Shown here in pieces: positions 1-55,811 of a stretch of DNA of 55,811 nt. The notes below the pieces were generated by a model that saw only the letters and a program-made list of their open reading frames with translations, did no database searches and was not told the DNA's origin. The DNA comes from an uncultured Eubacteriales bacterium (GTDB taxonomy: Bacteria > Bacillota > Clostridia > Christensenellales > Aristaeellaceae): the NCBI GenBank assembly GCA_900321565.1, contig ONWQ01000428.1, forward strand, positions 1-55,811, in the 5' to 3' direction. The translations under genes were made by a program, and so were the position numbers. How positions within the stretch are numbered: the stretch's first letter is position 1; each line of letters starts with the position of its first letter.

Positions 1-18
1 CAGAAATAGTTTTTTCAT
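1..18 (-). CDS. 5' end of an unidentified gene running off the left edge (MKKLFL..., signal-peptide-like start)
   Basis: Reverse complement of 1-40 reads AAGGAGGAG-A-ATG-AAG-ATG-AAA-AAA-CTA-TTT-CTG. The ATG at 18-16 lies about 9 nt from the SD core, and an in-frame ATG also exists at 24-22. Only 6-8 codons are visible, so no product can be called. Confidence 0.3.
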
Positions 19-161
19 CTTCATTCTCCTCCTTGTGATCAGAAGCATCAAAGGATCAAGCGATCAGTGATCGGTCTGATGTGAAAACAATTATAGCATT
101 TTGATTATTATGGTAAAGAAAGATCTTGTGTTTTTCTTGTTTTTTGAAGCAATAACAGGTC

Positions 162-190
162 TTGCCAAACCCTGCACCCTGTGATATATC
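162..190 (+). promoter_or_regulatory. Candidate sigma-A promoter for the first MATE gene (TTGCCA-17 nt-TATATC with TG at -15/-14)
   Basis: TTGCCA at 162-167, a 17-nt spacer, TG at 182-183 and TATATC at 185-190, about 35 nt upstream of the ATG at 224. Pattern match only. Confidence 0.35.
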
Positions 191-223
191 TCCTGCGCAG
201 TGATGAACAAGGAGGTACCCGGC

Positions 224-1618
224 ATGCAGAAGAACCGTGCGCGCAATGAAGTACAGACAGGCATGATTGAAGGAGCGATCGGACGACAGCTGTTGCTGTT
301 CTTCTTTCCGATTCTGCTGGGAACATTTTTTCAGCAGCTTTATAATACTGTAGATGCCATGATTGTCGGTAAGGCGGTTGGCAAGGAAGCATTGGCGGCT
401 GTGGGCGGCGCAACGGGCACGCTGATTAATCTGCTGGTCGGCTTCTTTGTTGGTATTTCATCCGGCGCGACAGTTGTGCTTTCCCAGTGTTATGGAGCCA
501 GGGATCAGAGAAGTGTCCGGAAAACCGTGCATACTTCTGTTGTGATGGCAGTGGTTTTCGGTGCGATCCTGACAACACTGGGTCTCCTGCTTTCCAGACA
601 GATGCTGCTTATGATGAAGACTCCGTCAGATGTACTCCCGCATGCCGTCAGCTATCTGCGTATCTATTTTCTGGGCATGATTCCCCAGATGATTTTCAAC
701 ATGGGCTCGGGTCTCCTGCGTGCAGTCGGGGATTCACGCAGACCATTATATTTTCTGATGACGGCAGCGCTGACAAATATTGTACTCGATGTTATTCTGG
801 TCATTGGTGCGGATATGGGCGTGCGCGGTGCGGCGATTGCAACGGTTATCAGTCAGATGGCTGCAGGTGGTCTTGTTCTTGCTACCCTGATACGGAGCCC
901 GGGCAGTATGCACCTTTCAGTGCGGGAACTGAAACCGGATACAGGAATCCTGGTGCGGATCGTACGCATCGGGTTGCCAGCAGGCCTTCAGTCTGTCATG
1001 TATTCTGTGAGTAATGTGCTGATTCAGTCTGCCGTAAACGGGTTTGACACAGATGTACTGGCAGGCTGGACCGCATACGGAAAGATTGACGGATTGTTCT
1101 GGATGATGATCAATGCATTCGGAGTGGCTATGACGACATTCTCGGGTCAGAATTTTGGCGCGGGACAGTATGAACGTCTGAAAAAAGGGGTACGGACCTG
1201 TCTGGCACAGTCCGCTGTCGCGTCCGTGCTCATGTCACTACTTCTGCTGATATTCGGACCGGTGCTGTATACACTTTTTACCAACGATCCGGTTGTAATG
1301 CAGCAGGGGATGGACATCCTCAGGTTTCTGGTTCCTTTCTGGGTCACCTATGTCTGCGTTGAAGTGCTGTCCGGTGCCGTCAGGGGCAGCGGGGATTCTC
1401 TGATTCCGACCATGCTGACACTGTTCGGAGTATGTCTGGTCAGAGTTGCATGGATTCTCTTCTATCTGCCGGGTCATCACACAATGCGTACAGTCTTGGT
1501 GAGCTATCCGATGACATGGGTCCTGACATCCGTGTTGTTTATTCTGTATTACAGGTATGGCGGATGGCTGAAGCGACGGATCGCAGCGCAGGAAACGCTG
1601 AACAGACAGCAGGGTTGA
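224..1618 (+). CDS. MATE family efflux transporter
   Basis: The ORF 200-1618 is a 12-TM-like hydrophobic protein. It has the typical MATE N-terminus (LLLFFFPILLGTFFQQLYNTVDAMIVGK) and a second-half repeat (GLPAGLQSVMYSVSNVLIQSAVN). AAGGAGG at 209-215 sits 8 nt before the ATG at 224, so I prefer that start over GTG 200 or ATG 203. Confidence 0.9.
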   Translation: MQKNRARNEVQTGMIEGAIGRQLLLFFFPILLGTFFQQLYNTVDAMIVGKAVGKEALAAVGGATGTLINLLVGFFVGISSGATVVLSQCYGARDQRSVRKTVHTSVVMAVVFGAILTTLGLLLSRQMLLMMKTPSDVLPHAVSYLRIYFLGMIPQMIFNMGSGLLRAVGDSRRPLYFLMTAALTNIVLDVILVIGADMGVRGAAIATVISQMAAGGLVLATLIRSPGSMHLSVRELKPDTGILVRIVRIGLPAGLQSVMYSVSNVLIQSAVNGFDTDVLAGWTAYGKIDGLFWMMINAFGVAMTTFSGQNFGAGQYERLKKGVRTCLAQSAVASVLMSLLLLIFGPVLYTLFTNDPVVMQQGMDILRFLVPFWVTYVCVEVLSGAVRGSGDSLIPTMLTLFGVCLVRVAWILFYLPGHHTMRTVLVSYPMTWVLTSVLFILYYRYGGWLKRRIAAQETLNRQQG

Positions 1619-1725
1619 ACTGAAACACACGGAAGGAAAGTCTGAGCGCTTGACGAATACCAGACAGCTGGTCCGGAAAGTGATGGGACCGCACAGAACC
1701 CAAACAGAAGGATAAGGATTAACAT

Positions 1726-4700
1726 ATGAAAACATATCTTGCGGGCATGGATGTCGGATCAACAACAGTCAAACTGATCATTCTTGATGAGGCTGGCCGG
1801 TTGATGTTTGGCGCTTATGAACGCCATGGCGCGAGAACTCAGGAAACGCTGCTGCGGTTGCTGAAGCAGGCGCAGTCACAGCTGGGACCATGCGAAATAC
1901 GCCCGGCAGCAACCGGTTCCGGCGCCATGAATCTGTGTAAGGCTTTACATATCCCGTTCGTACAGGAAGTGGTTTCTGTAGCCGAGGCAATCGAAGACAG
2001 GTACCCTCAGACCGATGTGGCCATAGAACTGGGCGGTGAGGATGCAAAAATCATATATTTCCGGGGTGGACTGGAAGAACGCATGAATGGCGTGTGTGCA
2101 GGCGGCACCGGAGCATTCATAGACCAGATGGCAGCGCTGATGCAGACAGATGCCACAGGGCTTGATCAGGAGGCTGCAAACTATCAGGAGATTTATCCGA
2201 TTGCTGCACGGTGCGGAGTGTTCGCCAAGTCGGACATTCAGCCACTGATCAATGACGGGGCAACAAGACCGGACCTGGCAGCTTCCATTTTTCAGGCTGT
2301 TGTAAACCAGACGATATCAGGACTTGCGTGCGGAAAGCCCATACGTGGTACGGTTACCTTTCTCGGAGGACCATTGTATTTTCTTCCACAGCTGAGAGCA
2401 GCTTTCATCAGGACTCTGCACCTGACAGACGAAACAGCTATTGCTCCTGAACAGGCACACCTTTTTGCTGCAATCGGTGCAGCATTACTGGCAAAACAAC
2501 ATGAGGCAGTATCACTGGACTCTCTTGTCCATACCATGTCGGACGGAGTCATGGTGACCTATGAACTGAAGCGGATGGAGCCGCTGTTTGAGTCCAGAGA
2601 CGATTTTTACGAATTCACAGCCCGCCATGATCTTGCGTATGTGCCGGTGGGGAATATTGAACAGTATCATGGCAACTGCTTTCTGGGCGTGGATGCAGGA
2701 AGCACCACGACGAAGCTGGTACTGATCAGTGAAGCCGGGCAGCTGCTGTGGTCTTTTTATGCAAACAATCAGGGTTCGCCTCTGAAGACCGCACTTCGGG
2801 CAATCGGTGAACTGAAAAAGATTCTTCCGGAGACTGCACGGATTGTACGTTCCTGCTCAACAGGTTATGGCGAGGAACTGATGCGAACAGCGTTCCATAT
2901 GGAAGATGGTGAAGTGGAGACAGTAGCCCATGCAACGGCGGCAGCGTTTTTTGATCCGGATGTAGACTGCGTGCTGGATATCGGCGGACAGGATATGAAG
3001 TATATCCGTCTGAAAAACGGCGCGGTGGATACTGTGCTGCTGAATGAAGCATGCTCCTCCGGTTGTGGATCGTTTCTGGAAAGTTTCGCGGTAAGTCTCG
3101 GATACAGTGTGGAAAGCTTTGCCATGGAAGCCATACGGTCCCGGCATCCGATTGATCTGGGTACACGCTGTACGGTGTTTATGAACAGCAATGTCAAGCA
3201 GGCACAGAAGGAAGGCGCAGCTGTCGAAGACATAGCTGCAGGACTTGCATATTCAGTCATACGGAATGCGCTCTATAAGGTGATCAAGCTGACAGATGCC
3301 TCGGAAATGGGGCAGCATGTTGTTGTACAGGGCGGAACTTTTCTGAATCCGTCGGTTCTGCGCGCGTTCGAAAAAATCGCCGGGATTGATGCGATTCGAC
3401 CGAATATCGCAGGATTGATGGGTGCTTTTGGTGCAGCTCTTCTTGCCAGAGACAGGTATGATGGCGGGGAAACCACAACGCTTTCACTGGATGCCATGCT
3501 TTCCCTTTCATGGGAAACGGATACACGGCATTGTGAATTCTGTCAGAATCACTGTATGCTGACAGAGACCATCTTTCCCGGGGGCCGGAAACATATTACG
3601 GGAAACCGATGTGAGCGTGGACTTGGAAAGGGTCAGACCCGGGAAAAAAGTCCGAATATGCAGGAATATAAGCTGAAGCGGATTTTTGGGTACAAGAGCT
3701 TGGCGGAAAAGGATGCACCGAGGGGAACCATAGGGATTCCACGTGTGCTGAATATCTGGGAAAACTATCCGCTGTGGCACACCTTTTTTACGCATCTGGG
3801 GTTCAGGGTGGTTGTTTCACCCGCATCATCCAGGAAAATCTATTCCCGGGGTATGGAATCTATTCCGTCCGAGAGCGAATGCTATCCGGCCAAGCTGGCA
3901 CACGGACATGTTCAGTATCTGATCGATCACTCAATCGATACCATTTTTCATCCCAGTGTTTTTTATGAATATCAGGAAGAAGCCGGTGCTCAGAATCACT
4001 ATAACTGTCCGATTGTATGTGCATACCCTGAAAACCTGAAGAATAACGTGGAGGACATTGTAGAAGGAAAAGTACGGTTTATTCGTCCGTTTGTGAGTCT
4101 GGAAAACGAGCAGATCTTTACGGAGCGTATGGTCCGGCTCTGCCGGGAAGAATGGCAGATTCCTGCCGCGCAGGTTCAGAGTGCAGCCCATGCTGCATGG
4201 CAGGAACAGCGCCAGGCGAAAGCAGATATCCGGTCTGAAGGCAGCCGCGTCCTTAAATGGATGCAGGACCATCATCGGAAAGGCATACTGCTGGCAGGAC
4301 GGCCTTACCACACGGATCCGGAGATACATCACGGGATTTCACAGATGATTGCAGAGTATGGCCTTGCCGTACTGACAGAGGACAGTGTGCCTGAGAGCTT
4401 TCAGTCGGTCCGACCGCTGCGGGTCAATGATCAGTGGGTGTATCATTCACGGCTCTATACTGCTGCTCAGTTTGTGACAACAAGGGACGATCTTGAACTC
4501 GTACAGCTGAACTCCTTTGGCTGCGGCCTTGATGCAGTCACAGTGGACCAGGTCAATGATATACTGGTTTCAGGCGGGAAACTCCATACGGTGCTGAAAA
4601 TTGATGAGGTCAGCAATCTTGGAGCAGCGCGGATCCGAATCCGTTCACTGCTTGCAGCCATGAAGGTACATGATGCGGGCGGGACGTTTGTACCGGCACA

Positions 4701-5973
4701 TCCTGAGCCGTATGTGAGGACGATTTATACCCGGGAAATGCAGAAAGAAGGATATACAATCCTGGCACCGGCGATGAGCCCGATTCATTTTGACATTCTG
4801 GAGCAGCTGTTCAGACGCTATGGGTATCATCTGGTCATGCTGCATAATGATACACGGACCGCGATCGATATGGGGCTGAAGTTTGTCAACAATGATGCCT
4901 GTTATCCGTCGATCATAACCGTAGGTCAGATGATGGAGGCTGTGCTTTCCGGCAGGTATGATACGGATCATCTGGCTCTGATGATGAGCCAGACCGGCGG
5001 CTGCTGCCGTGCCAGTAATTATGTCGGGTTTATACGGCGTGCACTCGCCAAAGCCGGAATGAGTCATATTCCCGTAATTTCGGTGAACCTGAATGGTATG
5101 GAAACCAATCCGGGATTCCGTCCGCCGCTTGCTCTGATCCTTGGATCAGCCAAGACACTGCTTCTTGGTGATCTGCTCGGAAAATGTCTTTTGCGTATGC
5201 GTCCCTACGAAAAGGAAGCGGGAAGCGCTGACAGGCTGTTCGAGCACTGGAAGAAGATCATTATCGAGGATCTTACCGGCGTTCATCCTTATGGCAAGAA
5301 AGGATATATTGATATTTGCCGGGACCTGGTGGATGATTTTGATCATTTGCCGATTCATGAAGACCTTCGGAAGCCCAGAGTGGGTATTGTCGGGGAAATA
5401 CTGGTCAAGTATATGCCGTTTGCCAACAATCATCTGGTGGAAGTGCTGGAACAGGAAGGTGCGGAAGCATGTGTTCCGGACCTGATCGATTTTTTCTGTT
5501 ATACACTTTATAATGCAAATTATAAAGCGGAGTTCCTTGGAAAGAGCGCTTCAGTTGCCTGGCTGCACAATCAGGGACTGAAGGTCATACGGTACTTCAG
5601 AAAGCCTGTGCTGGAAGCTCTGAAAAAGTCCAGGCATTTCCAGCCTTCAGCAGACATTGACCATATTGCGGATCTTGCGCGGCCTGTTCTTTCCATGGGC
5701 AATCAGTATGGTGAGGGATGGTTTCTCTGCGGTGAAATGGCGGAGCTTCTGGAGAGCGGATACCCGAATATTGTATGCATTCAGCCATTTGCCTGTCTGC
5801 CGAATCACATAGTAGGCAAGGGCGTAATCAAAAAACTGAAACAGACATATCCGGAAGCAAACATTGTAGCAGTGGATTTTGATCCGGGAGCAAGTGAAGT
5901 CAATCAGCTGAACCGGATTAAGCTGATGCTGGCTGCGGCCAGAAAAAACATGCAGTCTGATTTTAACGCTTAA
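1726..5973 (+). CDS. Fused acyl-CoA dehydratase activase-related protein (two BcrAD/BadFG/HgdC-type ATPase domains plus a C-terminal YjiM/DUF2229-like region)
   Basis: 1415-aa ORF with an AAGGA SD upstream. It contains two actin-fold ATPase modules (GMDVGSTTVKLIIL...VCAGGTGAFID and GVDAGSTTTKLVLI...ACSSGCGSFLE), followed by a Cys cluster (HCEFCQNHC...GNRCERG) and a long C-terminal region typical of this fusion family. Confidence 0.9.
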   Translation: MKTYLAGMDVGSTTVKLIILDEAGRLMFGAYERHGARTQETLLRLLKQAQSQLGPCEIRPAATGSGAMNLCKALHIPFVQEVVSVAEAIEDRYPQTDVAIELGGEDAKIIYFRGGLEERMNGVCAGGTGAFIDQMAALMQTDATGLDQEAANYQEIYPIAARCGVFAKSDIQPLINDGATRPDLAASIFQAVVNQTISGLACGKPIRGTVTFLGGPLYFLPQLRAAFIRTLHLTDETAIAPEQAHLFAAIGAALLAKQHEAVSLDSLVHTMSDGVMVTYELKRMEPLFESRDDFYEFTARHDLAYVPVGNIEQYHGNCFLGVDAGSTTTKLVLISEAGQLLWSFYANNQGSPLKTALRAIGELKKILPETARIVRSCSTGYGEELMRTAFHMEDGEVETVAHATAAAFFDPDVDCVLDIGGQDMKYIRLKNGAVDTVLLNEACSSGCGSFLESFAVSLGYSVESFAMEAIRSRHPIDLGTRCTVFMNSNVKQAQKEGAAVEDIAAGLAYSVIRNALYKVIKLTDASEMGQHVVVQGGTFLNPSVLRAFEKIAGIDAIRPNIAGLMGAFGAALLARDRYDGGETTTLSLDAMLSLSWETDTRHCEFCQNHCMLTETIFPGGRKHITGNRCERGLGKGQTREKSPNMQEYKLKRIFGYKSLAEKDAPRGTIGIPRVLNIWENYPLWHTFFTHLGFRVVVSPASSRKIYSRGMESIPSESECYPAKLAHGHVQYLIDHSIDTIFHPSVFYEYQEEAGAQNHYNCPIVCAYPENLKNNVEDIVEGKVRFIRPFVSLENEQIFTERMVRLCREEWQIPAAQVQSAAHAAWQEQRQAKADIRSEGSRVLKWMQDHHRKGILLAGRPYHTDPEIHHGISQMIAEYGLAVLTEDSVPESFQSVRPLRVNDQWVYHSRLYTAAQFVTTRDDLELVQLNSFGCGLDAVTVDQVNDILVSGGKLHTVLKIDEVSNLGAARIRIRSLLAAMKVHDAGGTFVPAHPEPYVRTIYTREMQKEGYTILAPAMSPIHFDILEQLFRRYGYHLVMLHNDTRTAIDMGLKFVNNDACYPSIITVGQMMEAVLSGRYDTDHLALMMSQTGGCCRASNYVGFIRRALAKAGMSHIPVISVNLNGMETNPGFRPPLALILGSAKTLLLGDLLGKCLLRMRPYEKEAGSADRLFEHWKKIIIEDLTGVHPYGKKGYIDICRDLVDDFDHLPIHEDLRKPRVGIVGEILVKYMPFANNHLVEVLEQEGAEACVPDLIDFFCYTLYNANYKAEFLGKSASVAWLHNQGLKVIRYFRKPVLEALKKSRHFQPSADIDHIADLARPVLSMGNQYGEGWFLCGEMAELLESGYPNIVCIQPFACLPNHIVGKGVIKKLKQTYPEANIVAVDFDPGASEVNQLNRIKLMLAAARKNMQSDFNA

Positions 5974-5988
5974 AAGGAGTCTGCAGGC

Positions 5989-6702
5989 ATGAGAGCATTA
6001 TTTCAGAAAGGAATTCGACATGGCGTGCCTATTGGGCTGGGATATCTGTCAGTATCCTTTGCATTCGGGATACAAGCGATTGCAGCGGGTCTTACGCCGT
6101 GGGAAGCACTCCTGATCTCTATGACCAATCTTACCAGTGCAGGCCAGCTGGCTGGCATTGGGCTGATTGCAACACAGGCACCGCTGGTGGAAATGGCACT
6201 GGCTCAGTTTACGATTAACCTGAGGTATGCACTGATGAGCCTGTCGCTGTCGCAGAAGATGGGACCGGATATGGGGACCGGAAAAAGGATGATCTTTGCC
6301 TTTGGAAATACGGATGAAATTTTTGCAGTGGCCATGACTCAGCCTGGAACTTTGCGGTTCCCCTATCTTGCAGGCCTTATGGTAGTACCGTATATCGGAT
6401 GGTCACTTGGGACTTTTCTCGGTGCGGCTGCCGGAAGTCTGCTTCCGGTGTTTGTACGGAATGTGCTTGGCATTGCAATCTATGGAATGTTCCTGGCGGT
6501 TGTTCTGCCCGCGGCCAGGAAAGACCGGGCGATCTGTGTGGCAGCAACCATAGCCGGACTGATCAGTCTCGGGCTTCGGTATTTGCCATGGGCACAGGGA
6601 CTGTCAGGCGGATATCGGATGATACTCTGCGCAGTCCTGGCGTCGTGTATTGCGGCCGCATTGTTTCCGGTGCCGGACGGAGAAGAGGAGGAGAAGCCAT
6701 GA
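5989..6702 (+). CDS. azlC: AzlC family branched-chain amino acid exporter subunit
   Basis: 237-aa membrane protein with an AGGAG SD. The N-terminus (GVPIGLGYLSVSFAFGIQAIAAGL...TNLTSAGQLAG) is typical of AzlC, and an AzlD-like gene follows with a stop/start overlap. Confidence 0.85.
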   Translation: MRALFQKGIRHGVPIGLGYLSVSFAFGIQAIAAGLTPWEALLISMTNLTSAGQLAGIGLIATQAPLVEMALAQFTINLRYALMSLSLSQKMGPDMGTGKRMIFAFGNTDEIFAVAMTQPGTLRFPYLAGLMVVPYIGWSLGTFLGAAAGSLLPVFVRNVLGIAIYGMFLAVVLPAARKDRAICVAATIAGLISLGLRYLPWAQGLSGGYRMILCAVLASCIAAALFPVPDGEEEEKP

Positions 6703-7040
6703 CATTTTCTGCTTTTGTTCCTTATCTTCTGGTTATGGCACTTGTTACATATCTTATCCGGATGCTGCCACTGGTACTGATGAGGAAGCAGATCCGGAAT
6801 CGGTTTCTGAAATCTTTCCTGCAGTATATTCCGTATACGGTCCTGACAGCCATGATTGTGCCGGACATAGTGTATTCGACCGGGTATGTCAGTGGTGGTG
6901 ATCCGCAGGCGCTGATTTCAGCACTGGCCGGTATGGTTGCAGGTGTTCTGGCAGCCTGGCGTGGCAAGGGACTGCTGTTTGTTGCCATAGCAGCATGTCT
7001 GGGTGTGGCGGCCGCACAGGGAATACTGATGTTCTTCTGA
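6699..7040 (+). CDS. azlD: AzlD family branched-chain amino acid transport protein
   Basis: The ATG at 6699 overlaps the azlC TGA (ATGA). The product is a 113-aa hydrophobic protein (MTFSAFVPYLLVMALVTYLIRMLPLVLMRKQ...). The longer ORF beginning at 6399 overlaps azlC in another frame and is rejected. Confidence 0.8.
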   Translation: MTFSAFVPYLLVMALVTYLIRMLPLVLMRKQIRNRFLKSFLQYIPYTVLTAMIVPDIVYSTGYVSGGDPQALISALAGMVAGVLAAWRGKGLLFVAIAACLGVAAAQGILMFF

Positions 7041-7120
7041 TGCTATTCTCAAAAAAACCGGCATGATTAGCAGTGTATACGATAATCATTCTGGAAGGAT
7101 GGTTGTGGGATACTGAAATT

Positions 7121-7163
7121 AAAAGCGACATCACGTGGCAGAATTGCCGGTGATGTCGCTTTT
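7121..7163. terminator. Bidirectional rho-independent terminator between convergent azlD and the ATPase gene
   Basis: AAAAGCGACATCAC (7121-7134) pairs with GTGATGTCGCTTTT (7150-7163) around a 15-nt loop. The stem has an A-run on one side and a T-run on the other. Confidence 0.6.
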
Positions 7164-7175
7164 CAGTTTAAGGAA

Positions 7176-8219
7176 TCAGAAAGGAAAATCGATAGCGTCC
7201 GGGTCTTCGGAATGATCCGTTTCAGAAAGAATGAATGTTTCCATAAAATCGGAGGGAATCATAAGTGTACGCTCACGTTCAAATGGAAACAGATAATGAT
7301 AATAAAACCGCGCAAGAGGATCGGCAAACCGATAGGCAATTTCCTGACGTTTACCGGGGATCAGTGGTCCGACCTTTTTTTCAACAATGCCTATAGAGGT
7401 CAGCTTTTTAAGCAGGTCAACCAGAGTCGGGCTGGTGGAAGTATGCGCAAACACAAGAATTTCCTTGAAAGTTGAGCAACCGTGTGCTATGGCAAGAAGA
7501 ACAGCGTTCAGATTGGCAGCCTGTTTGTTGTACCGGGTAATATAATCCGGTATGTAGTGCGCAAGAGGCGCCTGTGGCTCGATCAGCAGGTGCAAAATGT
7601 TTTCACGTGCACTTTTTTTAGGATCGATCATGGACAGGTAAAAAGGTACGGAGCCAATATGATAATAAAGCAGTTCCTGATCTTCTTCAGGAAGGGAAGG
7701 ATAGAATCGATAAGCGTCATCCCGGGTCAGAGGCTGAAGCTGAATCAGCAGGTCTGCTGTTGAGAATGCCTTCTGAGGCAGAAATGCAGTCTGGCCGACA
7801 AGCAGGATATGAAGACGTGAGTCTGTGCGGAAGGCAGTGTGCAGATCCTGAATTGTCGGAAGCAACCCCGGGCATGCTTTACAGGCATCATGGAAATTGT
7901 CCAGTACCAGGAGAATATGCTCCGATTCAGCTTTATGAAACAGCCATGAGAACAATTGGTGCAGGGAAGCGTGTTCATCCTGTGGCGCATCCTCAAAGGA
8001 AGCAGCCAGCGCATGCCGGAAAGAGGATGTCAAGAGGGGCTCGTCTACCATGTGTCCAACATCATAAACGCTTCGGACATCACTGTGCTGCATAACTTCC
8101 AGAGCCAGACGTGTCAGCCCCATACCAGAGCGGCCGTGGATCAGGGCAACCGTGGACTCCTCCGACTTCAGCTGATCACACAAGCGATGGTATTCGGTCT
8201 CTCTGCCAATCATTTTCAT
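7176..8219 (-). CDS. ATPase (archaeal-ATPase/ATPase_2-like) plus DUF234-like winged-helix protein with degenerate Walker A and B motifs
   Basis: GGAGG lies 8 nt upstream of the ATG at 8219 (MKMIGRETEY...). The P-loop position reads GRSGMGLT (Lys replaced by Leu) and the Walker B position reads LLVLDNF (DE replaced by DN). The C-terminal half resembles DUF234. The family assignment is by eye. Confidence 0.7.
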   Translation of the reverse strand: MKMIGRETEYHRLCDQLKSEESTVALIHGRSGMGLTRLALEVMQHSDVRSVYDVGHMVDEPLLTSSFRHALAASFEDAPQDEHASLHQLFSWLFHKAESEHILLVLDNFHDACKACPGLLPTIQDLHTAFRTDSRLHILLVGQTAFLPQKAFSTADLLIQLQPLTRDDAYRFYPSLPEEDQELLYYHIGSVPFYLSMIDPKKSARENILHLLIEPQAPLAHYIPDYITRYNKQAANLNAVLLAIAHGCSTFKEILVFAHTSTSPTLVDLLKKLTSIGIVEKKVGPLIPGKRQEIAYRFADPLARFYYHYLFPFERERTLMIPSDFMETFILSETDHSEDPDAIDFPF

Positions 8220-8261
8220 TGTTTGTACCTCCGTCTGACAAAACATGACTGCTGGACTGGT

Positions 8262-9029
8262 TTACCGAACATAAAGGGTCAGGAAATGCAAGATTTCCGT
8301 ATCCCAGAGAGCCCATTCATGTGTACGATCGGGGATCTCCTCGTGCGTAAGATCAAATGCCGTCTTCTGAAGCGCTTTTACCAGCTTCAGGTGTGCGTTG
8401 TACAACGAATCTGCTGTACCGCAGGAAACATACAGACGAGGTAACACAGGTGAATTGCTGTGCTGCTTAGCAAGGTAGAACAGATCGTGTTGTGTATTCT
8501 TCAGGTTTGTGACTTTTCCGAATATGTTTCGGAACGTGTCTTTGTGCCAGTCTGAAGCGGCCATGGCCTGAATATCGACCGCACCGGAAAAAGATCCGGC
8601 GGCCGCATACCGTTCAGGATGTGTAAGAGCAAGCTTCAGTGCGCCATATCCACCCATGGAAAGACCTGCTACATAGGTATCCTGGGGATCTTCGGACAGG
8701 CGGAAAAACTGATGCATAACCCGAGGCAACTCTTCTGATACATAGTCCCAGTATCGTTCCCCGTGAATCTCATTGGTGTAAAACGAATGATTGACAGCGG
8801 GCATGACAACACAAAGATTATACTTGGCGGCATACCGCTCAATGCTGGTGCGGCGCATCCATATGGACTGATCGTCACTGTACCCGTGAAGAAGATACAG
8901 AACCTGAGGCAACGAACCGGTCTGGGATGTTGTGATGCCAATGCCCATGTCTGCTTCAGGCAGGATTACGTTTACCGTGGAAGCAACATCAAGACACTGT
9001 GAAAAAAACTGAACCTGACAGAATGCCAT
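8262..9029 (-). CDS. Esterase family alpha/beta hydrolase (esterase D / tributyrin esterase-like)
   Basis: 255-aa ORF with LYLLHGYSDD, the nucleophile elbow GLSMGGYGA, and a C-terminal His region (HEWALW). Confidence 0.85.
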   Translation of the reverse strand: MAFCQVQFFSQCLDVASTVNVILPEADMGIGITTSQTGSLPQVLYLLHGYSDDQSIWMRRTSIERYAAKYNLCVVMPAVNHSFYTNEIHGERYWDYVSEELPRVMHQFFRLSEDPQDTYVAGLSMGGYGALKLALTHPERYAAAGSFSGAVDIQAMAASDWHKDTFRNIFGKVTNLKNTQHDLFYLAKQHSNSPVLPRLYVSCGTADSLYNAHLKLVKALQKTAFDLTHEEIPDRTHEWALWDTEILHFLTLYVR

Positions 9030-9064
9030 GGCGTGTACCTTCTTTCATTGAAAGCCCTGGAAGA

Positions 9065-10249
9065 TTACTGAGGAAGAGAGACACTGTATACCTGTGTGCC
9101 GGACGCGATAATAGCACGGCCGCCCTTGGTCAGACCGATCAGACTGGTTGCCGACCGATTGTCCGGTAACGGCAGCGCGTAACCGTAAAAACGCTGGGTG
9201 TCGATATCTGAACGGTACAGATAATCACCGGATATGGCGTACAGGTTCCGGCCCTGGATTGCTGCGCCTATACAGGTGCTTGGAAGCGTGTACCGCCGGT
9301 CCTGCGTGCCAGTGAATACACGCAGTTCAGTGATATTCTGGCTGCCGGTCATCTGTGCTGTCGGAGCTAGAAGCATATAAGCAGGACCGCGATCAGGAAT
9401 ATAGGAATCGATCAGCTGCCATCCATAGACCAGTCGTGAACTGGTCATATCCCGTACAGCCTTATAATCAAATGTATACATCTGCTGAGTCGTGAAAACC
9501 CGGAGATGGTTATCTTCAAAAAGTACCTTATACGCCAGAAACTCTCCCAGGTTGACAATGCCGGTATTCATTTTGCCAACCTGAAAAGTATTCAGAACCG
9601 TATTGATGGCAGTCCCGAAAACATCCATGGAAAGTGTCCACATATACTGGTCTGCTTCACCAAAAAAACCGACATCCAGCAGCATCATACCGGAAAAAGC
9701 TTCATACTCTTCGTCAATAGGCGTACCGTCCAGATTCTTTACAACAAGATCAGGCTCGGTATCATCCCCGATAACAGCAGCACAGTAGTGGCTGCCTATG
9801 CGCGCGAACTGAACTTCCCCGGACATGTTTTCGTTGTAGGAAGGATGCCCGTTGCTGTCCACAATAAACAACTGGGTACCGCTCCAGATGACGAGATGCG
9901 TGTCAGATACTGAAAACTTGGCACCGATACCGACCGGAAAGCTCCATCGGATCCCGCCGCTTTCTCCCAGGCAATGGATGGAGGTGCCATCGTAATACAG
10001 TACGGAGTTGCCGAACGGGGTTACGGACTGATCGGCAGTACAGGGAAAAGATACATAGGAGATTTCAGCGGTGTTGCCAATATTCCGGACCCACCGGATT
10101 CCAAAGGCAATCAGCGCGACGGCAAGCAGCAGAATGATCCAGTTGCGGATCTGGATACGCCGGCGCTGGTCCTGCGCAAGCATTTCGCTGTAGCGCCCCT
10201 TGTTTTTATTTTGCTGAATGGGAACCACTCCTTTCCGCTGTTGTGTCAT
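9065..10249 (-). CDS. Membrane-anchored hypothetical protein with one N-terminal TM helix and a beta-rich extracytoplasmic domain, possibly DUF5711-like
   Basis: ORF 9065-10288 encodes a basic cytoplasmic stretch, then a TM segment (WIILLLAVALIAFGI), then about 330 aa rich in beta-strand-like repeats. The start is uncertain: the ATG at 10249 is chosen, the ATG at 10183 is also possible, and no strong SD supports either. Confidence 0.55.
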   Translation of the reverse strand: MTQQRKGVVPIQQNKNKGRYSEMLAQDQRRRIQIRNWIILLLAVALIAFGIRWVRNIGNTAEISYVSFPCTADQSVTPFGNSVLYYDGTSIHCLGESGGIRWSFPVGIGAKFSVSDTHLVIWSGTQLFIVDSNGHPSYNENMSGEVQFARIGSHYCAAVIGDDTEPDLVVKNLDGTPIDEEYEAFSGMMLLDVGFFGEADQYMWTLSMDVFGTAINTVLNTFQVGKMNTGIVNLGEFLAYKVLFEDNHLRVFTTQQMYTFDYKAVRDMTSSRLVYGWQLIDSYIPDRGPAYMLLAPTAQMTGSQNITELRVFTGTQDRRYTLPSTCIGAAIQGRNLYAISGDYLYRSDIDTQRFYGYALPLPDNRSATSLIGLTKGGRAIIASGTQVYSVSLPQ

Positions 10250-10340
10250 CCCAGAATGATAACACAGGCTGTGAATAGTGACAAGCAACGAGTTTGGATC
10301 TCTGGCATTTTTGCATCAGATACGTATAGCCCGAGATGCA

Positions 10341-10369
10341 TTGTAAAAGCGGTTTTTGCATGATAGAAT
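10341..10369 (+). promoter_or_regulatory. Candidate sigma-A promoter for rfbA (TTGTAA-17 nt-TAGAAT with an extended -10 TG)
   Basis: TTGTAA at 10341-10346, a 17-nt spacer, TG at 10361-10362 and TAGAAT at 10364-10369, about 50 nt upstream of the rfbA ATG. Confidence 0.5.
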
Positions 10370-10420
10370 GGCCTCAGCTCACAGGCAAGTGAGTAAAGAA
10401 TATGATGGAGTGAATAAGGC

Positions 10421-11305
10421 ATGAAAGGTATTATATTGGCTGGCGGCGCAGGGACCCGACTGTATCCATTGACCATGGTAACCAGTAAACAGCTTCTCCC
10501 TGTTTATGATAAACCTATGATCTATTATCCGCTTTCCACACTGATGCTTGCAGGAATTCGGGATATTCTGATTATTTCCACACCCGTGGATACACCAAGG
10601 TTTGAAGCACTCCTGGGTGATGGCAGCGAGTTTGGTATTCACCTGACGTATGCGGTCCAGCCATCACCGGACGGACTGGCACAGGCGTTTATTATTGGTG
10701 AAGATTTTATTGGTGGCGAGCCGTGTGCCATGGTACTGGGCGATAACATTTTTTATGGCAACGGATTCTCAACCGTACTCAGGGAAGCTGTGGAGAATGC
10801 CGAGCATGGCCGGGCGACGATCTTCGGATACTACGTGAATGATCCGGAACGCTTTGGCATTGTTGAGTTTGACGCCGATGGGCATGTACTCAGTGTGGAA
10901 GAAAAACCGGCACATCCCAAGAGCCATTACTGCATTACCGGTCTGTACTTTTATGATGGACGCGCATCTCAGATGGCCAGGACGGTCAAACCTTCTGCAC
11001 GGGGTGAACTGGAGATTACGTCCATGAATGACCTTTATCTGAAGGATGGTACACTGGACGTTAAGCTGCTGGGCCGTGGTTATGCCTGGCTGGATACCGG
11101 AACCATGGATTCGCTCGTGGATGCTGCTGACTTTGTAAGAATGATTGAGAAAAGACAGAGCATCAAAATCTCAGCCCCGGAAGAGATTGCTTACAGGCAT
11201 GGCTGGATAACCCGTGAAAAATTGCAGGAATCAGCTGCGCGGTATGGGAAGAGTCCGTATGGCGAGCACCTGAAAGCGGTTGCAGAAGGGAAGATCCGTT
11301 ACTGA
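10421..11305 (+). CDS. rfbA: Glucose-1-phosphate thymidylyltransferase
   Basis: [18 protein letters not shown]...[32 protein letters not shown] is the canonical RmlA N-terminus. The 294-aa length is typical. Confidence 0.95.
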
Positions 11306-12948
11306 TGTCAGGGCAGACCGGTAAAGCTGAGGGAAAGATACTTTTTGCCTGGCTTGGCATTCTTATTCTGGCAGTCTTTCCTCTGGCGTTTCATTCATAT
11401 GCTGATACAACCCGGTTTAAGATGGAAGCCATGCTGTTGATGACCACAGGCATGGCTTTCAGTGCAGTGTGCACATTTGGGTACTGGAGAAAGGGAATAC
11501 GCTGGAAGAATCTGAGCAGATTCCTGGGGCTCGGGTATTTTGTGCTGACGGCAAGCTCTGCATTCCTGGGTTCCATGCATGATCTGTCAGGCCCATCCGG
11601 GGCCGTAGTATGGATGGGGGCCTTGAGATATGAGGGCATGATCTCCCAGCTGTGTTATGGCCTGATTTTCCTCCTGATGAGCATGCATCCTGCAGATATA
11701 AGGAAAGTCATGCATGGTGCGGTGATCGGGATGGTGATTTATGCAGGGATTGTCGGCCTGCAGTATGCCGGCCAGAATCCGCTGCGGCTGTTTCCCGGCG
11801 GGCGCTCAATACTGACCAATTATGAATTCCAGGGACCGTTGGGCAACATTGACATGGTCACAGTTTACCTGATGATCGTGATTCCTCTGGGCATACTTCC
11901 GTATGTTCTGGATGGCGGACGGGAAGCATTGCGATATATGATGCTTTCCATACCTGGTATTCTGTTGATCATGATGATGGAAGTGCAGTCCGGACTGATC
12001 GCGCTTGTGGTCGGTGCCTGTCTTCTGGTTTGTCTGGGCCTCAGACGTCCGGGATGCCGCGCACGCATGAGCTTTGTGCTGATGATTGCATGCCTGTGCG
12101 GAGCGTTGCGCAGCTGTATTGGCCTGCCGTGGCTAGATGGAACGGAGTCCGTAGGTTTCGTCTGGGCTCATTCGTATGAGTGCATAGTGTTCCTTGTTGC
12201 TGCAGCCGGTCTTATGCTTCTTGCACTGCTTTTCCGAAAGCATCCGGGCAGACAGATGGCAAAAAAATGGCTTGTTACCGGTCTGACAGGAATCCTTATT
12301 CTTGCAGTTGCGCTTATATATTTCTTCCCGTTTTCGCCCGGACAGGGGGCGCTGTATGAAATGCATGCCATGCTTCACGGACAGTTCGATGACAGTTTCG
12401 GTTCATATCGTCTGGGTGTATGGAAGCAGACATTGCGCATGAGCATGAACGCGCTCTGGTTTGGCACAGGACCTGATACTTTTTATTATGCTTTCGGAGA
12501 TTACCTGAAGGCACAGGCGCTTTCTTTCCCGGAAACTTTTGATACGCCTCATAATCTGTATCTTGGTATATTGGCAAATCATGGGCTGCTGGCATTGCTC
12601 GGGTATCTGGCCATGCTGATCTGTCTGATCCGGAAACTGGCACGCAGCAACTCCACAGAGAGTATGATGCTGCTGGGATCATGCATTCTGTATTCGGTTA
12701 CCAGCTTTTTTGTATTCAGTCTTTGTCTGATTTCGCCATTGGCCTGGTGTATCTTCGGTATGGCGGCAGGACTTGCGGACAATGAAGAACAAACAGAACT
12801 CGGGGGACATAAGGATGATCAATTTATCACTGATAAAAAGCAAGGCCAGAGAAGTGCTCCGAACGAACATGCCGTCAGCGCTGCTGATTACTCTGTTAGC
12901 AACGCTTCCGTCACTGTGTCTGCAGATCGCAATGAACATGACGCTTGA
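11305..12948 (+). CDS. O-antigen ligase / Wzy_C family polytopic membrane protein
   Basis: The ATG overlaps the rfbA stop by 1 nt. The product has many TM segments and the Wzy_C-type motif PHNLYLGILANHGLLALLGYL. A hydrophilic C-terminal tail of about 55 aa overlaps the next gene. Confidence 0.7.
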   Translation: MSGQTGKAEGKILFAWLGILILAVFPLAFHSYADTTRFKMEAMLLMTTGMAFSAVCTFGYWRKGIRWKNLSRFLGLGYFVLTASSAFLGSMHDLSGPSGAVVWMGALRYEGMISQLCYGLIFLLMSMHPADIRKVMHGAVIGMVIYAGIVGLQYAGQNPLRLFPGGRSILTNYEFQGPLGNIDMVTVYLMIVIPLGILPYVLDGGREALRYMMLSIPGILLIMMMEVQSGLIALVVGACLLVCLGLRRPGCRARMSFVLMIACLCGALRSCIGLPWLDGTESVGFVWAHSYECIVFLVAAAGLMLLALLFRKHPGRQMAKKWLVTGLTGILILAVALIYFFPFSPGQGALYEMHAMLHGQFDDSFGSYRLGVWKQTLRMSMNALWFGTGPDTFYYAFGDYLKAQALSFPETFDTPHNLYLGILANHGLLALLGYLAMLICLIRKLARSNSTESMMLLGSCILYSVTSFFVFSLCLISPLAWCIFGMAAGLADNEEQTELGGHKDDQFITDKKQGQRSAPNEHAVSAADYSVSNASVTVSADRNEHDA

Positions 12949-13702
12949 TCCGCTGATGCGGATCATCGAGCAGTTCAGGTTCGCTGAAATGACTGTACCG
13001 GCATTGTCCAGGATGTTTCGTGCGCTCATCCAGAATCTGACACCGACGGCAAGAGGACTGTGGTTGATGATACCGGTTCTTTTTCTGCTCCTGCCGTTCC
13101 TGAGTCTGGGCAGACATTGGTTCACACTCCGGATTCTCCGAGGTATGGAAGGAAACTGGACGGATGTCTTCGGCCGCCTGGGTTGCTTTGTGAAAGCCAT
13201 CGGGCTTCATGTACTTCTGATTCTTCTGATTGTACTGTGGGGTATGCCCGGGCTTATGATCATGCTGCTGGGCGCGTATATTGCGATTTCCAATGGCAAC
13301 CTGAATGCGTTTACTTCCCTTTATTCCATCGGTATGGTCGTCTCGGTGGTGCTGATGGTCCGGGCCTCTCTGACATATGAGTTATCGGACATTGAAATGG
13401 CAGACGAACCGGAAAAAAGTATACTTACATGTCTGAGGAACAGCAGGGAACGCATGAACGGCCTGAAATTCATGCTTCTGATGCTGGTGGTTTCGTTTCT
13501 GGGGTATATACTCCTGTCTGAATTGCTCACCTCTTTTCTGGGCCAGATTTCCTATGTGGTTGCCATGGCTGTCAGTATTGCGCTGAGTCTGGTGATATCA
13601 GCGTATATGGAAACGGCAGTATGTGCCTTCTATGAACAGGTAAAGTTCATCCGGAAGAACGTGGAAGCTGAAGGACAGACTATGCCATCTGAGGGAGAAT
13701 GA
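12815..13702 (+). CDS. DUF975-like integral membrane protein
   Basis: ORF 12773-13702. The N-terminus MINLSLIKSKAREVLRTN followed by several TM segments resembles DUF975 proteins. Start candidates are TTG 12773, ATG 12782 and ATG 12815, and all overlap the preceding ORF. Confidence 0.55.
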   Translation: MINLSLIKSKAREVLRTNMPSALLITLLATLPSLCLQIAMNMTLDPLMRIIEQFRFAEMTVPALSRMFRALIQNLTPTARGLWLMIPVLFLLLPFLSLGRHWFTLRILRGMEGNWTDVFGRLGCFVKAIGLHVLLILLIVLWGMPGLMIMLLGAYIAISNGNLNAFTSLYSIGMVVSVVLMVRASLTYELSDIEMADEPEKSILTCLRNSRERMNGLKFMLLMLVVSFLGYILLSELLTSFLGQISYVVAMAVSIALSLVISAYMETAVCAFYEQVKFIRKNVEAEGQTMPSEGE

Positions 13703-13703
13703 T

Positions 13704-15116
13704 ATGCGCAATCCACAGAGTGCATTCTCGTGGCGGGTCTTTCTCAGACAGGTTGCTGTTATAGCAGTCCCTGTTGCTCTGCAGAATCTTCTGACAACAA
13801 CAGGGTCCATGATTGATACCATGATGGTTGCTTCTCTGGGAGAGACAACCGTAGGCGCAGTTGGTCTGTGCGCACAGTATTCGTCGCTCATGTTCAGCGG
13901 CTACTGGGGATTCGTCGGGGGCGGGATGCTGTTCTTTTCCCAGTACTATGGTGCTGAAGATGAACAGGGGATCCGGAGAGCGTATGGCCTGACGCTGACG
14001 TGTATGATGACTGTCGGACTGACTTTTGCTCTGATGGGGCTTTGCTTTCCGGGTGCAGTCATGCGGCTGTATACGGACAAGGAGCCCTTTCAGCTACTGG
14101 GTATACAATACCTGCGCATCAGCGGTTTTGCATACCCGTTACAGGTGCTGGCCATGGCCATGTCTGCACTGTTGCGGTCAACTGAACGTGTCAGGATACC
14201 ACTCTTTGGTGCAGCCTGTTCAGTGGTTACAAACTGTCTGCTCAATTATTGTCTGATTTATGGGCATCTGGGGTTTCCTAAAATGGGAATCCAGGGTGCG
14301 GCTCTTGCGACTGTGTTATCTGCACTGGTCAATGTACTGGTGATACTGCTTCTGGCATGGCGGCATGGCGACCGGCGCCTGTTTGCGGTCCGGCAACAAT
14401 TCAGCTGGAACCGTGTGTTCGTGAAAAACTATTTTATGAAGTGCTTTCCGATTCTCTGTAATGAAGTACTGATCGGCGTGGGAAACATGCTGATCAATCT
14501 GGTGCTGGGAAGACAGAGCGGTGAGGCAATTGCGGCGCTGGCGGTTGTCCGAACACTGGAAGGTCTGGTGATCGGATTTTTTGCTGGCTTTTCAAATGCG
14601 GCGTCTGTTCTGGTGGGTAAGGAGGTCGGAGCGGGCCATCTGAAGTCAGCATATGATCGGGCCTGGCGGATTGTATACCTGTGCATGTCAGTCATTGCCG
14701 CGCTTGTCCTGTGTCTTTATGGAATCCGTTCGCCAGTTCTGCATGCGCTGGGACTGGCCGGAGAATCATATCAGCTCGGTAGTCGCATGCTGTTGATTTA
14801 TGCATTGGCAGCGGTGATCCGCATGGGCAACTGGACACAGAATGATACGTATCGCTCTGCAGGGGATGCGACATTTGGTACGGTTCTTGAGATCGTATTC
14901 ATGTTTGCGATGGTGCTTCCCTGCGTTTTTGTCAGCGGTATGATCATGCACGCTGAGTTTCCGTGGGTTTTTGCATGTTGCTATGTGGACGAAATTGTGC
15001 GCTTTGTGCTGATGCAGAAACATATGTACTCAGCACGCTGGATTCGTCCGGTGACTCAGGAGGGCCAGGACGCACTGGACGCTTTCCTGATAGAGAGAGG
15101 TGTGAAGCGTGCGTGA
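13704..15116 (+). CDS. MATE family efflux transporter
   Basis: 470-aa polytopic protein with a GAGGGAG SD. It has MATE-like halves (VPVALQNLLTTTGSMIDTMMVASLG and CFPILCNEVLIGVGNMLINLVLG). Confidence 0.9.
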   Translation: MRNPQSAFSWRVFLRQVAVIAVPVALQNLLTTTGSMIDTMMVASLGETTVGAVGLCAQYSSLMFSGYWGFVGGGMLFFSQYYGAEDEQGIRRAYGLTLTCMMTVGLTFALMGLCFPGAVMRLYTDKEPFQLLGIQYLRISGFAYPLQVLAMAMSALLRSTERVRIPLFGAACSVVTNCLLNYCLIYGHLGFPKMGIQGAALATVLSALVNVLVILLLAWRHGDRRLFAVRQQFSWNRVFVKNYFMKCFPILCNEVLIGVGNMLINLVLGRQSGEAIAALAVVRTLEGLVIGFFAGFSNAASVLVGKEVGAGHLKSAYDRAWRIVYLCMSVIAALVLCLYGIRSPVLHALGLAGESYQLGSRMLLIYALAAVIRMGNWTQNDTYRSAGDATFGTVLEIVFMFAMVLPCVFVSGMIMHAEFPWVFACCYVDEIVRFVLMQKHMYSARWIRPVTQEGQDALDAFLIERGVKRA

Positions 15117-15942
15117 AATGACGCCGGCTGAACAGATAGAGCGAAGCCTGAACAAGCGCTTTCGGAAAACGTTATGGAATCCGTTTATTGCAGCAATCAA
15201 ACGCTATGAACTTATAGCGCCCGGGGACCGGATTGCGGTATGTATTTCCGGGGGCAAGGATTCTATGCTTATGGCAAAACTGCTTCAGATGCTTCAGAAA
15301 CATTCCGAGTTTCCGTTTGAAGTCAGGTACCTGTGCATGGATCCTGGTTATACATCCGAGATTCGATCGAGTATAGTCCGGAATGCGGAAATCATGGGTG
15401 TGCCACTGAACATTTTTGAGAGCGATGTGTTTGAGGCTGTGAAACAGGCGGATACCCATCCGTGCTTTCTATGCGCACGTATGCGCAGGGGCTGTCTGTA
15501 CCGGCATGCACAGGAAGAAGGCTGCAATAAGATTGCACTGGGACATCACCTGAATGATGTGATAGAGACAACACTTATGAGTATGCTGTATGGTGCACAG
15601 ATCCAGGGTATGCTTCCGCGGGTACGCAGCCGGAACTTTGAAGGGATGGAGCTGATCAGGCCGCTCTATTGTGTAAAGGAACAGGATATTCTGGCTTTCT
15701 GCAGATATCATTCACTTGCCTTTATCCAGTGTGCGTGCGATGTCTCAGCAAGGAATATGGAATCCGGAAACGGATCAAAGCGCCAGGAAATAAAACAGCT
15801 GATTGCCACACTGAAGAAAACAAACCCGATAATAGAGGATAATCTGTTTGCAGCGATTCATGATGTGCGTCTGGATACATTGCTTGGCTGGAAAGCACAG
15901 GGGAAAGCCTGTGTGCAAAGCTATATGGAATCGGAATCCTGA
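15109..15942 (+). CDS. PP-loop ATPase of the TtcA (tRNA 2-thiocytidine) family
   Basis: It carries the PP-loop CISGGKDS plus the cysteine motifs CFLCARMRRGC and IQCAC. The GTG start at 15109 lies 8 nt after AGAGAGG and overlaps the end of the MATE gene. Confidence 0.8.
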   Translation: MREMTPAEQIERSLNKRFRKTLWNPFIAAIKRYELIAPGDRIAVCISGGKDSMLMAKLLQMLQKHSEFPFEVRYLCMDPGYTSEIRSSIVRNAEIMGVPLNIFESDVFEAVKQADTHPCFLCARMRRGCLYRHAQEEGCNKIALGHHLNDVIETTLMSMLYGAQIQGMLPRVRSRNFEGMELIRPLYCVKEQDILAFCRYHSLAFIQCACDVSARNMESGNGSKRQEIKQLIATLKKTNPIIEDNLFAAIHDVRLDTLLGWKAQGKACVQSYMESES

Positions 15943-15981
15943 TGACTGTAAACTTGGGTTCAGCCATGGAGGAACTAAAGT

Positions 15982-17010
15982 ATGATACAGGCAGCAGATT
16001 ACGCAAACGAACTCGTTAGTGTGATTGTTCCGGTGTACAATGTGGCACCGTATCTTCCGGCATGCCTGGAAAGCATAATCCGTCAGACATACCGAAACCT
16101 GGAAGTCCTGGTCATTGATGATGGTTCCACAGACGATTCCGGCAGGATCTGTGATGAATATCAGAAAAAAGATGCGCGGATCAAGGTCTTTCATCAGGCA
16201 AACAGCGGCCTGAGCGCAGCGAGGAATGCAGGGCTTGACCGGGCATCAGGCGCATGGTTGATATTCCTGGATTCAGATGATTTCCTGGAGCCTGAAATGG
16301 TGGAGGTTATGTTAAAGAACCAGAAAGCGCATCAGGCGGATATGGTTATCTGCGGATACAGGTCCGAACGAGAAAATCATGCTGTCAGGATCTGCAGTGC
16401 GCCGGAAGGAGAATACACCGGATATCAGGCCATGCTGAGTGCGATGAGTCGCGGTGGAATTGCGGCTTCTGTCTGGAGCAGACTTTATCCCTCGGACATG
16501 TTTCACCAGATCCGGTTTCCTGAAGGCCGGGTGTACGAGGATCTCAGTGTGCTGTTTCGGATTCTCAGCTCTTGCAGCAGAATATATGTAACCGGACAGC
16601 CATTGGTGTATTACAGATATCGGGAGGACAGTATATGTCATACTACCTCCATGAAGCATGCGCAGGACTGTCTGACAGCTTGCCGGGAGCTTGTGACATT
16701 TGCAGAGCAGCAGGTGAAGGAGGATCCGGAGAACCGACTGAAAAACAAGGCTAATGCATGCCTGATGAGACACGGAATCCAGAACTGGGTTCGTCTGGCC
16801 GGTGTCGGGGACAAGGATACGCAGAAGTACAGACAAGATCTGCGCAAGGAGATCATCCGGAGCGTGTCGAAAACCGCAGCACTGAATCTGAGGTGGAAGG
16901 TAGCTTTTGCATTGCTTGTATGTTGTCCGCCTGCCTGCCAGGCTTTATTCCGGGCGTATCACACGATAACAAACCGGGTATGGTATCGCGGTTGCAGAAA
17001 CGGATTCTGA
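15982..17010 (+). CDS. Family 2 glycosyltransferase
   Basis: VSVIVPVYNVAPYLPACLESIIRQTYRNLEVLVIDDGSTDDS and the DSDD motif (FLDSDDF). GGAGGA lies 8 nt upstream of the ATG. Confidence 0.85.
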   Translation: MIQAADYANELVSVIVPVYNVAPYLPACLESIIRQTYRNLEVLVIDDGSTDDSGRICDEYQKKDARIKVFHQANSGLSAARNAGLDRASGAWLIFLDSDDFLEPEMVEVMLKNQKAHQADMVICGYRSERENHAVRICSAPEGEYTGYQAMLSAMSRGGIAASVWSRLYPSDMFHQIRFPEGRVYEDLSVLFRILSSCSRIYVTGQPLVYYRYREDSICHTTSMKHAQDCLTACRELVTFAEQQVKEDPENRLKNKANACLMRHGIQNWVRLAGVGDKDTQKYRQDLRKEIIRSVSKTAALNLRWKVAFALLVCCPPACQALFRAYHTITNRVWYRGCRNGF

Positions 17011-17341
17011 AAAACTGCCAACAGACAACACGGAAGAAAAGCAATGAAAGGTTCGGGCAGTGAATGCACGATGCCCGGGGTACCTGGAGTGAGAAAACAT
17101 CAGCACGGAGACTTTACACCGGTCAGAACGCAGCTTTTCTGGTATGATGGGCATTTGGGGTGGCTGATAGCAGCACTGCCGTAAATGAGCACATTCCAGA
17201 CTGCATGCCGTGGAAACCAAAGCCCCGGGGACAGGTGGTATCTGGATTCTGAATGAAACAGGCATGTATATATGATCTGCATGAGTGGTGAAGATGACTT
17301 ACCTTATGTGATTGAACAATAATGAATGATTCCTAACGGGG

Positions 17342-17438
17342 AACAGGCCCTGAACAGCAGATATGCAGCTGGCTCCTGAGTGCAGACACTGGGAGAAACC
17401 AGCCCGGAAGGCATATCTGATGGTTCAGAGCCTGTTTT
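17342..17438 (+). terminator. Long rod-like imperfect hairpin followed by TTTT (terminator-like, or a structured RNA)
   Basis: The outer arms 17342-17366 and 17411-17436 pair over about 22 bp with one internal loop. Inner helices are GCTGG/CCAGC, CTCC/GGAG and AGTG/CACT around a 4-nt loop. The second arm runs into a TTTT tract (17435-17438). Confidence 0.4.
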
Positions 17439-17458
17439 ATGTGACGCGGGTCATGTAT

Positions 17459-18892
17459 TTAGTCGGTTATTCTGATGCCGAGGCATGAGTATGATATTTC
17501 GGAAGCCGAGGGCAGTCGGTTCTGATGAAGTTGAATGCCGTGATCAGAAAAATCGATAAGGAAGATGTCTTCAAAAGGAGTTTCGGTATAACAGAAATGC
17601 AGGTACAAAGATTGCCCGCGACGTGAAGCCCGAACGTACGCAGTCTGATAAAAGCCGGGATTATGGGTATATCCGCCAGAAAGGTAAGAGGGATCGCTAC
17701 GGGACAAAGTGCACGGAGTCCAGTCTGTGCTGCAGAGCGGAATCCGGCTTGGCTGACCTTCAATCATGAAATCAAGCGCATCACGGCTGACCCTGATTTC
17801 TTCCAGGTGCAAGGGATTATCCAGGAGCCGATAGTCTCCGGTCCATGTTTCGTCAGGGATCGGTTCAGAGATGTTCAGATCATGCTCTTCCCAGTATGCC
17901 GGAGAGACGTAATGTTCAGGGATGCGTGATAAGGCGGACTGACCGGAGAGCATGTCAACAGCAGGAAGCACATGGGTCCAGAGGGATTGCATGACAGCAC
18001 CCATATTGGTTACTCCGCTGTTCATGGCAATGACCATATCCTGGTCCGGAAGGATGATACAGTATTGCCCAAACGCACCGTCACCCCGATAGACATTTTT
18101 CGGCTGGCACATCCAGAACTGGTAGCCATATCCGGCGCCCCAGTCACTGGTCGGATCATGTGTCCTGCTGGAGTCAGACCAGGCTGATCTGGCGTTGCGG
18201 ATCCAGTCGCGTGAAAGCAGTTGCTTTCCCTGCCATGCGCCTTCCTGGAGATAGAACTGTCCAAGCCGTGCAATATCCTCAATCCGGACATTCAGTCCGA
18301 AACCACCTGCGGCAATACCGGTCGGGGATTCCTCGAACCAGATGTCAGAGCTCATGCCCAGAGGAATCAGGAGCTTTTCACGAAGATATTGCAGCAGCTT
18401 TTTCCCGGTGATTTTCTGAATGATGGCGGAGAGCATGTATGTGGCAGCCGTATTGTACAGAAAATATGTTCCAGGCTCATGCGCAATGTAGCTCTGAAGA
18501 AAGTTCTTTTCCCAGCATGGGCCATTGAGCGGGGGCTCTTTTTCATGACCGGTATTCATAGTGAGCAGGTGCCTGATTCTCAGTTTCTGCATGTTTTCAC
18601 AGGGCTGAGCGGGAAGGTATTCCGGGAAATACCCGATAACAGAGTCTTCAAGCGTGCACAGGCCATCCTGAACGGCAAAGCCAAGTGCTGTGGAGGTAAA
18701 ACTCTTGCTGAGAGAATAGAGCATGTGCTTATCCTGATTGTTCCAGGGTGCAAAGTGGCTTTCAGCACAGACTTGTCCATGTCTGAGAATCATCAGTGCG
18801 TGCAGATGAATTTTCTGCTTTTGCATATCCTGGATGAAGGCAAGAATTCCATCCGGTTGAATACCAACGGCTTCAGGCGGACAACGTTTCAT
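17459..18892 (-). CDS. Beta-lactamase-fold serine hydrolase (class C / esterase-like)
   Basis: 477 aa, with the SxxK motif in YSLSKSFTS near the N-terminus. A GGAGGTG SD is present and the ATG overlaps the upstream TGA (ATGA). Confidence 0.85.
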   Translation of the reverse strand: MKRCPPEAVGIQPDGILAFIQDMQKQKIHLHALMILRHGQVCAESHFAPWNNQDKHMLYSLSKSFTSTALGFAVQDGLCTLEDSVIGYFPEYLPAQPCENMQKLRIRHLLTMNTGHEKEPPLNGPCWEKNFLQSYIAHEPGTYFLYNTAATYMLSAIIQKITGKKLLQYLREKLLIPLGMSSDIWFEESPTGIAAGGFGLNVRIEDIARLGQFYLQEGAWQGKQLLSRDWIRNARSAWSDSSRTHDPTSDWGAGYGYQFWMCQPKNVYRGDGAFGQYCIILPDQDMVIAMNSGVTNMGAVMQSLWTHVLPAVDMLSGQSALSRIPEHYVSPAYWEEHDLNISEPIPDETWTGDYRLLDNPLHLEEIRVSRDALDFMIEGQPSRIPLCSTDWTPCTLSRSDPSYLSGGYTHNPGFYQTAYVRASRRGQSLYLHFCYTETPFEDIFLIDFSDHGIQLHQNRLPSASEISYSCLGIRITD

Positions 18893-19962
18893 GGGGACAC
18901 CTCCGAATGACTGGAATATTGTGTGGACACGCGGGCACGATAGGATTCTGCTTCCTGTACTGTTTGAGCAAGATAACGGATTACCTGTACCGGATACTGG
19001 CCGATGGCTGTTTCACCGGTGACCATAAGGTAGTCTGCACCATCAAGAACAGCATTGAAGATATCGCTGACTTCTGCACGGGTGGGTACTGGGGATGTAA
19101 TCATGGATTGCAGCATCTGTGTAACAACCATGAAAGGTTTACCTGCTTCCCGGCATAGCGCGGCAATATCTTTCTGTACACCGGGGAGAGACCAGAGCGG
19201 TACAGCGTTCCCAAGATCACCCCGTGCAATGACGATCACATCGGCAGACGGCAGGATTTCCCGGATGTGATCCAGGCCGGACAGAGTCTCAATCTTGGCA
19301 AAGATATGAGCATGAAGATTCCGGGCTGACAAAGCAGCCCGGACTTCTTCCAGATCGGAGGCACTGCGGACAAACGGCTGCATGACAGACGTTACGCCTG
19401 CTTCAGCGGCCAGATCCAGATTCATCAGGTCTGCTGCAGTAAGAGCCGGACTTTTAATTTCTCTGTTTTCTATCTTGACGGACTGACCGTTTTCAAGCAC
19501 TCCGCCCCGAAGGACCTGCGCCAGAAACCCATCATCAGCCGCAGTATCAGTGTTTGCCCCGGGTGTGCTATTGCGAATGATCTCAATGCGGATAAGACCA
19601 TCATGAATCAACAGATGATCTCCGGTACGCAGGGCAGCGGCAAGCCCGGGAGAAACATGAAAGGCGGGAAGCGCTTTGCAGTTGACGGAAGGCTGAATTA
19701 CCAGCTGATCGCCGCTTGTGACAGTATACGGCTCAGGGATACCGTCAATGCGCTGTTCAGGTCCCTGAAGATCAATCATGAGGTCTGCCTGCTGTCCGAC
19801 AGTACGGCAGGCAGACCGGAATGTACTGAGAAGCTGTGTACTCTCCTTCAGTGAGGTATGACTCAGGTTCAGTCTCATACCATCCAGTCCATAGTGCAGC
19901 ATCTGTGCCAGGACATCTGTCTGATTGCAGGCGGGTCCTAAAGTTGCATACAGTTTTGCCAT
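18889..19962 (-). CDS. Pyruvate kinase-like protein (A and B domains only; the C-terminal regulatory domain is absent)
   Basis: MAKLYATLGPA...GMRLNLSH...KIETLSG...ARGDLG...VTQMLQSM...PTRAEVSDIFNAVLDGADYLMVTGETAIGQYP match the pyruvate kinase barrel motifs. The ORF ends about 20 aa after the last barrel helix, at 357 aa. Confidence 0.8.
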   Translation of the reverse strand: MAKLYATLGPACNQTDVLAQMLHYGLDGMRLNLSHTSLKESTQLLSTFRSACRTVGQQADLMIDLQGPEQRIDGIPEPYTVTSGDQLVIQPSVNCKALPAFHVSPGLAAALRTGDHLLIHDGLIRIEIIRNSTPGANTDTAADDGFLAQVLRGGVLENGQSVKIENREIKSPALTAADLMNLDLAAEAGVTSVMQPFVRSASDLEEVRAALSARNLHAHIFAKIETLSGLDHIREILPSADVIVIARGDLGNAVPLWSLPGVQKDIAALCREAGKPFMVVTQMLQSMITSPVPTRAEVSDIFNAVLDGADYLMVTGETAIGQYPVQVIRYLAQTVQEAESYRARVSTQYSSHSEVSP

Positions 19963-20164
19963 AATCCGGAAAACCTCGATCTGTACATAATAGTGTTCCC
20001 TCCATTGCATCCTGCAGACTGTCCGGAAGGAAGCGGAAAAACGCTGGTTGTCCGGACCATCATATCATGTTCGGAAAAGAATTGCACACATGCATGGAAA
20101 AAAGAGGGCAGGAAACGAAGTACAAGAAAAGCACAGAATAAGGAGCAACTGGCGAAAAAGAGAA

Positions 20165-20194
20165 ACGACAGATGTTGGGAAGCTGTGATACAAT
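20165..20194 (+). promoter_or_regulatory. Candidate promoter for the thioesterase gene (extended -10 TGATACAAT)
   Basis: ACGACA at 20165-20170, an 18-nt spacer, TG at 20186-20187 and TACAAT at 20189-20194. Confidence 0.3.
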
Positions 20195-20250
20195 GAGTTG
20201 GATATTCTGCAAAGACAGCTTCAGAAAGCATGAAAGGGGCAGAGCAGAAG

Positions 20251-20673
20251 ATGCTAAGAAAAGTGCAGTACTACGAAACGGACCGCATGGGTATTGCGCA
20301 TCATGCAAATTATCTTCACTGGATGGAAGAAGCACGGATTCTCTTCATGGAGGAGCTGGGGTTTGCATATGAACGCATGGAAGCGGAAGGAATCCTGTCT
20401 CCTGTAAGGGCTGTGCAACTTGAGTATCTGCAATCCTGTACATTTGGTGATCTTCTGACAGTGGAGGTCCGGGTTCTTTCCTTTGATAAAGTTGTGCTCC
20501 GTCTGGGCTATACCATCAGCAAAAATGGCCAGGATGACTGTATCTGCAGGGCAACGTCGGATCATGTTTTCCTGGATCCGGAAGGACACTTTGTCCGGAT
20601 TCATCGCAGACTGCCCGAGTTTACGGAAAAAATAGAGCAGTGCATCCATAAACAAGGCCGGGATGTATGCTGA
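20251..20673 (+). CDS. Hotdog-fold acyl-CoA thioesterase (YbgC/4HBT family)
   Basis: MLRKVQYYETDRMGIAHHANYLHWMEEAR is the canonical 4HBT N-terminus with the catalytic Asp. An upstream in-frame ATG at 20230 cannot be excluded. Confidence 0.8.
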   Translation: MLRKVQYYETDRMGIAHHANYLHWMEEARILFMEELGFAYERMEAEGILSPVRAVQLEYLQSCTFGDLLTVEVRVLSFDKVVLRLGYTISKNGQDDCICRATSDHVFLDPEGHFVRIHRRLPEFTEKIEQCIHKQGRDVC

Positions 20674-20691
20674 GAAAGCAGGGACTGTGCT

Positions 20692-21618
20692 ATGCCAATG
20701 ATGCTTGTTTTTCGTCAGATACTCTGCATTCTTCTTTATATACTGGTCGGTTATGTTGCAGGAAAAATCCACTGGATTGGTCCGGAACTGCGAAAAGACC
20801 TGACAACGCTTTGTGCAAATCTGATTCTGCCGTTTACTATTCTTTCTTCGTCCAGGCAGACGCTTGATGCGCAGGGTTTCAAGAATCTGGGCATAGCGGT
20901 GGCAGTGATACTACTGGTTTTTGGACTTACTCTTGCGGTTTCATTGCTGATACACAGGCTCAGAAGATCCGGGAATGCAATCCGTGCGGCATCCACAGGT
21001 CTTGTGACGTTCCCGAACTGCACTTTTCTTGGCCTGCCACTGTGTCAGGCACTGTTCGGTGATATGGGAATACTGTACAATGTAGCAGCGTTGCTGGTAT
21101 TTAATGTACTGTTTTTTGCAGTTCAGTATGCATTGTTTACCGGAGAAAGGTTCCATTTGCGACTGTTGCTGACACCGGGCATGGTCAGTACACTGATTCT
21201 GATTCCCATGCTGCTGCTGCAGATTCATTTTCCGGATCCGGTACAGACTGTTGTCGGAAATATCGGAAGTATGATAACACCGCTTTCTCTGATCATTATC
21301 GGTGTTATGATGTCGGAGAATCGCCTTGTCAGTCTGTTGACGGAAAAGAAAGCTTATATGATAGTGGTAATCCGGAATCTGGTAATTCCGCTCCTGGCAT
21401 GTCTGCTTCTGCGGATTGTGCCGCTGGAATCAATGGAAAAACTGTGTGTTCTGATCTATATCGCCTGTCCGTGTGCAACCCTGACTTCACTGTATGCGAT
21501 CAAGGCAGATAAGGAGCCGGAGTTATGCGGACGTACTGTGCTGATGTCAACGCTTTTCTTTGCTGTGACCTTACCGCTGATTATTGCCGCAGGTCAGAGA
21601 ATTCTTAATGTGACATGA
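20692..21618 (+). CDS. AEC (auxin efflux carrier) family transporter
   Basis: 308-aa protein with about 10 TM segments. The N-terminus ILCILLYILVGYVAGK and overall topology are typical of AEC permeases. Confidence 0.85.
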   Translation: MPMMLVFRQILCILLYILVGYVAGKIHWIGPELRKDLTTLCANLILPFTILSSSRQTLDAQGFKNLGIAVAVILLVFGLTLAVSLLIHRLRRSGNAIRAASTGLVTFPNCTFLGLPLCQALFGDMGILYNVAALLVFNVLFFAVQYALFTGERFHLRLLLTPGMVSTLILIPMLLLQIHFPDPVQTVVGNIGSMITPLSLIIIGVMMSENRLVSLLTEKKAYMIVVIRNLVIPLLACLLLRIVPLESMEKLCVLIYIACPCATLTSLYAIKADKEPELCGRTVLMSTLFFAVTLPLIIAAGQRILNVT

Positions 21619-21781
21619 GGCTCCAGGCATCACTCTGTGAGATGTTGAGAGATTCATTCCCCGGAAATGTCATTGAGGGTGCAGAATCAGAGTCTTCGGA
21701 ACAGAATTGGATGCTGCAGGATAAAAATCGGAATCAAAACTGACAGAAACAGATAGCAGATGAGAGAATAAGGAGGATTGT

Positions 21782-23794
21782 ATGATTTATTACGTGAATG
21801 CTCAGGCGCCCAGAGAAGGGAATGGAAGCCAGATTATGCCATTCCGCAGGATTAATGATGCCGCACAGCTTGCCCGGCCAGGCGATGAGATTCTGGTTGC
21901 GCCCGGCGTATACAGAGAGTATGTAAACCCGCGTTATGCAGGGACTGAGGAACAGCGCATTGTTTATCGTTCTGAAAAGCCCGGGACGGCTGTGATTACG
22001 GGCGCTGAAGAGCTGAAAGAATGGAAGCACTGGAAAGGGGACGTATGGACAGCCCGGGTACAGAATGGTGTTTTCGGCGGGTATAATCCGTATACTACGT
22101 TTGTCTGCGGAGACTGGTATTTTGCACCCACAATCAGGCACACGGGCGCGGTGTTTCTCAATGATAAGCAGATGTATGAGACAGCGACCCTGGAAGAATG
22201 CCTGAAAGGGAAAGCAGACCCGTGTTCCTGGGCACAGGAGGAGTCAACATACAAGTGGTTCACAGAACAGGATGGTAACGAAACGGTTCTGTATGCAAAT
22301 TTCCACGGCAAAGATCCGAACCTGGAAAATGTGGAGATTACGGTACGCAGAAACTGCTTTATGCCGGAAGAAACAGGTATCAGCTGGATTACGGTTTCAG
22401 GATTTACCATCTGTAAGGCGGCAACAACATGGGCGCCACCTGCTGCATATCAGGACGGGATGATCGGTCCGCACTGGAGCCGCGGCTGGATTATCGAGGA
22501 CTGTGAAATTTATGGCAGCAAATGCTGCGGGATTTCTCTGGGCAAGTACAGGGATCCGGAAAATGATATGTATTTTTATACCCGTCATGTCAAAAGCCCC
22601 ACGCAAATGGAGCGGGATGCAGTGTGCCGGGGACAATACCATGGCTGGGTGAAGGAAAAGGTCGGGGGTCACATCATTCGCAGATGTAATATTCATCACT
22701 GCGAGCAGACCGGGATTGTCGGCCGGATGGGCGGTGTATTTTCCACCATTGAAGACTGTGAGATCCATCATATCTGCAATTCACAGCAACTGGGCGGTGC
22801 TGAGACTGCAGGGATCAAGCTGCATGCAGCGATAGATGTAACCATTCGAAGAAATCATATTCATCACTGTATTATGGGAATCTGGTGTGACTGGCAGGCA
22901 CAGGGTGCACGGATTAGCCAGAACCTGCTTCACGACAATCAGCCGCCGGCAGGTGTGCAGCATGCTCAGGGGGCCATGTTCAGTACAGATGTCTTTATTG
23001 AAGTCGGACATGGACCAACACTGATTGATAACAATCTGCTGTTGTCCAGGGTTTCGGTGACGATGCCAAGTCAGGGAATTGCCTGTGTCCATAACCTGGT
23101 TCTTGGTTCTTTCAGTCTGATTAATTCCGGAGTGGACAGTATTGTCAATGGACAGCGTGAGCCGCGGTATACGCCTTACCATATACGTCATCGTACAGAA
23201 GTTGCCGGTTTTATGACCATACTGCATGGTGATGACAGAATTTTCAATAATATTTTTGTTCAGGCGTATCCGATTGAGCATCCGGAGAAGACTCCGAAGG
23301 ATGCGGACTATGAAGCAGCGGGAACCAAGGCGTTTGATATTTTCCCGTCATATGATGAATGGATCTCTCATTTTATGATCGGACAGGAACCGGACATGGG
23401 TGCTCTTGCTCCCTATCACTTCGGCCACCTGCCTGTCTGGATTGATGGGAATGCCTATCTGAACGGAGCCAATGTATCCAAGCATGACAGCCACACGCTT
23501 GTGAACAAACGGAGCAAGGTTAAGGTCGAGCTTACGGAAGATCAGGGCGAATACAGGCTTCAGACAAACCTGTACAAGGTGTTAAAGGATTTTACCGGTG
23601 GCATTGTGAGCAGTGATACACTGGGTAAAGCGTTCGAACCTGAAGAGCGGTTCGAGAATCCGGATGGCTCTGACCTTATTCTGGACCGGGATTATCTGGG
23701 AGATCATCGGAGCGTGCATCCGGTTCCGGGACCTTTTGCTGAGGCGGTGACTGATCTGACCGTCTGGAAAAACGCCTGGGCAGGTATGAGATAA
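21782..23794 (+). CDS. Cytoplasmic right-handed beta-helix glycoside hydrolase, probably a GH120-type beta-xylosidase
   Basis: An AAGGAGG SD is present and there is no signal peptide. The N-terminus PFRRINDAAQLARPGDEILVAPGVYREYVNP, and the blocks YANFHGKDPNLENVEITVRRNCF, TWAPPAAYQDGMIGPHWSRGWIIE and AGIKLHAAIDVTIRRNHIHHC, match my recollection of GH120 (XylC-like) proteins. This needs an HMM check. Confidence 0.6.
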   Translation: MIYYVNAQAPREGNGSQIMPFRRINDAAQLARPGDEILVAPGVYREYVNPRYAGTEEQRIVYRSEKPGTAVITGAEELKEWKHWKGDVWTARVQNGVFGGYNPYTTFVCGDWYFAPTIRHTGAVFLNDKQMYETATLEECLKGKADPCSWAQEESTYKWFTEQDGNETVLYANFHGKDPNLENVEITVRRNCFMPEETGISWITVSGFTICKAATTWAPPAAYQDGMIGPHWSRGWIIEDCEIYGSKCCGISLGKYRDPENDMYFYTRHVKSPTQMERDAVCRGQYHGWVKEKVGGHIIRRCNIHHCEQTGIVGRMGGVFSTIEDCEIHHICNSQQLGGAETAGIKLHAAIDVTIRRNHIHHCIMGIWCDWQAQGARISQNLLHDNQPPAGVQHAQGAMFSTDVFIEVGHGPTLIDNNLLLSRVSVTMPSQGIACVHNLVLGSFSLINSGVDSIVNGQREPRYTPYHIRHRTEVAGFMTILHGDDRIFNNIFVQAYPIEHPEKTPKDADYEAAGTKAFDIFPSYDEWISHFMIGQEPDMGALAPYHFGHLPVWIDGNAYLNGANVSKHDSHTLVNKRSKVKVELTEDQGEYRLQTNLYKVLKDFTGGIVSSDTLGKAFEPEERFENPDGSDLILDRDYLGDHRSVHPVPGPFAEAVTDLTVWKNAWAGMR

Positions 23795-23821
23795 AAGAAC
23801 ACAATACCCGAGAAACAGGAA

Positions 23822-23853
23822 CCCCCGTGTCCTTTTGACAGGCACGGGGGTTT
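23822..23853. terminator. Shared hairpin between the convergent beta-helix gene and sfsA
   Basis: CCCCCGTGTC (23822-23831) pairs with GGCACGGGGG (23841-23850) around a loop of about 9 nt. The flanking T-runs are short on both strands. Confidence 0.5.
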
Positions 23854-23888
23854 GACTATGCGGGTGATTCAGCGAAGAAAGGGGGTTG

Positions 23889-24554
23889 CTACCAGCTGAA
23901 GCCGGAAACAGCACATATGGAGTTTTCTGTGACAGTACAGGGCAGGCTGATGATTCTTACTCCGGCTTGCTCGGCGAGCCTGAACTGTTCAGCAAAGGCC
24001 GGGTCTGATTCCTGATTGGGTCTGACTGAGAAAACGCTTTCTGTCTGAATGACAAAAATCAAAGCACAGCGAAACCCCTGCTCTAATGCACTGGTCAGCT
24101 CGGCGAGATGCCTTGCGCCTCTCAGCGTAGGTGCGTCCGGAAAAAAGCCGACGCCATTTCGGACCAGTGTACAGCCCTTGACTTCAATCAGCCATGGCTG
24201 GTGGTTACGGACAGCAAGGTAATCCAGACGTGAACGACCGAAGGTATACTCAGGATGTATCGGGTCAAAATGATTGGCAGCCAGCCATTCCCTGACGACA
24301 GAATTGGGTGCGAGACTGTCAATGTTGAACAGTGCTCCCTGCGGCTTTCGTACAGCAATCAGGTCATAAGCAGTTTTCCTGTTTGGTCCATGTGCCTGTA
24401 TAAGATAAACCGATGCGCCCGGCAGAAGAAGCTCCCCGAGACGTCCGGTGTTTCTGACATGAACAGAAACCGTGTGGCCTTCCAGCAGCACATCAGCAAC
24501 GAACCTGTTGCGGCGGCGGATAAAAACAGCTTCCTGGCAATATGTGTAATCCAT
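23889..24554 (-). CDS. sfsA: Sugar fermentation stimulation protein SfsA (PD-(D/E)xK-fold DNA-binding protein)
   Basis: FIRRRNRFVADVLLEGHTVSVHVRNTGRLGELLLPGA and the 221-aa length are typical of SfsA. A GGAGG SD is embedded in the end of the upstream gene. Confidence 0.9.
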   Translation of the reverse strand: MDYTYCQEAVFIRRRNRFVADVLLEGHTVSVHVRNTGRLGELLLPGASVYLIQAHGPNRKTAYDLIAVRKPQGALFNIDSLAPNSVVREWLAANHFDPIHPEYTFGRSRLDYLAVRNHQPWLIEVKGCTLVRNGVGFFPDAPTLRGARHLAELTSALEQGFRCALIFVIQTESVFSVRPNQESDPAFAEQFRLAEQAGVRIISLPCTVTENSICAVSGFSW

Positions 24555-24557
24555 GGA

Positions 24558-26372
24558 TTAACCTCCGTGGGAAACAGGATGCAGATGATTGTATATTTCC
24601 CGGTAAGAAGGTTCTTCGTCTTCCCTGAGAATGGCTTGCAGCCGGCTGAGCAGGTCATGGTCTGTCAGGCAGGATACAATCAGAGGCGAGAATTGTCTGC
24701 TACTTTGTTCGATAATATTCCGGATCATGGACGGAAACTCTTCCGGTACAGATTCTGCTATGCAGACGGCGACAGCGATGACGTCTGTCATCTGCCGGTA
24801 TGCCGATTGGTTGCGCAGGTAGGATTCCGGGAACCCCTGCGTTCCGTCGTACCAACGGTGATGTCCCAGTGCAATATCAGCAAACATCCGGGTAGAGGGA
24901 TGCTTGATCAGATCATCATAGCCTGCATACGTGTGCAGCTGATCAATCTGGTATTCGCGATCAAACAGGGACCGGGTATGGCGCAGACGCTCAAGATTCA
25001 TTTTCATGTATCCAAAATCATGATACAGTCCGCAGCCTTCGGCAAAAGACAGAATCGTCGGGAGTTTTTCCTCATGAGGTAGCGACTGGATCAGCGGTAT
25101 ATCATCAAAAAAGGCCGGATCAAAAGTGAAGAGGTCCTGGCAGATCATTCGGGCCAGTTTACCAACTTTCACAGATCGGAGATAGAGAGCGCCGGCAAAC
25201 CGCTGCATGAGAGCGCCGGAGACTTCACGATACGTCAGTGTTCCATCGGTTTCATAGTACTCTGTCAGGGCAAGATTGATAACATACAGAAAAAAATCAT
25301 TCAGCTGGTCTGCGGGGTAGCTTAAAAGAACACGCATCATTTTCTGATATGCTTCGGCAAGATAGTTCATATGATCCAAGTCTCGCTGAAGTAGCGGATG
25401 TTCTTTCATCAGGGAACCGTAATAAATAGTCAGCTGTACGTTTGCATACAGACCATCTATGCTGTAATCATTTTCCTCGGTTCTGTCTATGAGATGCCGC
25501 ATACGGGCCATGGTGGTGCTGATGTTTGCAAGCCCGCAGCTGTATTCCATTTCATAGTAAGGCCAGAGCCAGCGCACGGATGGATGCTCAGCCTTTTCTT
25601 CCGGCTGAAATACCACATGGCAGGATTCCAGCACGGTAGCCAGTTCAGCGCGGGTGAGGTCGCCTGAAGACAGCGCTTTTCTATTGGCGCTCATCTGCTG
25701 ATGTGTTTTTCTGAGGAACGTATCCCAGGGCAGGGTTGGCGCAAGCGCCTGGTAATCAGGGTCCTGCGCCAGCTGAAGAACCGTTCCGCTGGCCGCAATC
25801 TTACGGTGCGAGTCCTGAGAGCATATTGCGATATTGGCCAGACTGCGAACGATATATCCCCGGGTTTCATCGTCCGGCATCCGGGAAAAATGCTGCAGAT
25901 AGGAAGCCGCCTCTGTGAATACCATCTCATTCTGAAAGTGCAGTGACCGGGTACGCTCATTCCGTAGTCCGAGCACATGGCGGTTCTGGTAGTACATCCC
26001 CATACCAAGCTTATAGAGTTCCTGGAGAATTCGGCGAGTGTCTTTCTGCATGCGCGCAAGGCGAAGCATGGCCTCATGGATTAACACATAAACACCGGCA
26101 TCAAGGTTCGTTGACCAGTCCATCAGAACATCCGAAAAATCTGAAAGCTGCCGGATTGTATCAGCATCTGCGCTGTGGAGTGTGTCAAGAACAGGGAACA
26201 GATACTCCCGAAGCAAAGCATTGTTTTCCTGATAAAGGGACAGAATATCGGATTCGGACTGCTTTCTGCTTTGGTACCATGTATCAAATGGTGCATCAAT
26301 ACAACGAAAGAAGTCGTGCAGTTCATAAATAGCGCGTGTGTTCTGAATATACTTCTCCTGATACGGGAGCAT
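24558..26372 (-). CDS. Protein with a large helical N-terminal domain of unknown function and a divergent HD-GYP-like C-terminal domain
   Basis: 604 aa with a GGAGG SD. The C-terminus carries YHDFGY and GHHRWYDGTQGFP, where HD-GYP proteins have HDxGK and HHExxDGxGYP. I recognise no REC, GGDEF or EAL motif. Confidence 0.75.
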   Translation of the reverse strand: MLPYQEKYIQNTRAIYELHDFFRCIDAPFDTWYQSRKQSESDILSLYQENNALLREYLFPVLDTLHSADADTIRQLSDFSDVLMDWSTNLDAGVYVLIHEAMLRLARMQKDTRRILQELYKLGMGMYYQNRHVLGLRNERTRSLHFQNEMVFTEAASYLQHFSRMPDDETRGYIVRSLANIAICSQDSHRKIAASGTVLQLAQDPDYQALAPTLPWDTFLRKTHQQMSANRKALSSGDLTRAELATVLESCHVVFQPEEKAEHPSVRWLWPYYEMEYSCGLANISTTMARMRHLIDRTEENDYSIDGLYANVQLTIYYGSLMKEHPLLQRDLDHMNYLAEAYQKMMRVLLSYPADQLNDFFLYVINLALTEYYETDGTLTYREVSGALMQRFAGALYLRSVKVGKLARMICQDLFTFDPAFFDDIPLIQSLPHEEKLPTILSFAEGCGLYHDFGYMKMNLERLRHTRSLFDREYQIDQLHTYAGYDDLIKHPSTRMFADIALGHHRWYDGTQGFPESYLRNQSAYRQMTDVIAVAVCIAESVPEEFPSMIRNIIEQSSRQFSPLIVSCLTDHDLLSRLQAILREDEEPSYREIYNHLHPVSHGG

Positions 26373-26376
26373 GAGA

Positions 26377-28101
26377 TCACCTCCTGCCAGGTACGGTTCG
26401 GAGAATGCGCATCAGGTTTTCGATATCCACAGGTTTGGCAATGTGCCCGTTCATTCCGCATTGATGCGCTTTTGATATGTCTTCTGCAAATGTGTTTGCT
26501 GTCATGGCAAAGATAGGAATGGTCTTCGCGTCCGCGTGAGCAGAGGCACGGATCTGTTCAGTGGCGGTATATCCGTCCATGACGGGCATCTGAATATCCA
26601 TAAGAATCAGGCTGTATGTGCCGGATGGTGCTTCAAGAAAATGTTGCACGGCTTCCTGACCGTTTTCGGCAGTATCGATCTTTGCTTGGGTCAGAGCAAG
26701 GATTTCTGAAGCGATTTCACGGTTAATCAGGTTATCTTCGACCAGAAGCAACGTACACCCCTGCAGGTCCGGATATGAAGTGCCGGGGGCCTGGCCGTCG
26801 CTTGTACTGAGTGTACCGGCGATACCGTTAAGCAGAGAATTTCTGAAGAAAGGAACCGGAATGAATGTGACAATACCACATTTCTGAGCCCGGTATTCGA
26901 TATTGTTCCAGTTGACATCGCTGACAAGGATAAGAGGCATATCTGGCATGGAATGGTGCAGATAGTCTGCAAATTCCAGTACGTCCTGGCTGTCAGTGAT
27001 TTCCTTGCCAAGCAGAATCATGTCAAAAGGCTGATTCCTGTACCGGGCATCCGTAATGAGTGTCAGTGCCTCCGAGACGGTTCCTGCGATCCGGGTATAG
27101 ACAGATGTGTCTTTAAGACAGTGCAGAAATCGTTCCTGAGAGGGTTTATCCGATTCAACAATGAGCAGGCTCAGGGACGGGAGCAGCGGTCGGCTGGATT
27201 GCTTTGTGTCTATTTTCAGCGGAATAGAAATGGTTACGGTTGTTCCTGCTCCCGGAGTACTGAGAATATGGATCGTACCATGCATGGCATCAATCAGTTT
27301 TTTGACAATACTCATGCCGAGGCCGGTGCCTTCAATGCCAGACATGGTAGAAGTCTGAACGCGTTCGAATGGATCATAAATATGTTCAAGGAAATCCGGT
27401 GTCATTCCGATTCCGTTATCCCGGCATACGAATTCCAGAACACATTGGTCAGTGCTGAGCTTTGTGGACACGGACAGTGTGATGCTCCCGCCGTCCGGTG
27501 TATACTTGATGGCGTTACTGAGAATGTTAAGGTAAATCTGCCGCAGACGAAGAATGTCACCGCACAGGTCTTCTTCTGTAATCCCATCGATGTCGAGTTC
27601 AAGCGTGTGCTTTTTTGCCTCCACAAGTGGCCGGGTCATGACCAGAAGATCATGCAGAAGATTTCCTATGGAGAAGACAGCCTCATGAATCTGGAGACGA
27701 CCGGAATTGATATGTGACATTTCCAGGACATCATTGACCAGATTCAGCAGATGCCCGCTGGCAGTTTCAATTTTGGTCAGAGCATCAATGACCCGGTTTT
27801 TTTCATCAATGTGTTTTTTGGCCAGTACGGTCATTCCGATTATGGCGTTCATGGGCGTACGGATATCATGCGACATGTTACTCAGGAACGCTTCCTTGGA
27901 AGCGTTGGCTTCCTCGACTTCCTGAAGTCTCAGCAGAAGCCGGTTTTTTTCCTCGGCTTCATGGTCCAGCGGACAGAGCAGCAGAAGCAAGCCGTCGGAC
28001 AGAACGGCTGTCTCTGTAACACGGTTTGAATCAAAATCATCCGTCTGATAAAGCAGAATATTGCTTCTGGCGGGATCAGTAATAGCATATGCGTATTTCA
28101 T
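26377..28101 (-). CDS. Soluble hybrid sensor histidine kinase (HisKA, HATPase_c, a pseudo-receiver and a receiver)
   Basis: H-box SNMSHDIRTPMNAIIGM, N-box LSNAIKYT, G1 DNGIGM and G2 GTGLGMS are all present. The first receiver-like module lacks the acceptor Asp (FDMILLGKEI). The second is canonical (LLLVEDN...LILMDIQMPVMDG...KP). There is no TM segment, and only about 60 aa precede the H-box. Confidence 0.9.
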   Translation of the reverse strand: MKYAYAITDPARSNILLYQTDDFDSNRVTETAVLSDGLLLLLCPLDHEAEEKNRLLLRLQEVEEANASKEAFLSNMSHDIRTPMNAIIGMTVLAKKHIDEKNRVIDALTKIETASGHLLNLVNDVLEMSHINSGRLQIHEAVFSIGNLLHDLLVMTRPLVEAKKHTLELDIDGITEEDLCGDILRLRQIYLNILSNAIKYTPDGGSITLSVSTKLSTDQCVLEFVCRDNGIGMTPDFLEHIYDPFERVQTSTMSGIEGTGLGMSIVKKLIDAMHGTIHILSTPGAGTTVTISIPLKIDTKQSSRPLLPSLSLLIVESDKPSQERFLHCLKDTSVYTRIAGTVSEALTLITDARYRNQPFDMILLGKEITDSQDVLEFADYLHHSMPDMPLILVSDVNWNNIEYRAQKCGIVTFIPVPFFRNSLLNGIAGTLSTSDGQAPGTSYPDLQGCTLLLVEDNLINREIASEILALTQAKIDTAENGQEAVQHFLEAPSGTYSLILMDIQMPVMDGYTATEQIRASAHADAKTIPIFAMTANTFAEDISKAHQCGMNGHIAKPVDIENLMRILRTVPGRR

Positions 28102-28167
28102 AAATGTACCTCGTTCGGGGGTAATTCTTTTTGGCTCTCTGATGAGAAATGATTATGCTGTCGTGCT

Positions 28168-28202
28168 TATAATATATTGTTTTTTGCATAAGAACAATAT
28201 AT
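28168..28202 (+). promoter_or_regulatory. TATAAT box overlapped by a perfect 10-bp inverted repeat (candidate operator) in the divergent region between the kinase operon and the xylan operon
   Basis: TATAAT at 28168-28173. ATATATTGTT (28172-28181) and AACAATATAT (28193-28202) are exact reverse complements separated by 11 nt. No convincing -35 element is seen. Confidence 0.3.
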
Positions 28203-28344
28203 GAGGAGCTGAAATTATGGTCCGACCATCCATCAAGGCAGGAAAATCTGCTGTGAGCACGAAAAATCAGGATACGGTAACAGAGGACAGAAGCCTCTGA
28301 TGATGTTTCTTTATCAGGGGTGCTAAAGAAATCAAGCGACAGGA

Positions 28345-29136
28345 ATGAAAACAATGCAGAGTCGTGAATGGATACCTGGGGTGTACCAGATTCAGGATAG
28401 TATGGGTGTCATGATGACACTGGTTGCAGGCCATAAACAGGCGTTGCTGATTGATACGGGATACGGCCTGGAAGATGTGAGAGCGGCAATTCAGAAACTG
28501 ACGGACCGGCCGGTTCAGGTGTTGCTGACGCATGGACATCATGATCATGCGCTGGGAGCAAGATGGTTCAGCATGGTATGGCTTGCTGCGAATGAATCGA
28601 GTGTGTTTCAGAAATATACATCGGAACCCTGGCGCAGGCGGGTGATGCGGCAGGCAGAGCAGAAAGGACTGCAGGTACCGGAAGATTTCCTGACAGCACC
28701 GATGGCAGAACCCCGGTTCCTCCGGGATACGAGCATAGATCTGGGCGGCTTTCATGCAGAAATCCTGATGTGCCCGGGGCATACCCCGGGTTCATGCGTG
28801 ATCAGGATTCCGGAGGCAGATCTTCTGATTACCGGGGACGACTGGAATCCATGCACATGGCTCTGGTTTCCGGAAGCATTGCCGGTACAGCAGTATCGAA
28901 AGAACCTGGAGCAGGTATTCGCATTGCCATTCCGGCATGTTCTGTGCTCACACGCAGCAGGTCTGTTTTCCAGAGAAGACATGCGCCAGTTCCTGGACGG
29001 GATTACAGATGTTCAGATTCAGTCAGCGGGCATGACGGATGAAGGGAACGAAATGGGGATCCGGACAGCGACGATTTTTCTGGAGCATGGATACAGGCTG
29101 GTTTTCGATGCGGATAAGGCAAAAGGGGACAAGTGA
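28345..29136 (+). CDS. MBL-fold metallo-hydrolase
   Basis: 263 aa with the HxHxDH motif in LLTHGHHDHALG and a later CPGHTPGS. An alternative ATG exists at 28354. Confidence 0.85.
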   Translation: MKTMQSREWIPGVYQIQDSMGVMMTLVAGHKQALLIDTGYGLEDVRAAIQKLTDRPVQVLLTHGHHDHALGARWFSMVWLAANESSVFQKYTSEPWRRRVMRQAEQKGLQVPEDFLTAPMAEPRFLRDTSIDLGGFHAEILMCPGHTPGSCVIRIPEADLLITGDDWNPCTWLWFPEALPVQQYRKNLEQVFALPFRHVLCSHAAGLFSREDMRQFLDGITDVQIQSAGMTDEGNEMGIRTATIFLEHGYRLVFDADKAKGDK

Positions 29137-29137
29137 T

Positions 29138-30634
29138 ATGGAATATACAATTCAGGTGCAGCCCGGCGCGCACATGGACTTTGAAAACCATGCATGTGAC
29201 TGTATCGGAACCGGTCGAATGGATCTTGCACTTCAGGAAGAATACCAGGAAGAGCTCAGACAGGTACAGAGATTATGCCATTTCCGGCATATCCGTGGTC
29301 ATGGGCTTTTTTCCGACGGAATGGCGATCTATGCACCGGTAACGGATGCGGACGGTATCCGGCATGATCAGTATTGCTTTACATATCTGGACCGGGTAAT
29401 GGACAGTTACAGGAAACTTGGCCTGACTCCTGTGCTGGAACTTGGGTTCATGCCTTCCCAGATGGCCAGTGGGAACCAGACATTGTTTTACTGGAAGGCC
29501 AATGTTACACCGCCTGCAGAGGAGAAACGATGGACGGCCCTGATTGAGGCAACACTGGAGCATCTGTGTGAACGCTACGGCAGGAAAGAAGTTGCGCTGT
29601 GGCCGGTCGAGGTCTGGAATGAACCGAACCTTCCTGGGTTCTGGGAGAATGCGGACAAACAGGCATACTTCCGGCTCTACGAAATCTCCGTACAGGCTGT
29701 TCGGCGTGTGGTTCCGGGAATTCGTGTCGGAGGACCGGCGATCTGCGGCGGAACCGGATCTTTGGAATGGGTGCGTGATTTTCTGGCCTGCTGCCGGGAA
29801 CGGAAGCTGCCTGTGGACTTCCTGACCAGACATACATATATGGGACAGAAACCGGAGCGGAAAGGCCGGTATCTGTATCATGAAATGTGCAGACCGGACG
29901 ACCTGATTGATGAGGTCCGGGCAACCCGGAGCGTCATGGAAGAATTCGAAGAGTACAGAAGACTGCCGATTTATATTACAGAGTTCAATACCAGCTATAA
30001 TCCGTTCTGTCCGATCCATGATACCTGCAGGAATGCCGTGATTCTGTGCAGCCTGCTTTCAAAACTCGGGGATGTGGCAGACAGTTACAGCTACTGGACT
30101 TTTGGGGATGTTTTTGAAGAACAGGGTGTACCCGCAACTTTGTTCCATGGAGGTTTTGGGCTTATGGCTGCTAGCTGTATACCCAAGCCGAGCCTGTGGG
30201 CGTTTCACTTTTTTGCAAACCTGGAAGGTGAATGCGTGCACCGGGACAGTCGCAGTCTGATCCTGCACAGGGAAGACGGATCATATGAAATGATACTCTG
30301 GCATCCTGACGAAGAGGTGCAGGAAACAGAAATCATACGGATTGAACTTCCATGGGAAAACCAGGCAACGGTCCTGAGCAGGAGAATAGATGAAACGCAC
30401 GGGAACCCGTTAAAGGTATGGCTGGACATGGGGCAGCCCAGGAATCTGCGAGAGGAAGAGCTTGGGTTCCTGAAGAACGCTGCCTGCCCTGAAACAGTGA
30501 GTCAGTGTATGACAGCGCAAGATGGCAGGATCACACTGGAGTTCACGCTGAAAAAGAATTCATTCTGTCATATCAGGCTGATGAAGCATGCGGGTCTGCA
30601 GGAGACCGGATATTTGCCGGATATGTATCTGTAA
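29138..30634 (+). CDS. xynB: GH39 beta-xylosidase
   Basis: The protein from the ATG at 29138 (1 nt after the upstream TGA) aligns by eye along its full length with Thermoanaerobacterium XynB. Matching blocks are CIGTGRMDLALQEEY, YWKANVTPP, the acid/base VWNEPNL, VGGPAICGG, the nucleophile ITEFNTSY, and YWTFGDVFEEQGVP..FHGGFGL. There is no signal peptide. Confidence 0.9.
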   Translation: MEYTIQVQPGAHMDFENHACDCIGTGRMDLALQEEYQEELRQVQRLCHFRHIRGHGLFSDGMAIYAPVTDADGIRHDQYCFTYLDRVMDSYRKLGLTPVLELGFMPSQMASGNQTLFYWKANVTPPAEEKRWTALIEATLEHLCERYGRKEVALWPVEVWNEPNLPGFWENADKQAYFRLYEISVQAVRRVVPGIRVGGPAICGGTGSLEWVRDFLACCRERKLPVDFLTRHTYMGQKPERKGRYLYHEMCRPDDLIDEVRATRSVMEEFEEYRRLPIYITEFNTSYNPFCPIHDTCRNAVILCSLLSKLGDVADSYSYWTFGDVFEEQGVPATLFHGGFGLMAASCIPKPSLWAFHFFANLEGECVHRDSRSLILHREDGSYEMILWHPDEEVQETEIIRIELPWENQATVLSRRIDETHGNPLKVWLDMGQPRNLREEELGFLKNAACPETVSQCMTAQDGRITLEFTLKKNSFCHIRLMKHAGLQETGYLPDMYL

Positions 30635-30647
30635 GGAGGGTAAAGCA

Positions 30648-32480
30648 TTGAATCAGGAATCGGATCGTGCCTGGCTCGCAGCACCGGTAAACGGCGAACC
30701 GGATTTTACGAGCCCTGCAGAGGCAGCAAAATGGGAACTGAGACAGGGATCGGTGAAACTGGGAATCCATGAAGTGCCAGAGCTGTATTTAGAGCCGGAA
30801 ATGGATGAAGCCTATGAAATTACCGGATCCGGAATCCGTGGAGGACGCACTGGAATTCTGCAGGGCGTGTTCAGGTATCTGGAATGCAGGGCCTGCGGAT
30901 ATGATTTGCCCTCGGGTGTCCAGCGTCCCAGGTATGCGCTGCGTATGATGAACTGCTGGGATAATCTGGACGGGAGTGTGGAACGTGGATATTCAGGTCC
31001 GTCGATCTGGTTTCGGAATGGTAACCTGGAATATGACAGAGCTATGCTGTGGCAGACCGCGAGAATGCTGGCGTCCAGCGGTATCAATGTTCTGTGTATC
31101 AACAATGTCAACGTGCTGGAGCCTGCACAGGAATTAATCGGAGACCTGTTGCCTGCTGTGGCAGAGCTGGCACGAAACTTCAGAATGTATGGTATTCGTC
31201 TGATGCTCTCCGTTGATTTCTCGCAACCAATCCGTGAAGGCCTGGCAACAGCGGATCCGCTCGACCCACAGGTACGGGCATGGTGGCATAAACGGGCCGA
31301 CATGGTTTATGCACAGATTCCGGACCTTGCAGGTTTTCTGGTGAAAGCAGACAGCGAACATCGCCCCGGGCCCTTCAGCTATGGGAGAAACCATGCAGAT
31401 GGAGCGAACATGCTTGCAGAAGCACTGGCACCGCATGGAGGAGTTCTGGTATGGCGTGCGTTTGTGTATAATTGCCAGCAGGACTGGAGAGATGTGATGA
31501 CAGACCGGCCCAAGGCGGCATATGATACATACATGCCACTGGATGGCCGGTTCGCGGATAATGTGATTCTGCAGGTTAAACACGGGCCTTTTGATTTTCA
31601 GGTACGGGAACCGGTCTCGCCGTTACTCCTTGCCATGAAACACACGCGCCTCTGCATGGAAGTCCAGCTGGCACAGGAGTATACCGGGCAGCAGATAGAC
31701 CTGTACGCCATGAATCCGATGTGGCATGAAATCATGCAGGAGATCCCGGAAGAGAATCTTTGCGCTGTGGCAGCCGTAGGGAACCTGGGAAGGGGATTTT
31801 TCCTTACAGGTCACCCGATGGCAGCGGTGAACCTCTATGGTTTCGGGCGCTTTGGATGGAATCCCGGGGCTGATCCGGAGCATGTTATTCGTACCTGGGT
31901 GCACCTGAGTTTTTCCTTGCCTGCGGAACAGGAGCAGAAACTGACAAAACTGCTGATGCACAGTCGTGAAGTTTATGAAAACTATACTGCAACCCTGGGG
32001 CTGAACTGGATGATTACACCTGCACAGCATTACGGACCGAATCCGATGGGATATGAATATCAGGCATGGGGGACATACCATCGTTCGGATCGGAACGCAA
32101 CAGGCATAGACCGAACGATAAACGGCACCGGATACACACGGCAGTATCCGGAGGCACTTTGCAGGAAATATGAGAACCTGGATACATGTCCGGAGCGCCT
32201 GCTGCTGTTTTTTCACAGGCTTCCCTATACTTATGTCATGCAGGATGGACGGACACTGATTCAAAGAATCTATGATGATCATTTCCTGGGCTGTGAGCAG
32301 ACCAGAGCAATGCAGATGGTGCTGGAAGAACTGTCTCTTCCGGAACGTGTTGCAGAAGAAACACGGAACCGGATGGCCAGGCAGGTGAGAAACGCCAGAG
32401 AATGGTGTGATATTGTAAACTCGTTCTTCTACCGCTATTGTGGAATCCCGGATGCACGGGGAAGAGTGATCTATTCATAA
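30648..32480 (+). CDS. aguA: GH67 alpha-glucuronidase
   Basis: AGGAGG lies 8 nt upstream of the TTG at 30648. VKADSEHRPGPFSYGRNHADGANMLAEALAPHGGVLVWRAFVY and the following blocks are characteristic of GH67. There is no signal peptide. Confidence 0.9.
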   Translation: MNQESDRAWLAAPVNGEPDFTSPAEAAKWELRQGSVKLGIHEVPELYLEPEMDEAYEITGSGIRGGRTGILQGVFRYLECRACGYDLPSGVQRPRYALRMMNCWDNLDGSVERGYSGPSIWFRNGNLEYDRAMLWQTARMLASSGINVLCINNVNVLEPAQELIGDLLPAVAELARNFRMYGIRLMLSVDFSQPIREGLATADPLDPQVRAWWHKRADMVYAQIPDLAGFLVKADSEHRPGPFSYGRNHADGANMLAEALAPHGGVLVWRAFVYNCQQDWRDVMTDRPKAAYDTYMPLDGRFADNVILQVKHGPFDFQVREPVSPLLLAMKHTRLCMEVQLAQEYTGQQIDLYAMNPMWHEIMQEIPEENLCAVAAVGNLGRGFFLTGHPMAAVNLYGFGRFGWNPGADPEHVIRTWVHLSFSLPAEQEQKLTKLLMHSREVYENYTATLGLNWMITPAQHYGPNPMGYEYQAWGTYHRSDRNATGIDRTINGTGYTRQYPEALCRKYENLDTCPERLLLFFHRLPYTYVMQDGRTLIQRIYDDHFLGCEQTRAMQMVLEELSLPERVAEETRNRMARQVRNAREWCDIVNSFFYRYCGIPDARGRVIYS

Positions 32481-32498
32481 ACGAAAGGAGTCTGAGCC

Positions 32499-33689
32499 AT
32501 GAAGCAATGGGAGAGCAGTAATCCAGTAGGTACTGTACCGGGTGATGCGCTGCCTGGTGCACCTGAACTGGCCAGACGGGGCAATATAACAACAGGATAC
32601 CGTGAACTGGATCTGGTACACCCGGGGCAGCTGGATCTGGCTTCAGGGAAGCAGCAGGGACTCTGGAAGCACTGTGACCGCAAGCTGACGGTCTCTGTAT
32701 GGTATCCTGCTGTTGCGTCGGCACAGGATCAACCGGCTGTGTTTACAGATTATATGGGTCGGATTGATCTGGGAAATCTGACGCCGTTCAGGCTCGCGAG
32801 CAGAAGTCTGCAGGCCCCGGAAGCGGACCGGGAATCCGGAAAGCATCCGGTGGTGGTGATCTCACATGGATACCCGGGCTCAAGAATGCTTCTGAGCAAT
32901 CTGGCAGAAAATCTTTCGAGTAAGGGATATGTTGTGGTTTCAATCGGGCATACGGACAATACGTATGAGGATTTTCTGGCACAGAGATCCATGGAAAGTG
33001 CATGGATTCATCGTACGCTGGACCAGCGTTTTGTAATATCACAGCTCAGTGCATGGAATGCTGAAGGGTTCCTGAAGGACATGCTGGATCTGGAGAAAGT
33101 CGCATTGATTGGGTTCAGTATGGGCGGATATGGAGCTCTGCGTACAATAGGTGCGCATGTTGGAACTGAAATGAAGGAACAGCTGAAAGAACTGGCGGAG
33201 GCTGTGGATGAACCAGAATGGCATGGGGATCCGGCGGTCAAAGCATGCGTACTGTTCGCTCCGGCTGTTTTCTGGTTTGATCCGGCCAGGACTGAGGATA
33301 TCCGGATTCCGACACTATGGTTCTGTGGAACAGCAGATAAAACAGTCAGATATACCAGTGTTCGGTCATTCTTTGAATCATGCACGAACAGTGAACGGAT
33401 TCTGGTCAGTTATACTGCCTGTGGACATAATGTGGCGAACAATCCGGCACCGGAGTGTGCAGGCAATGCCTCGTGGGAGATTTATAAGCGTTGGGCTGAC
33501 CCTGTGTGGGATACAAATCGGTTGAACAATATCAATGTACACTTTGTAACTGCATTTCTGGATGCGACCTTGTTTGGCGGTACCGGATTCAGGTATTTTG
33601 AGGAACCGCTTCCGGAGACTCCGAGGCTTGGCTTTGTTGACGGCGGCGATGCCGGCGTCAACATACTTCGTATGCATGCACAGGACTGA
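32499..33689 (+). CDS. Alpha/beta hydrolase (PAF-acetylhydrolase / dienelactone-hydrolase-like; candidate esterase)
   Basis: 396 aa with an AAGGAG SD. It has an oxyanion-region VVVISHGYPGS, the nucleophile elbow GFSMGGYGA and a late CGHN. It does not have the CE15 GCSRxG motif. Confidence 0.8.
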   Translation: MKQWESSNPVGTVPGDALPGAPELARRGNITTGYRELDLVHPGQLDLASGKQQGLWKHCDRKLTVSVWYPAVASAQDQPAVFTDYMGRIDLGNLTPFRLASRSLQAPEADRESGKHPVVVISHGYPGSRMLLSNLAENLSSKGYVVVSIGHTDNTYEDFLAQRSMESAWIHRTLDQRFVISQLSAWNAEGFLKDMLDLEKVALIGFSMGGYGALRTIGAHVGTEMKEQLKELAEAVDEPEWHGDPAVKACVLFAPAVFWFDPARTEDIRIPTLWFCGTADKTVRYTSVRSFFESCTNSERILVSYTACGHNVANNPAPECAGNASWEIYKRWADPVWDTNRLNNINVHFVTAFLDATLFGGTGFRYFEEPLPETPRLGFVDGGDAGVNILRMHAQD

Positions 33690-33706
33690 TAACAGGAGGG
33701 GAGTCC

Positions 33707-34531
33707 ATGTTGACAGACCAATGGATGCAGCAGATTCTGCAGACAGAAACACCGTACGGTACTGCAGCAGTCTGGTGGGCCGGGCAGATGGGATTATGGC
33801 TGAAGATGGGTGCAACTGTCCTGTGCATTGACTATTATGCACGACCTGATCCCAGGCGCCAGACGGCACCGCCGATCCCGGCAGAAGCTGTCCGGAATGT
33901 GGATGTTTTTATGGGATCGCATAATCATCTGGATCATATAGATCATGAATCCTGGCAGATATGGGGCAAAAACTGCCCTGGTTCGGTCTTTGTCTATCCA
34001 AGATTGCATACGGCATCCCTGCTGGAAGACTGTCTGGAATCGCAACGACTGCTTGGAATGAATGATGGCGAAACCATCTGTGTGAAAGATGTACGCATTC
34101 ATGCATTGGCTGCCGCGCATGAGTTCCTTTCGCGGGATCCGGAGACCGGGTTGTATCCATGCCTTCAGTATATAATAGAGGGAAACGGACTGCGAGTTTA
34201 TCATGCCGGGGATACACTCCGGTATGAAGGAATGCTGGCAAAACTTCAGGCCGCAGGCAGGATGGATCTGGCAATCCTGCCGATCAATGGCAGGGATGGA
34301 GTGCGTTACCGGAGAAACTGTATTGGAAACATGACATATCAGGAAGCTGCGGACCTGGCGGGCGAGCTTGAGCCTGGTGCGGTGATTCCGGGCCACTGGG
34401 ATATGTTTGCGGACAACCCGGGTGATCCGGATGCATTCGAGGATTATCTGGATGCCAAGTATCCGGGTAAGATATGCTGCCTGAGACCTGGCGTTATGGA
34501 AACGGTAATGCTGAAAAAACAGACAGTCTAA
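33707..34531 (+). CDS. MBL-fold metallo-hydrolase (UlaG/lactonase-like subgroup)
   Basis: 274 aa with an AGGAGGGGAG SD and the HxHxDH motif in GSHNHLDHID. The later motifs (AAAHEF, YHAGDT) fit the Lactamase_B_2/3 type. Confidence 0.8.
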   Translation: MLTDQWMQQILQTETPYGTAAVWWAGQMGLWLKMGATVLCIDYYARPDPRRQTAPPIPAEAVRNVDVFMGSHNHLDHIDHESWQIWGKNCPGSVFVYPRLHTASLLEDCLESQRLLGMNDGETICVKDVRIHALAAAHEFLSRDPETGLYPCLQYIIEGNGLRVYHAGDTLRYEGMLAKLQAAGRMDLAILPINGRDGVRYRRNCIGNMTYQEAADLAGELEPGAVIPGHWDMFADNPGDPDAFEDYLDAKYPGKICCLRPGVMETVMLKKQTV

Positions 34532-34569
34532 TCACTGCGATAAAGCAAAGGACATCCAAAGAACAGACA

Positions 34570-34604
34570 ACCGCACTGCAGAGATACATTGCAGTGCGGT
34601 TTTT
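34570..34604. terminator. Rho-independent terminator after the xylan operon, overlapping the stop of the convergent helicase gene
   Basis: ACCGCACTGCA (34570-34580) pairs with TGCAGTGCGGT (34590-34600) around a 9-nt loop, and the stem runs into a T-run ending at 34604. Confidence 0.6.
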
Positions 34605-36459
34605 AGGACCCGGATTCCGGCAGCATACTGATGAGTTCCTGTACATGCCTGCGGGCATAGCTTGCATTCTCCATGACCTGCTCCTGAGACAGGGGAACAT
34701 CGCCCATCAGACTGATAAACTGACTGACTTTGAGGCCAAGTGCTTCCTGCATCAGGGCATCAGATCCACCGGGTGAAACCAGATAGTAGCACAGCAGTGA
34801 GTCTGTCTGACCGATCCGGTGTGCACGGTCTTCAGCCTGCGCATGGACGGCAGGAGACCAGTCAAGCTCACCAAAAACGACGCAGGTGGCATGCTGCAGG
34901 TTCAGGCCACTGGCCGAGCGCAGGGAAATGCAGAGCAAACGTGTCTGATCCTGAAGAAAACGATCGGCAGCAGCTGCTTTTTCCTGAATGGTTTCGCGGC
35001 CGGTGATCATGCCGGGATGATAAGCAGCCAGTTCTTTCATATAGAGATCAAAGACGGCGTGATGATGTGCAAAAAGAAGAACACGCTCACCACCTTCCAG
35101 CATGGCACGGACAAACTGACAGACAAAGGGCGCTTTTGCAATACCGGTAGCTTGACGTGCCTGCTGGGATATACTCTGCTCAAGAAGAGAACGCTGACCC
35201 GCAGTGAGTTCAGAGGGATTCTTCCACTGGTACAGGAGCGGAATAACCGGCTCCATGAGTTTCCTGTACATGGCATCATTCCAGTCAAGCGTCTGGACGA
35301 GCCTGCGTTTCGGTGGCAGCTCACTGAGCACATCTGCTTTAGTCCTGCGTAACATGAGGCCTTCCCGCTTCAGATAACTGCCCAGGATATCCGGCTTTGC
35401 TACAATACGGTTGCCGTATCCGGTGCACCATTCTCTGGAGAAGCTTTCCCAGCTTCCGAGAAACTGGAAGTCCAGTATATTGATGACGTTCCAGATTTCT
35501 CCTCCTTCATTATAGATCGGTGTTCCGCTCAGACCAATGACACGGTCACAATGATCTGAAAGAAGACTGGCGGCGGAATACTTCTCTGTACCACTGTGCC
35601 GGAGTTCCTGAACTTCATCAAGAATAAGCACACGGAACGGCAGGGCCGGAATTACCTTTTTCCATCCCCGCAGAAGCAGATAGTGCATGATATACACGTC
35701 GGCTTCGGGGAGTGGGTATGGTGCCAGCCCATGAATGATATGGATACGGGGCGTTGTGCCGTGAATACGGAGAAATCGCAGGAGTTCGTGTTCCCAGTTC
35801 AGCACCAGATGAGGTGGCGGTACGACGAGTACCGGAAAACTTTTGACTTCAGCAATGCATGCGATGGCCTGGACGGTTTTTCCAAGCCCCATCTCATCAG
35901 CGAGCAGACACCGGTCGTGCAACAGAAGAAAGGAAAACCCTTCTTTCTGGAAATCCATCAGTTCACCACAGAAATCACTCTTGGACGGTGTTGATGGCAA
36001 TGCGCTCTGTTCCCGGACTGCCAGTATTTTTGCGTGGGCACGTGCTTTGGCAACGGCTTCGTTCCATACTGTCAGATCTGCCATGCGAACAGTGAGCGGA
36101 AACCGCATCATTAACCAGCAGAGATCTTCTATGGAGCGCCTGTGAAGGGAGAATCGGGCTTCTCCACGTTTGCTTCCCACGGAGCCGGGAAAGAGACGTT
36201 TGCACATTTCCGTCACGGAAGGATCGCCTTTGACTACCCAGCATCGGCTTTTCCGGTTCAGGGAAAGTGTTCCGTAGGTATGCTGCTGAGGAGCAGGCTC
36301 ATTTTCCCGCAGGTATGGTGGCAGCAGACGCTCATCTTCCAGCGAAAGGTGAGATGCCATTTTTTCTGTGTCTGGAGCACGGACAGAAACAGCCGGTGCA
36401 GACTCGGGGAGCAGAAAAGCTTCCGGGTCTTCCCAGGAAAACGATGGGTCAGAGATCAT
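34603..36459 (-). CDS. SNF2 family helicase/translocase
   Basis: Motif I LLADEMGLGKTVQAIA, motif II LILDEVQELRH, LSGTPIYN, the helicase-C part LLFAHHHAVFD...GLNLQHATCVVFGELDWSPAVHAQAEDRAHRIGQ. I prefer the start at ATG 36459 (MISDPSF...), which overlaps the upstream TGA as ATGA, over the longest ORF start at 36576. Confidence 0.85.
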   Translation of the reverse strand: MISDPSFSWEDPEAFLLPESAPAVSVRAPDTEKMASHLSLEDERLLPPYLRENEPAPQQHTYGTLSLNRKSRCWVVKGDPSVTEMCKRLFPGSVGSKRGEARFSLHRRSIEDLCWLMMRFPLTVRMADLTVWNEAVAKARAHAKILAVREQSALPSTPSKSDFCGELMDFQKEGFSFLLLHDRCLLADEMGLGKTVQAIACIAEVKSFPVLVVPPPHLVLNWEHELLRFLRIHGTTPRIHIIHGLAPYPLPEADVYIMHYLLLRGWKKVIPALPFRVLILDEVQELRHSGTEKYSAASLLSDHCDRVIGLSGTPIYNEGGEIWNVINILDFQFLGSWESFSREWCTGYGNRIVAKPDILGSYLKREGLMLRRTKADVLSELPPKRRLVQTLDWNDAMYRKLMEPVIPLLYQWKNPSELTAGQRSLLEQSISQQARQATGIAKAPFVCQFVRAMLEGGERVLLFAHHHAVFDLYMKELAAYHPGMITGRETIQEKAAAADRFLQDQTRLLCISLRSASGLNLQHATCVVFGELDWSPAVHAQAEDRAHRIGQTDSLLCYYLVSPGGSDALMQEALGLKVSQFISLMGDVPLSQEQVMENASYARRHVQELISMLPESGS

Positions 36460-36818
36460 AAGGCAATCCCCCAGAGCCGGGCAAGGCTCAGCTGATAAAG
36501 CGGTTTTCCGTTCAGGAAAGCCGGAAGTCTCAGAGTATGCTCTGACATAAGAATCAGTCCACTGATCTGTGTACATGCCGCATATCGGGAAAGCTGATTC
36601 ATGACAGAAGCTTTCTGCGGGTATCCACGCTTGATTTCCAGTCCGATGGTTCCGATCAGGAAATCAATCCTGCAATGGGGTGCAATCGTGCATTCATGCT
36701 CATATGTGATGCCGCGCGATGTAAGAAATTCCTGAACTGTCCGGTGCAGCTCATGCTCGTCAGTTTGGATTGGAAGACGGAGCGCCTGAAGCGTTAGGAA
36801 TAAAGTCTGTATATCCAT
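36456..36818 (-). CDS. Small PD-(D/E)xK nuclease-fold protein (hypothetical)
   Basis: 120-aa ORF with E...RIDFLIGTIGLEIKRG, which fits D-x9-E-x-K. Its ATG lies 2 nt after the PBP stop with no SD of its own. Its TGA overlaps the helicase ATG. Confidence 0.55.
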   Translation of the reverse strand: MDIQTLFLTLQALRLPIQTDEHELHRTVQEFLTSRGITYEHECTIAPHCRIDFLIGTIGLEIKRGYPQKASVMNQLSRYAACTQISGLILMSEHTLRLPAFLNGKPLYQLSLARLWGIAL

Positions 36819-36820
36819 TG

Positions 36821-39817
36821 TTAATAGAAAGTTGCCATGATCTGGGACAACTGATTCATGCCTGAAACCAGGGCGTCCTGGGAGGCGTTACTCTGAATTG
36901 CAGTCTGAAGTGTGGCAATGGCTGAAGCAAGTGAGCTGTATGCAGCAGCAGATGGATCCATGCCGGAGAGCATCGACTGGCCCTGAGACAGCAGCTGAAG
37001 TGCGTCAGCGATCAGTACAGCATTGGAAGGAACAGAGACGGATGTGTTTGGTGTATCTGTAGAAGAATACGGTGCATCCGGTGAGAATCCGGGCTCAGGC
37101 TGTTCCGAATAGGGTGAGACGGATGAATCCGGTGTGAAGGGGTCTGCATAAGGGGACTCGGTTGTCATGTTCCAGGCCGTGTGCATGGTACAGACTGATG
37201 CGGCAGATGCGGACTGTGCACCGAGATACTCGGTCAGTACGCTTTCGTACTGTGAGCCGATAAAGGTACTTAAAGGATGCCCGGCAGGCAGGGTAATACC
37301 GCTCCTTGTAATGACAGACGGACAATACTCGGAGGCGAGCATACCACTCTCAGCACAGTAATTCTGTGTAGTATGCAACTGGCAGTATACCGTGGGCTGT
37401 GTGCCCTGTGCCCAGTAGTCTGTCACAACCCCATAACCCATGGAGTCCTGATAGCATGCTTCTGTTGCCAGCTGACCGGAGACTGCACAGGTTGTGATCC
37501 TGAGCAATCCATATTCACTTGGATCGCCTTCGAGAATATCCCGATTGGAAAGACCTTTAGCAGTGTGAATTTTGCTCATATAACTCTGCCACAGAGGAGC
37601 TGCACCATTGCTTCCGGTTGACTTGGATGCCAGAGCTTTATAGTTGTCGTGGCCGATCCAGAGTGCGGAGGAGTAGTAACCGGTCATGCCGGCAAAAAAG
37701 ACACCTTTCTGGTCTGAATTGGTGCCAGTCTTTCCTGCAACGGTCTGGCCGGATATTTTGGCACTGGTGCCGGTACCGGATGCAACTGCGGTTTTCAGCA
37801 TGTCTACGATCATATAACTGGTAGAAGAGGAAAAGACACGATGACGGTCCTGGTGCGCATGGCCGTCCCAGACGACACGGCCTTCGCTGTCTGAAATGCC
37901 AAGTACCGATATCGGCTGCTGATAAACACCGCCATTGGCGAGCACACCATAGGCAATGGTCATCTGCAGGGGCGTGATCCCGCTGGAGCCAAGCGTGACA
38001 CCGAAAGGTGTTGCATCAATATGGTCCTCATCTATGCCCATACTTTTCAGAAACTGCACTGCATTATCGACACCAACCATGGACATCATGGTTTGCGCAG
38101 CGCCTGTGTTATAACTTCGCCGCATGGACTCACGCAGGGTGATGGGTCCGGTATAGCCACCGCCGCCATAGTTTTTAGGCCAGGTATCATTCCCTTTGCT
38201 GTCTTTCCATCCGGCGACCGGAAGAGGCATGTTAAAGGTGATGCTTGCAGGGCTGGCGCCGTGCTCGAGTGCAGGCGCGTATACAGTTAAAGGTTTGATG
38301 GATGAACCAACAGGCATCTTCATGCTGGTGGCACGGTTCAGGGTCTTCCTTGCGGTGGGAACATCCCGGGAGCCCACAATTGCCTTGATTTCACCTGTAC
38401 GGTAATCCAGTATGGCTGCAGCAGCCTGCGGTTGAATGACCTCCTCATAGGTTCCGTCTGCATTGCGTGCACGGTAGGTTTTATCGGAAGGATCCCTCAG
38501 AGCTGGGTACTTGGTCCATTCTGAGATGGTTTTCTCAAGTGTAGTCTGTACCTGTGTATCAATGGCAAGCTGAATCCTGTAACCACCGGTCCGCAGTTCG
38601 TTTTCCATGGCGTAACGGTTGGCGCTGGTATCTTCCAGCCCGTGGATTTCCAGAAGAATATCGATCAGCTCGGTGATTGCATATTCCACATAATGTGGAT
38701 ATGCATACATATTGCTTTCGCTGCTGGGATCGTGTTCAAGCACATGTGCTGTGGATGTATCCAGTGCGGACTGATACTGTTCATAGGAAATAAACTGGTT
38801 TTCATACATGCAGCGCAGTACATAATTTGTTCGGTTATTGGTGATGGCGGGATAATCAACACCTTCCTTGGCACGCAGGTAAAAATTCCGCCGAGGGTTA
38901 TAATAGTACGGACTGTTGGTAACGCCTGCGAGCATGGCACATTCCCGCAGGGTAAGTTCCCCGAGCGATTTGCCGAAATATCCCTGAGCGGCAACCTGGA
39001 CACCGTAATAGCTTTCACCCAGATAAATGGTGTTCAGATAGCTTTCCAGAATCTGGTCTTTGGTGTAAGTCTGTTCAAGCTGAATTGCCAAGTATGCTTC
39101 CTGTATTTTTCGCTTGTAACTTTGCTCATTGGAAAGCAGAGTATTCTTGATCAGCTGCTGGGTTATGGTCGAACCACCCTGGGTTGAAGTGGATGAAAGA
39201 TTGGACAGGAAGGCACCGGCAATGCGTTTCAGGTCTACACCATTGTGCGTGTAGAACCGGGCATCCTCTACCGCGACAAATGCCTGCTGAAGATACCGGG
39301 GCATGGCTGCGATGGAGACCATGACACGGTTTTCTGTGCCTTTATACTCTGTGATCAGATTTCCCTGCGCATCATATATGAAGCTTGTCTGAGCCTGATC
39401 ATCAAGAGCGGCAAGGTTCAGTGTGGGTGCCGTATCCACATATCCCTTGGCAATCCCTGCTACAATGCCAATGCATGCGATTCCTGCAAGCAGGACCAAG
39501 ACACACAGAATCCGTATGACATTTACGGCTGTGGAAATGATAAAGTTCGGTTTCCTGACGGATGGCTTCAGAATGCTGTGCGGCTGATGTTCTGCGTCAT
39601 CAATCAGAACCGGCTGGTCACCCCAATCGACATCTTCGTCCTGAGGAAAGCCGGTTTCGTCTGCCCAGTCAGGTGATTCTGATCCCGTTTCTTCCGGGAA
39701 GCTGCTGCCAGGAGACGGACTGACTCCGGATTCCTGCAAATCCGGAACAGGAAAATCCTGTGTAGGCTCCTCGTCATGTGATATATTTCTTCTCCGCGGA
39801 GACTGATAATCCGACAT
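36821..39817 (-). CDS. Class A penicillin-binding protein (PBP1A-type transglycosylase/transpeptidase) with acidic N-terminal and Cys-rich/low-complexity C-terminal extensions
   Basis: GAGGAGG lies 5 nt upstream of the ATG at 39817 (MSDYQSPRRR...), followed by a TM anchor. GT51 motifs are AFVAVEDARFYTHNGVD and GGSTITQQLIKN. Transpeptidase motifs are SSIKP, SYN and KTGT. The longer ORF reaching 40141 has no SD and is rejected. Confidence 0.9.
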   Translation of the reverse strand: MSDYQSPRRRNISHDEEPTQDFPVPDLQESGVSPSPGSSFPEETGSESPDWADETGFPQDEDVDWGDQPVLIDDAEHQPHSILKPSVRKPNFIISTAVNVIRILCVLVLLAGIACIGIVAGIAKGYVDTAPTLNLAALDDQAQTSFIYDAQGNLITEYKGTENRVMVSIAAMPRYLQQAFVAVEDARFYTHNGVDLKRIAGAFLSNLSSTSTQGGSTITQQLIKNTLLSNEQSYKRKIQEAYLAIQLEQTYTKDQILESYLNTIYLGESYYGVQVAAQGYFGKSLGELTLRECAMLAGVTNSPYYYNPRRNFYLRAKEGVDYPAITNNRTNYVLRCMYENQFISYEQYQSALDTSTAHVLEHDPSSESNMYAYPHYVEYAITELIDILLEIHGLEDTSANRYAMENELRTGGYRIQLAIDTQVQTTLEKTISEWTKYPALRDPSDKTYRARNADGTYEEVIQPQAAAAILDYRTGEIKAIVGSRDVPTARKTLNRATSMKMPVGSSIKPLTVYAPALEHGASPASITFNMPLPVAGWKDSKGNDTWPKNYGGGGYTGPITLRESMRRSYNTGAAQTMMSMVGVDNAVQFLKSMGIDEDHIDATPFGVTLGSSGITPLQMTIAYGVLANGGVYQQPISVLGISDSEGRVVWDGHAHQDRHRVFSSSTSYMIVDMLKTAVASGTGTSAKISGQTVAGKTGTNSDQKGVFFAGMTGYYSSALWIGHDNYKALASKSTGSNGAAPLWQSYMSKIHTAKGLSNRDILEGDPSEYGLLRITTCAVSGQLATEACYQDSMGYGVVTDYWAQGTQPTVYCQLHTTQNYCAESGMLASEYCPSVITRSGITLPAGHPLSTFIGSQYESVLTEYLGAQSASAASVCTMHTAWNMTTESPYADPFTPDSSVSPYSEQPEPGFSPDAPYSSTDTPNTSVSVPSNAVLIADALQLLSQGQSMLSGMDPSAAAYSSLASAIATLQTAIQSNASQDALVSGMNQLSQIMATFY

Positions 39818-40106
39818 GAAGACCTCCTCATGGTAATGCGTGAAACCTGAGTATGCACAGACAGATTCCGGGTCAGTGCCTGGCGCACCGAAGTGATTGC
39901 CAGGCGTTCGGACACTGGTCTGCTGCATGAACAGGGGCCCTGATGGAAACACCCTGATCATCAGGAAATTATAGCAGAATGAAAAAAGCGGAACAATAAT
40001 ATGCAGAGATTGGTACATGGCGCATATAACGGGATATCCGTTGCTGGCAGGGTATGGATATGATAAGATACTCAGGTCAGAACAGGCACGAAGAACATGA
40101 AACGGG

Positions 40107-40499
40107 GTGTTGAACACGAAAGCTGTTATGCTTGCATACAATATTCAGGGGGAGAGGTTTCGGCGACTGAACCTGCTTTGCAGGCAGAACGGGGTGGAGA
40201 TGCGCCTTGTTTCGCCAGCCTGTTTTGCGATGACGATCCTGGACGTGCTTGAGGGTAAGACGACTGAAACTGTCTGTACGGAAGCATCATTTGATACGGA
40301 GATGCTGGTATTTTGCGGGCTTTCATCCTATCAGCTGAATGCGATTCTTGATGGATTCCGTAAAGGGTTTGAGCCGGTAAGACTGAAAGCTGTCTTAACC
40401 GAGCACAATGGAAACTGGTCAGGTAACCAGCTTCAACAGGAACTGCTGATGGAAGATACGGCGGTACGGCTCGGACAAAGACGTCATCAGGGGGAATAG
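40107..40499 (+). CDS. DUF3783-like hypothetical protein
   Basis: About 125-130 aa. The N-terminus VMLAYNIQGERFRRLNLLCRQNGVEMRLV resembles DUF3783 proteins. The start is ambiguous (GTG 40107 or ATG 40128). The gene is followed after 2 nt by cobO. Confidence 0.55.
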   Translation: MLNTKAVMLAYNIQGERFRRLNLLCRQNGVEMRLVSPACFAMTILDVLEGKTTETVCTEASFDTEMLVFCGLSSYQLNAILDGFRKGFEPVRLKAVLTEHNGNWSGNQLQQELLMEDTAVRLGQRRHQGE

Positions 40500-40501
40500 G
40501 G

Positions 40502-41017
40502 ATGCTTCATATATATACGGGTGGAGGAAAAGGAAAAACAACGGCTGCACTGGGCCTGGCATTGAGGATGCTCGGCCATGGCAAGAAAGTGCTGGTCTGC
40601 CAGTTTTTAAAGGATGGTACCAGCGGCGAACTGGAAGCGTTGTCACAGTTCCGGAATGCAACGATCTGGGTAAGCGGTGATGTGCAGGGATTTTATAGCC
40701 GGATGAGCGTTACCGAACAGGAAAAAACACGGAAGCTTGTCAGGCAGGAGATCGAAGGGATTCAGGAAGCGTTGAGCATGCTGCAACCGGATATGATCCT
40801 TCTGGATGAGCTGGCAGAGGCGATATCCATTGGCTGCGTCAATGAAGAGGCTGGAATGGAGCTTGTCCGGGAGGCTATGAAATACGGGGAAGTTGTTGTA
40901 ACCGGCCAGAAAGCACCCAAGGCTATGATTCAGCTTGCGGATTACGTTTCGGATATTCAGTGCGTCAGACATCCTTATGCCAAAGGTGTGGATGCCAGAG
41001 AAGGAATTGAGTACTGA
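40502..41017 (+). CDS. cobO: Cob(I)yrinic acid a,c-diamide adenosyltransferase (CobA/CobO/BtuR family)
   Basis: IYTGGGKGKTTAALGLALRMLGHGKKVLVCQFLK P-loop, LDE Walker B (ILLDELAEAI) and the C-terminal HPYAKGVDAREGIEY. Confidence 0.85.
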   Translation: MLHIYTGGGKGKTTAALGLALRMLGHGKKVLVCQFLKDGTSGELEALSQFRNATIWVSGDVQGFYSRMSVTEQEKTRKLVRQEIEGIQEALSMLQPDMILLDELAEAISIGCVNEEAGMELVREAMKYGEVVVTGQKAPKAMIQLADYVSDIQCVRHPYAKGVDAREGIEY

Positions 41018-41052
41018 AAAACAGGCAGAGACATAATTCCCTGCCTGTTTTT
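41017..41052. terminator. Bidirectional rho-independent terminator between cobO and fucO
   Basis: AAAAACAGGCAG (41017-41028) pairs with CTGCCTGTTTTT (41041-41052) around a 12-nt loop. Confidence 0.7.
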
Positions 41053-41065
41053 CAGTATCTGAGGA

Positions 41066-42214
41066 TTACAGCATGCTACGGTACAGTGCTTTGATTTCTT
41101 CCACACTGGTCTCGCGTGGATTTCCGGGACGGCACGCATCAGCATAAGCGCTTTCAGACAGGAAGTCTACATCCTCGTCTTTCAGGATTCCCTTGAGGTC
41201 TGCAGGTATGCCAACATCCGAAGAAAGCTTCTTAACTGCAGCAATGGTTGCACAGGCTGCACTTTCATCGTCCATCATATCAATTCCGTCTACGCCCATG
41301 GCTTTGCCAATGGCACGATATCGTTTTCCGGCAACAGGTGCATTATACTCAAGGCCAAGAGGAAGCAGAATCGCGCAGGCAACACCGTGGGGGGTGTCGT
41401 ATAAAGCGCTCAGTCCGTGCGCCATGGAATGTACGATTCCAAGCCCGACATTGCTGAAGCCCATTCCGGCTATATACTGACCAAGAGCCATGCCTTCCCG
41501 GCCTTCGTCGGTACCTGCAACAGCATCACGCAGGCTGTGGCTGATCAGTCGGATCGCTTCAAGATGGAACATGTCAGAGATGGCGCAGGCACCTTTGGTG
41601 ATATAACCTTCGATGGCATGAGTCAGAGCGTCCATACCCGTGGAAGCTGTCAGCCCCTTAGGCATACTGGCCATCATATCGGGGTCAACGACAGCAATTT
41701 CGGGAATATCGTTTGTGTCCACGCATACAAACTTGCGCTTCTTTTCCACGTCGGTGATTACATAATTAATGGTAACTTCAGCTGCGGTGCCGGCAGTGGT
41801 GGCAACTGCGATGGTAAACACTGCATGATTCTTAGTCGGAGCTACGCCTTCAAGAGAGCGGACATCCGCAAACTCGGGATTTGTAACAATAATACCGACA
41901 GCTTTTGCTGTATCCATGGCACTGCCGCCACCAATGGCGATAATGCTGTCTGCCTGGGCATCATGAAATGCCTTGACACCGCTCTGTACATTTTCAATGG
42001 TTGGATTGGGTTTGACGTCACTGAAGATACTATAAGGAATGCCTGCAGCGTCCAGCAGGGTGGTGACCTTCTGTGCAACGCCGAACTTCAGCAGACTTTC
42101 ATCTGTGCAGACCAGTACTTTGCACTTTCCGCGGCTTTTCAGTTCCGGTACGATGTTTTCAATGGCTCCTTTCCCATGATATGAGATGCCATTGAGGACA
42201 ATACGATTTGCCAT
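41066..42214 (-). CDS. fucO: Lactaldehyde reductase / L-1,2-propanediol oxidoreductase (iron-containing alcohol dehydrogenase)
   Basis: 382 aa that align by eye with E. coli FucO across the whole length. Matching blocks are MANRIVLN, NPEFADVRSLEG, TTAGTAAEVTINYVITD..K.RKFVCVD, DALTHAIEGYIT, GQYIAGMGFSNVGLGIVHSMAH, and GNPRE near the C-terminus. Confidence 0.9.
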   Translation of the reverse strand: MANRIVLNGISYHGKGAIENIVPELKSRGKCKVLVCTDESLLKFGVAQKVTTLLDAAGIPYSIFSDVKPNPTIENVQSGVKAFHDAQADSIIAIGGGSAMDTAKAVGIIVTNPEFADVRSLEGVAPTKNHAVFTIAVATTAGTAAEVTINYVITDVEKKRKFVCVDTNDIPEIAVVDPDMMASMPKGLTASTGMDALTHAIEGYITKGACAISDMFHLEAIRLISHSLRDAVAGTDEGREGMALGQYIAGMGFSNVGLGIVHSMAHGLSALYDTPHGVACAILLPLGLEYNAPVAGKRYRAIGKAMGVDGIDMMDDESAACATIAAVKKLSSDVGIPADLKGILKDEDVDFLSESAYADACRPGNPRETSVEEIKALYRSML

Positions 42215-42270
42215 AGAACATTTCTCCTTTCAATAAACCAGGCCGGTACGATTCCGGGCTCTGGCAGTAA

Positions 42271-42939
42271 TCAGTTGTTTTTTGGCACAACAAAATCCCT
42301 GCATTCGGGTAACTGCTGCATTTCTCCGACAACAAGTTCTGCAATAACCCGGGCACCATATTCATTCAGGTGTGTAAAATCATCATGGCCGTCCGGAAAA
42401 TCGGGATGTTCACCTGGTGCAAGCTGTACGAACAGCTTGGCAGTTTCTGCCTTACCCAGTCGATGGTACAGCTCCCGGCTGTCCTGGCTCAGATCACAGA
42501 GCGGAATTCCACAGCTGGCAGCCAGTGTACGGACAGCCAGAGGATATTCGCCATGTGTATACATCGGATCCGTGTCTCCCATGAAGAAGCGACGCTCCAG
42601 CGGTGTAACCAGAATGGGCTGGGCACCTTTTTCCTGAGCCATACGGCAGTACCGCTGCAGATTCTGCGTGTAGGTTGTATGAGGGTCAGTATGACGCTCA
42701 TCGTTCTTTTCATCGTTGTGCCCGAACTGGATCATGAGAAGATCGCCGGGTTGCATTGCTTCATACACCGGGGCAAACAGATTCTGTTCCCAGAAAGAAC
42801 GTGTTGAACAACCGCTAAGCGCATGATTACAGACACGGACTCCTTCCCGGACAAAACTTGGGAGAGCGAACCCCCATCCGCGGAAAGGCGGGGTGTTATC
42901 ATCGACAGTGGAATCACCGATCAGATAAATTGTAGACAT
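42271..42939 (-). CDS. SGNH/GDSL hydrolase, CE12 rhamnogalacturonan acetylesterase-like
   Basis: The ATG at 42939 follows an AGGAG that overlaps the MATE stop. Block I is IYLIGDSTV, block III is FGHND, and block V is DDFTHLNEYG (DxxH). The product is 222 aa. Confidence 0.85.
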   Translation of the reverse strand: MSTIYLIGDSTVDDNTPPFRGWGFALPSFVREGVRVCNHALSGCSTRSFWEQNLFAPVYEAMQPGDLLMIQFGHNDEKNDERHTDPHTTYTQNLQRYCRMAQEKGAQPILVTPLERRFFMGDTDPMYTHGEYPLAVRTLAASCGIPLCDLSQDSRELYHRLGKAETAKLFVQLAPGEHPDFPDGHDDFTHLNEYGARVIAELVVGEMQQLPECRDFVVPKNN

Positions 42940-42950
42940 AATATCACTCC

Positions 42951-44321
42951 TTATAAAGATGACTTGGTTTGTGACCTTGGACGATACCAGTGAAGAAAAA
43001 AGTAAAGCACTTCCAGAATGCAACAGCAGGTCCATCCGACTGGATATCCGAATCCGACAAGCTTGGGGACATTGGCGACGAAGCGGGTGACCAGAAACAG
43101 ATAAATCTGACGGATAACAACAAATGAAAGAATCATGATCAGCATAGGACCACGTGAATCCCCGCGTCCGCGCAGGGCACCGGCAAGCACATGATTGATG
43201 CAGTTAAACAGCAGAAAAAAGACATTGGTATGAAGAAACAGGGCACCGAAGGTGATGACAGAGTCTTCAGCGGTGAAGAGTCCTACTGCCGGCTCGGCAA
43301 AGACAAACAGAGCAGTGGCAATCAGGCCTGTGACAAGAAGGGACAGCCCGACGGTCATCAGTGTTCCGCGATTTGCCCGCTGTTCCTGTTTTGCTCCCAT
43401 GTTCTGGCTTACGAAGGTGGTAGCAGCCATGGCCATGCTTTGCATAGGCAGCATGATAAACTGATCAAGCTTGTTATAACAGCTCCAGCCGGCCATACAG
43501 TCGGAGCCAAAAGCGTTGATATAGGACTGGACGAACACATTGGAGAAGGCGGTAATCACAGACTGAATGCCTGCCGGAAGACCGACAGAAAGGATTTGTC
43601 TGAGTATGGCAGGATCCAGGTGAAGATCTGACCACACCAGACGATAAATATCGTTGGTGCGTGTTAACAGGCCCAGAATCAGGATGGCAGAAATGAACTG
43701 GGACAGAATGGTTGCGATGGCAACGCCCGCAATGCCTGCCCTGATAACGAGAACGAAAAACAGATCCAGAAGAATGTTCATGACACTGGTCAGTATCAGG
43801 AACATCAGGGGTCTGGTTGTATCGCCTACAGCCCGCAGAATCCCGCTTCCCATATTATAAATCAAAAGGCCGGAGAGACCAAGAAAATATATAGTAAGAT
43901 ATGTTGTAGCGTCTTCGAAAACATCTTCTGGTGTGTCCATGAACCGAAGCATGGGTTTTACTCCGAGTGTACCAATGACAGTAAAAAGAATACAGCAAAC
44001 GAAAGTAGCTGTCATGGTGGTTTCGACAGTATCATGCAGCTTTTTCAGGTCCCGGGCACCGAAATGATGTCCGATAACCACACCGGCACCAACAGAAAAA
44101 CCATTGAAAAAAAACACAAGGATATTCACAATCACTGTAGTTGAACCGACAGCTGCAAGTGCCTGCTTGCTGACATAGTTTCCGACTACAATGGAATCGA
44201 CTGTGTTGTAGAGCATCTGGAATATATTGCCTAGCATCAGGGGAAGTGAGAACAGGATAATCTGCTTGATGATGGATCCGTGTGTCATGTCACGGGCGGT
44301 CGTGCTCTTTCCTGATGGCAT
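42951..44321 (-). CDS. MATE family efflux transporter
   Basis: GAGGTG lies 7 nt upstream of the ATG at 44321. IILFSLPLMLGNIFQMLYNTVDSIVVGN and the second-half repeat are typical of MATE proteins. Confidence 0.9.
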   Translation of the reverse strand: MPSGKSTTARDMTHGSIIKQIILFSLPLMLGNIFQMLYNTVDSIVVGNYVSKQALAAVGSTTVIVNILVFFFNGFSVGAGVVIGHHFGARDLKKLHDTVETTMTATFVCCILFTVIGTLGVKPMLRFMDTPEDVFEDATTYLTIYFLGLSGLLIYNMGSGILRAVGDTTRPLMFLILTSVMNILLDLFFVLVIRAGIAGVAIATILSQFISAILILGLLTRTNDIYRLVWSDLHLDPAILRQILSVGLPAGIQSVITAFSNVFVQSYINAFGSDCMAGWSCYNKLDQFIMLPMQSMAMAATTFVSQNMGAKQEQRANRGTLMTVGLSLLVTGLIATALFVFAEPAVGLFTAEDSVITFGALFLHTNVFFLLFNCINHVLAGALRGRGDSRGPMLIMILSFVVIRQIYLFLVTRFVANVPKLVGFGYPVGWTCCCILEVLYFFLHWYRPRSQTKSSL

Positions 44322-44368
44322 AAACAATCACCTCGGTTCAGCAGTCTGTCAGGCACAGCATCCCGGAC

Positions 44369-44397
44369 ATTATACCATGCCATGGTAAGGTTGCCTA
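44369..44397 (-). promoter_or_regulatory. Candidate sigma-A promoter for the MATE/CE12 (and possibly fucO) unit
   Basis: The minus strand reads TAGGCA (44397-44392), a 17-nt spacer, then TG-G-TATAAT (hexamer at 44374-44369). Confidence 0.45.
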
Positions 44398-44430
44398 TCA
44401 GGGATGACAAAGGTATAAAGTCCATAAAGT

Positions 44431-44466
44431 AAAAATCTCTGCCGCATGAATGAACACGCGGCAGAG
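44431..44466 (-). terminator. Rho-independent terminator of the arginine operon
   Basis: The minus strand reads CTCTGCCGC, a 12-nt loop, GCGGCAGAG, then ATTTTT, immediately after the carB-fusion stop at 44470. Confidence 0.65.
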
Positions 44467-44469
44467 GGA

Positions 44470-47400
44470 TTAATAATCAAAAGTACCTTCATAGACGAGT
44501 ACGGCAGGCCCGGTAAGCGTGATCTGCTGGTTTGATTCGGTGTAGCGTACCACCAGATCGCCACCAAGCAGTTTTACGGTTATATCTTCATCTGCCGCGC
44601 AATAGCCGTTCTGTACGGCAGCTACCACTGCAGCACAGGCGCCGGTACCACAGGCAAGCGTTTCACCGTTACCTCGTTCCCAAACACGCAGGCGCAGTGT
44701 GTTGCGGTTGACGACGCGGACAAATTCCGTGTTGATCCGGTCGGGAAATACTGATGCATATTCGAACTGCGGGCCGATGCTTTCCAGGTCCAGAGCATCA
44801 ATAGAATCACAGAAGATAACGCAATGCGGGTTTCCTGTATCGACTCGTGTGATCTGCCAGCTTTGTCCGGCAAGCTCAAGTGTTTCACAGACATTCCCGG
44901 ATGTGCGTGTCTGGCCATCGAGCCGGGGCATAAGCGTGGCTTGACCCATACTCACAGAGACAGAGCTGACACGACCGTCACGCAGGTATAGATGCAGCGG
45001 ATAAATGCCACTGGCGGTTTCAATGGTCATATACTCTGAATGAATATACCCGTTGTCATACAGGTATTTGGCGACACAGCGGATACTGTTCCCGGCCATT
45101 CTGCCTTCGCTTCCGTCCTGATTGAAGGAACGCATGCTGGCGTCTGCAACCCGGGAACGCTCGATCAGTACAATCCCGTCTCCACCAATGCCATAATGTG
45201 GTGTACAGAGACTGACACAGAGCGATTCGGGACAGGTCAGGCTTCCGTCAAAGTTCTCAACGAATATGTAATCATTCCCGCAACCATGCATCTTGGCAAA
45301 CCGGATTTTCTGTCTCCATGGCCGGAGATGATTAATGTCAACCAATTCAGTATTGGCAAGTGTGTACCGGCTTTCTATGATCTGAGCAAGTGCGCCTGCG
45401 GTATCCACGGAAGTCAGACAGGGAATACCGAGCTGCATGGCATGCCTGTGCAACAGCGTATAATCACCGACAGTCGTATCCTTCACAGCACCTGTATAGA
45501 CTATATAGGAAAGCTTTCCGGTGTTCATCAGCTGATACAGTACGAGGCTTTCGGTGGCGTTCGGAACACTTTCTACCGGTATGCCAAGCTGAGCAATGGC
45601 ATCAGCGGTTCCGCTTGTGGCATACAGTTTGAGTCCGAGATCATAAAATCGTTTTGCAAGGGAGATGATTTCCTGATAATCATTCTCTTCAACGGAAATC
45701 AGAACCCCACACTGACCGGGTGCATGTCGCTCGGGTACGGTAAAGCCGGCAGCCAGGAGCCCTTTAAACAGGGCTTCAGCCATGTTTTTCCCAAGACCGA
45801 GAACTTCACCTGTGGATTTCATTTCCGGACCGAGTATGGAATTGGCATCATTCAGTTTTTCAAAGGAGAACACCGGCACCTTGACAGCAACATAGGGTGG
45901 TGTGCGGTACAGACCTGTGCCATATCCCTGGTCTGCAAGTTTCTCACCGAGCATGACACGGCTGGCCAGGTCAACCATGGGAACCCCTGTTACCTTGGAT
46001 ATATAGGGGACGGTGCGGGATGCGCGTGGATTGACTTCGATTACGTATAGCTCATTATCAAAGATCAGATACTGAATATTCACCAGTCCCTGAGTTCCCA
46101 GGGCAAGGGCCAGTTTCCGGGAGCAGTCACAGATCTTCTGGAGGAACGGATCCGTCAGGTTATAAGGCGGGTAAACGGCAATGGAATCCCCGCTGTGTAC
46201 ACCGGCACGCTCAATGTGCTCCATGATTCCGGGAATCAGGACATCTTTTCCGTCTGAAATGACGTCAACTTCCAGTTCAATCCCGGGCATGTATTTATCA
46301 ATCAGCACAGGGTTGTCAATTCCGCCGCTCAGAATTCTGGTCATGTAATCCATCGTCTGTTCGCGTGTATGCACGATGGTCATGTTCTGACCGCCGATGA
46401 CATAAGAAGGCCGCAAAAGTACAGGATACCCGAGCATTTCGGCTGCCTGGACCGCTTCTTCCATGGACTGGACAGCTGTCCCCCGCGGGCGGGAGATGCC
46501 GAAACTCTCCAGAAGTGTATCAAACCGGCTGCGATCTTCTGCCATGTCAATGGAATCAGCAGAAGTCCCAAGGATACGGATGCCGTGTCTGTCCAGATAC
46601 TGCGTCAGTTTGATGGCGGTCTGCCCACCAAACGCTACCACGACGCCTATGGGCTGTTCAACGGCAATAATATGCATGACGTCTTCAGGACAAAGTGGTT
46701 CAAAGTAGAGACGGTCAGCCGTGTCATAGTCTGTGGATACAGTTTCCGGGTTATTATTGACTATGACGACATCATACCCCATTTCCTGGAGTGTCCATAC
46801 ACAGTGCACAGAAGAATAATCGAACTCAATTCCCTGACCGATACGGATCGGCCCGGAACCAAGTACCATAATGACGGGTTTTCCGGAGCGGGGAAAGCTT
46901 CGTGCTTCGCATATGGTATCAGCTGATGAATAAAAGTATGGAGTGGCTGCGTCAAACTCTCCACCGCAGGTGTCGACCATTTTATAGCTCAGACTGCGGG
47001 CAGGCCAGTCGTTTTTTTCACTGATTCTCCGGATGGCTGCATCGGTATATCCCTTGCGTTTGGCTTCGAGATACAGTGCGTCGCTTATGTCCTCTTTTTT
47101 CAGGCGCGCCTCAAGTCTGACAAGGTTCAGCAGCTTATTGAGGAAGAAGGGATCAATTTTTGTGGCCTGATGAATGCATTCGACAGTCCAGCCGTTTTCC
47201 AGTGCTTCAAAAACCGTAAAGAGCCGGTGATCATCCTGTGTCATGAGCCGCTCTTTGATCGGCGCGTCGGTAAGCGGTGCTGCATGCAGCGTATCCAGTC
47301 CGATCTCAGCACCACGTACGGCTTTCATCAGGGCTTCTTCAAAACACTGGCCTATGGCCATGACTTCGCCGGTGGCCTTCATCTGGGTGCCCAGTCTGCG

Positions 47401-48507
47401 GGATGCATTGGCAAACTTGTCAAATGGCCATTTGGGAAGCTTGACGACAACATAATCCAGAGTGGGTTCAAAGCATGCACAGGTCTTCTTGGTGATATCG
47501 TTCAGGATCTCATCAAGGGTATACCCCAGAGCAATCCGTGTTGTAATTTTGGCAATAGGATACCCGGTAGCCTTTGAGGCAAGGGCAGACGACCTGGAAA
47601 CCCGGGGATTGACTTCGATAACAGCATACTCAAAACTATCAGGATTCAGCGCAAACTGACAGTTACATCCGCCGACAATCCCCAGTGCACTGATCATGTC
47701 AAGGGATGCCGTGCGAAGCATCTGATATTCTTTATCTGAGAGTGTGAGAGCCGGTGCAACGACAATGGAATCGCCTGTGTGGATTCCGACAGGATCCATG
47801 TTTTCCATGGAGCATACAGCGATTACATTCCCTGCGGCGTCCCGCATGGTTTCAAACTCGATTTCTTTCCACCCGGCAATGCTTTTTTCTACCAGAATCT
47901 GTGTTATAGGCGAGGCGTCGAGACCTGCCTGTGCAATCGTCTGCATTTCTTCTGCATTGCTGGCAATCCCGCCACCACTGCCGCCCAGCGTAAATGCAGG
48001 GCGAACAATTACAGGGTATCCGATATGCTCAGCGGCAAGCAGGGCTCCAGTCAGACTGGTTGCAATCTCGGAAGGAACAACAGGCTGGCCAATGGCCTGC
48101 ATGGTATTACGGAACAGCTCACGGTCTTCTGCCTTATCTATGGCGTCCATATCGGATCCAAGAAGCCGTATGCCAAGACGGTTGAGTACACCGCTGCGCG
48201 ACAATTGCATGGCCAGTGTGAGTGCGGTTTGTCCGCCAAGACCCGCGAGCAGACCATCTGGACGCTCATGTTCCAGGATTCTTGTCAGTGTTGTTACGTT
48301 CAGAGGTTCCAGATAGATCTCATCTGCCAGATGCTTATCCGTCATAATGGTGGCAGGATTGGAGTTGACCAGAACGACATTAATGCCTTCTTCACGGAGA
48401 ACACGGCAGGCCTGAGCTCCGGCATAATCGAACTCAGCCGCCTGCCCGATGACGATCGGACCTGAGCCAATAACCAGAACTTTTCGAATGGTATGATCCT
48501 TAGGCAA
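44470..48507 (-). CDS. carB: Carbamoyl-phosphate synthase large subunit fused in frame to a C-terminal DapF-fold (diaminopimelate epimerase-like) domain
   Basis: The CarB part (about 1067 aa) begins (M)PKDHTIRKVLVIGSGPIVIGQAAEFDYAG. It contains both ATP-grasp halves and an MGS-like tail (GVLISV...LYATSGTA...). The ORF then continues with no stop into KIRFAKMHGCGNDY...NQDGSEGRMAGNSIRC...ERGNGETLACGTGACAA...VYEGTFDY (44473-45306). GGGGAGG lies 8 nt upstream of the TTG at 48507, whereas the GTG at 48516 abuts the SD. Confidence 0.9.
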   Translation of the reverse strand: MPKDHTIRKVLVIGSGPIVIGQAAEFDYAGAQACRVLREEGINVVLVNSNPATIMTDKHLADEIYLEPLNVTTLTRILEHERPDGLLAGLGGQTALTLAMQLSRSGVLNRLGIRLLGSDMDAIDKAEDRELFRNTMQAIGQPVVPSEIATSLTGALLAAEHIGYPVIVRPAFTLGGSGGGIASNAEEMQTIAQAGLDASPITQILVEKSIAGWKEIEFETMRDAAGNVIAVCSMENMDPVGIHTGDSIVVAPALTLSDKEYQMLRTASLDMISALGIVGGCNCQFALNPDSFEYAVIEVNPRVSRSSALASKATGYPIAKITTRIALGYTLDEILNDITKKTCACFEPTLDYVVVKLPKWPFDKFANASRRLGTQMKATGEVMAIGQCFEEALMKAVRGAEIGLDTLHAAPLTDAPIKERLMTQDDHRLFTVFEALENGWTVECIHQATKIDPFFLNKLLNLVRLEARLKKEDISDALYLEAKRKGYTDAAIRRISEKNDWPARSLSYKMVDTCGGEFDAATPYFYSSADTICEARSFPRSGKPVIMVLGSGPIRIGQGIEFDYSSVHCVWTLQEMGYDVVIVNNNPETVSTDYDTADRLYFEPLCPEDVMHIIAVEQPIGVVVAFGGQTAIKLTQYLDRHGIRILGTSADSIDMAEDRSRFDTLLESFGISRPRGTAVQSMEEAVQAAEMLGYPVLLRPSYVIGGQNMTIVHTREQTMDYMTRILSGGIDNPVLIDKYMPGIELEVDVISDGKDVLIPGIMEHIERAGVHSGDSIAVYPPYNLTDPFLQKICDCSRKLALALGTQGLVNIQYLIFDNELYVIEVNPRASRTVPYISKVTGVPMVDLASRVMLGEKLADQGYGTGLYRTPPYVAVKVPVFSFEKLNDANSILGPEMKSTGEVLGLGKNMAEALFKGLLAAGFTVPERHAPGQCGVLISVEENDYQEIISLAKRFYDLGLKLYATSGTADAIAQLGIPVESVPNATESLVLYQLMNTGKLSYIVYTGAVKDTTVGDYTLLHRHAMQLGIPCLTSVDTAGALAQIIESRYTLANTELVDINHLRPWRQKIRFAKMHGCGNDYIFVENFDGSLTCPESLCVSLCTPHYGIGGDGIVLIERSRVADASMRSFNQDGSEGRMAGNSIRCVAKYLYDNGYIHSEYMTIETASGIYPLHLYLRDGRVSSVSVSMGQATLMPRLDGQTRTSGNVCETLELAGQSWQITRVDTGNPHCVIFCDSIDALDLESIGPQFEYASVFPDRINTEFVRVVNRNTLRLRVWERGNGETLACGTGACAAVVAAVQNGYCAADEDITVKLLGGDLVVRYTESNQQITLTGPAVLVYEGTFDY

Positions 48508-48512
48508 GCGTA

Positions 48513-49565
48513 TCACCTCCCCATCATCTGAAGAAAGCGGTCAAAAAGGAATCCAGTGTCCTGCGGTCCGGAACAGGCTTCCGGATGAAACTGCACAGTC
48601 ATGCACTGCTTTCCGGGGTATAGCATCCCTTCACAGCTGCCATCGTTGGCATTTCGGAAAGTTTCCAGGCCAATTCCGGCAAGGCTTTCGGAAACAACAG
48701 CATAACCGTGATTCTGACTGGTGATGAACGTACGGCCAGTCTGTATTTCCTTGACAGGCTGGTTAGCTCCGCGGTGACCATAATGCAGTTTGATGGTTTT
48801 GCCACCCATAGCCAGCGCTGTGAGCTGATGCCCGAGACAGATGCCAAAAACAGGCACTTTTCCGATCAGCTGCCGGATCTGCCGGATCGCAAACTGATTC
48901 TCTTCCGGATCACCGGGACCGTTGGATAGCATGATTCCGTCAGGATTCAGTGCGAGGACCTGAGCCGCGCTGGTTGTTGCCGGAAGGACAGCCACTTCAC
49001 AACCACGGTTCTGAAGCGAACGGATGATGTTCATTTTGGCGCCATAATCTATAAGAACAACTCGGTACCGGATTTCTCCGATTGCAGGATAGACTGCTGG
49101 AGAATGGCGGGTAACCTTTTCTACAACCCCCTGAACCCGGTAATTCTGAAGACATGAAAGGTCTTCAGGCACAGACTGGCAGATCAGAGCATTCATGACT
49201 CCGTATTCACGGATGGTTCGGGTCAGATGCCGCGTATCGATACCGCAGATGCCGGGTATATGATGCTCTTCCAGAAAGGATTGTAAGGTGCCTGCAGAAC
49301 GGAAATTGGACGGTGCATCACAGAGCTCGCGTACAATGTATCCTTTCAGAGCCGTCTTTCCCTCAAAATCCTCCGGAATGACACCGTAATTTCCGATCAT
49401 GGGAAAAGTCTGAATGACAATCTGACCGGCATAGCTGGGATCCGTCAGTGTTTCCAGGTACCCTACCATACCGGTCGTGAAGACAAGCTCACCGACAGCA
49501 TCGGACGGTTCACCGATGGAGATTCCTTCATAGATATCACCGTTGGCAAGGACTAGATATGCCAC
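48513..49565 (-). CDS. carA: Carbamoyl-phosphate synthase small (glutaminase) subunit
   Basis: The N-terminus LVLANGDIYEG is typical. The GATase triad region is FGICLGHQL and the C-terminus has VQFHPE. The GTG at 49565 lies 10 nt after AGGAG. The longest ORF starts at GTG 49574, only 1 nt after the SD. Confidence 0.9.
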   Translation of the reverse strand: MAYLVLANGDIYEGISIGEPSDAVGELVFTTGMVGYLETLTDPSYAGQIVIQTFPMIGNYGVIPEDFEGKTALKGYIVRELCDAPSNFRSAGTLQSFLEEHHIPGICGIDTRHLTRTIREYGVMNALICQSVPEDLSCLQNYRVQGVVEKVTRHSPAVYPAIGEIRYRVVLIDYGAKMNIIRSLQNRGCEVAVLPATTSAAQVLALNPDGIMLSNGPGDPEENQFAIRQIRQLIGKVPVFGICLGHQLTALAMGGKTIKLHYGHRGANQPVKEIQTGRTFITSQNHGYAVVSESLAGIGLETFRNANDGSCEGMLYPGKQCMTVQFHPEACSGPQDTGFLFDRFLQMMGR

Positions 49566-49570
49566 GCCGT

Positions 49571-50560
49571 TCACACTCCTGTTAATGTAGCAGCCATGAC
49601 GGCCTTGATGGTGTGCATCCGGTTTTCTGCTTCATCGAACACAATGGAAGCCGGGGATTCAAACACTTCGTCCGTGACTTCCATGGCATCAATGTGGAAT
49701 CGCGCATGAATATCCCGGCCAATGGTTGTTTTCAGGTCGTGAAATGCCGGCAGACAATGCATGAAGCGGCACTGAGGCCCGGCTGTCTGCATGAGGGCGC
49801 TGTTGACCTGGTATGGCAGCAATGCCTCAATACGTTCCTGCCATACGGCATCGGGTTCACCCATGGAAACCCAGACATCGGTATAGAGTACATCAGCGCC
49901 GCTGACAGAAGACAGGTCTGAGGAAAGCTCAATCTTTGCACCGGTTTCACTGGCGATCCGGTTGCATGTTTGAACCAGTGCGTCACCAGGCTGGTAAGCC
50001 TTAGGTGCACAGGCAACAAAGTGCATGCCAAGCTTGGCACAGCCAATCATGAGAGAGGATGCCATGTTATAGCGGGCATCACCGAGGAACACAAGCTTGC
50101 GTCCCTTCAGACTGCCAAAGTGTTCGCGGATGGTCAGCATGTCTGCCAGTACCTGGGTCGGATGGTATTCATTGGTAAGCCCGTTCCATACAGGCACTCC
50201 GGAATACCGGTCAAGGTCTTCGACTATACTCTGTTCAAACCCGCGGTATTCTATACCGTCAAACATCCGGCCAAGCACGCGCGCAGTATCCGGAATGGAT
50301 TCTTTTTTTCCGATCTGTGAACCGGAGGGATCCAGGTAAACCGGGTGCATGCCAAGGTCTGCGGCTGCGACTTCGAAAGCGCAGCGTGTCCGCGTACTTG
50401 TCTTTTCAAAGATCAGGGCTATATTTTTCCCTTCACATAAACGATGACTGATGCCCTGCTTCTTCTGGGCTTTCAGGGATGCAGCCAGATCCAGAAGATG
50501 CATAATCTCTTCGGGCGTGAAATCAAGAAGCGTAAGAAAGCTTTTTCCCTTCAGTGACAT
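49571..50560 (-). CDS. argF: Ornithine carbamoyltransferase
   Basis: The motifs STRTR, HPTQ, DVWVSMG and HCLPAFH are present. The product is 329 aa, and AGGAGG lies 7 nt upstream of the ATG. Confidence 0.9.
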
Positions 50561-50574
50561 GACGGATCCTCCTG

Positions 50575-51297
50575 TTAAAGTACTTTGGCAAGGAATGAGC
50601 GGAGACGTTCAGAGCGCGGATTGGAAAAGATCTGTTCCGGTGTTCCTTCCTCCAGGATCACGCCTTCATCCAGAAACAGTACGCGGTTGGATACTTCTCG
50701 TGCAAAGCCCATTTCATGCGTGACGACAACCATCGTCATGCCTTCCTGGGCCAGACGTTTCATGACATCGAGCACTTCTCCGACCATTTCCGGATCCAGC
50801 GCGCTTGTGGGTTCATCAAAGAGCATGACATCCGGTTCCATACACAGTGCACGTACGATGGCAACGCGCTGCTTCTGTCCGCCGGAAAGCTGTCCCGGAT
50901 AGTCCCGTGCACGGTCAGCGAGACCAACACGGCCAAGCAGTTCCATGGCTTTCTGTTCCGCCTGCGCCCGGGAACACTTTTTCAGCATGAGAGGTGCACA
51001 GGTCAGGTTATCGAGTACGGACATATGCGGGAAAAGATTGAACTGCTGGAAAACCATTCCCATTTTCTGGCGGTGAAGGTTCAGATTGACCTTTTTTCCG
51101 GTGAGTTCATTTCCTTCAAAAATAATGCTTCCTCCGGTTGGTGTTTCCAGAAGATTCAGACAGCGGAGGAATGTGGACTTCCCCGATCCGGAAGGCCCGA
51201 TCACGCAGATGACGTCTCCCTTATTGATGGTGACATCAATGCCGGCGAGTACATCAGCACCACCGAAATGTTTTTTCAGGTTCTTAACGGTGATCAT
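50575..51297 (-). CDS. Polar amino acid ABC transporter ATP-binding protein
   Basis: Walker [10 protein letters not shown], signature [11 protein letters not shown], Walker [12 protein letters not shown]. The 240-aa length is GlnQ/ArtP-like. Confidence 0.9.
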
Positions 51298-51970
51298 GCT
51301 TGCGTAGCCTCCCCTCGATAAGTTTTAGCAGCTGTGTGAGCAGGATAACCATGATCAGGTATGTGACTGCAACAATGAGCAGCGGGTTGATGGCATCATA
51401 GGTATTGTTTCGCACCAGATTTCCGGCGCGTGTCAGGTCAATGACCGCAACATACCCGGCAACGGAAGTCTCCTTGAGCAAAGCGATCATTTCATTGCCA
51501 ATGGCGGGAAGAATGTAGCGCATGGCCTGAGGGAGCACGATCCTGCGCATGGTCTGGAACCGGGACAGGCCAAGACTCCGGCCTGCTTCGGTCTGCCCGT
51601 GGTCAACGGCGTTCAGTCCGGAGCGGATCAGCTCTGCTACATAGGCACTGGAATTAATGCCGAATGCCAGAATCCCGACCGTGATCCCGTCAGCGCTGGC
51701 AAGAATGACGAAATAAAAAATCAGCAGAAGAACCACGACCGGGACTCCGCGGATGACTGTAACATAAATATCACAGAAGACGGCAAACGGTTTCAGTACC
51801 GGCACGCCTTCTGAAAAATTCTTTATAATGGCGATCAGCATGCCGAGGAAAACTCCGATACACAGAGCACCGAGAGTGAGAATGACAGTATTCTTCAGGC
51901 CTTTGAGCATGAGCTGGTCATAACCGGTTTCAATAAACGTTTCCTGCAGTTTAAGGATCCAGCTGTTCAA
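51284..51970 (-). CDS. Polar amino acid ABC transporter permease (HisMQ/GlnP family)
   Basis: The EAA-type loop is [44 protein letters not shown] lies 8 nt upstream of the TTG at 51970. The GTG at 51979 overlaps the SD. Confidence 0.85.
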
Positions 51971-51996
51971 GAAATCCACTCCTTTTTTACGATGGA

Positions 51997-52034
51997 AACA
52001 GCGAGGCAGGTCATGGCTGGCCTGCCCCGCTGTT
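51997..52034 (-). other. Intercistronic GC-rich stem-loop between the binding-protein and permease genes
   Basis: The minus strand reads AACAGCGGGGCAGG, a 10-nt loop, then CCTGCCTCGCTGTT (13 of 14 bp paired). No U-run follows. Confidence 0.5.
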
Positions 52035-52053
52035 ATAAACCAGACTGTCCGGA

Positions 52054-52818
52054 TTATTCAGCTGCTTCAGGAGCGGTATAGGGCGCTTCGTACTTGGCGA
52101 AGATTTCCTGAATGGTACCTGCGTCAAGAAGCTCGTGCAGGGCTTCATTCAGCTTGCTCTGCAGTTCTTCCTGGCCCTTGGCCATGGCGAAGGCATACGG
52201 TTCTGTTGTCATGGCATCGTCCAGGATCACCAGTTTCACATCATGCTCTGCATTGTATACCTTTACCATATCCGCAGCGGTCAGGTCATCAATGACCCAG
52301 GCGTCCACCTTGCCGTTGACCAGTGCGAGTTCTGCGTCTGCATTGGCGGCAAAGGGAGAAACATCATAGAAGTTCTTCATGCAGAAGGTTTCAGCGGTGG
52401 TACCGGTCTGTACCGAAATCTTTTTTCCGTCCAGGTCAGCCTTGGAAGTGATCGGACTGCCTTCGACAACGACAATCGCCTGTGCTGCCAGACAATAGGG
52501 GTCAGTGAACAGAGCGTTCTTTTTCCGCTGATCCGTAACAGATATACCGGACACACCAAGGTCAAACTTTCCGGCTTTAACGCCCGGAAGGACGGCTTCA
52601 AAATCCATCTGTTCAATCTGAAGTTCCATACCCAGTTTTTCACAGATCAGGTTCAGAATGTCAATTTCAATACCTACAGGAGCTTCACCTGCTGCAGGAT
52701 CGAGGTATTCGAAGGGAGGGAAATCAGGGCTGGTGGCAATGGTCAGTGTATCCGCCATGGCAGAGACCGCGGACAACATCAGGGCCAGGGCAAGCAGAAC
52801 AGCAAACAGTTTTTTCAT
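52054..52818 (-). CDS. Polar amino acid ABC transporter substrate-binding protein with a cleavable-type signal peptide and no lipobox Cys
   Basis: AAGGAG lies 9 nt upstream of the ATG at 52818. The signal peptide is MKKLFAVLLALALMLSAVSAMA/DT. It has a family 3 SBP fold (TSPDFPPFEY, GVSGISVT). The longer ORF reaching 52941 overlaps argG. Confidence 0.85.
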   Translation of the reverse strand: MKKLFAVLLALALMLSAVSAMADTLTIATSPDFPPFEYLDPAAGEAPVGIEIDILNLICEKLGMELQIEQMDFEAVLPGVKAGKFDLGVSGISVTDQRKKNALFTDPYCLAAQAIVVVEGSPITSKADLDGKKISVQTGTTAETFCMKNFYDVSPFAANADAELALVNGKVDAWVIDDLTAADMVKVYNAEHDVKLVILDDAMTTEPYAFAMAKGQEELQSKLNEALHELLDAGTIQEIFAKYEAPYTAPEAAE

Positions 52819-52837
52819 AAGGCGTTTCTCCTTTGTC

Positions 52838-54061
52838 TTACTTGGTTGTTTTTGCGTTGACCATGGCCTGTACCTGAATGGGAAGGCCAAAGAGATTGAT
52901 AAATCCGGCGGAGTCTTTCTGGTTGTAATCGCTCTCACCAAAGGTAGCGATATCTTCAGAATACAGAGAATAGGGACTCCAGAGTCCTGCCTTGATGATG
53001 TTTCCCTTATAAAGCTTCAGGCGGACTTTGCCGGTGACATGTTCCTGGGTCTTGTCCACAAAGGCGCTCAGTGCTTCGCGCAGCGGGGTAAACCACTGTC
53101 CGTTGTAGACGAGTTCTGCGAAGGTAACTGCAAGCTTCTGCTTTTCGTGCATGGTCATTTTATCCAGGCAGATGCTCTCCAGCGCTTCATGTGCCTTGTA
53201 GAGGATTGTGCCGCCAGGAGTTTCGTAGACGCCACGGCATTTCATGCCCACAAGCCGGTTTTCGACGATGTCAAGGATACCGATTCCGTTCTTTCCGCCG
53301 AGCTCGTTGAGCTTGAGAAGAATGTTCTTGGCACTCATGGCTTCGCCATTGAGTGCAACAGGCGTTCCCTGATTGAACTCCAGCTCAACGTATGTGGGTT
53401 CATCCGGTGCCTGAAGCGGGGATACTCCCATTTCAAGGAAGCCGGGCTTTTCATACTGAGGTTCATTTCCGGTGTCTTCCAGATCAAGGCCTTCGTGGGA
53501 AAGATGCCAGATGTTCTTATCCTTGGAGTAATTGGTTTCGCGGTTGATTTTCAGCGGCACATGATGCGCTTCAGCATAATCGATTTCTTCGTCCCTGGAC
53601 TTGATGGTCCATTCACGCCAGGGTGCAATGATCGGCATGGTAGGGGCAAAATGCTTGATGGCCAGCTCAAAGCGGACCTGATCATTTCCTTTCCCTGTGC
53701 AGCCATGGCATATTGCATCCGCATTTTCCTTGAGGGCTATTTCTACCAGCCCCTTGGCGATGCACGGACGTGCTGTGCTTGTGCCGAGCAGATACTCCTC
53801 ATAAATGGCGCCGGCCTTCATGGTAGGAATGATGAAATCCTCCACATAGGTGTCGGTCAGGTCCAGCACATACAGTTTCGATGCACCGGTTTTCAGGGCT
53901 TTTTCCTCCAGCCCTTCCAGTTCATCTGCCTGGCCGACGTTTCCGGAAACGGCAATGATTTCGGGATTGTTATAGTTTTCCTTCAGCCAGGGAATAATGA
54001 TCGAAGTATCCAAACCGCCGGAGTAGGCAAGTACGATCTTTTTGATGTCTTCTTTCTTCAT
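52838..54061 (-). CDS. argG: Argininosuccinate synthase
   Basis: AGGAGG lies 9 nt upstream of the ATG at 54061. [20 protein letters not shown] is the N-type ATP pyrophosphatase motif. [13 protein letters not shown] and the length of about 407 aa also fit. Confidence 0.95.
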
Positions 54062-54093
54062 GTCAGCAAACCTCCTTGCATATGACATAAGGG

Positions 54094-54122
54094 AATGTAC
54101 TGCATAAAAACGGAAAAGTCAA
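54094..54122 (-). promoter_or_regulatory. Candidate sigma-A promoter of the arg operon (TTGACT-17 nt-TACATT)
   Basis: The minus strand reads TTGACT at 54122-54117, a 17-nt spacer, then TACATT at 54099-54094, about 33 nt upstream of the argG ATG. Confidence 0.45.
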
Positions 54123-54128
54123 GAGAAA

Positions 54129-54168
54129 AATGCATAGATATGCAGAAAATAATGCATAAATATGCAAA
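54129..54168. promoter_or_regulatory. Two tandem ARG-box-like palindromes (candidate ArgR/AhrC operator)
   Basis: AATGCATAGATATGCAGA (54129-54146) and AATGCATAAATATGCAAA (54151-54168) are separated by 4 nt. Each has a TGCATA-NN-TATGCA core resembling the ARG box TNTGAATWWWWATTCANW. They lie immediately upstream of the -35 element. Confidence 0.5.
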
Positions 54169-54232
54169 GCCAAATTTGGGGCAAATCTGTGAAAAGCATG
54201 ATAATCTGGCAAGTATTGCAATCTTTTAGGAC

Positions 54233-54278
54233 AAAAAAAGATCCGCTGCATGCAGATTGAGAATGCATACTGCGAATC
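54233..54278 (-). terminator. Rho-independent terminator of the aminotransferase gene
   Basis: The minus strand reads GATTCGCAGTATGCA, a 9-nt loop, TGCATGCAGCGGATC (12 of 15 bp paired), then TTTTTTT (54239-54233). Confidence 0.55.
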
Positions 54279-54330
54279 CTGTGAAAGGTAGCATGAATGT
54301 TTTTTCCGTGTTTTTGAATGATGCAGGTAA

Positions 54331-55512
54331 TCAGAATGTACCAGTTGTTTTGTCCAGCAGGCCGCTTTCTTGAATCTGCGAGACAGCCTGACGGATCTGT
54401 GCGGGAGGAAGGACAAGCGCGAAGCGCACATAGCCCTCTCCCTCAGGGCCGAAGCTTGAGCCCGGTGTGCAGATGACGCCGGCACGGTCCATGAGTGCCA
54501 GACAGAAATCCATACTTGACATGCCGGTTACGGGAATTTTCGCCCAGACAAACATGCTTCCGGCATTGCGCGGGACAGGCCAGCCGATGGCTGTCAACCC
54601 ATCGCAAAGAGCATCCCGTCGCTCCTGATAGCGCAGACATTGTGCCTTTATAACAGACCGGTCTGTTTTCAGCGCAGCAATGGCTGCCTTCTGAAGCGGG
54701 AGAAACATGCCAAAGTCAATCTGGCTGCGGAGCTTCCGGAAAGCAGCGACTACATCAGGCCGGCCAATCAGGAACGAAATCCGGGCGCCTGTCAGGTTAA
54801 AGGACTTGGACAGGGAGAAAAACTCGACCCCGGTGGATGCAGCATGTTCATACCCGAGGAAACTTCCGCCTTCCAGCCCGTCGTATATGATATCACTGTA
54901 CGCATTGTCGTGTACCAGAAGAATATGATGTTCGCGGGCGAAGGCAATGAGTCGGTTGTAAATCTCCGGCGTGCCGACGGAGCCCGTAGGATTGGAAGGC
55001 AGGGAAACTATCATATATCTGGCCCTGTCGGCCACATGTGCCGGTATGGCATCCAGATCCGGAAGAAAACCGGTGTGTTCACTGAGCGGATAGTACACGA
55101 TTTCAGCCCCTGCCATTTTGGCCCCTGCAATGAATACCGGATAGCAGGGTGATGGCAGAAGCACGGTATCCCCTGGATTACACAGTACCATGCCCAGATG
55201 GCCGATGCCTTCCTGAGAGCCGTAGCATGAAGCAATCATGTCAGGCGTGATGGTAACATGAAAGCGGGACTGGTAGTATTCACAGACGGCATTGAGCATT
55301 TCCGGAGTATCCCGGAGAGCATATTTCCAGTTCTCCGGATCCATGGCAGCCTCTGCCAGTGCCTGACGTATATGAACCGGCGTTTCAAAGTCAGGCGTGC
55401 CGATGGACAGATTCAGGAATGTTCTGCCCTGTGCTTCCAGCTGCAGGCGGCGTGTATTCAGCGCAGCAAAGACTTCATCGTCAAACCGGTTAAGACAATC
55501 TGAAAAATTCAT
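54331..55512 (-). CDS. Class I/II PLP-dependent aminotransferase (AspC/PatA/DapL-like; substrate not assignable)
   Basis: AAGGAGG lies 5 nt upstream of the ATG at 55512. The blocks LSIGTPDF, PSNPTG, the PLP-lysine block FSLSKSFNLTGARISF, and the C-terminal GYVRFALV are typical of class I enzymes. Confidence 0.85.
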   Translation of the reverse strand: MNFSDCLNRFDDEVFAALNTRRLQLEAQGRTFLNLSIGTPDFETPVHIRQALAEAAMDPENWKYALRDTPEMLNAVCEYYQSRFHVTITPDMIASCYGSQEGIGHLGMVLCNPGDTVLLPSPCYPVFIAGAKMAGAEIVYYPLSEHTGFLPDLDAIPAHVADRARYMIVSLPSNPTGSVGTPEIYNRLIAFAREHHILLVHDNAYSDIIYDGLEGGSFLGYEHAASTGVEFFSLSKSFNLTGARISFLIGRPDVVAAFRKLRSQIDFGMFLPLQKAAIAALKTDRSVIKAQCLRYQERRDALCDGLTAIGWPVPRNAGSMFVWAKIPVTGMSSMDFCLALMDRAGVICTPGSSFGPEGEGYVRFALVLPPAQIRQAVSQIQESGLLDKTTGTF

Positions 55513-55579
55513 ACTGGCCTCCTTCAAACCTCTTTAATGACCGGACCATCTCCGGAACAGGGTTCCTGCAACGAGCCGG

Positions 55580-55810
55580 TCAGTCGGTTCTCTGCAGGAG
55601 AATGACCTCACGGTGCTCAGCACTGCCCATGGCATAGTCTTCTTTTCCGGTACTGTTCAGTACATCTTCGCGGACCATGCGGTTCATACGCCGCTCTTCT
55701 CCATGGATAATCCGGTACTTGGCAGGATCGAGGTCGGGCTCTTCTTCGTATGGATCCCACAGTCCGATGAAATGGTCTCTGACCGGTGTGGTCAGCAGTA
55801 CATAATGCGG
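55580..55810 (-). CDS. 3' end of an unidentified gene entering from the right edge
   Basis: An open minus-strand frame gives ...PHYVLLTTPVRDHFIGLWDPYEEEPDLDPAKYRIIHGEERRMNRMVREDVLNSTGKEDYAMGSAEHREVILLQRTD, ending at a TGA (55582-55580). I do not recognise the family. Confidence 0.45.
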   Translation of the reverse strand, partial: PHYVLLTTPVRDHFIGLWDPYEEEPDLDPAKYRIIHGEERRMNRMVREDVLNSTGKEDYAMGSAEHREVILLQRTD

Positions 55811-55811
55811 A

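Follow-up and report, generated by a model that had tools for sequence, protein, structure and literature searches.

What has become of an epimerase domain that is fused to CarB and lacks one of its two catalytic cysteines? The question is raised by a carB gene in a 55,811-nucleotide stretch of DNA from an uncultured Eubacteriales bacterium (contig ONWQ01000428.1; hereafter the window), which runs in frame into a domain with the fold of diaminopimelate (DAP) epimerase, DapF. Such a domain might be a dying dapF captured by accident, an enzyme with altered chemistry, or a module that now serves CPSase.

Architecture, setting and spread of the fused gene

One uninterrupted open reading frame of 1348 aa holds a complete CarB and a DapF domain, with no stop codon at the junction between them:

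44470..48516, minus strand: CarB-DapF open reading frame, 1348 aa, in frame, with its stop codon at 44470-44472
45313..48516, minus strand: CarB part, aa 1-1068, with both ATP-grasp halves and the oligomerization and allosteric domains
45412..45672, minus strand: MGS-like allosteric domain, aa 949-1035, placed by Pfam and by alignment to 1bxr
45307..45351, minus strand: junction, aa 1056-1070, NTELVDINHLRPWRQ, made up of the native end of CarB and a linker of ~8 residues
44473..45306, minus strand: DapF-fold domain, aa 1071-1348, placed by TIGR00652, PDB DapF matches, an AF2 model and Foldseek

The CarB part is matched by NF003671 over aa 5-1051 (NCBIfam; 1430 bits, cutoff 599) and by TIGR01369 (NCBIfam; 1394 bits, cutoff 1027), and Pfam recognizes CPSase_L_D1, D2 and D3 and MGS (aa 949-1035), followed by DAP_epimerase. 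With a full-length match, all CPSase_L domains, an MGS-like domain and a neighboring carA, this part is a CarB. TIGR00652 (NCBIfam; cutoff 114.65) covers aa 1071-1345 with 261 bits in the full protein and 266 bits (265.8) in the isolated domain, PF01678 gives 193 bits (cutoff 34.7), and solved DapFs in the PDB match the domain with E-values down to 9e-66. The AF2 model (pLDDT 88.1) predicts the two-lobed DapF fold, and the best Foldseek matches were all DapF, with target-normalized TM scores of 0.78-0.89 (0.89 for 9mro). The domain had no Pfam or NCBIfam match to the proline-racemase/PhzF one-base families. These data agree with the original prediction of a complete CarB, MGS-like tail included, that continues without a stop into a 278-aa DapF-fold domain. 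Separate translation of the DapF domain from an internal ATG (Met1081) was judged unlikely, as the product would miss the first strand; the nearest GGAGA lies ~21 nt upstream of this codon.

The proposed arginine-operon setting was likewise confirmed by the neighboring genes, which lie upstream on the same strand, and by a hairpin downstream:

52838..54088, minus strand: argG (argininosuccinate synthase; NF001770, 570 bits)
50575..52941, minus strand: polar amino-acid ABC transporter (ATPase, permease and Lys/Arg/Orn-type binding protein)
49571..50560, minus strand: argF (ornithine carbamoyltransferase), from its translation and a 43% tblastn match to the gene that precedes carA at locus L008
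48513..49574, minus strand: carA (CPSase small subunit), sharing its last 4 bases with the start of carB
44437..44466, minus strand: terminator-like hairpin of 12 pairs with a T-run, immediately past the stop codon, marking the operon end

Among the 37 fused loci that we collected, carA and carB are adjacent in 32, and the remaining five end at a contig edge. Locus L081 has the gene order argG-H-C-J-B-D-F-carA-carB~dapF; some database homologues, L081 among them, are fragmented by assembly errors. Many fused loci of the two-cysteine type have dapL just downstream; that of L010, 21 bp away, encodes a true DapL by its match to TIGR03542 (503 bits, cutoff 365). A downstream dapL is absent from the window, L004, L006 and L081-L083, and the genes downstream differ among loci of the Ala type. 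Some two-cysteine fusions are followed by a second, standalone dapF, and we found no second dapF anywhere in the 55.8-kb window or, for the Ala-type loci, within 10 kb of the fused gene. A DapL-like aminotransferase at 54331-55527 scores under its family cutoff. The window locus is without a genomic tie to the DAP/lysine pathway, a supportive rather than defining feature of DapF.

The fusion itself proved to be common. It was present in 37 of 80 species-representative loci with an identical, ungapped junction, and its cultured carriers include Ruminococcus albus, Neglectibacter and Acutalibacter. Since the junction is equal in length and ungapped in 32 full-length fused open reading frames from different species, isolate genomes included, it is no artifact of assembly or of a frameshift. 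The first catalytic cysteine (Cys73 in E. coli numbering) is kept in 27 of the 37 fused loci. The fusion is old, of single origin and widespread in Oscillospirales-like gut and rumen Clostridia, and it usually carries both cysteines. The original prediction had taken the fusion to be apparently undescribed. Our literature search returned no relevant paper on a CarB-DapF fusion, so that this much may hold, but the architecture is common and has many database entries, and the unusual feature is the Ala subclade rather than the fusion as such. A search for natural DapF variants without a catalytic cysteine likewise returned nothing relevant.

Loss of the first catalytic cysteine in an intact pocket

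The two-base mechanism of DapF uses two catalytic cysteines, and the window domain has only the second:

45094..45096, minus strand: Ala1141 (GCC), in place of the first catalytic cysteine (E. coli Cys73), from the HMMER alignment
44650..44652, minus strand: Cys1289 (TGT), the second catalytic cysteine (E. coli Cys217), with the motif ACGTG intact

The replacement had been read from the letters alone and was upheld by HMMER alignment to three solved DapFs, in which the window motif rmAGNS falls on the sCGNG/mCGNG motif of 2otn, 9mro and 3ejx. The GCC codon is at least two base changes away from every Cys codon, so Ala1141 is no single-base error. By analogy, the alanine should abolish LL/meso-DAP epimerization, as anticipated from the two-base mechanism: in C. 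glutamicum DapF, the equivalent exchange (C83A) removed activity almost completely (PMC5296763), and the E. coli C73A/C217A double mutant (PMC4227774) points the same way.

The rest of the active site is preserved. The recognition and carboxylate residues N11, N64, G74, N75, N157, N190, E208, R209, G218 and S/T219 are all present in the window domain. We also compared 131 fused domains without Cys73, comprising the Ala clade and the loci L030, L033 and L056, in which position 73 is Ala in 124, Gly in five and Ser in two. Cys217 is kept in 130 of the 131, and N64, G74, N75, N157, H159, N190, E208, R209, C217, G218 and T219 are 98-100% conserved; these correspond to DAP-binding residues of the C. 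glutamicum enzyme (PMC5296763). N11, which sits beside the reaction center, is Asp in 26 of the 131, all from one sub-branch. A relocated thiol was rejected as compensation for the loss. The candidate cysteine (HGCGNDY in the window, HGLGNDF in E. coli) is also found in 78 of 78 Cys-type Clostridial DapFs of the alignment, a sample biased by the scan pattern KMHGCGND, and within the Ala clade its position is often T, S or another residue.

Selection and recurrence in the Ala clade

The window falls within a derived Ala clade comprising over 120 protein clusters. The DapF and CarB trees both recover this clade as monophyletic, and its members are 56-70% identical to the window. The search of relatives that had been called for showed that Ala is held throughout this clade at the first thiol position, rarely replaced by Gly or Ser and never by Cys. 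No free-standing Ala-type DapF was found among the best 150 representatives. DapF-domain dN/dS values of 0.04-0.14 demonstrate purifying selection, and the ratio of DapF to CarB divergence, 1.40 between Ala-type copies (Ala-Ala pairs) against 1.49 in Cys-Cys pairs, shows constraint no weaker than in the two-cysteine fusions.

These data contradict the idea of a decayed dapF captured by the loss of a stop codon: selection equals that on the two-cysteine fusions, and the pocket is nearly invariant. Joining of carB to a dying dapF by a lost stop, a frameshift or a chimeric assembly can be practically dismissed, given the identical junction in independent full-length frames from isolates as well, the low dN/dS, and an alanine that is common to the whole clade and at least two substitutions away from Cys. 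A truly decaying copy does occur, in L056, which has lost eight of ~eleven conserved pocket residues, a pattern very unlike the intact pocket of the window.

Loss of the first thiol also recurs. In L030 and L033, the cysteine at position 73 gave way to Gly in independent events that left the remaining pocket intact, and the Ala of P0171 is probably a further independent loss of this kind. None of 51 standalone DapFs had lost the cysteine, compared with 10 of 37 fused domains (Fisher's exact test, p = 8e-5, for sequences that are phylogenetically non-independent).

Substitutions specific to the Ala clade cluster in the N-terminal lobe, with six of 12 falling within 38 residues (binomial p = 0.003); the patch in this lobe lies at aa 1085-1119. 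A clade-specific cysteine triad sits on helix 1 of the DapF domain:

45205..45234, minus strand: C1095/C1100/C1104 (C-x4-C-x3-C)

A metal or Fe-S site at this triad was not supported; at each of the three positions, 8-20% of the clade has A, S, V or G instead of Cys, substitutions that resemble those of small buried residues.

Candidate roles of the Ala-type domain

Window CarB aligns with residues 573-1053 of E. coli CPS (1bxr); a PDB search with the allosteric domain alone had no match, and the longer query gave this alignment. The ornithine-site Thr is kept (E. coli T1042, window T1035), as is T977 (window T970), and the roles of E. coli allosteric-domain residues are taken from PMC6245113. 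By alignment, the Ala clade has changed its allosteric domain in concert with the DapF domain, at three positions of one loop:

45478..45498, minus strand: allosteric loop, aa 1007-1013 (E. coli N1015-R1021, NTTSGRR), with the switches S1007Y, S1009G and R1013D

The two-domain model has a pTM of 0.80, and its linker region is of moderate confidence (pLDDT 64-71), too modest to establish that the DapF domain is rigidly coupled to the allosteric domain.

We lean, tentatively and with somewhat less than even confidence, towards the DapF domain being an epimerase-dead, pocket-intact, ligand-binding module on CPSase. The open reading frame would encode the functional CarB of the arginine operon, with a C-terminal domain inherited from the old carB-dapF fusion. 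The ancestral form, still carried by R. albus and many of its relatives, possesses both thiols, with dapL beside it in many loci, so that it presumably works as a DAP epimerase. In the window lineage, the first thiol gave way to Ala while selection kept the fold, the second thiol and the entire DAP pocket, and the gene lost its dapL neighbor and is now the last in the arginine operon. The ligand of the domain would be DAP or an L-amino acid resembling it; with the domain tethered to the allosteric domain by the fixed ~8-residue linker, the ligand-driven closing of its two lobes could modulate or stabilize CPSase. True DAP epimerization, if the organism needs it, would occur elsewhere. Bacteria can tolerate or bypass the absence of canonical DapF activity: E. 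coli still grows when dapF is deleted, and some Firmicutes have DapF2, which is not homologous to DapF (bioRxiv 10.1101/2024.10.14.618325). Of the roles originally suggested, accessory, regulatory or catalytic, an accessory or regulatory one fits the evidence best. Against a ligand module, control by DAP of an arginine-pathway CPSase has no obvious physiological reason, and the near-invariance of Cys217 seems to exceed the needs of simple binding, which hints at chemistry; should the organism make its own lysine or DAP and have no other epimerase, the Ala-type domain must still be catalytic. We regard as rather doubtful the more specific proposal that a former biosynthetic enzyme has become a new allosteric or sensor module of CPSase, with DAP or an amino acid of its size as ligand and with open/closed lobe motion that controls the allosteric domain, or else a new single-thiol enzyme. 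The nucleotide-effector loop of the allosteric domain changed in the same lineage, and on this proposal the same thiol would have been removed repeatedly in separate lineages to that end.

Chemistry with a single thiol is possible but, in our estimate, unlikely. Cys217, His159 and Glu208, together with the two helix-dipole carboxylate sites, may run one-base chemistry, either to convert a DAP-like substrate in some new way (elimination, isomerization or stereospecific protonation, for example) or for slow epimerization in which water in the Ala cavity, or Asp11 in one sub-branch, serves as the second proton carrier. These three residues are invariant across a deep clade that never has Cys at position 73, and only this position was lost, in at least three independent lineages, though about a dozen residues are equally critical, a pattern that looks selected and specific. 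The 26-sequence sub-branch with N11D gains an acid beside the reaction center, Foldseek places one-base 3-hydroxyproline dehydratases and PhzF in the wider fold, and trace epimerase activity suffices for the survival of E. coli (bioRxiv 10.1101/2024.10.14.618325). However, DapF loses nearly all activity when Cys is mutated to Ala (PMC5296763; PMC4227774), no replacement base is found clade-wide (some members have A, S or V in place of the new cysteines, and D11 is confined to ~20%), the unaltered recognition sub-site gives no sign of a new substrate, and the downstream genes vary by locus and include no partners that would make up a new pathway. It is more improbable still that the domain is a structural relic, needed only for CarB to fold or oligomerize and devoid of ligand and chemistry. 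The short fixed linker and long co-evolution with CarB, the pTM of the two-domain model, the clustering of clade-specific substitutions beside the tether and the elution of E. coli DapF as a dimer (PMC4227774) would all suit such a role, but it leaves the conservation of ~eleven buried pocket residues and Cys217, amid overall identities of 56-70%, unexplained, and the L056 copy, evidently free to decay, did lose its pocket.

Known systems resemble the window domain in part. Canonical DapFs (TIGR00652/PF01678; 2otn from B. anthracis, the cyanobacterial 9mro, 5m47 from C. glutamicum) share its predicted fold, binding residues and second Cys with His and Glu; the window domain differs by its Ala, a CarB C-terminal domain position, the missing dapL link and the changes in the N-terminal lobe. 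The two-cysteine fusions (R. albus, Neglectibacter, Acutalibacter and many MAGs), all uncharacterized entries, have the same architecture, junction and fusion origin, but they keep Cys73 and many have dapL or a second dapF next to them, whereas the window clade has Ala, arg operons and the altered allosteric loop. Trans-3-hydroxy-L-proline dehydratase and PhzF have a natural replacement at one catalytic position of the two, which alters the chemistry. These one-base enzymes share the superfold at 14-16% identity and a TM of ~0.5-0.6 to the window domain, but have other substrate pockets, while the window domain keeps one for DAP. The O-ureidoserine racemase DcsC (7vdy; E = 1.6e-38 to the window domain) and the DapF-like 2,4-diaminobutyrate racemase PddB (PMC8225329), DapF homologues that serve other amino acids, show the opposite pattern, with both thiols kept and the recognition sites altered. 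A precedent for a DapF fold acting by protein contact, independent of epimerase activity, is the E. coli DapF-RppH pair: catalytically dead DapF(C73A,C217A) still binds and activates RppH (PMC4227774), and the Foldseek neighbors include 6d13, E. coli DapF as the RppH activator. There, however, the partner is RppH rather than CPSase, the contact is non-covalent, and the protein is also a normal epimerase.

If our preferred reading of a ligand-binding module is right, the Ala clade would be a deeply conserved natural case of an enzyme domain turned into a pseudoenzyme, or a one-base variant, through one lost thiol, a change that would have arisen at least three times and only in CarB-fused domains. 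It would offer a tractable system for the repurposing of cofactor-independent racemase folds and a test case for an unrecognized regulatory input to CPSase in gut and rumen Clostridia. Automatic annotation labels such proteins 'diaminopimelate epimerase', and pathway reconstruction would wrongly assign DapF activity to their genomes. CarB-DapF proteins are abundant in public databases under routine names.

The carB-dapF fusion and its distribution

The fused gene of the window comprised a single ORF with these features:

44470..48516, minus strand: carB~dapF, a single 1348-aa ORF, from ORF reading
45094-45096, minus strand: GCC codon of Ala1141, in place of the first catalytic Cys, from HMMER alignments to solved DapFs and the DNA
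44650-44652, minus strand: Cys1289, the second catalytic Cys, intact, from the same alignments and the DNA

Pfam identified the complete CarB domain set (CPSase_L_D1, D2, D3 and MGS, the last at aa 949-1035) followed by DAP_epimerase. The CarB part scored 1430 bits against NCBIfam NF003671 (aa 5-1051), and the isolated C-terminal 280 aa scored 266 bits against DapF TIGR00652 (cutoff 114.65). The junction DNA contained neither a stop codon nor a frame change. HMMER alignments to the solved DapFs 2otn, 9mro and 3ejx placed 'lACGTG' of the window on their 'qACGTG / lACGTG' and 'rmAGNS' on their 's/mCGNG', which identifies Ala1141 as the counterpart of the first catalytic Cys; its GCC codon is at least two substitutions away from every Cys codon. 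An AF2 model of aa 930-1348 was confident (pLDDT 88.1, pTM 0.80), and its TM to DapF structures reached 0.89. The original prediction had described this ORF, its domains, its open junction and its Ala correctly in all details, and the HMM search it proposed recovered CarB, MGS and DAP_epimerase.

Using the CarB tail plus DapF domain as query, we found at least 120 clusters at 56-71% identity; nearly all of the matches listed were MGS+DAP_epimerase proteins, most shortened by short contigs, under the names 'diaminopimelate epimerase, partial' or 'carbamoyl-phosphate synthase large subunit'. A scan with one genome per species yielded 80 loci, 37 with the fusion and 43 with a standalone DapF. Uncut fused ORFs were 1317-1408 aa long, and carriers included an isolate under the label Oscillospiraceae bacterium 42-9 as well as Ruminococcus albus KH2T6, Neglectibacter caecimuris and Acutalibacter caecimuris. 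When 32 full-length fusions were aligned, their junction '..NTELVDINxMRxxxxxxxFxKM..' was gapless and equal in length throughout, which indicates a single origin and excludes an assembly artefact or chimera as the source of the fusion. The carB-dapF fusion is real, old and common. It had been thought undescribed; indeed, literature searches found no paper on a CarB-DapF fusion, but the architecture is abundant in databases.

The fusion was also seen in MAGs labelled as non-Firmicutes, namely L018 (Treponema sp.), L030 (Chitinispirillia), and L003 and L004 ('Chloroflexi'), an occurrence that could reflect mis-binning, mislabelling or horizontal transfer. Two database proteins joined DapF to other partners: a Mur ligase (P0259, 776 aa) and a class I/II aminotransferase (P0225, 687 aa).

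Loss of the first catalytic thiol

The first catalytic Cys (E. coli Cys73) was kept, as 'MCGNG/A', in 27 of the 37 fused loci; the thiol is thus missing from one subclade and not from fusions generally. The remaining loci carried Ala (L001-L006 and L008), Gly (L030 and L033) or Ser (L056). The original prediction had proposed to check whether the Ala is conserved in relatives: all 120 of the close database homologues listed had Ala or, rarely, Gly. The Ala group (Ala clade) was monophyletic both on the DapF-domain tree and on a CarB tree built from 1000 ungapped columns. On the CarB tree, the Gly locus L030 was sister to the Cys-type locus L043 and the Gly locus L033 to a Cys-type group, so the first thiol was lost at least three times. 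A database protein with Ala at position 73 whose clade-marker positions are otherwise Cys-type (P0171) is probably a fourth loss.

The first thiol was missing in none of 43 standalone DapFs and none of eight tandem second copies; the significance of the resulting difference (10/37 fused vs 0/51 non-fused, Fisher's exact p = 8e-5) is overstated, as the sequences are phylogenetically non-independent. An exhaustive search covered 1.84 billion representatives; among the best 150, position 73 was Cys in 137 and Ala or Gly in 12. Informative N-termini among these 12 began within CarB or had a long N-terminal extension (P0124), the others being short fragments, and no free-standing Ala-type DapF was found among these best 150 of 1.84 billion. 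P0124 joins an OTCase N-domain to a Gly-type DapF (512 aa) with most Ala-clade marker residues present; it may have arisen from argF-carAB~dapF by deletion, or it may be an assembly chimera. A literature search for natural DapF variants without a catalytic cysteine returned nothing relevant.

The Ala clade differed from 78 Cys-type DapFs by the conserved switches Y15F, N17E, C18N, x25C, x30C, S34C, C49E (Glu invariant), C73A, D198N and M260L. Six of 12 clade-specific sites lay within a 38-residue N-terminal-lobe stretch adjoining the tether (binomial p = 0.003, fused proteins only). Two stretches of the window ORF carry such changes:

45205-45234: C-x4-C-x3-C triad C1095/C1100/C1104 of the Ala clade, first helix of the DapF domain
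45478-45498: CarB allosteric-domain loop with the Ala-clade switches S->Y at aa 1007, S->G at aa 1009 and R->D at aa 1013

By alignment, the loop switches fall on N1015, T1017 and R1020/1021 of E. coli CPS, within the loop N1015-R1021 that presumably contacts the nucleotide effector in the IMP-bound structure. This suggests that alteration of the nucleotide-effector site and loss of the DapF thiol took place in one and the same lineage. T1035 and T970 of the window correspond to the conserved Thr1042 (ornithine site) and Thr977 (UMP-related) of E. coli CPS (PMC6245113). The new triad appears alongside the replacement of Cys18 and Cys49 of Cys-type relatives by Asn and the invariant Glu, a wholesale cysteine reshuffle. 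A metal site at the triad seems unlikely because, at each of its positions, 8-20% of clade members had A, S, V or G instead of Cys. A 26-sequence sub-branch (e.g., P0056-P0062) carried N11D (GDDY vs GNDY), at a position that contacts substrate and whose Ala mutant is inactive in C. glutamicum DapF (CgDapF; PMC5296763).

A conserved pocket and its possible role

Across 131 Ala/Gly/Ser-type domains, N64, G74, N75, N157, H159, N190, E208, R209, C217, G218 and T219 were 98-100% conserved (numbering from an E. coli DapF reference whose length and 11/11 landmark residues, including Cys73 and Cys217, were checked and correct). The same residues bind DAP in the CgDapF complex, where Ala substitutions at tested substrate-binding residues abolished activity (PMC5296763). 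Ala-Ala pairs had a DapF-to-CarB divergence ratio of 1.40, against 1.49 in Cys-Cys pairs, and dN/dS of the DapF domain in close Ala-clade pairs was 0.04-0.14, with similar values for the CarB part. The Ala-clade domain is not decaying, and these three measures do not support the decayed dapF offered as one option by the original prediction. Locus L056 (4276-6168) provided a negative control: the carB frame of its fused copy is broken, a standalone dapF follows after about 700 bp, and the DapF pocket is fully degraded (N64L, C73S, G74A, N75S, H159S, E208K, C217G and T219A). This fused copy is apparently a pseudogene. Real decay strips the pocket, whereas the Ala clade keeps it.

An efficient two-base epimerase would be very unlikely in the Ala clade, since Cys->Ala at the first catalytic position almost abolished CgDapF activity (PMC5296763) and the E. 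coli C73A/C217A double mutant showed no DAP epimerisation (PMC4227774). The domain is nonetheless kept as carefully as its two-Cys relatives, and repeated loss of this thiol occurred only in the fused setting. Fusion may have added a second, CarB-linked role to the DapF domain, and the window lineage may have given up epimerase catalysis while keeping ligand binding; the result would be a pseudoenzyme-type ligand-binding module on a short fixed linker to the CarB allosteric domain. We tentatively favor such an epimerase-dead, pocket-intact module as the most economical reading. A ligand-binding or regulatory role is plausible because CgDapF closes its two lobes upon ligand binding (PMC5296763) and E. 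coli DapF regulates another enzyme without needing its thiols (PMC4227774). Bypass of the epimerase step is likewise plausible, as E. coli deleted for dapF can grow and there is a DapF2 that is not homologous to DapF (bioRxiv 10.1101/2024.10.14.618325).

The main rival, in which Cys217, His159 and Glu208, all strictly retained, carry out one-base chemistry or some residual epimerisation, is possible if rather unlikely: it would suit the invariant Cys217 and the observation that position 73 is the only one ever hit, but the Ala clade has no conserved replacement base, an unaltered recognition site and no partner genes. That the domain is a purely structural relic is improbable, as this leaves the pocket conservation unexplained.

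Genomic context

Loci discussed here include the following features:

54331-55527 of the window, minus strand: cluster-heading aminotransferase, LL-DAP aminotransferase-like, below all cutoffs (best NF005815, 421 vs 545 bits)
L028: tandem example, 10205-11065 and 12874-13692
L039: carA, 561-1610; standalone dapF, 1630-2463

An aminotransferase gene followed dapF in many of the Cys-type loci, both fused and standalone. At L010, a DapL (TIGR03542, 503 bits vs cutoff 365) lies 21 bp past the fused ORF, placing this fused DapF domain in a DAP-pathway context. Eight Cys-type or decayed fusions (L019, L020, L022, L023, L028, L029, L052 and L056) had a second, standalone dapF shortly downstream. In these tandem loci, a DapL-like gene usually lay further downstream (26-29% tblastn identity, family not verified), and the fused copies had the N-terminal motif altered to KMSAC[SRK]NDY with both cysteines kept; they are possible intermediates towards catalysis loss. 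Standalone dapF directly after carA, with no intervening carB, was seen at L035, L039, L054, L078 and L079, and on the DapF tree some of them group with fusions; these loci may reflect carB deletion from a former fusion, or fission.

At the Ala-clade loci examined (the window, L004, L006 and L081-L083), neither a downstream dapL-type aminotransferase nor a tandem dapF was present. A terminator-like hairpin of 12 pairs closes the window carB~dapF, and beyond it lie a promoter-like site and a MATE transporter gene; at L004, a sugar kinase is encoded on the opposite strand beside the fusion, and the genes downstream of the fusions at L082 and L083 are unrelated. L081 carries a full arginine operon, argG-argH-argC-argJ-argB-argD-argF-carA-carB~dapF. 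The same-strand cluster of the window runs aminotransferase, argG, ABC transporter, argF, carA, carB~dapF, and its aminotransferase is only 26-31% identical to the dapF-adjacent aminotransferases of other loci, including the verified DapL of L010. No lysine/DAP gene or second dapF was found in the 55.8-kb window.

Two further ORFs of the window had no convincing family match: 9065-10288 (407 aa) and 24558-26372 (604 aa), the latter with a sub-threshold HD match only (21.8 bits vs cutoff 22). The window also carries hemicellulose-degradation genes (GH120-like, GH39, GH67) and a 1415-aa BcrAD/BadFG-type CoA-enzyme activase, at 21782-32480 and 1726-5973, consistent with a gut or rumen anaerobe that degrades fibre.
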